The notes: generated by a model from the sequence alone, not told the origin. A stretch of DNA of 32,000 nucleotides from Fidelibacterota bacterium (GCA_004124295.1 SCKI01000009.1:55325-87324), one strand, 5' to 3'. Shown: positions 1 through 32,000, counted from the stretch's first letter. Made by a program: numbers and translations.

Positions 1-279
1 GTTGGAGGGGGTGTTCTGGGTGCCGATGGCCTGCCGCAGGAAGTGGAATATGACCACGATGCGGGTAAAGCAGGTCATCATCACCAGAATCGACGGCGCC
101 AGCGACAGGATGGTAATCAGAATGACGATCTGGATCGTGGTGGTGAGTTGCTCCGGATTGGAGACATTTTCCACGGTCAGGTTCAGTGCCGGCAGGCCGC
201 TGTCCTGGCCCAGGCCGACAGCCGGCAGGACCGCCAGGGCCGTTAACAGTAGAGGTATGAAAAGGTGTTTCGCTCGCAT
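1..279 (-). CDS. fliP: Flagellar export apparatus protein FliP, first 93 codons only (gene continues past the left edge)
   Basis: I translated the reverse strand from the ATG at 279: MRAKHLFIPLLLTALAVL...ILITILSLAPSILVMMTCFTRIVVIFHFLRQAIGTQNTPSN. It has a signal-like N-terminus followed by the conserved FliP LSLAPS/FTRI/LRQA.GTQ.TP block. It is absent from the ORF track because no stop lies inside the window. It follows fliO as in canonical operons. Confidence 0.9.
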   Translation of the reverse strand, partial: MRAKHLFIPLLLTALAVLPAVGLGQDSGLPALNLTVENVSNPEQLTTTIQIVILITILSLAPSILVMMTCFTRIVVIFHFLRQAIGTQNTPSN

Positions 280-324
280 CGTCTGGCTTTCACCGGAGTT
301 AAAAGCAAACTCCGGGCCAAACGA

Positions 325-777
325 CTAATCCTCGTCGGAATCGAGGTGATCTACGAGCTGAATAGAATGGTCAGTAATGCCCACCAGGAGTTCTTTTCCC
401 CGCACCTTCACAATGGCCAGGGACTGTTTGGGGCTGAGATACTTGCGGCCCACCACCTGTATGTCGGGGCTGGAGGTCTGGCTGATGCGTTCTCCGCCGT
501 AGCGCTTGAGCAGCCAGGCCCCGCCAACGATGGCGCCCAGGACCAGGGCCGTGTAGACCACCGCCTTCCAGAGGCTGTCGGAGAGGTCACCAGCGGCAGG
601 CTGCACCTGGCTTGAGGGGAGGTCTTCGGTAGATTGTACCTGTGCGGCGACAACCGGCGGCCCGGCGGCAATCCGGTCGAGCTTCTGGTTACGGAGCGAT
701 ATGCCGAGCAGGGTGATGAGCGCAAATACGACGACAAACAGCAGGTTGGCCGGTTTCGAGATCGCGCTCCGGGCCAT
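325..777 (-). CDS. fliO: Flagellar biosynthesis protein FliO (FliZ-type)
   Basis: 150 aa with one or two hydrophobic segments and the FliO-like C-terminal block LSPKQSLAIVKVRGKELLVGITDHSIQLV. It lies between fliN and fliP. Its start overlaps the fliN stop (TAATG). Confidence 0.75.
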   Translation of the reverse strand: MARSAISKPANLLFVVVFALITLLGISLRNQKLDRIAAGPPVVAAQVQSTEDLPSSQVQPAAGDLSDSLWKAVVYTALVLGAIVGGAWLLKRYGGERISQTSSPDIQVVGRKYLSPKQSLAIVKVRGKELLVGITDHSIQLVDHLDSDED

Positions 778-1880
778 TATCGGCCCAGACTGCGGATACG
801 GGACGAAGTGTCGACCAGGTGGGTCAGGCGAATCCCGAAGTGGTCTTCGATAACCACGACTTCGCCTTCGGCCAGCTTCATCCCGTTCACCAGGATATCG
901 ACCGGCTCGCCGGCCAGCTTGTCCAGTTCAATGACCGAACCCTTGCCCAGCCGGAGAATTTCTTCCACGAGCATCTGTTTTCTGCCCAGTTCGACGGTAA
1001 TGTCGAGCTTCACGTCCAGCAGCATATCGATCTTGCTGTCGCCGACGCCGGATCCGGCACTTTCGGTGAACTCGTCAAAATCGGCCGGGCTGGCCGCTAC
1101 GACCTCACCGCCGCCCAACAGGTCGTCGAAATCGCCGCTGCCGGGACCGTCGTCGCTTTCCAGAAAATCGCCGGCCAACTCGGCCGCCATCTCTTCGGAT
1201 ATGTCGGTTTCCAGGGCCGAATCTCCCGTCTCTGCGGGGGCCTTTGGGGCCTTTTGCGCAGCTTCCGCGGCTTCCTCGCCAGCGGCCTCGGTGGCCTCCT
1301 CTGCATCCTCTGCAGCTTCCTCGCCGGCGGCCTCGGCAGCGCCTTCAGCCTCCGCTGCGGCCAGCTCGCCCTGGACAATATGGGTCACGCTAAATTTCTG
1401 CTCATCGCCTTCCCGGGTAAAGCTGTAGGCGGCGACCGTGGCCCCTTCAGGGAGGCTCAGGTCCTCAGCTGAAGCGACTTCGGCGACAACCACATCGGCG
1501 GCCGAGAAGGCATTCTCTTCGCCGTCGAACGCTGCCTGCACCTGGCCCAGCATCTGGTTGATGACTTCCTGCACCGCCTCGTACTGCTCATTGCCGATCT
1601 CCTCGGGCGCGTCGCTGCCGACCATCCAGCCGAAGATCAGTCCGGCCAGCGCCTTGTCAATCAGGAAGATGTGCTCGTAGGTCCCTTCCGAGGTGCTGTT
1701 CAAGGTGATCTTGACCAGTGGAAATTCGCCCGGGGGGGTAAAATCTTCGCCCAAGGGGGCAGGGTCTTCCCCTGCGGCCGTCACGGCGCCCTGAAGCACC
1801 TGGCTGGCCGATTCTGCGAGGGCCGGCAACAGCTCTTTGGCCATTGCCTGATAGCGGGGGTCGAGTTCCTCAAATTGCAT
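777..1880 (-). CDS. fliN: Flagellar motor switch protein FliN/FliY (long form with a CheC-like N-terminal region and an acidic linker)
   Basis: The C-terminus is a clear SpoA/FliN domain: DMLLDVKLDITVELGRKQMLVEEILRLGKGSVIELDKLAGEPVDILVNGMKLAEGEVVVIEDHFGIRL. The roughly 170-aa N-terminal domain contains an E-x-x-N element (QEVINQM), as in CheC/FliY. It follows fliM. Confidence 0.85.
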   Translation of the reverse strand: MQFEELDPRYQAMAKELLPALAESASQVLQGAVTAAGEDPAPLGEDFTPPGEFPLVKITLNSTSEGTYEHIFLIDKALAGLIFGWMVGSDAPEEIGNEQYEAVQEVINQMLGQVQAAFDGEENAFSAADVVVAEVASAEDLSLPEGATVAAYSFTREGDEQKFSVTHIVQGELAAAEAEGAAEAAGEEAAEDAEEATEAAGEEAAEAAQKAPKAPAETGDSALETDISEEMAAELAGDFLESDDGPGSGDFDDLLGGGEVVAASPADFDEFTESAGSGVGDSKIDMLLDVKLDITVELGRKQMLVEEILRLGKGSVIELDKLAGEPVDILVNGMKLAEGEVVVIEDHFGIRLTHLVDTSSRIRSLGR

Positions 1881-2865
1881 TTTCTAACTCCTCTTGAAGT
1901 ACTTTAGTCACCTGGATGGCGCGGTATTTGTTTTTGCGTCCGATAATCCCCTTGAAAGCCATCTTTTCACGCACAAAAATGGCGCTTTCTTCGTTGGGCT
2001 TGGAATCCAGCACCAGGAGGTCTCCATTCTGGAGTTGGACAAATTCGCCGATTGTGAGCTGGGTCGTGCCCAAGCTGGCATAGACCGGACAGGTCACCGC
2101 CTTCAGGTTGGCTTCCATCTGCAGCCGCTCTACCGGAGTTGATTCGGTGGCCCCGAATTGCAGCCGTTCCTGGATGTCGGGCATGCTTACAAGTTCCGCC
2201 AGCCAGCGGTAGGGATAGCAGAAATTCATCAAGGTTTTGTTGTCGTGAATCTTTACCTGCAGCGAAACCACCACCACCGGTTCAGCCGAGGGCACGATCT
2301 GGATAAACTCAGGGTTGCTCTCAAAGCGGGTAATGGTGGTCTTCAGGTCCATGATCGTACTCCAGACGTTTTCCAACTCAGTGGAGGCCCGCTGGATGAC
2401 CTTGAACATGATGCGCTCCTCGATAATCGATATAGGCCGGGAGCTGGCCGCTGAAAATGACCCCTTGCCGCCAAACAGTTTCTCGACGATGAATATCACC
2501 AGGCTGGGGCTCATCTCGAGGATTGCCTCCCCGGGTGGATTTTCCAGCTCCAGCACGTAGAGGCAGCCCGGAGGGGCGATGGACATGACGAATTCCGAGT
2601 AGAGCAGCTGATCGATAGCCAGAAGATCGATCTCCACGATCATGCGCAGTTGGGCCGACAAAAAGACGCCGAAGTTCCGGGAGAAGTTCTCGTGGATATT
2701 CTCCAGCAGCCTCATCTGCTCCTTCGAGATCAGGTTTGGATGTTTGAAATCGTACAGGGTTACCCGCCGTGAGGGACCCCCTTCAACCCCTGCAGCGCCG
2801 CCGCCGTCATCGGCTACGGTTGATAGTAAGGCATCAATTTCATCCTGGCTGAGTATCTTGGCCAC
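1870..2865 (-). CDS. fliM: Flagellar motor switch protein FliM
   Basis: The N-terminus AKILSQDEIDALLS is the CheY-P binding LSQxEIDALL peptide. Length is 331 aa. GTG start with GGAG 6 nt upstream. Position is between fliL and fliN. Confidence 0.93.
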   Translation of the reverse strand: MAKILSQDEIDALLSTVADDGGGAAGVEGGPSRRVTLYDFKHPNLISKEQMRLLENIHENFSRNFGVFLSAQLRMIVEIDLLAIDQLLYSEFVMSIAPPGCLYVLELENPPGEAILEMSPSLVIFIVEKLFGGKGSFSAASSRPISIIEERIMFKVIQRASTELENVWSTIMDLKTTITRFESNPEFIQIVPSAEPVVVVSLQVKIHDNKTLMNFCYPYRWLAELVSMPDIQERLQFGATESTPVERLQMEANLKAVTCPVYASLGTTQLTIGEFVQLQNGDLLVLDSKPNEESAIFVREKMAFKGIIGRKNKYRAIQVTKVLQEELENAI

Positions 2866-2873
2866 TGTGGCTC

Positions 2874-3100
2874 CTATAGTATGATGAACCCGGTAAGGTA
2901 CACCGTATCAAACGGTTCATCCTCTGAAAATCCGTTCAACATCTTCTTTTTCGTATCTCTCACCGTTGTTAAAAGCTCTCTGGTTGAGGTTTCTTGCAAA
3001 GTTCGTGCCTCAAAATAGATCAGCATGGCCACCCTGATTTTAAATTCCCCGTCCGCCAGCTCTTCCTGGGCATCGTTCGAATAAACCTCCGGGCAGCACT
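2874..3100 (-). pseudogene. Tandem duplicate of the fliL 3' end (FliL C-terminal 71 codons, with no TM or N-terminal part)
   Basis: Positions 2874-3092 align without gaps to 3124-3342, an offset of exactly 250 nt, at 169/219 nt identity by my hand count. Translation EVYSNDAQEELADGEFKIRVAMLIYFEARTLQETSTRELLTTVRDTKKKMLNGFSEDEPFDTVYLTGFIIL matches FliL residues 120-190 at 47/71. The ORF-track N-terminus (MPPLIRCTLPSSS...) is non-homologous and overlaps the fliL 3' end in another frame. Confidence 0.55.
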
Positions 3101-3123
3101 CCTGATTCTGACCAAGCCGGCCC

Positions 3124-3696
3124 CTACTGGAAGATGAACTTGGTAAAGTACACCGTATCAATGGGGGCATCCTCCAAAAATCCGTTCAGCATCTTCTTTA
3201 TCGTGTCTCGCACCGTCACCAAAAACTGCCGGGTGGCAACTTCCTGCATCGTTCGCGACCCAAAATAGATCAGCATGGCATCCCTGATCTGAAAATCCTT
3301 GTCCGTCAGCTCTTCCTTGGCTTCCTCCGAGTAAACCTCCAGCAGCAGATCGAAGGCCACAATGCTCCTCCGCGAACCGGACAGGTTTGCGACGATCCCC
3401 TCCACGCTGTGGCGGATGGGATCGCCTCGATCCTTAACCTTCTTCTTCTTTTCCGCCTTGGGCCGGTTGAGCCGTTCCTTGACAGCCTGCACGGTCTCAC
3501 TGCTGCTGAGCATGGGAATGATCAATTTCTGGGTCAGCAGATAGGCCCCGAATCCCAGGCCGCCAAACACCACCAGAATCAGGAGCAGCTTGACAATAAT
3601 CCCCAGCCCTTTACCGCCGGATTCTGCTGCCTCCTCCTCGGCCCCCTCGCCGTCAGGATCCTGGATAGATGTACCCCGATCTTCTATCTCACTCAT
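3124..3696 (-). CDS. fliL: Flagellar basal body-associated protein FliL
   Basis: 190 aa with an acidic N-terminus and a single TM (IIVKLLLILVVFGGLGFGAYLL). The FliL-type C-terminal domain reads FDLLLEVYSEEAKEEL...IRDAMLIYF. Position is between motB and fliM. Confidence 0.85.
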   Translation of the reverse strand: MSEIEDRGTSIQDPDGEGAEEEAAESGGKGLGIIVKLLLILVVFGGLGFGAYLLTQKLIIPMLSSSETVQAVKERLNRPKAEKKKKVKDRGDPIRHSVEGIVANLSGSRRSIVAFDLLLEVYSEEAKEELTDKDFQIRDAMLIYFGSRTMQEVATRQFLVTVRDTIKKMLNGFLEDAPIDTVYFTKFIFQ

Positions 3697-4408
3697 TGCC
3701 TGATTCGCTCCATACGATTTTAAGTTCTACGCGGCGGTTCCTGGCGCGCCCTTCAGGCGTATCGTTGGGTTCTATGGGAATGTGCTCGCCATGCCCCACG
3801 GCGGCCAATTGGCCAGGGGGGATACCCCGGTCCTCAAGCAGCCTGACCACAGCGAGCGCCCGGGCAGCCGACAACTCCCAGTTGGTCGGAAATTCCGGTG
3901 TGCTGATGGGTTGATTGTCCGTATGCCCCTCCACATAGACTTGGTCGGTCTGCCCGATGATCGAATTGGCAATGCCATCCAGTACCCGGATTGCGCCGGC
4001 TTTCAGTTCCGCCCGGCCGGCGTCGTACAGCACCTCGTCACCCAGGCGCACCAGCACCTCGCCGGGACCGGTAATTTCCACCGAGGCGACATCCTCCAGG
4101 CCCTCCTCCTGGAATACCTCGGCAATCCGCTGCAGAGCTTCCAGCATATCGACGTGCTCGGTGGATCTGCCGGCCGTGCCGATAGCCGGGGAAAGTTCGC
4201 CGATAACGCTTATATTTCTATCCATTACCCCCAGCGCACCTTGCAGGGACGCAGCAGCCTGCAGAAATTTTTGTTCGTTGATGCTGGACATCGCGAACAT
4301 CAGGATAAAAAAGGTTAACAACAGGGTTACCATATCCCCGTAGGTAACCATCCAGAACGGCGCTGTTGGTCCTCCGTCATCCTCGGGTTCCTGGTTCTCA
4401 GCCATCAT
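3689..4408 (-). CDS. motB: Flagellar stator protein MotB (OmpA-like peptidoglycan-binding C-terminus)
   Basis: N-terminal motif PFWMVTYGDMVTLLLTFFILMF contains the conserved channel Asp. The OmpA-like block is VEGHTDNQPISTPEFPTNWELSAARALAVVRLL...NRRVEL. It overlaps motA by 4 nt. Confidence 0.9.
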   Translation of the reverse strand: MMAENQEPEDDGGPTAPFWMVTYGDMVTLLLTFFILMFAMSSINEQKFLQAAASLQGALGVMDRNISVIGELSPAIGTAGRSTEHVDMLEALQRIAEVFQEEGLEDVASVEITGPGEVLVRLGDEVLYDAGRAELKAGAIRVLDGIANSIIGQTDQVYVEGHTDNQPISTPEFPTNWELSAARALAVVRLLEDRGIPPGQLAAVGHGEHIPIEPNDTPEGRARNRRVELKIVWSESGNE

Positions 4409-5232
4409 TCACCTCCAGCTTCGGCCGGGGGACTGTCCTCAGCGCCCCCATTGCCGCCCCCGTCGCCTTCGTCGGGCTCAATGCCGCGCAGGCTGGGGGC
4501 GATATAATTCATCAGTTTGCGCTCCATATTCTTGGGGTGGACCCCTTTCTGGATTGAAAGGACCCCTTCAATAATCATGCGCCGGGTCTTGACCTCGATG
4601 AGCGATTTTTGCTTCAGCTTCCCGGCCATCGGCAGATAGACGAGGTTCCCCAGAACGGCGCCGTAAAATGTTGTGATCAGGGCCACCGCCATCGACGGAC
4701 CGATGGAGCTGGGATCGTCCAGGTTGCCAAGCATCTTGACCAGGCCGATGAGGGTTCCGATCATGCCGAATGCCGGTGCGTAGGCGCCCAGGGCGTTGAA
4801 TATGCCCTGGCCCACCTTGTGCCGGTCCAGGATGCTGGACACTTCCGTTTCCATGATGTCCCGGATGGTCTCGGGCTCGGTGCCGTCCACGGCCATCTCC
4901 AGGCCCCCTTTCATGAACTGCTCCTCCACGTCCTTCAGCGCCCGGTCCAGGGCCAGGATACCGTCGCGCCGTGCCAGCAGGGCCAGCTCGCTGAATTTTT
5001 CAATGATGGCCAGGGAATCGTCTTCTTCGGATTTGAACGTCTTGGCGGCAATTTTGACCGCAGCCACAAATTGGCTCATGTTGAAATTGATCAATGTTGC
5101 GGCGATTGATCCGCCCACCACAATCATCACCGATGGTATGTCTATGAAGGCACCGGCGCCTCCACCCACCATGATTGTGCCGATGAGCAGGCCAAAGCCA
5201 GCAATGATTCCGGCCAGTGTGGCGATATCCAA
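4405..5232 (-). CDS. motA: Flagellar stator protein MotA (probable TTG start at 5232; the ORF-track ATG at 5283 is probably too far upstream)
   Basis: MotA/TolQ/ExbB-type four-TM layout: LDIATLAGIIAGFGLLIGTIMVGG..., ...APAFGMIGTLIGLVKML..., ...AVALITTFYGAVLGNLVYLP. A TTG at 5232 is preceded by GGAAGGG 8 nt upstream. The extra 17 codons of the longer ORF lie inside a 9-bp-stem hairpin (5269-5298). Confidence 0.9.
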   Translation of the reverse strand: MDIATLAGIIAGFGLLIGTIMVGGGAGAFIDIPSVMIVVGGSIAATLINFNMSQFVAAVKIAAKTFKSEEDDSLAIIEKFSELALLARRDGILALDRALKDVEEQFMKGGLEMAVDGTEPETIRDIMETEVSSILDRHKVGQGIFNALGAYAPAFGMIGTLIGLVKMLGNLDDPSSIGPSMAVALITTFYGAVLGNLVYLPMAGKLKQKSLIEVKTRRMIIEGVLSIQKGVHPKNMERKLMNYIAPSLRGIEPDEGDGGGNGGAEDSPPAEAGGE

Positions 5233-5268
5233 GTAGACGGCCCTTCCGGATACAATGATTCCGCCGGT

Positions 5269-5366
5269 TGACCACCCCGCCACAAGGCAGGGTGGTCAGC
5301 AAAGCGGAAAGAAGTCAACGGTACAATCGTCAACTTAACGAATATTGAAGCGGTTTAACGCTTCAA
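5269..5366 (-). promoter_or_regulatory. Two stem-loops in the flgE-motA junction
   Basis: Hairpin TTGAAGCG-6 nt-CGCTTCAA (5345-5366) overlaps the flgE stop codon. Hairpin TGACCACCC-12 nt-GGGTGGTCA (5269-5298) lies just upstream of the motA RBS. Neither is followed by a clear U-tract. Confidence 0.4.
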
Positions 5367-6986
5367 GCGCATGGTTTCCTCAAGAATCTGGTCGGCAGTG
5401 GTGACGACCCGGGCGTTAGCCTGGAATCCACGCTGCGTCACGATCATTTCGGTAAATTGGGCAACCAGATCTACATTCGAATTCTCCAGCGAACCGGAGA
5501 CGATTGTCGAAGAGAACTGCCCGCCGGCCTTGCCGATGATCGGTGTACCAGAACTCGACGCAATGCTGAAGTTACCGCTGCCAGACCGCAGTAACCCAAG
5601 AGGATTTGGGAACTCGGCCAGGGCGATCTGCGCCAGGGTCAGGTTCTTCTCATTGGAGAAGACACCGGTAATGATCCCTTGCGAGTCGATGGCGAACCTC
5701 AACAACGAGCCGGTGGGCGCTCCATCCTGCTCGCGCACGATCAGCGTCGGGTCTGACCCGAACTGGGTCACTCCGGAAAAACCGGAGCCGCCCTGCACGT
5801 CGATACCGACGGAGAACGTGGCAGCCGCATTGCCTGGATCGATGGTGAGGGCGGTTGCGGAACCGTCCACCCCGAAGGAAGTAACCTCGCCGGATTCGTT
5901 GAACTGCAGCGTGCCAGTATCAATTCCCACGACGTCTCCATCACCCAGTACTTCCGCCTGCCAGGTCCACTTCCCTTCCGTAGGCGTGAGGGTGAAGGTG
6001 AGGATCAGGTTGTGGGCTTCCCCCAGGCTGTCGAATATGGCCGTGGAAGTGCTCACCCGTCCGGTGAACCCGGTCACGCTCCTTTCGAAAACCGGCAGTG
6101 AGATACTGGCGGCTGTGCTCACCAGTATTGAAGTTGAAGATTCGCCCTTCACATCATCCAGCAGGGTGATCTTGCCATCAACCACTGATGCCGTCGCAAA
6201 GCCGGAATAGACCGTATTGATGACGGCCAGCAGGGCATCCAGATTGTCACCCGCCGTATAGGTGTAATCGGTTGGACCCACAATGGTGCCATCAGGCAGG
6301 GCGCCCGTGATGGTAAACGTTTCGCCACCCGTCAGCGCTACGGACGTCTGGTCCAGGTCGTTGATCAGCGAACTCCCCACTGCCACACCATCATCCTGGT
6401 TGGGGTCAGTGAGGGCCAGAGAACTGGCCAGGGTCTGGGCCAGGGGCTTCAGGGTCGAGTCCAGATTGCCTGACAGGAACACCGTCTTGGTTTCCGTTGC
6501 GGGTGAGGACAGATTGGTGTCCAGGAAGATTTCCGCCAACGGGGTGAAGATATCAATCTCACCACTGTCGTCAGCCTGGAAACCTTGCACGGCCAATCCG
6601 CCCGAGTTTACCAGAAAGCCCTGGTTGTTGAAGAAGAAGTTCCCACCACGGCTGTAGGTATTCGTCTGTCCATCACTGAGGATGAAAAACGAATTACCCT
6701 GTATCGCCATGTCGGTTGGTACACCGGTGAACTCCAGGCTTCCCTGGGCGAAGTTGATATCGGTGGCGCTGATGTTCACGCCCAGACCGATCTGCTTCTG
6801 GTTACCGAAACCGCCACCAAAACCGCGGGACACTCCCGACAGGTTCTGGGATCGGGCTTCGGCGAAGGTAATCCGGCTTGATTTAAAGCCGAGTGTTCTA
6901 ACGTTCGCGAGGTTGTTACCGATCACGTCCAACTGGGCCGTGAAGTTTTTCAACCCCGAAACAGCAGATGCGAGTGATTTTAGCAT
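5355..6986 (-). CDS. flgE: Flagellar hook protein FlgE
   Basis: The N-terminus LKSLASAVSGLKNFTAQLDVIGNNLANVRTLGFK and the C-terminus NSNVDLVAQFTEMIVTQRGFQANARVVTTADQILEETMRLK are the conserved rod/hook terminal domains. 543 aa. It follows flgD. Confidence 0.93.
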   Translation of the reverse strand: MLKSLASAVSGLKNFTAQLDVIGNNLANVRTLGFKSSRITFAEARSQNLSGVSRGFGGGFGNQKQIGLGVNISATDINFAQGSLEFTGVPTDMAIQGNSFFILSDGQTNTYSRGGNFFFNNQGFLVNSGGLAVQGFQADDSGEIDIFTPLAEIFLDTNLSSPATETKTVFLSGNLDSTLKPLAQTLASSLALTDPNQDDGVAVGSSLINDLDQTSVALTGGETFTITGALPDGTIVGPTDYTYTAGDNLDALLAVINTVYSGFATASVVDGKITLLDDVKGESSTSILVSTAASISLPVFERSVTGFTGRVSTSTAIFDSLGEAHNLILTFTLTPTEGKWTWQAEVLGDGDVVGIDTGTLQFNESGEVTSFGVDGSATALTIDPGNAAATFSVGIDVQGGSGFSGVTQFGSDPTLIVREQDGAPTGSLLRFAIDSQGIITGVFSNEKNLTLAQIALAEFPNPLGLLRSGSGNFSIASSSGTPIIGKAGGQFSSTIVSGSLENSNVDLVAQFTEMIVTQRGFQANARVVTTADQILEETMRLKR

Positions 6987-7027
6987 CGTACTATCCCTTC
7001 ATTTAAGCTCATTCAGGTTCTGGCTAG

Positions 7028-7089
7028 GATTCCGCGTCAGTCGTTCGGCGGAATCAAGGCTTCCCTGAGTCGCGGCGCAGTGCCGCGAC
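7028..7089 (-). promoter_or_regulatory. Two perfect 8-bp stem-loops in the 139-nt gap upstream of flgE
   Basis: GATTCCGC-12 nt-GCGGAATC (7028-7055) and GTCGCGGC-5 nt-GCCGCGAC (7069-7089). This is the only sizeable intergenic gap inside the structural operon. Confidence 0.4.
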
Positions 7090-7125
7090 GCTTCTGGGAC
7101 CAGCCTTACCGTTATTTATGTTCGA

Positions 7126-7560
7126 TCACACGATCGTTGCGCTATCGATCTGCGTAAAGACATTGTCCCCTGCTCCGTGCCGGGGGATGGCCGTGATGAC
7201 CACCTTGTTCTTTACGCTCACGATAAAGGCGGTGTCATCCATGAGAACCAGGGAATTAACACTGCCTTTGGCCTCAGCCAGCCGGACCCCACGGTCCAAC
7301 CGCTCAAGGTTTTGCGCCGATAGCGCGATGTTTCGTTCCTGCAACCGGGCTTGGGCATGCGCCGAAAAAGCAAGCTGCCCCGCTTTGGGGGCTGCCCCAG
7401 GCTGATGCCGCCCGGCCAGTTCGCCTGCCAGCACCTTGGAAAAGCGGCCCTCTTCCGGCGCCCCGCTGGGGGCCGATTTAGCCGCTCCCTGTGCCGGCTG
7501 TGCGTGCCGGATGGGTTGCAGATTCGAGTTCATCAACAGATCTGCAGGTTTCATGATCAA
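7126..7560 (-). CDS. Small flagellar operon protein of the YlxG/FlbC type (TIGR02530-like)
   Basis: The C-terminal block FSAHAQARLQERNIALSAQNLERLDRGVRLAEAKGSVNSLVLMDDTAFIVSVKNKVVITA matches, from memory, the conserved family found between flgD and flgE in Bacillus and Borrelia. Position is identical. ATGA overlap with flgD. Confidence 0.7.
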   Translation of the reverse strand: MIMKPADLLMNSNLQPIRHAQPAQGAAKSAPSGAPEEGRFSKVLAGELAGRHQPGAAPKAGQLAFSAHAQARLQERNIALSAQNLERLDRGVRLAEAKGSVNSLVLMDDTAFIVSVKNKVVITAIPRHGAGDNVFTQIDSATIV

Positions 7561-8249
7561 CCTCCAGCAGCGCTGATGGAGATCACGTCACCCATGGCGA
7601 ACAGGATATCGCCGACCATCAACGTCGCAATGCCGCCCTCATAACTCACCCCGGTAATGATACCGGAGGTAGCTGTAAGCGCTTCCACTACTTCGCCGTT
7701 GATGTCCTTGGCCTTGACCCTGTACGTGTAGGTGCCCCCTGCAAGGGGATCGCCTGCATCGTCTGTGCCATCCCAGCCGATCGTCTGACCACCTGGCAGC
7801 ATGCTGCGCTGCTGTATGGTGCGGACCACCTCGCCCTCTGCGTTGAGGATGTCGATTGTCACCGTCTCGGCCGGTCCGGCGAGAGATACATACAGGTTGG
7901 CGGAACCGCCAGTTTCCAGTATGATGGCATCTCCGATTGCCAGAACCTTTTTGCCGATCAGACTGGCTGCCATGGTATTATTAACCGCCTGGGTTGATAA
8001 CACCGTCGCTTCCAAACTCTGAGCGAGGCGATTATCGATGCTGTTGAGGCGCTCCAACTGGCCAAATTGGGCCATCTGGGCAGCAAATTCCTGATTGCTC
8101 ATCGGTTCAAGCGGATCCTGGTTCTTCAGCTGGGCTACCAGCAGAGTAAGAAACTGCTCATGGTCGATGATTGTGCCAGTGCTGCGGGCGATTTGCGTCC
8201 CACGGCTGACATCAGGCGGGCTGCCTATGGCCACTGTTGCGTCGGGCAT
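7557..8249 (-). CDS. flgD: Flagellar hook capping/assembly protein FlgD
   Basis: Conserved FlgD N-terminal motif DHEQFLTLLVAQLKNQDPLEPMSNQEFAAQMAQFGQLE. The C-terminus is beta-rich (WDGTDDAGDPLAGGTYTYRV). Confidence 0.9.
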   Translation of the reverse strand: MPDATVAIGSPPDVSRGTQIARSTGTIIDHEQFLTLLVAQLKNQDPLEPMSNQEFAAQMAQFGQLERLNSIDNRLAQSLEATVLSTQAVNNTMAASLIGKKVLAIGDAIILETGGSANLYVSLAGPAETVTIDILNAEGEVVRTIQQRSMLPGGQTIGWDGTDDAGDPLAGGTYTYRVKAKDINGEVVEALTATSGIITGVSYEGGIATLMVGDILFAMGDVISISAAGG

Positions 8250-8263
8250 GGATTGACTCCTTT

Positions 8264-10342
8264 CTAGGCGACAAATTCTACGGTGTTATAACCGTAGTCT
8301 CTGTGCCGTACACCTTCATTTTCAGCGGCAGCTTGCTCAGCTTCCGCCGACTGCTTGGCCGGATCTGAGGGCAGGCTTTCTTCACCATCGGAAGCCATAT
8401 CCCGTCCAGAATTGCCGACTTGTACATTCACATCACCCAGACGCATTCCCATCTGGCCCCACTCCTGCTGAAGTTGGGGAAGGGCCCGCTGCAGCTGCTG
8501 CTGCAACTCAGGCGACTCCACCACGATCTGCAGGCTGGCGCCGGCTGCGCCTTCAGAGAAAGTGAACTTCACCTTCCCCAATGCGCCGCCATTCACCTCG
8601 AATACATTCTGGCTGTGTGAACTGTTCACAAACCGGTTGTAGTGCACCACCGTCATGCGGCCCAGTGAGGCCAGGTTCGGCAGTTCCTTGGAACCGGTAT
8701 GGTTTGTCAAGGACGACATCTGGGCCAGCTGACCCGGGGCCTCGCGGCCTAACGGATCACTGGAGCCCTGCCATCCGACGTTAGCAGATTTGATGACCTG
8801 TAGATCGGGTCCATCCCCATCAGGGGCCAGGTTCCGGGCCAGGTCATTATTGGTGAGGCTATTGACAGGTTCGTGCTGCGCTCCGCCGGCCGCTGGGCCC
8901 GCTTGCGGTTGCTGCTGGGCTGGCGCCCGGGACACGCTGCGAATATCGCCACGTATCGCCAAAACGCTTCCCTCAGCAACCCTGCTGCGGCCCTGATCCT
9001 GGGCTGCATCCGCCTGAACGGCGGTGCCCTGAACCGTGGCTGGGCTGGAACGCTGCTTCAGCCTCTTGGATAGCCCGTTATTCCCCGGCTGGACTTCCGC
9101 CGAAACCTGGGCTGCAAGCTCTTGGCCTGCCGCCCCTGTGCGGACGGTTATCTGCACCGGACCCAGCGCCTGGGCAACATGTTCTGCTGCTCTGGCTGCG
9201 GGTACTGCTCCTGCTGGCGCCTTAACCACAGGCTCCAGCAAGCGTACAGGTTCCCCTGCACGATCATGCCGCGGCTGCGGTTGCGCTCCTATTCTCGCAG
9301 ACCGGCCAGCGGGCTTATTGACCGCCGCAAGCTGGCTGCCGGGCGCCGGATTCAAATCCGGAGCGGGGGCCAGGCGGGCGGATCGGCGCGCACTGGGGTC
9401 GTGGAGTTGAGAGCGATTTGCGCCTGCAGTCTGCAGGCTGGGAACATCGGGTTTAGCTGCCTGAGAACGGCCGGGTACTGCAACTGCCTGGATCGCCGTT
9501 GCGGCAGGGGCCTGGCCCCCGTCGCCTGGCGCGTCCGGCATCACGCGGGCCTGATTTTCAGGCCCCGCCGTTGCTGAGTGGGGACCTTCGATCTGACGGC
9601 CGGCGGTTGTGGCTGTCTGAAACGGCTGCGTCGGGGAGGCACTCTGCACAGGAGCGCTGGGCGCTGCTGGCGTAGAGGTTCCCCTGGCCGGTCCAGGATG
9701 GGCCACTGGTCCGGAAGCGCTTCGGCCCCCGGATTTGTTGCCTGCTGGCAGATTGTTCACCGTCCCGGCGACCTTCGCTCCGGCTACCGGCAGGGCCAAA
9801 TCGCCTTGAGAGGCGACCGGGCTACCGGACTCGGGGCTGGCGGTCAGGACGTGTACCGGGAGGTCCCCTTCCGGGGATCCGTTCTCTGGCAGGATGGAAG
9901 CGGTCTGTAATGAACCTGTCGGGTTTCCCGCCGATTTCCCCTTAAGGCCAGGGGAGAGGGCGGAAACCGCCTGCCGGGGCTCGCCAGGCTGGGCCTGTTG
10001 AGCATGCGGCATTATCAGCGGTTGTGCAGCCTCACCAATCCGTTGGCCTGATATCGGGACCGCTGGCAGCTGGGACCCGGGGCTGTTGGCCCCGCGGCCG
10101 AACACCGCCTTCAGACCCCGTAGCGCAGGCTGCCGGGATTGAGGTTGCCCCAGACCGGTTTGCTTCCCCTGCAACTGGCCCAGCACCCGGCCGAACGGCC
10201 GGCTTTGCTGTCCATCGAGCGAGAACAGACCCGCCAAAACCTGGGCCAGGGAGGCACTGCCACCCTGTTTACCCTTGGCTTTGAGGATCCCTCCGCTCCG
10301 CAGTTGGGAAGCCACCATAATCTGGGCTCCACCGCTTGTCAT
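8264..10342 (-). CDS. fliK: Flagellar hook-length control protein FliK (very long, low-complexity central region)
   Basis: The C-terminal Flg_hook-type block is GALGKVKFTFSEGAAGASLQIVVESPELQQQLQRALPQLQQEWGQMGMRLGDVNVQV. About 500 aa are P/A/G/Q-rich spacer. Position is between the ylxF-like gene and flgD. Confidence 0.8.
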   Translation of the reverse strand: MTSGGAQIMVASQLRSGGILKAKGKQGGSASLAQVLAGLFSLDGQQSRPFGRVLGQLQGKQTGLGQPQSRQPALRGLKAVFGRGANSPGSQLPAVPISGQRIGEAAQPLIMPHAQQAQPGEPRQAVSALSPGLKGKSAGNPTGSLQTASILPENGSPEGDLPVHVLTASPESGSPVASQGDLALPVAGAKVAGTVNNLPAGNKSGGRSASGPVAHPGPARGTSTPAAPSAPVQSASPTQPFQTATTAGRQIEGPHSATAGPENQARVMPDAPGDGGQAPAATAIQAVAVPGRSQAAKPDVPSLQTAGANRSQLHDPSARRSARLAPAPDLNPAPGSQLAAVNKPAGRSARIGAQPQPRHDRAGEPVRLLEPVVKAPAGAVPAARAAEHVAQALGPVQITVRTGAAGQELAAQVSAEVQPGNNGLSKRLKQRSSPATVQGTAVQADAAQDQGRSRVAEGSVLAIRGDIRSVSRAPAQQQPQAGPAAGGAQHEPVNSLTNNDLARNLAPDGDGPDLQVIKSANVGWQGSSDPLGREAPGQLAQMSSLTNHTGSKELPNLASLGRMTVVHYNRFVNSSHSQNVFEVNGGALGKVKFTFSEGAAGASLQIVVESPELQQQLQRALPQLQQEWGQMGMRLGDVNVQVGNSGRDMASDGEESLPSDPAKQSAEAEQAAAENEGVRHRDYGYNTVEFVA

Positions 10343-10355
10343 TTTGTGCTTCCTT

Positions 10356-10886
10356 TCACTTGGTGACGAGTTCGTTGGTCAGCTTTGCGGCGCGATCATC
10401 GCCCATCGCTTCCAACAGAAAACGCCGTCGTTTGTTGGATGTGTGCTTGTAAATATCCAGCACGACCCCATCGGTGAGTTGCCCCACGATGGGACTGAGC
10501 TGCTCGATATTCATGGTGGAGAAGGTTCTGGCCATCTCCTGTGCGTTCACATCCACTGCGCGCAGCTCCTCGATCGCTGCGTCCTTGTCCGTGAGACGGC
10601 TTTCCAGGGCGAGGATCGAGGCATCCCTGAAAGTGAGGACCGCCACCATGGAGTCCAGCTCGGCCTGGGCCTGAGCCAGCACAGCCATGAGGCTGTCCAC
10701 ATCACTCTGCAGAGAATCCTGCGCCATTGTCGCCATCTCAAGTTCAGTGCTTGATACCAATGTTTCTTCTGCGGCCGCCTGGGGCAGTGCTTCATCATCG
10801 GCCTGGAAAAGAAAAAGCACGATAAAGCCGACCACCAACAGGACAAAAAAGCCCACTGCCGCGCCTAACCATTTCAGGATTTTCAT
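10356..10886 (-). CDS. Membrane-anchored flagellar protein of the YlxF/FlbB/MotE type (MgtE_N-like domain)
   Basis: N-terminal TM (WLGAAVGFFVLLVVGFIVLFLF), then a coiled coil. The C-terminus MARTFSTMNIEQLSPIVGQLTDGVVLDIYKHTSNKRRRFLLEAMGDDRAAKL resembles the MgtE_N fold. Position is between fliJ and fliK, as for ylxF in Bacillus. Confidence 0.6.
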   Translation of the reverse strand: MKILKWLGAAVGFFVLLVVGFIVLFLFQADDEALPQAAAEETLVSSTELEMATMAQDSLQSDVDSLMAVLAQAQAELDSMVAVLTFRDASILALESRLTDKDAAIEELRAVDVNAQEMARTFSTMNIEQLSPIVGQLTDGVVLDIYKHTSNKRRRFLLEAMGDDRAAKLTNELVTK

Positions 10887-11353
10887 TAGCCTACTGCTCT
10901 CCCGTGACTGCTCATCAGGTAGCTGCGTGCGGCCACTTCATCCAGTGCCCGCTGATCTTTTCTATCTTCTTCCAACCGGGCAGCGCTGTTCTGATGATCT
11001 TTTAATTTTTCAAGTGTCTGTTTGGCCTGGGCCGCCTCTTCCACCAACTTGCGTTGCAGTTCCACGGCATCCCGGGACTGGCGGGCCCGATAGATGAAAT
11101 GCCCGATCTCCGCATGGAGCTGCAGGGTGTAGCGGCTACGCACCATCAATTCCTGGGGACCCAGGATGGCCGCTTTGCGTTCCTGGTCACTGGCAGTGGT
11201 GAGGAATTCTTCCTTTATCTGCTGGGTGCGGGCCAGACTCTGCAGGTTCTGGACATGGACATCTTCCCGCTGCCGCAGGGCCAGCGCCTCTATTTGCAGC
11301 AGAATCTCCTTCACATCGAGAAGCCGCTGGCGCCTGAATCCTTTACTGGCCAT
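10886..11353 (-). CDS. fliJ: Flagellar export chaperone/stalk protein FliJ
   Basis: 155 aa, charged and entirely helical/coiled-coil in composition. It lies immediately after fliI and overlaps it by 11 nt. The call is mainly positional. Confidence 0.7.
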   Translation of the reverse strand: MASKGFRRQRLLDVKEILLQIEALALRQREDVHVQNLQSLARTQQIKEEFLTTASDQERKAAILGPQELMVRSRYTLQLHAEIGHFIYRARQSRDAVELQRKLVEEAAQAKQTLEKLKDHQNSAARLEEDRKDQRALDEVAARSYLMSSHGRAVG

Positions 11354-12695
11354 CGGTGCCCGCCTCCAGTACCTGGCACAAGGCGGCCAATTCCTGCCGG
11401 GCCTGATCGAAACCCGACTGCAGGCTGCCGTCCTGTTTCAGGTAGGCATTGATGGTTTCGATTCCGGCGATGGCCGCATCGATGCGCGGGTTGCTGCCGG
11501 GGCTGTAGGCGCCGATATTGATAAGGTCTTCGGAGTCGCGATAGACCGAGAGCAGCTCGATCACCTTCTCCACATGCTTCACCTGCTCGGGTGAGGTAAT
11601 GTCGCGCCGCAGCCGGCTGACGCTTTGCAAGGCGTCGATGGCAGGGTAGTGGCCCCGGTTGGCCATATCCCGGGACAGGACAATGTGTCCGTCCAGCAGC
11701 GAGCGGGCGGCGTCGGCGATGGGATCATTCAGGTCGTCGCTTTCCACCAGCACCGTAAACAGGGCCGTAATCGCATGGTCACGGCCGGCGCCGGTGCGCT
11801 CCAGCATGCGCGGCAGCAGCGCAAACACCGAGGGCGTGTAACCCTTGGTGGTGGGCGGCTCGCCGATGGCCAGGCCGATCTCCCGCTGGGCCATGGCTAC
11901 CCGGGTCAGCGAATCCATCATCAGCATGATTTCATGGCCCTGATCGCGAAAATACTCGGCCACTGCGACCGTTACCAGGGCCGCCTTCACCCGCAGTTGC
12001 GCGGCCTGGTCAGATGTGGCCACGACGACCACCGACCGCTTCAGGGCCTCCTCGCCCAAATCGCGCTCAATAAACTCGCGCACTTCCCGGCCGCGCTCGC
12101 CGATGAGGCCAATCACGTTGATATCCGCATCGGTGTGCCGGGCAATCATGCCGATGAGAACGCTCTTGCCCACGCCGCTGCCGGAGAAAATTCCGACCCG
12201 TTGCCCGCGGCCCATCGTCAGCAGGCCATCAATGGCGCGGATGCCGGTAGAAAACGGCTCCGTGATCCGCTTCCTGACCATGGGATTAAGGGGCAGATTG
12301 TAAACCGACCGCTGGGTGGCCGTGTTAATGGGGCCTTTACCGTCAATGGGCCGGCCCATGCTGTCGATGATGCGGCCCAGCAACTGGCGGCCGACGGGCA
12401 CGGTAAGGCGCTTGGTATTGAGCGTCACCCGGCTGCCGACTGAAACCCCCATGGTGTTGTCCAGGGGCATCAGCAACATCTTGCCGCTGCGGAAACCCAT
12501 CACCTCGGCCCGGACCGGTTCGCCGCCCTCAATGTCTATCGTGCACAGGTCGCCTACCGAGCCGTTGGGCACGGTGGCCTCCACGACCAAGCCCACCACT
12601 TCGGTCACCCGGCCGTCCAGACGGTGGGTGTCAAGCACGTCGAGCTGCTCCAGGTAGCGGTTGAAATCGGGTCCGGCGTGTTCCTTCAGGGTCAT
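11343..12695 (-). CDS. fliI: Flagellum-specific ATPase FliI
   Basis: Walker A GSGVGKS in RVGIFSGSGVGKSVLIGMIARH and Walker B IMLMMDSLTR. F1/T3SS ATPase-like throughout (GERGREVREFIE, PPTTKGYTPSVF). Confidence 0.95.
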   Translation of the reverse strand: MTLKEHAGPDFNRYLEQLDVLDTHRLDGRVTEVVGLVVEATVPNGSVGDLCTIDIEGGEPVRAEVMGFRSGKMLLMPLDNTMGVSVGSRVTLNTKRLTVPVGRQLLGRIIDSMGRPIDGKGPINTATQRSVYNLPLNPMVRKRITEPFSTGIRAIDGLLTMGRGQRVGIFSGSGVGKSVLIGMIARHTDADINVIGLIGERGREVREFIERDLGEEALKRSVVVVATSDQAAQLRVKAALVTVAVAEYFRDQGHEIMLMMDSLTRVAMAQREIGLAIGEPPTTKGYTPSVFALLPRMLERTGAGRDHAITALFTVLVESDDLNDPIADAARSLLDGHIVLSRDMANRGHYPAIDALQSVSRLRRDITSPEQVKHVEKVIELLSVYRDSEDLINIGAYSPGSNPRIDAAIAGIETINAYLKQDGSLQSGFDQARQELAALCQVLEAGTDGQ

Positions 12696-13354
12696 TGCAG
12701 GTTACGCTCCAGGTTTTCCAGCTGATGCTTGAATGTGCCATCGATGACGTGCTCGGCCGTCTCGAGGATGCATTCCCCGACGCCCAACTGGGGGTCGGCG
12801 ACAAATTTCATTGATCCGGGGAACGACTGCTCCAGGGATTCGGTCACTTTGGGTGATTGAACCCACTCGAAGTTCTGCGGAGAGAGCCGGATCACCACGC
12901 TCTCAGCGTGCAGGACCTCCTTGAGGAATGCCTGCAGGGTGGCCAGCAACCCCTTGGTTTTAAGTTTGTCGGGGATGGCCAGCCGGAGGACTTTCTCGGA
13001 AATTTCGAAGCTCATGCGCAACAGGGGCTCCTCCATGTCGCTCAGGATCTGCCCGAACTCCGCCTCGAGACGGATGGCCAGCTCGCTGAATTGCTGCGCA
13101 TAAGCTTCAATCTTTTGTCTGTACTGCTCCTGTTCCGCTTTCAGGCCATCCTGAAAGCCAAGGTCAAACGACTCCTCACGGGCCTTCTGCAGTTCATCCT
13201 CCAGCAGGGCGATGCGGCTGTGCAGAGTCTCCATCTTGTGGTCATGCTCCTCCTGGACCTCTTCGGCCGAGGTGCCGGCTTCCGGCGCAGGTTCCTCACC
13301 GGGCTGCAGGAATCGCACCACGCGCCTGGGCAATTGGATCGTGCCTGTGGTCAT
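12692..13354 (-). CDS. fliH: Flagellar assembly protein FliH
   Basis: 220 aa with a central charged coiled coil and the FliH-type C-terminus VADPQLGVGECILETAEHVIDGTFKHQLENL. Position is between fliG and fliI, with a 4-nt overlap with fliI. Confidence 0.75.
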   Translation of the reverse strand: MTTGTIQLPRRVVRFLQPGEEPAPEAGTSAEEVQEEHDHKMETLHSRIALLEDELQKAREESFDLGFQDGLKAEQEQYRQKIEAYAQQFSELAIRLEAEFGQILSDMEEPLLRMSFEISEKVLRLAIPDKLKTKGLLATLQAFLKEVLHAESVVIRLSPQNFEWVQSPKVTESLEQSFPGSMKFVADPQLGVGECILETAEHVIDGTFKHQLENLERNLQ

Positions 13355-13356
13355 GG

Positions 13357-14442
13357 CTATTCAACCAGCTCGTCTTGGGATTCGCCGCGGGAGATGGCAA
13401 TTTCGCCCGCCTCGTCCAGCCTGCGGACGACCTCCAGGATCACCCCCTGGGCCTCTTCCACTTCCCTCACCCGCACCGGACCGAGGAATTCCAGCTCGTC
13501 CTTGAGCATGCCCCCGGCGCGCTCAGACATATTGTCGAAAATCTTCTCCTGAAGCTCGTCGCTGGTGGCCTTGAGTGACAAGGCCAGGGTCTTCGAATCG
13601 ACCTCCTTGATGACCTTCTGGATGCTCTCGTCGGCCAGGGTTACCAGGTCCTCGAAGAGGAACATCAGGTTGGTCACTTCCATGGCCAGTTCGGGATCAC
13701 GCTCCCTAAAATGGTCGAGAATATTTTTCTCCGCCGCCCGGCTGGCACTGTTCAGGATCTCGGCCACTGCTATCGCCCCGCCGGTGGTGCGCATGTCACC
13801 GCCGAACACATTGCCCAACTGTTCCCGGAGCACATCTTCTATTTCTTTGACCATCTCGGGGGAAGTCTTCTCCATAGTGGCCAGCCTGAAGGCGATTTCA
13901 TTCTGTAATTCTTCCGACAACAACGAAATGACCGCCGCCGCCTGTTTGGGCTTCAGGTTTGCCAGGATCAGGGCCGCCGTTTGCGGGTGCTCATCCTGCA
14001 GGAAACTGAGCAGCTGGGCGTCATCGACGGTCTGCAGCAGATAGAATGCGCTCACTTCCGTGGCCGCCTCGACCCGCTTCAGGAAATCCTCGGCCTTTTT
14101 CATGCCCCAGGCTTTTTCCAGCACCTGCTTGGCGTAGTCCATTCCGCCAGATGAGACGTACTCTCTGGCCATCATCATTTCGTAGAACTCTTCCACCACC
14201 CCCTGGACGAGTTTGGAGGTGACGTCCCGCAGTTTGGCCAGCTCCACCGAGAGCTTCTCCACTTCATCCTCAGGCAAATGCTTAAGCACCTGGGCCGCCG
14301 TGTTGACACCCACGGCAATGATCAGGATCGCCGCCTTGTGGTAAGGCGAGAGATCATCCACGGTCAACGCCTTCTTGCGGCGCGGCACCACAACAGTCGG
14401 TTTCTTTACCTTCGCTACTTGGTCTTCTTCTTCTTCAGCCAT
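13357..14442 (-). CDS. fliG: Flagellar motor switch protein FliG
   Basis: LSPYHKAAILIIAVG..., the EHPQTAALILANL block, and a C-terminal charged torque helix region (LSLKATSDELQEKIFDNMSERA...EVEEAQ). Confidence 0.93.
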   Translation of the reverse strand: MAEEEEDQVAKVKKPTVVVPRRKKALTVDDLSPYHKAAILIIAVGVNTAAQVLKHLPEDEVEKLSVELAKLRDVTSKLVQGVVEEFYEMMMAREYVSSGGMDYAKQVLEKAWGMKKAEDFLKRVEAATEVSAFYLLQTVDDAQLLSFLQDEHPQTAALILANLKPKQAAAVISLLSEELQNEIAFRLATMEKTSPEMVKEIEDVLREQLGNVFGGDMRTTGGAIAVAEILNSASRAAEKNILDHFRERDPELAMEVTNLMFLFEDLVTLADESIQKVIKEVDSKTLALSLKATSDELQEKIFDNMSERAGGMLKDELEFLGPVRVREVEEAQGVILEVVRRLDEAGEIAISRGESQDELVE

Positions 14443-14458
14443 TTTTAATCCTTCGGCA

Positions 14459-16057
14459 TTATTCTTCGGAGCCGGTAGTCCAAATTCTCAGCAGCTGGGC
14501 CGCTCCCTCCGGATTCTGTTCAGTAAAGGTGGTGACATCAGAGGTCATTTTATCCATGGCCTCGAGCTGCGCCCGGGCCTCGGGAGAAAGTTTCTGCAGG
14601 AACTCATCGGTGGCCACCTCCATCTCGCCGCGGGCTTCTATGGCGCTGGCAGCGCCGGGTATGGCAGCTATCGCGGCATCGGCGCCAACCACGACCTGCC
14701 TGATCGGTGGCGGCCGGAAAACATGCGCAATGTTCGAGGTGGTCGCACCCAGCATCCGCATCAGCAACAAGACCGTAACGATCAAGGCGCCGATGATAGC
14801 CAGATTGGTGCCAATTTTGCCATAGAACGCTTGGCGTTCCACCGATCGGACAGACGCCAGGTTGGCCAGTTCCTCTTCCCGGTTAAACTGGATATTCTGC
14901 ACCTCCACCACATCGCCGCGGTCCGCATCGGTACCCAACGCGGACGAAATAAGGGCGCTGAGCTGGTCCAGAACAATCTGGGTACGAGGCGTGTAAACCA
15001 AGATTTCGTCGCCGTTGGCATCGGTAGACAGGGCATAGCTGCCGTCCACCAGCACGGCCACGGTGAGGCGCCGGATGTCTCCGGAGGCGCGGACAAAGTG
15101 CTCCACGGTCTTGTTGAGCTCGTAGTTGGTGACGGTCTGCTCAATGTTGCGGCTGGCTGTATCGGCCCCCAGGAAACGCTCGATACTGCGCTCCTCACTC
15201 AGTATGGCCGAATTTTCGGTATCGAAAAATTCCCGGGTCTGTTCGAACTGCTCGAAGTTGAGGTCGGCAGAGACTTTCACCACCGATTTCCCCGGCCCCA
15301 GCACATCGTTGATCAAATCCTGGGCCTTTTTCTGCAGCTGCGCCTCGACCGACTGGCGAATTTCCCAGTTCAGGCTGCCCACAGGCTCCGGACCCCCGGC
15401 GGCGATGCTTTCGGTGAGGAGCTTGCCGCTGGCGTCCACAATGCTGACGTTCTCCTGTTGCAGATCGGGTACGCTGTTGGCCACCATTACGGCTATCCCC
15501 TTGATCTGCCGCCTGCGCAGCGAAGCGCCGGATTTGAGATGCAGAATGATAGCGGCGGTGGCCTCTTCGCCCCCTTCAAAGAATCTTTTCTCCGGGATCA
15601 CCAAGTGCACCCGGCTCATGCGTATTTCGTCAAGCTGGTTGATCGTGTGGGTCAGCTCGCCCTCCAAGGCCCGCTGGAAATTGACCCGCTGCATGAAGGT
15701 GGTCATACCCATGCGTTGCTCGTCAAAAAGTTCGTAGCCGGTGATGGAGCCGGTGGCCAGGCCGCTGGCTGCGAAAGTGATCCTGTACTCGGCGACCTGG
15801 TCCCTGGGAATGTGAACCGCCCTGCCCCCGGACTCCAGCCGGTAGGGTATGCCGTCGTCGCGCAGGACGGTAATCATTTCATTGGCGTCCTCGGGGGCCA
15901 GGTCGCTGTAAAGGAGGCCATACTCAGGGCGGTTCGCCCATAGCGACAGCACGACCAAAGAGCTGACCACAGCCAACAGGATGACGATCAGCGTCACCCG
16001 CTGGCCCGTGCTGAACTGCTGAAGATAGGCCCGAATCTGTTGCATTAACGGTGGCAT
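14459..16057 (-). CDS. fliF: Flagellar MS-ring protein FliF
   Basis: 532 aa. N-terminal TM (RVTLIVILLAVVSSLVVLSL), YscJ/FliF periplasmic domains (LYSDLAPEDANEMITVLRDDGIPYRLE), a second TM near residue 430, and a cytoplasmic tail. Confidence 0.93.
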   Translation of the reverse strand: MPPLMQQIRAYLQQFSTGQRVTLIVILLAVVSSLVVLSLWANRPEYGLLYSDLAPEDANEMITVLRDDGIPYRLESGGRAVHIPRDQVAEYRITFAASGLATGSITGYELFDEQRMGMTTFMQRVNFQRALEGELTHTINQLDEIRMSRVHLVIPEKRFFEGGEEATAAIILHLKSGASLRRRQIKGIAVMVANSVPDLQQENVSIVDASGKLLTESIAAGGPEPVGSLNWEIRQSVEAQLQKKAQDLINDVLGPGKSVVKVSADLNFEQFEQTREFFDTENSAILSEERSIERFLGADTASRNIEQTVTNYELNKTVEHFVRASGDIRRLTVAVLVDGSYALSTDANGDEILVYTPRTQIVLDQLSALISSALGTDADRGDVVEVQNIQFNREEELANLASVRSVERQAFYGKIGTNLAIIGALIVTVLLLMRMLGATTSNIAHVFRPPPIRQVVVGADAAIAAIPGAASAIEARGEMEVATDEFLQKLSPEARAQLEAMDKMTSDVTTFTEQNPEGAAQLLRIWTTGSEE

Positions 16058-16117
16058 TAGGCAATCCTTAAATCAATTATCCGGAATAATATTTTCTGCT
16101 CATATACCGGCTGAACC

Positions 16118-16429
16118 CTAAATGTTCATCCGGTTGATTTCCTGGTAGGCTTCCAACATTTTATTGCGGATTTCCAGCATGAGCTGGAAACTCACGTTCG
16201 CCTCTTCCAGGGCGACCATGGCATTGTGGAGATCGTCAGATTCTCCCAGCACCACGTCGATGATTTTCTTGTCCGCCGTCTGGCTGCGCTCATTCACCGA
16301 GGAAAACAGTTCCTTCATCGCATCGGCGAACGAGGTCCCCTCCGGTTTGCCGGGCTGCTGTTGCGGCTTGACGGCATCGGGTTGACCCAGAGGTGTAATG
16401 CGCGAGAGAGATTCAGGTATTTTCATCAT
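16118..16429 (-). CDS. fliE: Flagellar hook-basal body protein FliE
   Basis: 103 aa. Conserved C-terminus DLHNAMVALEEANVSFQLMLEIRNKMLEAYQEINRM. Confidence 0.88.
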   Translation of the reverse strand: MMKIPESLSRITPLGQPDAVKPQQQPGKPEGTSFADAMKELFSSVNERSQTADKKIIDVVLGESDDLHNAMVALEEANVSFQLMLEIRNKMLEAYQEINRMNI

Positions 16430-16762
16430 CTAGCCCTTCAAATCGACAAAACTGCCCCGCACCATCTGGGGCGGCGGCTGGGATCGGTATAATCTAAAGC
16501 CTGAGGCGCCATTATCATCGCCCTGATTCACAAAAAGCACCTCCAGAATATTTTTTTCCTGCGCCGATAGTATAAGGCCGCCATCGCCGCTACGCAATGC
16601 CTCAGCCACATTTTGCAGCTCGGCAGGACGACCGCCGGCGGCGACTATCCCCTCTGCCAGCTGGCTGGCTGCCGGCTGCCCGCTGGCCACCGGGGCCGGC
16701 GATTGCGGACCGGGCGTAAGCGCCTGGGTCAACTGCTGCAGGATATCGTTGCGAATCTGCAT
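16430..16762 (-). CDS. Hypothetical 110-aa protein inserted between flgC and fliE
   Basis: The ORF exactly fills the flgC-fliE interval. Its ATG is 4 nt after the flgC stop, and its TAG abuts the fliE ATG (TAGATG). It has a P/A/G/Q-rich N-half and the C-half LILSAQEKNILEVLFVNQGDD. I recognise no family. Confidence 0.5.
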   Translation of the reverse strand: MQIRNDILQQLTQALTPGPQSPAPVASGQPAASQLAEGIVAAGGRPAELQNVAEALRSGDGGLILSAQEKNILEVLFVNQGDDNGASGFRLYRSQPPPQMVRGSFVDLKG

Positions 16763-16766
16763 GCCG

Positions 16767-17252
16767 CTACAGGTCCAGCGTCCGCCGGGCCATCTGCTTG
16801 GCGGCGGCCATCACCGAAGTGTTGGCTTCATAGGAGCGGGTAGCGGTGATCATCTCCATCATCTCGTCCACCACGTTCACATCGGGCATTCTTACGTAGC
16901 CCTGGGGATTGGCCTTGGGGTGGTTGGGATCGAACACCAGCCGTTCGTTCGTGCTTTCAACAATTTTTGCCGTGGGCCAGGCCTCGCCCTGGAAGCGGGT
17001 CGATCCCTTGATGCCCCGCAGGTGGACCCGATGGGTGCGCTGCAGGTCGAGCCGTTTGCTCCGCAGCCGGGAACTGAACTGCTCCTTGAAGGACTCCGGA
17101 TCGACAGTCTTGCGGTGATAAATGGGATCGCCTTCGCCGGCCACCTGGTTGGCGTTGGCAATGTTTTCCGACACCGACTCCAGACGTTTCAGCTCACTGG
17201 TGAGGCCCCGGGATACGTGCCCGAATACACTGAATATGCCTTGCAACTTCAT
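16767..17252 (-). CDS. flgC: Flagellar basal-body rod protein FlgC
   Basis: The N-terminus LKRLESVSENIANANQ and the C-terminus YVRMPDVNVVDEMMEMITATRSYEANTSVMAAAKQMARRTLDL are canonical FlgC termini. Confidence 0.93.
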   Translation of the reverse strand: MKLQGIFSVFGHVSRGLTSELKRLESVSENIANANQVAGEGDPIYHRKTVDPESFKEQFSSRLRSKRLDLQRTHRVHLRGIKGSTRFQGEAWPTAKIVESTNERLVFDPNHPKANPQGYVRMPDVNVVDEMMEMITATRSYEANTSVMAAAKQMARRTLDL

Positions 17253-17267
17253 CTCAATCTGCTCCCT

Positions 17268-17636
17268 TTACCTGGTCCGGCCAGTGATGCTCTGAATCAG
17301 GCCCTCATACCTGCGCCGCAAAATGCGGATCGAAAAATCGTAGCGGATCTGGTTTTGGGCCAGGTCGGCCATCTCGCGGGTCAACTGGACAGGTCCCTTC
17401 TCCCAATCGGGAGCATCTGATACCACCGACTCCGGACTGATGTGCCGGGAATCGGATTTCCTTAACCGCAGCTGGCTCTCTACCTTGTTAAGATCGTCGA
17501 GGAAACGGGTCGGTTTGCGATTGTAGCCCGGCTCGTTCATCCGGGAGACATTCTCGGCTATGTTGCGATTATGCCCCATCAAAAGGTCCAGGGACCGCTT
17601 GAGCAGCAGGGTTGAAGGTGTGCTGAATATTTTCAT
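17268..17636 (-). CDS. flgB: Flagellar basal-body rod protein FlgB
   Basis: 122 aa. Contains LLKRSLDLLMGHNRNIAENVSRMNEPGYNRK (rod N-terminal motif) and the C-terminus MADLAQNQIRYDFSIRILRRRYEGLIQSI. It is the first gene of the operon. Confidence 0.9.
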   Translation of the reverse strand: MKIFSTPSTLLLKRSLDLLMGHNRNIAENVSRMNEPGYNRKPTRFLDDLNKVESQLRLRKSDSRHISPESVVSDAPDWEKGPVQLTREMADLAQNQIRYDFSIRILRRRYEGLIQSITGRTR

Positions 17637-17673
17637 GTTTCCGTTTCCATCGAAACCTGTTCGCTAAATAAGC

Positions 17674-17690
17674 ATCAATATTTATGCCAA
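17674..17690 (-). promoter_or_regulatory. Candidate sigma54 (-24/-12) promoter for the flgB operon
   Basis: The reverse strand reads TTGGCAT-AAATA-TTGAT, against the consensus TGGCAC-N5-TTGCW. Spacing is correct, but the -12 element is GA rather than GC. It lies 38 nt upstream of the flgB ATG, and a sigma54-dependent activator gene is nearby. Confidence 0.4.
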
Positions 17691-17809
17691 ACGGTGCTGT
17701 GGATCACAATTGAGGGGAATGGCCCGGTTTTCCAGGCCGCAGAGGGCCGCTTGGGCCAGTGAGGGGAAAAAGTTACCGCCCGGGGAAGGGGGGAAGATGA
17801 ATACCGTAG

Positions 17810-17869
17810 CAGTGGCCCGTCTACTTCCGGCAGCTGCCGGACTACGCCGGGTAAACAGTGGCAGTTGGC
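17810..17869 (-). repeat. REP-like element (single copy, inverted relative to 19209-19268)
   Basis: The reverse complement GCCAACTGCCACTGTTTACCCGGCGTAGTCCGGCAGCTGCCGGAAGTAGACGGGCCACTG matches 19209-19268 at 57/60. It contains GTAG followed by the palindrome TCCGGC-agct-GCCGGA and a second GTAG. Confidence 0.7.
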
Positions 17870-17894
17870 GGTGAGGGGTCAACCTGCGCCTGTC

Positions 17895-17936
17895 GAGGGA
17901 TGAGGGATGAGGGATGGGGATGTTGGATGAGGGAAA
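17895..17936. repeat. Heptanucleotide microsatellite (GAGGGAT)n, about 6 imperfect units
   Basis: gagggat gagggat gagggat ggggatg ttggat gaggga, read directly from the sequence. Confidence 0.7.
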
Positions 17937-17944
17937 AATGCAAA

Positions 17945-18018
17945 ATGAAGGGAAAGATGAACCGCCAAGCCTGCCCTGAGCTTGCCGAAGGGCCTACCCT
18001 GAGCTCGTCGAAAATGCC
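17945..18018 (+). repeat. Purine-rich leader plus CCGCCAAGCYTGCCCTGAGCT element (direct repeat of 19090-19147, with an internal duplication)
   Basis: atgaagggaaagatgaaCCGCCAAGCCTGCCCTGAGCTTGCCGAAGggcctaCCCTGAGCTCGTCGAAaatgcc compared with atgaagagtgaagatgaagttggaCCGCCAAGCTTGCCCTGAGCTCGTCGAAGttgcc. Confidence 0.7.
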
Positions 18019-18120
18019 TTTCCAGAGCGAATCTACGAATACCGGCCACCGACAGTCCATTATTCCGGGCAGTGGACGGTATCCGCCTGCAGCGGGCCGG
18101 TGATTCCTCGTCCCGGCCGC

Positions 18121-18567
18121 CTACACCTCCAGGCGGTACTTCAGCACCGAGTCGTCATCATAATAGAGCCGCAGCACATGACTGTCAATCCTGTACGAAT
18201 GAGATTGAGGAAGTGCCAGGTAGTAGGTGTCTTCATTATGATGGAGCTCGTTCGATAAACAGCCCCTTAGCGTCGTGAGAATACTGCCGATCTCCAACGC
18301 GCCATTTTCCGAAACCATATAAGTGGCCCCGTATTGATTGCAAAAGGAATCACCACTCAGCCGACTATCATCTGAAAATTGGATGGTCACAAACCGGGCG
18401 GGGCCAACCAGGATAATGGGCTCTCCGGGCGCAAAAATGGATTCGAGGGTCCACACGTTGTCCAACAGGTCGGCGTCGGGGAGCGGCTCCTGACAGCCAG
18501 AGAATAGGGCGAGGCATAAAAGTGCGCTGGGGAGTAGAAATCCCGCGCGTGCGCTAATGGTGTTCAT
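18121..18567 (-). CDS. META-domain (HslJ-like) lipoprotein
   Basis: From the internal Met: MNTISARAGFLLPSALLCLALFSGC (lipobox LFSGC). The META pattern follows: VWTLESI...VTIQFSDDSRLSGDSFCNQYGATYMVSENGALEIGSILTTLRGC...YRIDSHVLRLY. The longer ORF-track start at 18711 overlaps the upstream gene and was rejected. Confidence 0.75.
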   Translation of the reverse strand: MNTISARAGFLLPSALLCLALFSGCQEPLPDADLLDNVWTLESIFAPGEPIILVGPARFVTIQFSDDSRLSGDSFCNQYGATYMVSENGALEIGSILTTLRGCLSNELHHNEDTYYLALPQSHSYRIDSHVLRLYYDDDSVLKYRLEV

Positions 18568-18574
18568 GGCAAAC

Positions 18575-19009
18575 CTATCGGGGGCTGAGCTTGATCTTAT
18601 ACCGACCCCAAAAGTCGTCGAGCATGAGCACGTTTTCATCAAGCGTAAATCGATCGGCCGCTTCCAAGGCAAGAACGAAACGCCCCTCCAGAATGCTCCT
18701 CCTCCCGCCACACGCCATCTCTGTTTGGGATAAAAAGGTCACGGACAGTGTCCAGCCCCCCAGCATGGCATAGACGCCGCTGAAATGGTTGCACGGTGTA
18801 CTGGCGCCAACGTCCCAATCATCGAGGAAATGAACGATCATGGTTGTATCCGGGCCGGGTCTGATCGTCTCCTCAGGGGTCCAAAGTTTGTCCACCTGCC
18901 ATGCAGTGCCCAGCAAGGCTTCATCCATCAACGGTGCGCGGGTCAGGTCACATCCGGCTGCCAGGAACCAAACCGTCACAGGGAGAAAAAGCGTATGGGC
19001 AACTCTCAT
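18575..19009 (-). CDS. META-domain (HslJ-like) lipoprotein, paralogue of the downstream gene
   Basis: Signal peptide plus lipobox (VWFLAAGC). META pattern: AWQVDKLW...MIVHFLDDWDVGASTPCNHFSGVYAMLGGWTLSVTFLSQTEMACGG...FTLDENVLML. Confidence 0.75.
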   Translation of the reverse strand: MRVAHTLFLPVTVWFLAAGCDLTRAPLMDEALLGTAWQVDKLWTPEETIRPGPDTTMIVHFLDDWDVGASTPCNHFSGVYAMLGGWTLSVTFLSQTEMACGGRRSILEGRFVLALEAADRFTLDENVLMLDDFWGRYKIKLSPR

Positions 19010-19089
19010 AGTGGGATAGTCGGCTATTCAGGGGCAAAAGTCAAGGAAAGGGTGAAGGGTGCGGGAAAATGTTAATTGTCGATTGATAA

Positions 19090-19147
19090 ATGAAGAGTGA
19101 AGATGAAGTTGGACCGCCAAGCTTGCCCTGAGCTCGTCGAAGTTGCC
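19090..19147 (+). repeat. Purine-rich leader plus CCGCCAAGCTTGCCCTGAGCTCGTCGAAG element (direct repeat of 17945-18018)
   Basis: See the feature at 17945-18018. Same orientation on both sides of the META gene pair. Confidence 0.7.
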
Positions 19148-19160
19148 CGGAGGCATAGGG

Positions 19161-19195
19161 AGGACTAAGGACTAAGGACCAAGGACCAAGGACTG
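19161..19195. repeat. Heptanucleotide microsatellite (AGGACYA)n, 5 units
   Basis: aggacta aggacta aggacca aggacca aggact, read directly from the sequence. Confidence 0.75.
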
Positions 19196-19208
19196 CATCC
19201 CGAAACTT

Positions 19209-19345
19209 GCCAACTGCCACTGTGTACCCGGCGTAGTCCGGCCGTTGCCGGAAGTAGACGGGCCACTGTTTACCCGGCGTAGTCCGTCCCGAAGGTTCGG
19301 GATCGGAAGTAGACGGGCCACTGTGTACCCGGCGTATCCCGGCCG
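19209..19345 (+). repeat. Tandem REP/BIME-like elements, 2 full units plus 1 truncated (unit starts 19217, 19263, 19318)
   Basis: Each unit is CCACTGTKTACCCGGCGTAG, then a hairpin, then GGAAGTAGACGGG. The central hairpins differ but remain self-complementary (TCCGGC-cgtt-GCCGGA; TCCCGA-aggt-TCGGGA). The truncated third unit runs up to the stop codon of the activator gene at 19349. Confidence 0.7.
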
Positions 19346-19348
19346 CCC

Positions 19349-20722
19349 TCAGGAGATCGAAGCGGCGCCTGCACCGGGGCCGTACTGCTTAAGTTTGTTG
19401 CGCAGGGTCTTCACGGAGATGTCCAGGATCCGGGCCGCCTGGGTCCGGTTCTGGCCGGTGCCCTCCAGCGTCGCCAGGATGGCCTCCCGCTCCACGTCGG
19501 CTATGGTTCGGGTCCCGTTGAACAGCTCCTTGCTGAGCCCCTCATCCTTAAGCACCGGCGGAAAGAAGTGCGCCATGGTGAGGCTCTCGGCAGCCCCGGC
19601 GAAAAGGATCGCCCGCTCGGTGGTGTTTTTTATCTCGCGGACATTGCCCGGCCAATCGTAGGCCTCCAGCTTGCGCAGGGTCTCCGGTTCGATGGATTTT
19701 TTCGGCTGGCCGTACTTGTCACTGAAATGGGCCGTAAAGTGCTCCAGCAGGATGGGAATATCGCCCGTCCGCTCGCGTACCGGCGGCACCAGCACGGGCA
19801 CCACATTCAGGCGATAGTAGAGGTCCTCCCGGAATTTGCCGGACCGCACCAGTTCCTGAATGTTCTGGTTGGTGGTGGCGATAATGCGCACGTCCACCTT
19901 GATGGTCTTGTGGCTGCCCACCTTGTTAAGCTGGTGCTCCTGGAGCACGCGCAGCAGTTTGGCCTGCAGGCCCACCGGAATTTCGCTGATCTCATCCAGC
20001 AGCAGGGTACCGCCGTCGGCCTCCTCAAACAGCCCTTTGGTGGTCTTGCTGGCGCCGGTGAAGGCCCCCTGCACATGACCAAACAGGGTGCTCTCCATCA
20101 AATTCTCCGGGATGGCGGCGCAGTTGGTCTGCAGGAACGGCCCGTCGGCACGGTCGCTCCGGCGGTGGACGGCGGAGGCCACCAGCTCCTTGCCGGTGCC
20201 GCTCTCCCCCTGGATAAACACCGGGGCGTCACTGTTGCTTACCATGTCGATGATGCCCAGCACGGCCTGCAGCTCCCCGCTTTCTCCCAGCATGTCGGCC
20301 ACCGCTTCGGTCGATCTGATCTTGGCCTTGAGCTGCCGGTTCTCCCGGCGCAATGAATGCAGCTCGAAGTAGCGGCTGAAACGTGATTCGATTTCGGTGA
20401 TGGAGAACGGCTTGGTGAGGTAGTCGAAGGCGCCCAGCTTCATGGCCTCCACGGCGGTCTCCACCGTGCCGTAGGCGGTAATCATGATCATGCCGGGGGG
20501 CTCCTCCAGGGTGCCGATGTCCTTCAGCAGGGCCAGACCGTCCTTCTTGGGCATTTTGAGGTCGGATAGGACGAGGTCCGGGGGCGACTCCTTAATCGAC
20601 TCCCAGGCCTCCTGGCCGTCGTTGGCCATCACCACCTCATAGCCCTTCCCCTCCAGGGTTTCCTGCAGAAACAGGCGAATGTAATTATCGTCGTCGACGA
20701 CCAGAATCCGATGTTTTTTCAT
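19349..20722 (-). CDS. Sigma54-dependent response regulator, NtrC family (FlrC/FleR/FlgR-like flagellar activator by context)
   Basis: REC domain: ILVVDDDNY, LVLSDLKMPKKDG, LTKPF. AAA+ domain: Walker A GESGTGKE, sigma54-contact loop GAFTGA, Walker B LLLDEI. C-terminal Fis-type HTH: RTQAARILDISVKTLRNKLKQYG. Confidence 0.93.
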   Translation of the reverse strand: MKKHRILVVDDDNYIRLFLQETLEGKGYEVVMANDGQEAWESIKESPPDLVLSDLKMPKKDGLALLKDIGTLEEPPGMIMITAYGTVETAVEAMKLGAFDYLTKPFSITEIESRFSRYFELHSLRRENRQLKAKIRSTEAVADMLGESGELQAVLGIIDMVSNSDAPVFIQGESGTGKELVASAVHRRSDRADGPFLQTNCAAIPENLMESTLFGHVQGAFTGASKTTKGLFEEADGGTLLLDEISEIPVGLQAKLLRVLQEHQLNKVGSHKTIKVDVRIIATTNQNIQELVRSGKFREDLYYRLNVVPVLVPPVRERTGDIPILLEHFTAHFSDKYGQPKKSIEPETLRKLEAYDWPGNVREIKNTTERAILFAGAAESLTMAHFFPPVLKDEGLSKELFNGTRTIADVEREAILATLEGTGQNRTQAARILDISVKTLRNKLKQYGPGAGAASIS

Positions 20723-20759
20723 CAGCTTCCCTTAGCAGATTTTAACGGCCCGGAGGCGT

Positions 20760-21932
20760 TCACAGCGGCAAACTCAGGCGCATTGCCATGCCACTATCGG
20801 CTGCTGATTGCAGCTCCGCCGAACCACCCAATGTTTCCATAATCCTGCGTACCTGCACCAATCCCAAACCCAGATGCCCGGACTTGGACGTGAAAAATGG
20901 CACCCACCAGTCGGCCGTATCCTGCTCGCCGGCTCCCATTCCATGGTCGCGGATGGTGATCACCACCACCCCCTCAGCCAAGGCTGCCGATACGGCCAGG
21001 TCCCCTGGGCCGGGTGTTTCCAGGGCCTCGATGGCGTTTTCCAGCGACCGCTGGATGGCCTCCCGCACCAGCTCCGGATCGGTGACCAACTGGACATCCT
21101 TCTCCAGCAGGGTCAGGGCAATGATATCGCCCGCCAGGTCGTTGCCGCTGCTGAAGGCCGCCACCACCTCCTCCAGGAAACCGTTCAGGTTGACCTTGAT
21201 CCAGTGGGGCTCTATGATTTCCCGGAAGACGGTGCCCAGCGCGGAGGCCAGCAGGTTCAAACGGTCGATGCCGTGGCGGATGAACTGCAGCTTGTCGGTT
21301 TCCCCGGGATCCAGACCCTGGACCTGCAGCAGCAGCTCGGCAAATCCCTGCATCGAGGTGAGGGGGGTGCGGATTTCGTGGACCAGGGTGCCGGTGAGGT
21401 TTTTCAATATCTGGTTTTCCACATCGCGCAGGTGATCGAGCTCCAGGTCCTGGGCCACCAGCAGCAGCAGGCGTCCCTTTTCGATGGGGTTGTCAAGGTA
21501 GATGCAGTCGTACACGCCGGCGCTGCCTCCCACCTGCAGCTTAACGTCGACGGCACTTTGCGAACTGGTTTCGCTGATGAGCCGGGTGAAGTTTTCCAGT
21601 ACCGGCGCCGTGAGGACCTGCCCCAGAGCCGTCTGGCCGTCAAGCCGGAAGGCCCGCTGGGCCTCGTCATTGGCAGTGATGACCTCCAGGTCCTGGTTCA
21701 GCACCAGGGATGCCTGGGACAGCCCGCCCACCAGGGTGCCCATGAGGTGCAGCGGCGCCAGATTGGGCAGTTCCAGACCTGCGGATTCGCTCACCGTTTC
21801 CCAGACCGGTTCCGAGCCGGCGAGGAGCTCCTGTTCGAGCTGGTGATAGGCGGATTGCACCTCTGCGGCAGCCAGCCTGAACTGCTCTACCAGCTGCTCC
21901 AGGGAGGCGCTAGATTCGAGCTTACGGGTCAA
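20760..21932 (-). CDS. Cytoplasmic sensor histidine kinase with PAS-like N-terminal domain (FlrB/FleS/FlgS-like by context)
   Basis: H-box LVHEIRTPLTSMQGFAELL. HATPase_c motifs SLENAIEAL, IRDHGMGAG and GHLGLGL. No TM segment. PAS-like stretch ASLVLNQDLEVITANDEAQRAF. Confidence 0.9.
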   Translation of the reverse strand: MTRKLESSASLEQLVEQFRLAAAEVQSAYHQLEQELLAGSEPVWETVSESAGLELPNLAPLHLMGTLVGGLSQASLVLNQDLEVITANDEAQRAFRLDGQTALGQVLTAPVLENFTRLISETSSQSAVDVKLQVGGSAGVYDCIYLDNPIEKGRLLLLVAQDLELDHLRDVENQILKNLTGTLVHEIRTPLTSMQGFAELLLQVQGLDPGETDKLQFIRHGIDRLNLLASALGTVFREIIEPHWIKVNLNGFLEEVVAAFSSGNDLAGDIIALTLLEKDVQLVTDPELVREAIQRSLENAIEALETPGPGDLAVSAALAEGVVVITIRDHGMGAGEQDTADWWVPFFTSKSGHLGLGLVQVRRIMETLGGSAELQSAADSGMAMRLSLPL

Positions 21933-22602
21933 GATTTTCCTCCGGCGGTTCGCTCTGCGGCCCGGCGGGATCCTCCTCTGCCGGAAGGGACGGTTTCCGG
22001 GCGCCGGTGGGGATCATGGCGGACTGCACCTGCCGAGTGTACCTGGCTATCGCCTCGGCTCCGGGCTCGCTCAGGATGACCCCGCTGCCGGGGGTCGTTT
22101 TCTTCTCGGGCTCCTCGGGCGGGGGAGGCTCGGGGGGGTGGCGGGCCGCCTCCAGTTGGACCTCCAGCTCCGCTACCCGCGCGGTCAGGGAGGATATTTC
22201 CGCCCGCAGGGCAATTTCCCGCCGGGCCCGGTCGATAACCATGTCCAGCTGCTCCAGCCGGAAAGGCTTCACCAGGTAGTCGAAGGTTTCCTCGTAAAGA
22301 CCTTCCAGAAGCTGGTTAAGGCTGGGATAGCCGGTCATGGCGATGACGATACGGTCCGGATCGGCCGCCTTCAGGGAGCGGGCCAGGGCAACGCCGTCCA
22401 GCCCTTGGACAGAGGTATCTATGAGGGCAATGGAAGTGGGATGCTCTTTGCTGAGCTGGCGGGTCTCATCCGCACTTTGGGTCGTGAAGACCTCCCAGCC
22501 GCGGTCCTGGAGTTGCAGGGTCAACGCCCGGATGACAATTTTGTCATCTTCGACTATCAGAATGGTGTTGGCCGGGGCCGGGGCCGGCCCAAGGTCAGTC
22601 AT
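21922..22602 (-). CDS. Response regulator with REC domain, coiled coil and proline-rich tail (no recognisable output domain)
   Basis: ILIVEDDKI, IALIDTSVQGLDG, IAMTGY and LVKPF give a complete REC signature. This is followed by ISSLTARVAELEVQLEAA and PPEPPPPEEPEKK. Confidence 0.85.
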   Translation of the reverse strand: MTDLGPAPAPANTILIVEDDKIVIRALTLQLQDRGWEVFTTQSADETRQLSKEHPTSIALIDTSVQGLDGVALARSLKAADPDRIVIAMTGYPSLNQLLEGLYEETFDYLVKPFRLEQLDMVIDRARREIALRAEISSLTARVAELEVQLEAARHPPEPPPPEEPEKKTTPGSGVILSEPGAEAIARYTRQVQSAMIPTGARKPSLPAEEDPAGPQSEPPEENLDP

Positions 22603-24016
22603 CCTGGGCAGCGTCTGCTGCGGCCAGGCGGGCGGCTTCTTTCTGGATGGTATTCATGAGCCGGAACCATACCAGGCTAAGCAACCGGGTGGCAGATTCT
22701 GAGTCGCTGGGCCAGACTGCCGAGGCAAAGAGCATCTGGGGCTCCACCTCGCCCGGCCCGCCTTGGGGGAGGTCATGTCCTCTGTGCAGATAATCGGTGA
22801 CGATAGCCATGGAGGTGACATCCGCCTCAACCTGGGTCGCGTTGGGATAAATCAGCAGGGCGGTATCGGCACCCAGCCAGTGCAGTTCCGTATCCTGTTC
22901 GTGCCGGGCAACAAGGTCCGCGACGGCGCTATGGAAGGCCCCCAGGTCGTCCTCCTCATGCCACTCACGGGGTATCGCCAAGCGTACCAGGGTCAGCGCC
23001 AGCCGCTGCTCACCTTTTTCCAGAGCCAGCTCTATGCGGCTGTCCAGGATTCGTCGGCTGTTGGTGAGATAGCCTTTGCCGGCCGGCGCCGGGCCCGGTC
23101 CCCGGGACTGGAATACCTGTGGCGCCAACTGGGTGGCCAGAATCCCCAACAGGATTTGTTGGTCACTGCTGAGCGCCGCGCCACCCGCAGGCTGCAGCAC
23201 GACAAAATAGCCCAGCAGTTCTTCCCGGTAGTTGATGGGCGCGAACAGCGCAGCTTCAAATTTCTCATTCTTGGAGGAGAGCGTTTTCAGGATATCGGCG
23301 CCGCCGTTTTCACGGTCCAGCTTAATCGCATCGGGCCCGGGTACCCGCTCGGCCAGTGCCGCCCAGTTCACTTTGGCCAGCTTGGCCTCCGCAGGCGAGC
23401 CGGCGGGCATATTCACCTTGGCGGGGGAAAAAACCCCGTCCGCCGACCGCAGAATCAGGGCGCTGTGGGTCATGCCTAAGCCGATAGCCAGCGTATCCAG
23501 GGCGAATTCGATGGCCATATCGAAATCATCGGTATCGTAGATCAGGCGGGAAATGTCGTGGAGGGTGGTCATATCCTTCAGCAGGCTGTGCACGGTTTCG
23601 TACAGCTCCCGGTTCTCCCGCTCCAGGTACTGCTCGGTCAGCGCCTGCTCCACTACCTGCCCGAGCTGGCGCAGATCGAACGGCTTGTGGAGGTAGGCAT
23701 AAACCTGCAGATGCACCGACTCGATGGCCGAATCGAGGGTCGCATAGCCGGTGAGTATGATAACCCGCGTGTCGCTTCCGCGGTCGTGGACGGCCCGGGT
23801 GATATCCATGCCCGAAATGTCAGGCATGCGCAAGTCGGTGAGCACCAGATCGATCTCTTCAGCCTTGATCACTTCCAGGGCCTCGGCGGGATCAATGAAC
23901 GGCAGAATCTCGTACCCCAGGGCAGTGAGGTGCTGGGAGATGGCCTCAACGATGAACTTTTCATCATCGATAACCAATATGCGCACCTGCGTATCCAAAC
24001 TCTCTGCGCCTGGCAT
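22595..24016 (-). CDS. Response regulator REC-GAF with a C-terminal degenerate GGDEF-like domain
   Basis: REC: ILVIDDEKF, LVLTDLRMPDISG, IILTGY, LHKPF. GAF-like: LHDISRLIYDTDDFDMAIEFALDTL...ALFAPINYREELLGYFVVLQ...LLGILATQLA. The C-terminus follows the GGDEF layout, but the signature position reads LGADTALLIY, so it is predicted to be catalytically inactive. Confidence 0.7.
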   Translation of the reverse strand: MPGAESLDTQVRILVIDDEKFIVEAISQHLTALGYEILPFIDPAEALEVIKAEEIDLVLTDLRMPDISGMDITRAVHDRGSDTRVIILTGYATLDSAIESVHLQVYAYLHKPFDLRQLGQVVEQALTEQYLERENRELYETVHSLLKDMTTLHDISRLIYDTDDFDMAIEFALDTLAIGLGMTHSALILRSADGVFSPAKVNMPAGSPAEAKLAKVNWAALAERVPGPDAIKLDRENGGADILKTLSSKNEKFEAALFAPINYREELLGYFVVLQPAGGAALSSDQQILLGILATQLAPQVFQSRGPGPAPAGKGYLTNSRRILDSRIELALEKGEQRLALTLVRLAIPREWHEEDDLGAFHSAVADLVARHEQDTELHWLGADTALLIYPNATQVEADVTSMAIVTDYLHRGHDLPQGGPGEVEPQMLFASAVWPSDSESATRLLSLVWFRLMNTIQKEAARLAAADAAQDD

Positions 24017-24019
24017 GGG

Positions 24020-25477
24020 TTAGGCTTTTTTCCGCAAGGCTTGCTCCAGCGGCCCGTAGCTCAATATATCGCCGGCCCGGTAAATCAACAAATTGTGCCG
24101 CTCCTTCTTCATCAGCATGTTGGTATCACCGATGCCGAGCGCCACTTCGGGATAGATGGTATCCTGAATGCGGATACTCTCGGATTCGGTCTCCTCATCG
24201 GGCTTTTCCCGTTCGTGCTGTTCCAGCTCTGCCTCCAGCTGGGCGTGCCGTTTATGTTCATGCAGCAGCACGGTCTCTTTTCTCTCCAGCTCATTATACT
24301 GGATTTCCTTGTCCGGGGTCAGGGTGCCCATGCGCTGCTTGAGGATTTTAAGAAACGACAGCCGCTTCTGAATATAGGCCAGCTCCATCCGGTTGCGCCG
24401 CTGATCGGTGCGCAGCTGGTACTTCTCCTTGGTCTGCGCATGGGGCGGTGTGAAACCTACCTTCAGCTCCGTCGCCGTCCTGTTTTCCGAGCCGGCAACC
24501 CGCACGTGAATCTTTTTCTCGGCGAAGGCCGTACCGCCTCTGATCAGGCCCTCATTGCTGATCACCAGGAGATATCTGCCGGCGGTGACAGCGCTGTTAA
24601 TGATATAGCGGCCAACCTCGACGTTTTCCTTGGCGCCGATGGTGGCATCCTGGATGAACCCGGCCACGATGTTTGAGCCGGCCAGGATACGGGCCTTGGA
24701 ATGGCCGATAATGCCGTTGCGAACCCAGATGCTGCCACTGCGGGAATAGACGTCGGCCCCCTCAATATTGCCGCCAATGAATATATCGCCCATCGCTTCC
24801 ACGCGCATGCCCGAACGGACATCCTGTTCGATATAAACGGCGGTATCGGCCATGATGTCGCCGGTGGTTGAATCGACGCTTCCAGCGATGTGCTGCATTT
24901 CCGTCACGGCCACGCCGACCCCATCCCAGTGGGCGATGCCGGCCCTGGCGGCCATGAGGGTCAGGCCATCATTGGACAGGACCGTGCCCTCCCCTTTGGG
25001 CATGGCGATATCGTTGCCGGTGACGATCACCGATTTGCCGAAAATATTCATGCCCTCGGAGCCTTCGGTGGGGGGCAATTTGGAAAGGATTTGGTCGCCC
25101 TTCCCCACTTTCGTAAATATCTGCAGGTGCCGGCCGCTGCCGATCAGGTCGGTAATATCCTGGGGGCTGGCGCCATCCTCGGAGATATCGTTCCAGATCA
25201 GGCGGGCGTGTCCCCCATCACTGGGCTCGTCACCCTTGGCAAAGATAAGGGCTTTCCCGCGGACCTGCTCCTTGACCAGTTTATCGATGGCCTTGTCGTT
25301 GATGCCGTAACTCACCTTGGCCTTCTCAATGGCCAGATGAATCTGCTTCAGGGTAGGGAAAGATCCCGCATCGTCGGGAACGTAGAGGGCGGCGGCATAG
25401 CCGTCGTTGAGCACCTTGACGTGGACGACAGTGCCATTTTCCTGATCAACCGGATCGCTTCTGAAGGTTTCCGCCAT
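24020..25477 (-). CDS. FapA/DUF342-family protein (flagellar assembly protein A-like)
   Basis: N-terminal FapA_N-like pattern VHVKVLNDGYAAALYVPDD...LKQIHLAIEKAKVSYGINDKAIDKLV. Central beta-helix repeats (GDIFIGGNIEGADVYSRSGSIWVRNGIIGHSKARILAGSNIVAGFIQDATIGAKENVEVG). Then a coiled coil and the terminal IRIQDTIYPEVALGIGD block. Confidence 0.8.
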   Translation of the reverse strand: MAETFRSDPVDQENGTVVHVKVLNDGYAAALYVPDDAGSFPTLKQIHLAIEKAKVSYGINDKAIDKLVKEQVRGKALIFAKGDEPSDGGHARLIWNDISEDGASPQDITDLIGSGRHLQIFTKVGKGDQILSKLPPTEGSEGMNIFGKSVIVTGNDIAMPKGEGTVLSNDGLTLMAARAGIAHWDGVGVAVTEMQHIAGSVDSTTGDIMADTAVYIEQDVRSGMRVEAMGDIFIGGNIEGADVYSRSGSIWVRNGIIGHSKARILAGSNIVAGFIQDATIGAKENVEVGRYIINSAVTAGRYLLVISNEGLIRGGTAFAEKKIHVRVAGSENRTATELKVGFTPPHAQTKEKYQLRTDQRRNRMELAYIQKRLSFLKILKQRMGTLTPDKEIQYNELERKETVLLHEHKRHAQLEAELEQHEREKPDEETESESIRIQDTIYPEVALGIGDTNMLMKKERHNLLIYRAGDILSYGPLEQALRKKA

Positions 25478-25479
25478 GA

Positions 25480-25932
25480 TCAGGAGCTGAATTCAAAGCG
25501 GACTTCGTGCACCGCGCCACAGCTGCAAGCTACGCGCACGCCAACTATCTCCCCGTCATCGAGCAGGGGCTCAATTTCCGCCTTGCCCGCATGTGCCGAA
25601 CTGTCGGCAGGGAGGGTGGGTATAATCTTCCGGCGGCCCTTCTCCGTGACCAGACGGCTCCTGATGATCTTGCGGTGCCCCAGCGTAGAAGGGGTTACCG
25701 AGTCAAAGCTCGCCTCTTCCCAGGGAACAAATCCGGCATCGTCAGCCGCATCGGGGGCAGAGGGCGCCGCAGCCTGCTTCTTGCCGGGCTGGGAGATATC
25801 TCCGGTGAGGTCCTCGGAGGGGCGCTCTTTATCGGCGGGATTCACGAAGGGCCCGCTTGCCGTTGGGCTGGAATGACTGTGCTTGTCGACAATGCCAAAA
25901 CGCTGATTCCTCTCCACCCTGCCTGAGGGCAT
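25480..25932 (-). CDS. Hypothetical protein (disordered N-half, small C-terminal C-x-C beta module); first gene of the regulatory operon
   Basis: The ORF is followed after 2 nt by the fapA-like start. The C-terminus reads IEPLLDDGEIVGVRVACSCGAVHEVRFEF. The start is uncertain: ATG at 25932 or in-frame GTG at 25917. I recognise no family. Confidence 0.45.
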   Translation of the reverse strand: MPSGRVERNQRFGIVDKHSHSSPTASGPFVNPADKERPSEDLTGDISQPGKKQAAAPSAPDAADDAGFVPWEEASFDSVTPSTLGHRKIIRSRLVTEKGRRKIIPTLPADSSAHAGKAEIEPLLDDGEIVGVRVACSCGAVHEVRFEFSS

Positions 25933-25950
25933 GCTTCATGCCTGGGTAGC

Positions 25951-25965
25951 GCAAAAGCTGTGCCA
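25951..25965 (-). promoter_or_regulatory. Sigma54 promoter (perfect -24/-12 core)
   Basis: The reverse strand reads TGGCAC-AGCTT-TTGC, an exact match to TGGCAC-N5-TTGC. It lies 19 nt upstream of the ATG at 25932 and is oriented toward the regulatory operon. Confidence 0.6.
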
Positions 25966-26699
25966 TTGCAGTTGCGCAAAGGCCCGCAACGAGCCGGCTG
26001 CCCATTCCCTCGGCGGTCCACTCTACCTATGCGTAAGATTAGGGTCTGTACTCATAACTAGGCAATATTTTCCTGTTCATGCCCCACTCCAGCGCAGACT
26101 ATATCTGCCGGCGATGGACTATGGGGCCAATATCACACTTTCATATATTCCCTTGACAACGACCTGATTTTTGCATATCGTTGGACCCCGTCTGTAGAGC
26201 CGATCTGGCTCGGGAGTGAATGTGAGTTTTTGGGTTCAGGAAGGTTGTATTCGCGTGCATATATGTTAAAGCCATTCCATCCGTTCATGTCAAGCAGCCC
26301 GACCTTAGGTGAGACAGGGCCTGCACGAGGCGCCCAACAAGGCTGCCGCCGGTCTGAATGCCTGCCGGAATCTGGCGGCAATGCCGTTCCTGCGTCAGTG
26401 CACCGCGGTGGGAACCCTTTTTGAAGAACTTCCATAGCTTGATCCACACGGAGGTTCCCTATGACTCTGTACCGCAATACCTGATGCAGGTATCAGAATC
26501 GAATCCGCGAATGATTACAAAGGGACCATTACATAGTATGTGTCGCGAGGCGGCCAGAAAAAGGGCCATCTGCTCCAGTGCAGCGATCAATTAGCCACTG
26601 TTTTTGAGGAGACCCATGTCCTGAGAGAAGCATATCTGGGGGTGTGTAGTGAACCGCATAGTGAACAATGAGTAGTAAATATAGAAGGAGTATGATGTC

Positions 26700-27719
26700 A
26701 TGAACAGCAGAACGCAACCCACCCCCACAGCTGCGCGCCTGGCGAAGTCGGCAGTAATCGTATTCATCGCTATCGCTGCCGGCCTGGTGCCCTTGGAAGC
26801 GCAGGGCGCCGAATCCAAAAAAGGAATCTCCGGCAAGGTATATTTCAACTGGACCTACGACGCCGATCCGGATGCTGCGGGATACAATGAATTTACCTTT
26901 ACCCGGCTCTATTTGAGTTACGGGAAAAATCTCTCGGAATCGATAAAAATCACTCTTACGACCGACATCCTGAATAATGGGACACCTTGGGTCGCTTACC
27001 AGAAATATGCCTATCTTACCGCCAAACTGGGCAAGGGCGAGGTGTTTATCGGTCTCCAGGGGATGAATATTTTCAACATCACCGAAAGCAACTGGGGCTA
27101 CCGCTTCCTGGCCAAGTCCAGCATGGACGCGCACAAGTTTGCCAGTTCGGCCGACATGGGGTTGGGATATGCCGCCACTTTTGCCGAAAAGGTGCACTTG
27201 CACCTCACCGTCACGAACGGTAAAGGATATAAGTATGTGGAGAATGACAAGTACAAGAAACTTGCGGCTCAGGCAGTATTCGGTGAAAAATCCTTGGCCT
27301 CCCACAGCGGCTTTAATGCCGGCGCTGCATTCAGTTTTGAGCCGTATGAATTTGGCATCGATATGACCGAATCCATATCGGTTTTGACCGTCTTCGGTGC
27401 TTTCGCAACTGAATCTCTACGGATCGGAGGCGAATTTGACCGCAAGATCGATAGCGGTAAATATACCCAGCAAATCATCGCAGCTTATCTGGACTACCAC
27501 ATTTCGGCTATTCACAAAATGCACGTCAATGTCTTTGGCCGCGTAGAAATCTACGACAAGAACATCGATGAGCCGGGCGATGAACTAAGTATTCTGGCGG
27601 GGCTTAGTATCTCCCCGGTCAAGACCTTGCATATCGCTCCCACGATCCAAATTGGGGAATTGGCGTCTGGCGACCTTGGCCTCAGCGCATTGCAGCTCAA
27701 CTTTGAATTTAAATTCTAG
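26700..27719 (+). CDS. Outer-membrane beta-barrel porin (family not identified)
   Basis: SD GAAGGAG 9 nt upstream. Signal peptide AVIVFIAIAAGLVPLEAQG. Alternating amphipathic strands rich in Y/F/G. C-terminal beta-signal LQLNFEFKF ending in Phe. Confidence 0.6.
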   Translation: MNSRTQPTPTAARLAKSAVIVFIAIAAGLVPLEAQGAESKKGISGKVYFNWTYDADPDAAGYNEFTFTRLYLSYGKNLSESIKITLTTDILNNGTPWVAYQKYAYLTAKLGKGEVFIGLQGMNIFNITESNWGYRFLAKSSMDAHKFASSADMGLGYAATFAEKVHLHLTVTNGKGYKYVENDKYKKLAAQAVFGEKSLASHSGFNAGAAFSFEPYEFGIDMTESISVLTVFGAFATESLRIGGEFDRKIDSGKYTQQIIAAYLDYHISAIHKMHVNVFGRVEIYDKNIDEPGDELSILAGLSISPVKTLHIAPTIQIGELASGDLGLSALQLNFEFKF

Positions 27720-27786
27720 AGCAGGCGCCATGTAATGGCAAGGGTTGGAATGGTCAGGCAATCGATGGAGGCAACGGCACCGCGAT

Positions 27787-28431
27787 ATGATAGTAAAGAG
27801 CAGGATAGACCCGTGGAATACGAAAGTATGGCTAGGATTGATCACGGTGTTGCTAGCGCCTGGATGGGCTCAAATCAATGGGATTTCGAATGAAAAATTA
27901 TCGCTGCCCAATGCAGCCGTACTCGCGGCAGGACTCTTTGAGTTCGAGCCCGGCTATGCCCTGCAAGGTGATGATCGATCAGTGGCCTTCCGGTTTACCG
28001 CCGGATTCGGAAAGTTGGAGGCTGGCGTGAGCCTCGATGGCGCGCTGCGCAACCAGGCCTTCGGGCTGAAAATGGGCTTGTTGCCTGACCGGCTGGCACT
28101 GATTGCCGGGGTGGAATATGATACCCGTTTCCATGATACGGCCCTCGGCATCGTCTATAGCGCCCCAATCAGCGGCAGACTCTTTGCCGATATTTCCGCC
28201 GTGGCAATCAGGCCGCGTGATTGGACCTTTATGGCGGGCCTGGGCTTTTTTGTTTCCGGCCAGCTGCAGCCCATTCTGGAACTGGTGGCCGATCAGAACG
28301 GATTTTCCAACATCAGTTATGGGTTCACATTCCGCCATAACGATAATGTGTTGGTGGTAGTCGGAGTGGAGCAAACGTTTAACCAGGGTGAAGAGCACCT
28401 GATGATTCTAGCCTTCACTTTTTCCATGTAG
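27787..28431 (+). CDS. Putative small outer-membrane beta-barrel protein
   Basis: From the Met at 27787: MIVKSRIDPWNTKVWLGLITVLLAPGWAQ (signal-like). Short alternating strands follow (VAFRFTAGF, LEAGVSLDG, FGLKMGL, ALIAGVEYD, ALGIVYSAP, TFMAGLGFFV, ISYGFTFRH, LVVVGVEQTF, MILAFTF). The start could instead be 27745. Confidence 0.4.
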   Translation: MIVKSRIDPWNTKVWLGLITVLLAPGWAQINGISNEKLSLPNAAVLAAGLFEFEPGYALQGDDRSVAFRFTAGFGKLEAGVSLDGALRNQAFGLKMGLLPDRLALIAGVEYDTRFHDTALGIVYSAPISGRLFADISAVAIRPRDWTFMAGLGFFVSGQLQPILELVADQNGFSNISYGFTFRHNDNVLVVVGVEQTFNQGEEHLMILAFTFSM

Positions 28432-28473
28432 CAATGAAATTCGAGGCAGCGCCTGAATTTTAAGGAGATTCCC

Positions 28474-29214
28474 ATGCGAAAGTCTAACCCCATACTGTTT
28501 GTTGCGCTCTTGGTTGCAGCGGTCCTCTTCGGCCATGTTGCAATGATCGAAGCCCAGGATCTCAGTGCGCTTAAGTCCGGTAACCGGCGCTTCGTAAGAG
28601 GCCTGACCAACCAATCCGCCCGGCAGTACCCTCATCAGGACAAGTCGCGGCTTGATCAGAATGCCACCGGCGGGCAGCAACCCTTCGTAACGATCATAAG
28701 CTGTTCGGATTCACGGGTGCCCGTCGAACTCGTATTTGATGCCGGCTTAGGCGATATTTTTTCAATCCGCATTGCCGGCAATGTCTGCGATATCGACGAG
28801 GCCGGGTCTATCGAGTATGGGGCGGGTCACCTGAACACACCCCTGCTGGTTGTTTTGGGCCACACGGGCTGCGGCGCCGTAACAGCCGTGGTCGAGGGCG
28901 CAGAAGTTCATGGCAGCATCCCCAGGCTGGTGGATAATATTATCCCGGCGGTGGCTCGCGCCAGATCCCAGCACCCTCGCGCCCGCGGAAAAGAGTTGAT
29001 AAATTTTGCGGTAACCGAAAACGTCTGGCAGGGCATTGACGACCTGTTCAAAATAAGCGTGGAGGTCCGCCATCTGGTGTCATCCGGTTCTCTGGATGTA
29101 CAAGGGGCGGTTTATGAACTGGAGACCGGCAAGGTCAAATGGTTGGGCCGGCATCCCGATCAGCGCGCCCTGCTGAGATACACCGGCGGTACGGGATCAC
29201 GCGAAAGTCACTGA
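28474..29214 (+). CDS. Secreted (periplasmic) beta-class carbonic anhydrase
   Basis: SD AAGGAG. Signal peptide ILFVALLVAAVLFGHVAMIEAQ. Beta-CA zinc-site motifs C-S-D-S-R (28703-28717) and H-T-G-C-G. N-terminal GNRRF motif. Confidence 0.9.
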   Translation: MRKSNPILFVALLVAAVLFGHVAMIEAQDLSALKSGNRRFVRGLTNQSARQYPHQDKSRLDQNATGGQQPFVTIISCSDSRVPVELVFDAGLGDIFSIRIAGNVCDIDEAGSIEYGAGHLNTPLLVVLGHTGCGAVTAVVEGAEVHGSIPRLVDNIIPAVARARSQHPRARGKELINFAVTENVWQGIDDLFKISVEVRHLVSSGSLDVQGAVYELETGKVKWLGRHPDQRALLRYTGGTGSRESH

Positions 29215-29321
29215 GAACAGTGAAAACTTTGACCATCCATATATGCTTCTTTGCCAGGGCAATGATTGTGAGCAGCTTAGTTGAATTGCAGATGTGTGAA
29301 TAAGGGCGATTGGAGATTCTT

Positions 29322-31973
29322 ATGAGAAACCGAATTTTTTATACACTTATCATAGGGCTGTTGATGGCGGTAAATCTGCCGGGGCAAAGTTCCCGGAACA
29401 AAGCCCAAGGCCTCAACGCGCTGATGATGGGCAATCAGCGTTTTGTAAACGGCCTAACCGATCAATCGGCGCGGCAGTATCCCCATCTCGACCGGGCCCG
29501 GCTCCGGGAGAACGCCTCTTCGGGGCAGTATCCCTACGCAACCATTATCGGTTGCTCCGACTCCCGGGTACCCATTGAAATTATATTTGATGCCGGCATA
29601 GGCGATATCTTCCCTATCCGGGTGGCCGGTAACGTGTCTGACGTGGACGAAATCGGTTCCATCGAATACGGGGTGGGCCACGTCAACACACCCGTCATGC
29701 TCGTCCTGGGCCATACGGGCTGCGGTGCCGTGACCGCCGTGGTGGAAAACGCCGACGTGCGCGGCAATATCCCGCCGCTGGTAGACAATATCATTCCGGC
29801 TGTTGCCACTGCCCGCTCGAAATACCCGCGTGCCCGGGGGGCGGCGCTGATCAATTACGCCGTGGAGGAGAATGTCTGGCAGAGCATAGCCGATCTCATC
29901 AACAACAGCGCAGAAACTGCGCGCCTGGTCTCCAGCGGCGCCCTCGCTGTGCTGGGAGGTGTCTACCATCTCGAAACCGGCGCAGTCGAATGGCTGGGCG
30001 AACATCCCGCACAGGAGAGTCTGATAGCATCCAGCGGCGGGAGTGGGCAGGCAACTGCCGCGATAACCGGTCGCCGTGCTGGCCAGAGCACGAGCCATAG
30101 CACACCGGCCGACAGCAGAATTCGTAACAATCGATCAACCCAAATAGCATCATCAACGAGTGCGCAGAGGGGAACTGCGCACGCAAGCACACCCACTGAA
30201 GGGGGTATATCAATGGATCTCATTATGATAGTCGGCCTGGTACTGCTGGGGGTAGGGGGACTTTTCTTTGTCCTGACCAAGACCGCCTGGAAGCTGGACA
30301 ACCTGAAGATTCGCTACAAGATCATGACCCTGTCCGCGAGCATCGCGACGGTATTCGCCGTTGCGCTTTTTTACTCCAGCGCCAAGATCGCCAGTATGGG
30401 TGAAGGATTCCGGGAAGTGGAGAAGGTCTATATCCCCCTCATCGGAGTAATGTCCAAAATCGAAGCTCATATGTTCGAGCAGGAGATCAGCCTGCTGCAA
30501 GTGGTTATCGCAGAGCGGGACCATAATGAACAGGCCATGCTGGAGCACGAGGAAGAGTTCGAACATTTGGCGGCCCAAGTCAAGGAGGAAATCCTTGAGG
30601 CCGAGCTAATCGTCCAGGAGGGTCAGCAATTTGCCCAAGATGAAGCCGACGAGGCCTGGCTGGAAGAAACCCTGGAACACCTGAAGAAGATCGACCGGGA
30701 ACACGACGAATTCGACGAGGGCGGCCTGGAGATCTTCGCCCTGATCGCCGCAGGCAATACGAGGGAAGCGAACATGTTGGAAGCGGAAGTTGCGGAGGAA
30801 GGCTTGCAGCTTGCGATGGAGATTGAGGTGTTCCTTGACAGCGTTGAGGTGCGCACCGAAGAAATCAGCGCGCATTTGTCGGCCGAGGAAAAGGCGGCCC
30901 TGCTGGCGGTAATCGTCCTGGCCATCGTCGCTATACTACTGGCCATATTCCTGACATTATTCATGTCAAGCGCCATTACCAAACCCATTGGCCAACTGCT
31001 TGTGGGAATGAAAGCGCTGGGCGATGGGGATCTCACCAGGACGGTGGAAATGGCCAACAAGGACGAAGTCGGCGATATGGCGGAGTACCTTAACGAAGCG
31101 ACAGATAGTCTGCGCGCAACAATGCAAAAAATCATGACCAGTTCCGGACAGGTGCAGGATGCTTCAATACAGATATCATCTGCTTCTGAGGAATTGGCGG
31201 CTGGCGCCGAGGAGCAACAAGCGCAGCTCTCGGAGGTGGCCACTACGATGGAACAGATGAGCGCGATGATATTGGAGTCCAGCAAGAACGCTACCGAGAC
31301 GCGCGAAAGCGCTCAGGCGACCGGCGGGACGGCGCAAGAGGGGCGGGATACCGTTACCAAAACGGTTACGGGATTTGAAACCATGGCCAAAACGGTGGAG
31401 CAAGCCGCCGGCCAGATTCAGGAACTAAGCCGCCGGTCGGAAGAGATCGGCAAGGTGATCCAGGTGATTGACGACATCGCCGATCAGACCAACCTGCTGG
31501 CCCTGAATGCCAACATTGAGGCGGCCCGGGCCGGAGACGCTGGCCGGGGCTTTGCCGTGGTTGCCGATGAGGTCCGCAAACTGGCCGAAAGGACCGTGAG
31601 TGCTACAGCGGAGATTGGCAAAATGATAGAAACTATCCAGAACGATATTCAGACAGCTGTGGGCTCCATGGAAAACCTCCAGTCGCAATCCCAGGAGGGG
31701 CTCGAATTGGTTAATGAGTCCGACCAGTCGCTGGAAAACATATCCTCTTCGATTGAAACTGTCATCAGCGCCGTCGAGCAGATTGCCACGGCAACCAATG
31801 AGCAGAGTTCGGGGGCTGAGGAGATATCCAAGAATATCGAGGGGGTAACGACGGTAGCCAAGGAGTCGGCTTCCAGCGCCCAGCAGATGGCATCCTCGGC
31901 CGAGCAACTCAATCGGGAGGTCGAGGGACTGAACACCCTGATCGCCCAATTCAAAGTCGATGCCGATAAGTAG
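29322..31973 (+). CDS. Fusion protein: periplasmic beta-carbonic anhydrase - linker - TM - complete methyl-accepting chemotaxis protein (helical sensor, HAMP, MCP signalling domain)
   Basis: GGAG 6 nt before the ATG at 29322. Signal-like [17 protein letters not shown]. Beta-CA motifs CSDSR (29553-29567) and HTGCG (29712-29726). S/T/G/R linker. [24 protein letters not shown]-type N-terminus [11 protein letters not shown] plus a TM. An acidic helical domain. [29 protein letters not shown] (ITKPIGQLL...[11 protein letters not shown]). Signalling hairpin [38 protein letters not shown]. No stop codon anywhere in 29322-31970. Confidence 0.85.
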
Positions 31974-32000
31974 AAAGATTCTGTTTACTCTAATGATCGG

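Follow-up and report, generated by a model that had tools for sequence, protein, structure and literature searches.

Gene organization of the cluster

The window, a 32,000-nucleotide stretch of DNA from a Fidelibacterota bacterium (GCA_004124295.1 SCKI01000009.1:55325-87324), contains four co-directional open reading frames, g1 to g4, on the plus strand (Table 1). An earlier sequence-only reading had described them as a four-gene envelope module comprising a porin, a small barrel, a secreted carbonic anhydrase (CA) and a fusion of a CA to a methyl-accepting chemotaxis protein (MCP). The coordinates, reading frames, gaps and Pfam matches agree with that description, its domain calls are correct, and all four products are predicted envelope proteins. 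The g2 frame opens already at TTG 27745, which leaves 25 nt behind g1, or 67 nt from the likely start; the g2-g3 and g3-g4 gaps are 42 and 107 nt. g1, g3 and g4 each have a GGAG-type ribosome-binding site in front. Terminators, which the same reading had raised as an argument against a joint unit, were looked for in all three gaps: a consensus scan returned no terminator-like site, and the gaps folded no better than shuffled sequence (z = +0.8, -0.9, +1.6). The sole feature found there is a weak hairpin followed by UUUU between g2 and g3.

Table 1. Positions of the genes, spacers and g4 domains, counted from the first nucleotide of the window
Feature	Position	Strand	Description
Divergent intergenic spacer	25933-26699	.	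767 nt, between minus-strand flagellar regulatory operon and g1
g1	26700-27719	+	339 aa; C-terminal ...LNFEFKF; hydrophobic signal sequence
g2	27787-28431	+	214 aa from likely ATG start 27787; signal peptide ends GWA/Q
g3	28474-29214	+	246 aa; predicted secreted beta-class CA
g3-g4 spacer	29215-29321	+	107 nt; conserved to an unusual degree; may hold an internal promoter or a regulatory site
g4	29322-31973	+	ATG start; 883 aa; CA::MCP
g4 signal peptide	29322-29393	+	~aa 1-24
g4 beta-CA domain	29409-29996	+	~aa 30-225; Pro_CA E=7e-35, PRK15219 E=7e-41
g4 tether	30006-30218	+	aa 229-299; low-complexity, S/A/G/T/R-rich (composition)
g4 extra TM hairpin	30219-30377	+	TM 300-318, K/R-rich cytoplasmic loop, TM 334-352 (hydropathy)
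g4 periplasmic helical sensor domain	30378-30896	+	aa 353-525 (173 aa); very acidic
g4 third TM and HAMP	30897-31118	+	TM aa 526-544, HAMP aa 547-599
g4 MCP signalling domain	31383-31856	+	aa 688-845; MCPsignal E=1.3e-47; gene end 31973

The g3-g4 spacer is 77% identical to its counterpart in a related locus, L004 (97/126 window positions), with a mean column identity of 88%. The coding regions are conserved to a similar extent, whereas upstream of g1 the spacer shows no conservation with L004. No stable RNA fold was found in the g3-g4 spacer, which is a possible internal promoter or regulatory site. We regard g1-g4 as a candidate operon in which this spacer could hold an internal promoter. 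The promoter of g1 must lie in the 767-nt divergent spacer. One sigma70-like site (TTGACA-17-TATCGT, 26153-26181) was found there, and the same spacer yielded no sigma54- or sigma28-like site and no Rfam match. A 19-nt block within it (26056-26074) is identical to another related locus, L007.

The divergence from a flagellar regulatory operon is as the sequence-only reading had it: the minus-strand genes opposite g1 encode FapA, two response regulators, a histidine kinase and a sigma54 activator, and beyond them lie FliF, FliG, FliH, FliI, FliK, FlgD, FlgE, MotAB, FliL, FliM and FliN. No che genes were identified among the window ORFs scanned. At the other end, the cluster does not stop at four genes as had been supposed. 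Past the end of the window, the source contig (L089) carries a gene for a secreted alpha-class CA 307 nt downstream of g4, across an AT-rich gap with promoter-like sites, and a malic enzyme gene also lies downstream.

Two predicted beta-class carbonic anhydrases

By sequence, g3 and the N-terminal domain of g4 are beta-class CAs and predicted CO2 hydratases. The earlier proposal of a periplasmic beta-CA is borne out for g3, which has an N-terminal signal sequence and matches Pro_CA (PF00484) with E=8e-37. Both domains cover the Pfam profile from position 1 or 2 to 156 of 156 (127.3 bits for g3 and 121.1 for g4, cutoff 25.7), and the zinc/catalytic motifs CSDSR and HTGCG are intact in both. The closest solved structure to g3 is Mycobacterium tuberculosis CanB (Rv3588c, PDB 2a5v/1ym3; E=1e-28 to 2a5v), in which CADSR and HDSCG align with these motifs. 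The two domains resemble CanB and the secreted beta-CAs of subfamily PRK15219 in their fold, in the Cys-His-Cys zinc site and in the Asp-Arg dyad. The similarity to PRK15219 spans nearly the whole mature CA (E=3.4e-37 for g3), but the scores of 128 bits for g3 and up to 140 bits for the pair lie below the NCBI subfamily cutoff of 221 bits. A further difference is that one copy is here fused to an MCP, and elsewhere this CA type is fused to a porin. g3 seems to have arisen by a lineage-specific duplication of the CA domain found in the receptor.

Architecture of the CA-chemoreceptor fusion

The C-terminal part of g4 is that of a methyl-accepting chemotaxis protein as judged from its domains, since HAMP (E=5e-10, 40 bits, cutoff 25) and MCPsignal (162 bits, cutoff 34.6) score above their Pfam thresholds and a sensor domain lies between two transmembrane segments (TMs). 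Together with Pro_CA and an envelope topology, these matches uphold the CA-chemoreceptor fusion of the sequence-only reading. The signal peptide is required for the sole topology with a cytoplasmic HAMP domain, and the short loop of the TM hairpin obeys the positive-inside rule. The CA is accordingly placed in the periplasm in the only self-consistent predicted topology, and g4 reads as a tethered secreted beta-CA plus an extra TM hairpin on an otherwise canonical two-TM receptor. Linkers equivalent to the tether measure 37-154 aa in 91 homologues. Such a long and probably disordered tether makes conformational coupling an unlikely means of signalling for the CA.

4HB_MCP_1 matches the sensor domain weakly (E=0.0016), and the matched stretch, aa 327-428, falls largely on the TM hairpin region. 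The span between TM2 and TM3 contains 26.6% D+E, 6.9% K+R and 4% His, and its core (aa 366-520) 27%, 5.8% and 4.5%, an acidity that sets it only mildly apart from eight control MCPs.

Two predicted outer-membrane barrels

We are confident in predicting that g1 is a 16-stranded outer-membrane porin and a distant homologue of OprP and OprO (Porin_O_P), the phosphate- and pyrophosphate-specific porins of Pseudomonas aeruginosa (PDB 2o4v, 4rjx). The AF2 model (pLDDT 86.7) has 16 strands and a helical L3 loop, with the helices located between strands 5 and 6, and so resembles OprP and OprO with their inward-folded L3. Foldseek aligned it to general porins, OprP, OprO and DcaP with TM 0.6-0.68 (TMq 0.68 against 2o4v). 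When the g1-family profile was compared with PDB sequences, only OprP (E=1.6e-7) and OprO (8e-5) were significant. Pfam Porin_O_P (PF07396) is matched by 14 of 61 distant family members; g1 itself has no Pfam or NCBIfam match at E<=0.1 and thus falls outside PF07396, and it is ~70-90 residues shorter than OprP/OprO. The porin assignment of the sequence-only reading therefore stands, but the barrel belongs to a family with well-defined substrates elsewhere, which that reading had named as a point against a functional link.

Among 80 g1 relatives, ~40 lie in pst/phoU/NaPi operons and ~15 next to Mo/Fe-S oxidoreductases. As many of them are in pst operons, these relatives are probably functional analogues of OprP/OprO. 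The clade of g1 itself (the window and L004-L009), monophyletic in an NJ tree, differs from both: it adjoins chemoreceptor and CA genes rather than phosphate operons. An MCP gene adjoins 6 of its 7 members against 0 of ~70 relatives outside it, and pst, phoU and NaPi neighbours are absent from all 7 loci, unlike the ~40 more distant relatives. Given the prevailing phosphate and Mo-oxidoreductase contexts of the family, we infer a bicarbonate role only for this MCP-associated clade. On the other hand, the conserved basic residues R69, K102, R135, K139, K178, K187 and R241 of g1 recur in the phosphate-operon relatives, and comparison with these revealed no change that would determine specificity. 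At 10-14% identity, the basic residues could not be placed on OprP sites. g1 could still conduct phosphate or another oxyanion.

g2 is probably a small secreted beta-barrel protein of 12 strands, in line with the ~215-aa small barrel proposed earlier. It has a signal peptide and an alternating strand pattern, and an AF2 model of low confidence (mean pLDDT 52.7) shows 12 strands. The best fold matches of this model are the 12-stranded barrels NanC, KdgM, FapF and PcoB (TM 0.5-0.69). With ~185 mature residues, g2 is similar in size to the acidic-sugar porins KdgM/NanC and to the COG4313/Phenol_MetA_deg barrels, and it would share its predicted 12-strand meander with KdgM/NanC. In contrast to these, it has no sequence-family match in Pfam or NCBIfam, neither to KdgM/NanC nor to Phenol_MetA_deg. 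The only match to Phenol_MetA_deg is a weak one, by a distant, 25%-identical relative (L106; 23.5 bits, cutoff 22), which also matches DUF5777 weakly. Homologues of g2 form only 9 clusters in 5.8 billion proteins.

Conservation of the arrangement

Two more Marinimicrobia species, in which the flanks are unrelated, have the same order g1-g2-(CA)-CA::MCP (L004/L001, with g4 81% identical, and L005/L002, 60%), and the arrangement is therefore judged to be more than chance. Neighbourhood conservation, proposed earlier as a check, is thus seen as synteny across three species whose flanks differ. Neither FapA nor malic enzyme adjoins g1-g2-CA::MCP in L004 and L005, and the alpha-CA follows g4 in L001/L004 as in the source contig. 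A g1 orthologue also occupies the same chromosomal site in L006 and L007, where g2, CA and CA::MCP are missing (MCP - g1 - malic enzyme in L006, FapA / g1 - malic enzyme in L007). Since these loci carry g1 at the site without CA genes, part of the adjacency may be inherited position.

Beyond these species, 98 of the best 120 matches are CA::MCP fusions, and in 91 of the 98 the CA is separated from the signalling domain by exactly three TMs. The layout CA(1-3 copies)-TM-TM-LBD-TM-MA is found in Marinimicrobia, Zixibacteria, Planctomycetota and Spirochaetota, and the homologues have as many CxDxR motifs as CA domains. The neighbours of the homologues in L003, L084 and L111 include CheW, CheA and CheR, and some CA::MCPs lie inside che operons. 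No g1- or g2-like barrel was found within 8-10 kb of five CA::MCP loci from other phyla, including L084/L085. The remaining 22 of the 120 matches are CAs without an MCP, free tandem CAs of which 3 (P0032, P0034 and P0084, from another lineage) consist of a signal peptide, two CA domains and a Porin_O_P barrel that matches the g1-family profile (E=1e-10 to 1e-12). An MCP gene follows such a CA-CA::porin fusion in L086 and L088, and in L087 the fusion adjoins genes for FlhA, a sigma-70-family sigma factor and PilZ. An O/P-type porin, this type of beta-CA and an MCP are thus joined in another lineage through a different fusion partner.

The functional link that had been read from adjacency is therefore backed by the synteny, by the CA::MCPs across phyla and by the CA-CA::porin fusions beside MCP or flagellar genes, but not by L006/L007, which lack the CA genes. 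The linkage of porin, CA and MCP in particular is loosened by ~40%-identical g2 homologues that occur unlinked to CA or MCP, and by the CA::MCPs of other phyla, which lie near che genes, with no g1- or g2-like barrel at the five loci.

A possible apparatus for inorganic-carbon chemotaxis

This leads to the question of what the cluster does. We hold it somewhat better than an even chance that it equips the envelope for chemotaxis towards inorganic carbon, be it CO2, HCO3- or the proton released on hydration. Uncatalysed interconversion of CO2 and HCO3- takes tens of seconds, whereas bacterial chemotaxis makes comparisons over about one second. With a CA attached to the receptor, CO2, HCO3- and H+ in the periplasm would equilibrate quickly, and a shift in CO2 or dissolved inorganic carbon outside the cell could then be perceived by the acidic sensor domain as altered bicarbonate or local pH. 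The HCO3- pool of the periplasm would be linked to the exterior through the anion porin g1, and perhaps through g2, and the receptor output would reach the flagellar motor encoded next door. Since beta-CAs are obligate dimers and MCPs are homodimers, a CA-MCP fusion is structurally natural.

Consistent with the earlier statement that no system of this composition had been described, no combined porin/CA/CA::MCP system was found in the literature searched, nor was a CA at the sensor of a bacterial chemoreceptor. The cluster of this marine Marinimicrobia bacterium, as read from its genes, most likely serves a hitherto undescribed swimming response to CO2 or bicarbonate. CAs act in CO2-sensing olfactory and taste cells of animals, and fungi combine a CA with a bicarbonate-activated cyclase. 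The logic is the same by analogy only, in that a CA at the sensor turns slow CO2 into readable HCO3-/H+, but the proteins involved, their compartments and their signalling pathways have nothing in common. Among bacteria, Helicobacter pylori relies on a periplasmic alpha-CA that is encoded separately, functions in acid acclimation and has no dedicated porin linked to it. Its chemoreceptor TlpA, for which arginine is another reported signal, has been credited with bicarbonate and acid sensing (PMC8406319). Like the proposed g4, TlpA would be a bicarbonate- and acid-sensing chemoreceptor in an organism with a periplasmic CA; however, it has a dCache domain and no fused enzyme, whereas g4 combines a helical-bundle sensor with a fused CA.

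Alternatively, the cluster might serve periplasmic inorganic-carbon or pH housekeeping rather than taxis, the porin, CAs and malic enzyme supplying HCO3-/CO2 for anaplerotic carboxylation or buffering the periplasm, and the receptor CA conditioning its surroundings. Three secreted CA domains in one cluster, the malic enzyme downstream of it (and directly after g1 in L006/L007) and the frequent free tandem CAs would fit such a role. It is nonetheless improbable, as chemoreceptors with a covalently joined CA make up at least 98 protein clusters of a single conserved topology, several CA::MCPs lie in che operons, the CA::porin fusions adjoin MCP or flagellar genes, and neither a bicarbonate transporter nor a carboxylase was seen in the cluster.

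We give a similarly small chance to a coincidental neighbourhood, in which g1, an ordinary phosphate or oxyanion porin, had long been flanked by the flagellar operon and malic enzyme and gained a CA/CA::MCP block as a neighbour, g2 is unrelated, and several transcription units share no function. The loci L006 and L007, the prevalence of pst or Mo-oxidoreductase operons in the g1 family, the promoter-like conservation of the g3-g4 spacer and the promoter-like sites before the alpha-CA point that way. Against it stand the persistence of g1-g2-CA::MCP in L004/L005 away from FapA and malic enzyme, the independent existence of porin-CA fusions, and the restriction of neighbouring MCPs to the g1 clade.

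Least probable is that the CA-fold domains act on or sense another molecule (COS, CS2 or cyanate-derived bicarbonate) or form a non-catalytic binding module, the receptor reporting that compound or phosphate via g1: the beta-CA fold does include COS and CS2 hydrolases, the nearest characterised relatives of g1 are phosphate/pyrophosphate channels and MCPs with other sensor domains adjoin g1 relatives, but the closest solved relatives of the domains are all bona fide CAs, the alpha-class CA of the cluster has no such alternative chemistry, and the zinc and Asp-Arg motifs are fully conserved.

Gene content and extent of the cluster

Four co-directional genes encode a porin (g1), a small barrel (g2), a secreted beta-class carbonic anhydrase (CA; g3) and a carbonic anhydrase-chemoreceptor fusion, CA::MCP (g4). 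Their positions are exactly those given by the sequence-only reading, and the short gaps it described were found again on re-reading (25 nt between g1 and g2, or 67 nt from the probable g2 start; 42 nt between g2 and g3; 107 nt between g3 and g4). The proposed secreted CA and CA-receptor fusion were likewise recovered, as a Pro_CA domain in g3 and as CA, HAMP and MCP signalling domains in g4, and the module does diverge from a flagellar regulatory operon. The four-gene extent, however, did not hold. On the 542-kb source contig (L089), g4 is followed beyond the window end by a secreted alpha-class CA (PF00194, E=8e-43), and an alpha-CA lies downstream of CA::MCP both there and in a relative whose g4 is 81% identical. 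The cluster thus holds three periplasmic CA domains and reaches beyond the window. Past the alpha-CA, the contig encodes a hybrid histidine kinase and then a malic enzyme. A weak sigma28-like site (TAAA-N15-CCGAAA) is found approximately 115 nt upstream of the alpha-CA start, outside the window.

Coordinates of the cluster, its neighbourhood and the compared loci
Feature	Locus	Position	Strand	Remarks
g1, porin	window	26700-27719	+	339 aa, C-terminus LNFEFKF
g2, small barrel	window	ORF opens at TTG 27745; start probably ATG 27787	+	214 aa from the ATG
g3, secreted beta-CA	window	28474-29214	+	246 aa
g4, CA::MCP	window	ATG 29322 to 31973	+	883 aa
g3-g4 spacer	window; L004	29215-29321; 13222-13328		
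Divergent spacer	window			767 nt, between g1 and the minus-strand operon
Flagellar regulatory operon	window		-	FapA, two response regulators, histidine kinase, sigma54 activator
Large flagellar locus	window	325-25932	-	
19-nt block AACTAGGCAATATTTTCCT	window; L007	26056-26074; 5370-5388		identical in both
Alpha-CA	L089	12960-13739		259 aa, PF00194; 307 nt past window end
Malic enzyme	L089	17524-19167		
Alpha-CA after CA::MCP	L001; L004	12833-13609; 16182-16961		
Extra ORF between g2 and free CA	L004 (= L001)	11799-12404 (= 8516-9076)		186-201 aa
g1 orthologue-malic enzyme	L006; L007	2465-5339; 6320-9298		
g1-clade porins beside MCPs	L006, L008, L009			dCache or helical sensor
CA::porin fusion genes	L086; L087; L088	8001-10973; 797-3664; 1139-4069		
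g2-like barrels before 4HB MCPs	L104; L106	1502-4016; 8172-11193		

Carbonic anhydrase domains of g3 and g4

Judged by its sequence, g3 is a beta-class CA. It matches Pro_CA with E=8e-37, resembles the PRK15219 CA subfamily at a score below NCBI's cutoff, and combines a signal sequence with intact CSDSR and HTGCG motifs. The solved structures closest to it are all genuine CAs, among them M. tuberculosis CanB (E=1e-28). The g4 N terminus carries a CA of the same type, and the two CAs of the window are 68% identical. Because the fused CA of a 60% relative (L005) is 76% identical to g3 and likewise to the g4 CA domain, the free CA seems to have arisen by duplication of the CA domain of the receptor.

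According to hydropathy, g4 begins with a signal-like N terminus followed by the CA, a 65-70-residue linker rich in S/A/G/T/R, and a transmembrane hairpin (TM 300-318, a 15-residue K/R-rich loop, TM 334-352). A helical domain of 173 residues (26.6% D+E, 6.9% K+R), TM 526-544, HAMP and the MCP signalling domain complete the protein. A cytoplasmic CA domain was rejected, as it would put HAMP outside the cell; since HAMP is cytoplasmic in only one topology, g4 combines an exported CA with an ordinary two-TM receptor, to which the CA is tethered via an extra transmembrane hairpin. The acidic character of the sensor domain is counted neither as a hallmark of CA::MCPs nor as evidence, because its acidity is only modestly above that of eight control MCPs.

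Outer-membrane barrels g1 and g2

The sequence-only reading had proposed classifying both barrels with profile models, which succeeded for g1 and failed for g2. No match to g1 was found in Pfam or NCBIfam, and kinship with Porin_O_P, not found by the direct Pfam test, emerged at the profile and fold levels. The g1-family profile, which matches 3,204 representative proteins, hits only OprP (E=1.6e-7) and OprO (8e-5) among all PDB sequences, and 14 of 61 distant family members reach Pfam Porin_O_P. An AlphaFold model of g1 (pLDDT 86.7) has 16 strands and a helical loop 3, and its fold resembles trimeric porins including OprP, OprO and DcaP (TM 0.6-0.68). The conserved basic residues of its oxyanion-channel relatives are retained in g1; the residues separating the MCP-linked g1 clade from phosphate-linked relatives are six mild, uninformative substitutions. 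g1 may be selective for bicarbonate over phosphate.

The small barrel g2 is rare (9 clusters in 5.8 billion proteins) and shows a signal peptide and a strand-like pattern. Its model is a 12-strand barrel of low confidence (pLDDT 52.7), too weak for a firm fold assignment, with NanC, KdgM, FapF and PcoB as best fold matches. A relative at 25% identity weakly matches Phenol_MetA_deg and DUF5777. Homologues at approximately 40% identity lack g1, CA and MCP genes in their vicinity.

Fusions of carbonic anhydrase with receptors and porins

CA::MCP fusions make up 98 of the best 120 g4 relatives, and in 91 of these 98 exactly three transmembrane segments separate the signalling domain from the last CA. 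The fusions have between one and three CA domains, every one with a CxDxR motif, and occur in Marinimicrobia, Zixibacteria, Planctomycetota/Phycisphaerae and Spirochaetota. Several of the genes reside inside che operons with CheW, CheA and CheR. No g1- or g2-like barrel was seen at the CA::MCP loci inspected from other phyla, among them L003, L084 and L085, which were searched with profiles.

Three further proteins from the g4 search (P0032, P0034 and P0084) consist of a signal peptide, two beta-CA domains, a coiled-coil linker and a C-terminal Porin_O_P barrel that matches the g1-family profile (E=1e-10 to 1e-12). This CA-CA::Porin_O_P architecture appears to be undescribed. In L086 the CA::porin gene is followed by a 4HB/HAMP/MCP/CZB chemoreceptor and in L088 by an orthologue of that receptor; in L087 it adjoins FlhA, a sigma-70-family sigma factor (Sigma70_r2/r3/r4), a PilZ protein and two response regulators. 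Across lineages, then, three different pairings link an O/P-type porin, this type of beta-CA and a chemoreceptor to one another. The functional link, which previously rested on adjacency in one genome, is thereby much strengthened.

Genomic context of the cluster and of the g1 family

In the 81% relative (Neomarinimicrobiota TS1B10-1; L001/L004) the order is g1, g2, an extra ORF, CA, CA::MCP and alpha-CA, in a setting unrelated to that of the window, between genes for UDG and acetyltransferases and genes for sugar-nucleotide enzymes. The extra ORF has no Pfam match and is absent from the window, where g2 and g3 lie close together. In the 60% relative (L002/L005), a second porin paralogue precedes g1, g2 and CA::MCP; the free CA is absent, and SUF genes lie alongside. 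When the g1 alignment was scanned against 185,579 species genomes, 80 loci were obtained, of which only L004 and L005 have g2 and CA::MCP beside g1. Conservation of the neighbourhood, which the sequence-only reading had put forward as a check, was thus found for g1, g2 and CA::MCP in these two relatives and was absent from the other scan loci.

Different MCPs with dCache or helical sensor domains stand directly beside g1 in three of the loci. Approximately 40 others (L010-L083 set) lie in pstS/pstCA/phoU/NaPi phosphate operons, and approximately 15 adjoin genes for a PhnD-like binding protein, a histidine kinase, a sigma54 regulator and Fe-S/molybdopterin/NrfD oxidoreductases, an arrangement resembling arsenite-oxidase/arsenate-reductase (aio/arx) clusters. 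The seven porins nearest g1 form one clade in a neighbour-joining tree (without support values), and six of the seven adjoin an MCP. From these contexts and the tree, g1 is descended from oxyanion channels, and OprP-like porins of the FCB group have split into clades linked to phosphate, oxidoreductase and chemoreceptor genes. Two remote g2 relatives also precede 4HB MCPs. Outer-membrane barrel genes thus recur just upstream of or beside chemoreceptor genes, which suggests that chemoreceptors, as a general pattern, are paired with channels of the outer membrane dedicated to them.

The neighbourhood could also be largely inherited or coincidental. In L006 and L007, a malic enzyme and a TonB-dependent receptor follow directly after g1, and L007 shares with the window a FapA gene upstream of g1 on the opposite strand; in the source genome the inserted CA block separates the malic enzyme from g1. 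The site from FapA and g1 to the malic enzyme is therefore older than the block from g2 to the hybrid histidine kinase, or has lost it. With g1, g2 and CA::MCP kept together between unrelated flanks, we regard inheritance or coincidence as an unlikely account. The g1 porin clade may be linked to CO2-releasing or CO2-fixing C4 metabolism, or its substrate may be malate or another dicarboxylate.

Proposed sensing mechanism

We consider it somewhat better than an even chance that the cluster performs enzyme-assisted chemosensing of CO2/HCO3- or of the released proton. This reading is based on the following: the receptor itself includes an exported CA with intact motifs, further secreted CA is encoded nearby, a porin of oxyanion type and a small barrel accompany the receptor gene, and flagellar genes are adjacent. 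Spontaneous interconversion of CO2 and HCO3- is slow compared with chemotactic sampling. With a CA at the receptor, periplasmic HCO3- and H+ would track external CO2 or dissolved inorganic carbon fast enough for this sampling. HCO3- would pass between periplasm and medium through the porin, and HCO3- or H+ would be read by the sensor domain, which is helical and strongly acidic. Dimerisation of beta-CAs would suit the receptor homodimer. As the tether is long and probably disordered, the CA would provide chemistry and not a conformational signal.

The secreted CAs could alternatively serve periplasmic carbon or pH housekeeping; given a CA built into a receptor, we think this improbable. A different substrate or a non-catalytic role for the CA domains is least probable, and a pseudo-enzyme was rejected on account of the intact motifs.

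More broadly, and with slightly less than even confidence, we propose that chemoreceptors with a tethered CA form a class of enzyme-coupled sensors that is widespread and as yet uncharacterised, and by which flagellated bacteria of several phyla, including abundant ocean Marinimicrobia, navigate by CO2/bicarbonate or CO2-derived pH, and that some lineages have recruited dedicated outer-membrane oxyanion channels, as neighbours in this cluster or as a CA-porin fusion. To our knowledge, bacterial CO2/bicarbonate chemotaxis is barely characterised at the molecular level. The earlier statement that no such system is described agrees with the literature on CA-chemoreceptor fusions, bicarbonate chemotaxis and Marinimicrobia CA: a search of literature outside the subscription journals returned no description of CA::MCP, CA::porin or such a cluster, nor of any chemoreceptor whose periplasmic part includes a catalytic enzyme. 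Functionally, the closest precedent, and the only one that the search returned, is bicarbonate sensing by H. pylori TlpA, whose reported signals include bicarbonate and acid (PMC8406319); unlike this cluster, TlpA has neither a fused enzyme nor a linked porin. The parts of the cluster are of known kinds (beta-CA, alpha-CA, MCP, OprP-like porin, small barrel); what we rate as new is their combination into chemoreception by a receptor that contains a periplasmic enzyme and is served by outer-membrane channels of its own.

Should the model hold, it identifies a receptor class for CO2/bicarbonate chemotaxis and shows why this class needs catalysis, as CO2 hydrates too slowly on the time scale of chemotaxis; it also supplies concrete parts that can be tested (receptor, free CAs and two channels). 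Abundant heterotrophs of the deep ocean and oxygen-minimum zones would then be able to steer by signatures of respiration or photosynthesis around particles and algae.

Expression signals and flagellar neighbourhood

GGAG-type ribosome-binding sites precede g1, g3 and g4. A consensus scan found no terminator-like sites in the gaps, and RNA folding of the three gaps was no better than that of shuffled sequence. Regex scans upstream of g1 and in the three gaps gave no sigma54, sigma28 or Bacteroidetes-type promoter motifs, and no Rfam family was found in the whole window at the gathering threshold or in 25800-29400 at E<=1. The spacer upstream of g1 is not conserved in an alignment with L004. 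The g3-g4 spacer is identical at 97 of 126 aligned window positions (77%; the tool's mean column identity is 88%), a conservation approximately that of the coding sequence, the proteins being about 80% identical. Possibly it acts on the receptor gene, as an internal promoter or as a regulatory site.

The flagellar locus encodes FliN-like, FliM, FliL, MotB, MotA, FlgE, FlgD, FliK, FliI, FliH, FliG and FliF proteins, and further a META-domain protein, a sigma54 activator, a histidine kinase, two response regulators and FapA. Seen from g1, the Fli, Flg and Mot genes lie beyond the regulatory operon. No che genes were seen among the scanned ORFs of the locus. A minus-strand ORF of 150 residues with no family match also belongs to it. 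A 19-nt block is shared with L007, the only other locus with FapA divergent from g1, whose proteins are only approximately 50% identical to those of the window. Lying 124 nt upstream of the operon of the 150-residue ORF and FapA, the block is probably a promoter or operator of this flagellar regulatory operon.

Follow-up and report, generated by a model that had tools for sequence, protein, structure and literature searches.

Why a bacterial chemoreceptor would carry a carbonic anhydrase in front of its usual N-terminus is the question raised by one gene in the stretch of DNA analysed here, a window of 32,000 nucleotides from a Fidelibacterota bacterium (GCA_004124295.1, SCKI01000009.1:55325-87324), a marine and flagellated member of the Marinimicrobia. 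The gene is a single uninterrupted ORF in which a signal-like N-terminus, a beta-class carbonic anhydrase (beta-CA), a tether, an extra transmembrane helix (TM0), a basic loop, TM1, a sensor domain, TM2, a HAMP domain and the signalling domain of a chemoreceptor (MCP) follow one another (Table 1). A first-pass annotation of the window had described one ORF of 883 codons and had taken it for an evolved fusion, not an accident of assembly. Both statements were borne out, the first by the ORF call, by independent gene calls that also gave 883 aa and by an identical protein on three contigs from separate assemblies, the second by these same contigs, by an open frame in orthologs and by the recurrence of the architecture in at least 98 clusters, among the best 120 matches, from several phyla.

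Table 1. Features of the CA–MCP fusion gene and its upstream neighbours, in nucleotides from the start of the window (amino acid positions refer to the fusion protein).
Feature	Coordinates	Strand	Basis or remark
Conserved OMP-like gene, 339 aa, ends ...FEFKF	26700..27719	+	Syntenic with CA-MCP in other Marinimicrobia
Second conserved gene, 194 aa from its ATG	27847..28431	+	Syntenic with CA-MCP
Stand-alone beta-CA paralog, predicted secreted, 246 aa	28474..29214	+	65% identical to fused CA domain
Entire beta-CA–MCP fusion gene, 883 codons plus stop	29322..31973	+	Uninterrupted ORF
Signal-peptide-like N-terminus	29322..29393	+	Read from sequence: basic n-region, then hydrophobic core; AF2 helix aa 2-17
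Beta-class carbonic anhydrase domain, aa 25-235	29394..30026	+	Pfam, structure model, alignment
Zinc ligand C78	29553-29555		Motif CSDSR
Asp/Arg dyad, D80 and R82	29559-29567		Motif CSDSR
Zinc ligand H131	29712-29714		Motif HTGCG
Zinc ligand C134	29721-29723		Motif HTGCG
Low-complexity S/A/T/G/R-rich tether, aa 236-299 (64 aa)	30027..30218	+	Predicted disordered, pLDDT about 33
Extra TM helix TM0, aa 300-318	30219..30275	+	Hydropathy, AF2 helices, family comparison
Short basic cytoplasmic loop, net +4	30276..30320	+	Equivalent of unfused MCP N-terminus
TM1, aa 334-352	30321..30377	+	Hydropathy, AF2 helices
Predicted periplasmic four-helix-bundle ligand-binding domain (LBD), aa 353-525, 173 aa	30378..30896	+	AF2, family profile A1
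TM2, aa 526-544	30897..30953	+	Hydropathy, AF2 helices
HAMP domain, aa 547-599, directly after TM2	30960..31118	+	Pfam PF00672, 4.6e-10
MCP cytoplasmic signalling hairpin, aa 600-883, conserved tip	31119..31970	+	PF00015, Foldseek, alignment

The start of the fusion gene is preceded by GGAG 8 nt 5' of the ATG, and a TTG four codons upstream, at 29310, is a possible alternative start. A 1-aa variant and an ortholog at 81% identity have the same architecture as the query. That separate CA and MCP genes had been wrongly joined, by misassembly or by a frameshift, could be argued from an internal SD-like GAAGGGGG followed 7 nt on by an ATG at 30214, just 5' of TM0, and from a relative (P0123) called as a 587-aa protein that begins at TM0. 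However, the same ORF stands on three independent contigs, in the orthologs at 81%, 60% and 39% identity the reading frame runs uninterrupted across a divergent linker of variable length, and in the window the linker has stops in both other frames and no tandem repeat that we could find. The internal Met is absent from P0003 and P0014, and neither a linker derived from an intergenic spacer nor a TM0-MCP made separately from the internal start was accepted as a conserved feature. The seemingly natural split of P0123 is an artefact, traced to a 100-N scaffold gap within a 24-nt tandem repeat of the ortholog. With the architecture also recurring across the family, we consider an artefactual join hardly credible.

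The N-terminal part of the protein was confirmed as a signal-like start followed by a complete beta-CA core. Pro_CA (PF00484) matched aa 73-222 over its full profile (positions 1-156, 6.6e-35, 121 bits against a cutoff of 25.7), and the zinc ligands and Asp/Arg dyad are accompanied by the substrate-pocket residue Gln69. The AF2 model of the domain (pLDDT about 90) matched Rv3588c of M. tuberculosis (2A5V) in Foldseek with a TM-score of 0.87, an rmsd of 2.0 Å and 35% identity. In an alignment of 40 sequences the catalytic columns were invariant, and most of the invariant columns of the family fell in the CA core. Across the fusion family, an N-terminal hydrophobic segment was found in 82 of 98 members and CxDxR and HxxC at the right spacing in 161 of 162 beta-CA domains; P0043 is a fusion whose CA motifs are lost. 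In many fusions the CA domain is present in 2 or 3 tandem copies, every one of which has its motifs intact, and catalytic dose appears to be under selection. This pattern of conservation suggests that the CA of the fusions has been kept by selection as an enzyme, and hydratase activity is predicted.

The remainder of the ORF, as had been noted at first pass, resembles a complete canonical MCP, and HAMP and MCPsignal (PF00015, aa 688-845, 1.3e-47) were found by Pfam in the same protein as Pro_CA. The signalling hairpin matched the E. coli core signalling unit (8C5V) in Foldseek, and the columns of its tip, E733 to A748, were invariant in the 40-sequence alignment. Between TM1 and TM2, where a helical domain of about 170 aa had been noted, AF2 placed four antiparallel helices (330-399, 403-437, 441-476 and 480-567, pLDDT 90-97). 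The signature positions of this sensor family include G360, IPL 371-373, H383, Q387, H461 and E523, and the domain has a net charge of -34 in the query. Its match to 4HB_MCP_1 (PF12729) was partial and below threshold (18.5 bits against a cutoff of 27), for which reason we speak of a 4HB-type fold and leave the domain outside PF12729. Sequence searches found no solved or characterised homolog of this sensor family.

Joining an exported enzyme to the cytoplasmic N-terminus of an MCP requires one additional membrane crossing, and the first-pass annotation had pointed to a linker of about 60 aa, an extra TM helix satisfying this topology and, after it, an MCP-type cytoplasmic N-terminal motif. 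All three were confirmed. Exactly three TMs lie between the CA and the signalling domain in 91 of 98 beta-CA fusions; of these 91, all have a net positive TM0–TM1 loop and 90 a net acidic sensor domain. The loop motif matches the true N-termini (MKNLKLGTKI...) of unfused MCPs of the same sensor family. With signal peptide and topology assigned from hydropathy, charge rules and AlphaFold helices, the charge pattern is what one would expect with the CA and the sensor in the periplasm and the loop in the cytoplasm. The tether shares just 18-65% identity among orthologs and varies in length, and it is always in frame. A disordered, freely evolving tether that never loses the frame argues for chemical or proximity coupling between the two halves and against rigid mechanical coupling. 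The fusion as a whole was modelled by AlphaFold with a pTM of 0.39, at which the geometry between domains is not reliable.

We define the CA–MCP family by an N-terminal export signal, one to three CA domains, a low-complexity tether, an extra TM, a basic loop and a complete transmembrane MCP, and every one of these sequence elements is present in the query. Beta-CA–MCP clusters come from Marinimicrobia, Zixibacteria, Planctomycetota and Spirochaetota, the phyla being taken from source names alone. A GTDB genome scan with the full-length alignment keyed on the MCP hairpin-tip motifs and returned generic MCPs, and the phyletic spread given here draws nothing from it. Relatives of the sensor domain were gathered by an exhaustive HMMER search with an LBD profile. 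Beta-CA was absent from 102 of the 115 full-length MCPs of the query's sensor family among the best 150 matches, and 6 of these 102 bear an alpha-class CA (alpha-CA) instead; since most members do without a beta-CA, the enzyme is an accessory that this receptor family does not require, and what the family senses could have nothing to do with inorganic carbon. Derivatives that lack the CA and retain the signal peptide, linker and TM0 also exist. On an NJ tree of the LBDs with parsimony, CA states were interspersed, in a tree that includes fragments and is not robust at such divergence. By hhalign no relatedness was found among the LBD groups, except of c2 with c3. In a minor correction to the earlier reading, this sensor domain is not confined to CA fusions.

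A second, non-homologous class of enzyme was found in the same position. Alpha-CA (PF00194) is fused to MCPs in 45 clusters, one of which (P0292) has only a 45-aa CA remnant, leaving at least 44. These come mostly from Thermodesulfobacteriota, Nitrospirota, Betaproteobacteria and Spirochaetia, keep the order signal peptide, CA, linker, TM0, loop and TM1 in 43 of the 45 and retain the HxH...H zinc triad in 42. Both CA classes occur with each of three sensor-domain families (c1/A1, c3 and c5): 33 alpha fusions scored 95-180 bits against a c1/A1 profile built from beta fusions only, 5 alpha fusions belong to c3 (E 1e-64 to 6e-85), and in c5 the alpha and beta versions of Spirochaetes are 41% identical in the LBD. 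The convergence of unrelated enzymes on the same sensor families indicates that catalytic activity is what selection acts on, and it is unusually strong comparative evidence of function for proteins known only from metagenomes. The first-pass annotation had suggested taxis to CO2, bicarbonate or pH, and alpha-CAs on the same sensor families in the same topology are strong comparative support for that suggestion.

We propose that the tethered CA probably turns CO2 into HCO3- and H+ at the sensor, which would make the fusion an enzyme-coupled chemoreceptor for real-time inorganic-carbon taxis. The N-terminal signal would export an active beta-CA to the periplasm, and the flexible tether of about 64 aa together with the extra TM would anchor it at the N-terminus of a transmembrane MCP that is ordinary in other respects. 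The enzyme would in this way be held within nanometres of the periplasmic four-helix-bundle sensor. Since MCPs are dimeric and beta-CAs obligately so, each receptor dimer could bear a single CA dimer. CO2 crosses membranes freely and its hydration is slow without a catalyst; the uncatalysed half-time of tens of seconds exceeds chemotactic memory, and micrometre-scale CO2 plumes are consequently out of equilibrium with pH and HCO3-. The tethered CA would hydrate CO2 at the receptor, the sensor domain would register one of the two products, and HAMP and the signalling hairpin would control CheA via CheW and with it the bias of the flagellar motor. Thanks to the enzyme, a ligand that is otherwise difficult to detect could be read within the second or so over which chemotaxis operates. 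Where CO2, HCO3- and H+ are in full equilibrium, a CA gives no net product, and the proposed mechanism therefore needs local disequilibrium. Whereas the architecture and its recurrence, the conserved catalytic residues, the charge patterns, the convergence with alpha-CA and the gene context are observed, we infer CA activity, periplasmic location, coupling to the sensor, the direction of the response and which species, HCO3- or H+, is sensed. The fusion is a strong candidate for a receptor with which bacteria could swim along CO2 gradients.

The CA could instead be a tethered co-receptor and not generate the signal as an enzyme: it would bind CO2 or HCO3-, or else an inhibitory anion (sulfide, cyanate or nitrate, for example), and would then switch state and dock onto the four-helix bundle. 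Such a role likens the CA to a periplasmic binding protein (maltose-binding protein with Tar), the tether merely holding it close. Docking is compatible with a flexible tether and with proximity, and 4HB receptors are known to sense indirectly by way of binding proteins. Rv3588c, the nearest relative with a solved structure, also belongs to the beta-CAs with a switchable active site, whose open and closed states depend on pH and ligand. However, alpha-CAs, which are rigid monomers and for which we know of no ligand-induced conformational switch, replace the beta-CA on the same sensor families. Furthermore, the full catalytic machinery, beyond a binding pocket, is kept in 161 of the beta-CA and 42 of the alpha-CA domains, and tandem duplication of the CA suits catalytic dose better than a docking partner at 1:1 stoichiometry. 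We consider a co-receptor role unlikely.

The surroundings of the gene add an inorganic-carbon and a chemotaxis context, which speak for the proposed enzyme-coupled receptor. The stand-alone beta-CA paralog ends at the point where the linker of the fusion begins, an alpha-CA predicted to be secreted lies downstream just past the edge of the window, and the order beta-CA, fusion, alpha-CA is kept in the 81% ortholog. A malic enzyme (decarboxylating) is encoded in the same neighbourhood, and a flagellar and motor/stator cluster adjoins the fusion gene. No che genes were found in the window; CheW and/or CheR flank the fusions in three sampled loci of relatives. A scan for promoters and terminators gave counts no different from shuffled sequence, and we accordingly make no claim of an operon; no Rfam matches were found in the window. 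The OMP-like protein had no Pfam or NCBIfam match, and its single-sequence AlphaFold model reached a pLDDT of 30. Homology to the porin part of CA–porin fusions was rejected for this protein, since BLAST found none. The OMP-like gene and the 194-aa gene are possible parts of the CA-MCP system.

The malic enzyme and the further CAs would fit a receptor that monitors the cell's own metabolism. In such a receptor the tethered CA would hydrate, in the periplasm, the CO2 released by respiration or decarboxylation, and the sensor would read the resulting local acidification or HCO3-, much as in energy taxis. The chemistry and anatomy are identical to those of the sensing of external CO2 proposed above, and CO2 made by the cell is by definition out of equilibrium, so that the CA would give net product; nothing distinguishes the sensing of own CO2 from that of external CO2. 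The link to malic enzyme is nevertheless confined to one locus, whereas other fusions lie beside cheW or cheR, and the fusion has no cytoplasmic metabolic sensor domain. Taking these points together, we find a receptor for self-made CO2 quite improbable.

A paralog immediately upstream also makes an origin by gene fusion plausible, and the two halves need not be coupled at all. The MCP might merely anchor or localise a metabolic periplasmic CA, which at the pole, for instance, could serve to acquire inorganic carbon or to keep the pH steady near the receptor array; or the joining of two neighbouring genes might have been neutral. Porin fusions and secreted tandem enzymes also occur in this CA clade, which indicates non-sensory roles too, and most members of the sensor family function without a CA. 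However, a single TM anchor would suffice for localisation, and the partner is repeatedly an MCP of a few particular sensor families, with two unrelated classes of CA. The architecture is kept across phyla with both halves conserved, and neutral read-through would not repeatedly yield a correctly oriented extra TM. An uncoupled fusion has, in our estimate, only a small chance of being correct, and sensing of CO2 through its hydration products at the receptor is the reading we retain.

To our knowledge, bacterial perception of CO2 is poorly understood, even though CO2 is a universal product of respiration and the substrate of autotrophy. No dedicated bacterial CO2 chemoreceptor was found in the searchable literature, and no description of a CA–MCP fusion in the full texts searched; a Pelobacter genome paper mentions CA in an unrelated context. 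Of the possibility that the architecture is common and already characterised, the first half applies, while for the second no characterisation was found in these texts, and the CA–MCP fusions form a large and apparently undescribed family. We see roughly even chances that these fusions make up a widespread, previously undescribed class of enzyme-coupled receptors, convergent between alpha- and beta-CAs, which would give diverse uncultured bacteria true CO2 chemotaxis by way of microscale disequilibria; the lineages named for this reading are Marinimicrobia, Planctomycetota, Zixibacteria, Desulfobacterota, Nitrospirota and Spirochaetota. If true, a receptor bearing its own signal-converting enzyme would represent a new design principle for chemoreceptors, catalysis-coupled sensing, and would explain how a small, uncharged and slowly reacting gas can be sensed within about one second. 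It would also offer a molecular handle on how microbes behave where the fusion lineages live, near respiring particles as well as in oxygen-minimum zones and sediments, and would parallel the CA-dependent sensing of CO2 in animals.

Each half of the fusion has known counterparts. With the secreted or periplasmic beta-CAs (PRK15219 family; closest solved structure Rv3588c, 2A5V/1YM3) the query shares the fold, the Cys-His-Cys zinc site, the Asp/Arg pair and the Gln, but its CA is covalently tethered to a signalling receptor instead of free and, at 140 bits, scores under the 221-bit PRK15219 cutoff of NCBIfam. With canonical four-helix-bundle chemoreceptors of the E. coli Tar/Tsr type it shares the layout TM1–4HB–TM2–HAMP–hairpin, the conserved tip and the short basic N-terminal motif before TM1, as well as the CheW/CheR neighbours seen in its relatives. 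Unlike these receptors, it begins ahead of the usual N-terminus with an enzyme predicted to be exported, followed by a disordered tether and one more TM, and its sensor is a distinct family, under the 4HB_MCP_1 threshold and with no solved homolog found by sequence. The alpha-CA–MCP fusions (e.g., P0229, P0135 and P0304 from Ca. Magnetoovum), which like the beta fusions appear uncharacterised, have the same layout through LBD, TM2 and MCP and share its LBD families, but carry the evolutionarily unrelated PF00194 enzyme with a His3 zinc site.

Sensing of inorganic carbon is known in other forms. Mammalian sour-taste cells carry extracellular CA IV, and CO2-sensing olfactory neurons contain CA II. 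In Chlamydomonas, the flagellar CAH6 has been proposed for CO2 sensing, and a cah6 mutant is still chemotactic to bicarbonate (PMC7595284). The logic shared with such eukaryotic systems is the conversion of CO2 to HCO3-/H+ beside a receptor that detects the product; there, the enzyme is not part of the receptor protein and the signalling pathways are unrelated, whereas the query is a single polypeptide. Among bacteria, the MCP TlpA of Helicobacter pylori has been reported for bicarbonate taxis and linked to responses to bicarbonate and acid, but its sensor is of the dCache_1 type, it lacks an enzyme domain, and bicarbonate is one of several ligands (PMC8406319). The sensing of maltose through maltose-binding protein and Tar resembles what we propose in that an accessory periplasmic protein lends specificity to a 4HB receptor; in the query, however, the accessory module is an enzyme, covalently tethered and joined to the receptor through the extra TM that its topology requires.

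An uninterrupted 883-codon open reading frame plus stop, as described in the first-pass annotation, was borne out by reading the window and by independent gene calls, which also give 883 aa. A GGAG lies 8 nt ahead of the ATG at 29322, and an alternative TTG start is possible four codons upstream. Pfam matched the three domains expected together in one protein, a beta-class carbonic anhydrase (CA), a HAMP domain and a chemoreceptor (MCP) signalling domain, and a 4HB_MCP_1 match was sub-threshold. The zinc ligands (C78, H131, C134) and Asp/Arg dyad (D80, R82) that the annotation had reported intact were located from the CSDSR and HTGCG motifs, and the CA model superposed on M. tuberculosis Rv3588c (TM 0.87, rmsd 2.0 A). 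Hydropathy analysis agreed with an AlphaFold model (mean pLDDT 76), and both returned the same order of linker, extra transmembrane helix (TM0), TM1, helical domain, TM2, HAMP and signalling domain. The observation of a beta-CA–MCP fusion is confirmed.

Features of the fusion protein and its surroundings (nucleotide positions in the window unless a locus is named; aa, residues of the fusion)
Feature	Position	Strand	Remarks
FliN	777..1880	-	
FliM	1870..2865	-	
FliL	3124..3696	-	
PomA/MotP-like stator	4405..5283	-	best matches Na+-type PomA/MotP
FlgE	5355..6986	-	
FlgD	7557..8249	-	
FliK-like	8264..10342	-	
FliI	11343..12695	-	
FliG	13357..14442	-	
FliF	14459..16057	-	
Short/unassignable ORF	16749..17420	+	
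Short/unassignable ORF	18121..18711	-	
Sigma-54 response regulator (activator)	19349..20722	-	
Histidine kinase	20760..21932	-	
Two receiver proteins (response regulators)	within cluster	-	
FapA	24020..25477	-	
OMP-like gene	26700..27719	+	ends ...FEFKF; no Pfam/NCBIfam match
Gene without assigned function	27847..28431	+	no Pfam/NCBIfam match
Stand-alone secreted beta-CA paralog	28474..29214	+	65% identical to fused CA domain
Beta-CA–MCP fusion	29322..31973	+	
Antisense ORF	29454..30098	-	
Antisense ORF	30623..31285	-	
Antisense ORF	31425..31949	-	
Secreted alpha-CA, 259 aa	L001 12960..13739		PF00194, signal peptide; about 300 nt past window 3' end, directly downstream of fusion
N-terminal hydrophobic helix	aa 2-17		hydropathy + AlphaFold
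Pro_CA (PF00484)	aa 73-222		Pfam 6.6e-35
CA core			AlphaFold, pLDDT about 90
S/A/T/G/R-rich linker, predicted disordered	aa 236-299		pLDDT about 33
TM0	aa 300-318		hydropathy + AlphaFold
Basic loop	between TM0 and TM1		sequence
TM1	aa 334-352		hydropathy + AlphaFold
Four-helix bundle	TM1 to TM2		very high model confidence, pLDDT 90-97
TM2	aa 526-544		hydropathy + AlphaFold
HAMP + long signalling hairpin	after TM2		hydropathy + AlphaFold
HAMP	aa 547-599		Pfam 4.6e-10
MCPsignal	aa 688-845		Pfam 1.3e-47

The fusion is real and not an artefact of assembly or a frameshift, which is excluded by several lines of evidence, in line with the annotation's reading of an evolved fusion. Three contigs of separate assemblies, of which the longest measures 542 kb, encode the identical protein, and a fourth encodes it with one residue changed. 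Its architecture is retained in orthologs at 81%, 60% and 39% identity, where the linker diverges most (18-65% identity) and differs in length but stays in frame in every ortholog compared. Stops are present in both remaining frames across the linker, and no tandem repeat was found in the window's own linker.

A Shine-Dalgarno-like stretch (GAAGGGGG) and an ATG 7 nt later at 30214, together spanning 30197..30216, lie inside the reading frame just ahead of TM0. Read-through or an internal start was considered here and ruled out as a conserved feature, since this Met is not conserved in more distant orthologs; the arrangement is probably fortuitous, and separate expression of the TM0-MCP part could still occur in this lineage. 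The 81% ortholog (MCH7575750.1, a Marinimicrobia MAG protein whose sole annotation is 'HAMP domain-containing protein') has in its linker a 24-nt tandem repeat encoding SHAPAQTA (about 6850..6910 in locus L090, about 3670..3880 in L088), whose copy number differs between assemblies to give proteins of 892 and 900 aa. A 587-aa relative annotated from the same start (cluster P0123) was rejected as a spurious gene call caused by one scaffold's 100-N gap within this array. Antisense ORFs of 174-220 aa across the fusion gene, with a similar gene call in one ortholog assembly (L088 3063..3614), are probably spurious by-products of the GC-rich coding strand.

A search over about 5.8 billion proteins returned 288 matches at E <= 1e-10, and among the 120 top-ranking clusters (90% identity) 98 carried beta-CA and MCP signalling domains together, with source names including Candidatus Marinimicrobia, Zixibacteria, Planctomycetota (Phycisphaerae, Thermoguttaceae) and Spirochaetota. 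The fusions contain from one to three CA domains in tandem. CxDxR and HxxC motifs with correct spacing were present in 161 of 162 such domains, one fusion having lost them, and most invariant columns of a 40-sequence alignment fall in the CA core. The same beta-CA clade also includes secreted tandem CA x2 and CA x3 proteins of 485-670 aa (among P0032, P0034, P0084; P0026-P0042 etc.) and proteins of about 955-990 aa that join CA x2 to a phosphate-selective-porin-like domain (PF07396), a combination of enzyme and porin that is uncharacterised.

An N-terminal hydrophobic segment was found in 82 of the 98 fusions, and in 91 the stretch from the last CA to the signalling domain contains exactly three such segments; among these 91 the loop after TM0 is always net positive and the TM1–TM2 domain is net acidic in 90. 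This pattern, a prediction from simple rules, fits the earlier proposal of an extra helix demanded by topology, TM0 returning the chain from a periplasmic CA to the cytoplasmic MCP N-terminus. The basic-loop motif matches the true N-termini (MKNLKLGTKI...) of MCPs that share this sensor family but are unfused, so the fusion is an ordinary MCP with a module of export signal, CA, tether and TM0 added in front.

A profile of the sensor's four-helix-bundle family (A1), made from 40 beta-CA fusions, was searched exhaustively against 1.84 billion cluster representatives, giving 1,777 matches, 400 of them at E <= 1e-30. The best 150 comprised 13 beta-CA fusions and 102 MCPs without beta-CA (79 of the latter plain receptors whose sensor begins near residue 33), and A1 is therefore not confined to CA fusions. 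The six non-beta members whose N-terminal extensions are longest each have an alpha-class CA (PF00194, E 1e-37 to 1e-43), from an enzyme family that shares no ancestry with beta-CA. Further searching recovered 45 alpha-CA–MCP clusters, including P0292 with only a 45-aa CA remnant. The three-TM layout of the beta fusions is repeated in 43, the HxH...H zinc triad is intact in 42, and 33 have an A1-type sensor, at 95-180 bits against the profile from beta fusions only. The c3-type sensor (about 285 aa), found in Planctomycete-type beta-CA x2/x3 fusions, has full-length matches in five alpha fusions (E 1e-64 to 6e-85), among them one from Ca. Magnetoovum, and Spirochaete beta and alpha fusions have canonical 4HB_MCP_1-type sensors 41% identical. 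Between these sensor families no relatedness was detectable by hhalign except for c2 to c3, and no solved homolog of A1 was found by sequence.

CA class is thus interchangeable while a few sensor families (A1, c3 and the Spirochaete type) recur in both. The simplest reading of these comparisons would be selection on the common catalytic activity, CO2 + H2O <-> HCO3- + H+, beside the sensors, and the convergence is unusually strong comparative evidence for function. A co-receptor role, with CA as a tethered binding protein docking on the sensor, is harder to reconcile with the replacement of beta-CAs by rigid alpha-CAs and with fully conserved catalytic sites. Anchoring only, in which the MCP merely holds or localises CA, leaves unexplained the repeated pairing with MCPs of a few sensor families and the correct orientation of the extra TM.

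Signature positions of A1 (G360, IPL 371-373, H383, Q387, F413, E446, H461, E491/E493, T512, E523) are alike in beta-fused, alpha-fused, plain and CA-less-extension members, so CA has the look of an accessory to a sensor whose site is unchanged. Eight members (P0138, P0150, P0192, P0137, P0148, P0223, P0226 and, with its remnant, P0292) combine a signal peptide and TM0 with a low-complexity periplasmic segment of 50-130 aa, often rich in His, but are without CA, and look like CA-loss derivatives. His-rich tethers also occur in alpha-CA fusions; that they bind protons is speculation.

The fusion lies among plus-strand genes divergent from a minus-strand flagellar and motor cluster (about 325-25932). 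Within it, the stretch of about 3.3 kb that separates fliF from the sigma-54 regulator (16057..19349) holds only short or unassignable ORFs, with no NCBIfam or Rfam matches. The OMP-like gene and its neighbour keep synteny with CA-MCP in two other Marinimicrobia loci (54-57% identity), and the pair precedes the 60% ortholog; possibly they supply this system with an outer-membrane component, and a single-sequence AlphaFold model from these genes was uninformative (pLDDT 30). Alignment of the stand-alone paralog with the fusion ends at GGTG/GGSG, the end of the former and start of the linker, which suggests tandem duplication of a beta-CA and fusion of one copy to an MCP. The locus thus encodes three predicted periplasmic CAs of two classes (stand-alone beta, fused beta, secreted alpha), and gene order including the alpha-CA is kept in the 81% ortholog locus. 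A GAF/PAS hybrid kinase and malic enzyme follow the alpha-CA beyond the window, and cheW and/or cheR adjoin other family members.

We infer a mechanism in which the tethered CA, nanometres away from the sensor, would turn membrane-permeant CO2 into HCO3- and H+; the sensor would register one product and the MCP would signal to CheA. Because beta-CA is dimeric and MCPs are dimers, one CA dimer could assemble per receptor dimer. Without a catalyst, CO2 hydrates slowly (rate constant a few hundredths per second at 25 C), and the half-time, tens of seconds, is longer than the chemotaxis memory of roughly 1-4 s, so CO2 plumes at navigation scales of tens to hundreds of micrometres are out of equilibrium with pH and HCO3-. 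Such plumes would escape a sensor for pH or bicarbonate alone, and CA at the sensor would render them visible. Chemical coupling fits better than mechanical coupling, given the disordered, freely evolving tether, tandem CA copies and alpha/beta interchange, and the conserved His/Glu positions and very acidic sensor (net -34) are compatible with HCO3- or H+ as signal. Together, the comparisons appear to support and extend the CO2/bicarbonate/pH sensing first proposed. The same chemistry could instead read the cell's own CO2 output in an energy-taxis-like response, which the data do not separate from external sensing. Against the model stand the A1 receptors without CA, which are the majority (the 102 lacking beta-CA, of which the six with longest extensions have alpha-CA), the derivatives keeping signal peptide, linker and TM0, the fusion with lost motifs, and the porin-fused and secreted tandem relatives.

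The architecture proved common, as the annotation had allowed. Full-text searches outside subscription journals turned up no account of a CA–MCP fusion, although an earlier description is possible. Some members are labelled 'methyl-accepting chemotaxis protein/carbonic anhydrase' by JGI and NCBI pipelines, so the domains had already been seen by software, and the same literature gave no sign of their interpretation. Both halves are known families; joined through a tether and TM module of their own, they make a new chemoreceptor variant. The nearest functional precedents come from animals, Chlamydomonas and H. pylori. In animals there is CA-dependent CO2 sensing. In Chlamydomonas, a role was proposed for the flagellar CAH6 but is unsupported, the cah6 mutant still showing bicarbonate chemotaxis (PMC7595284). 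The dCache receptor TlpA of H. pylori is linked to bicarbonate and acid and, unlike the CA–MCP fusion, has no enzyme domain (PMC8406319).
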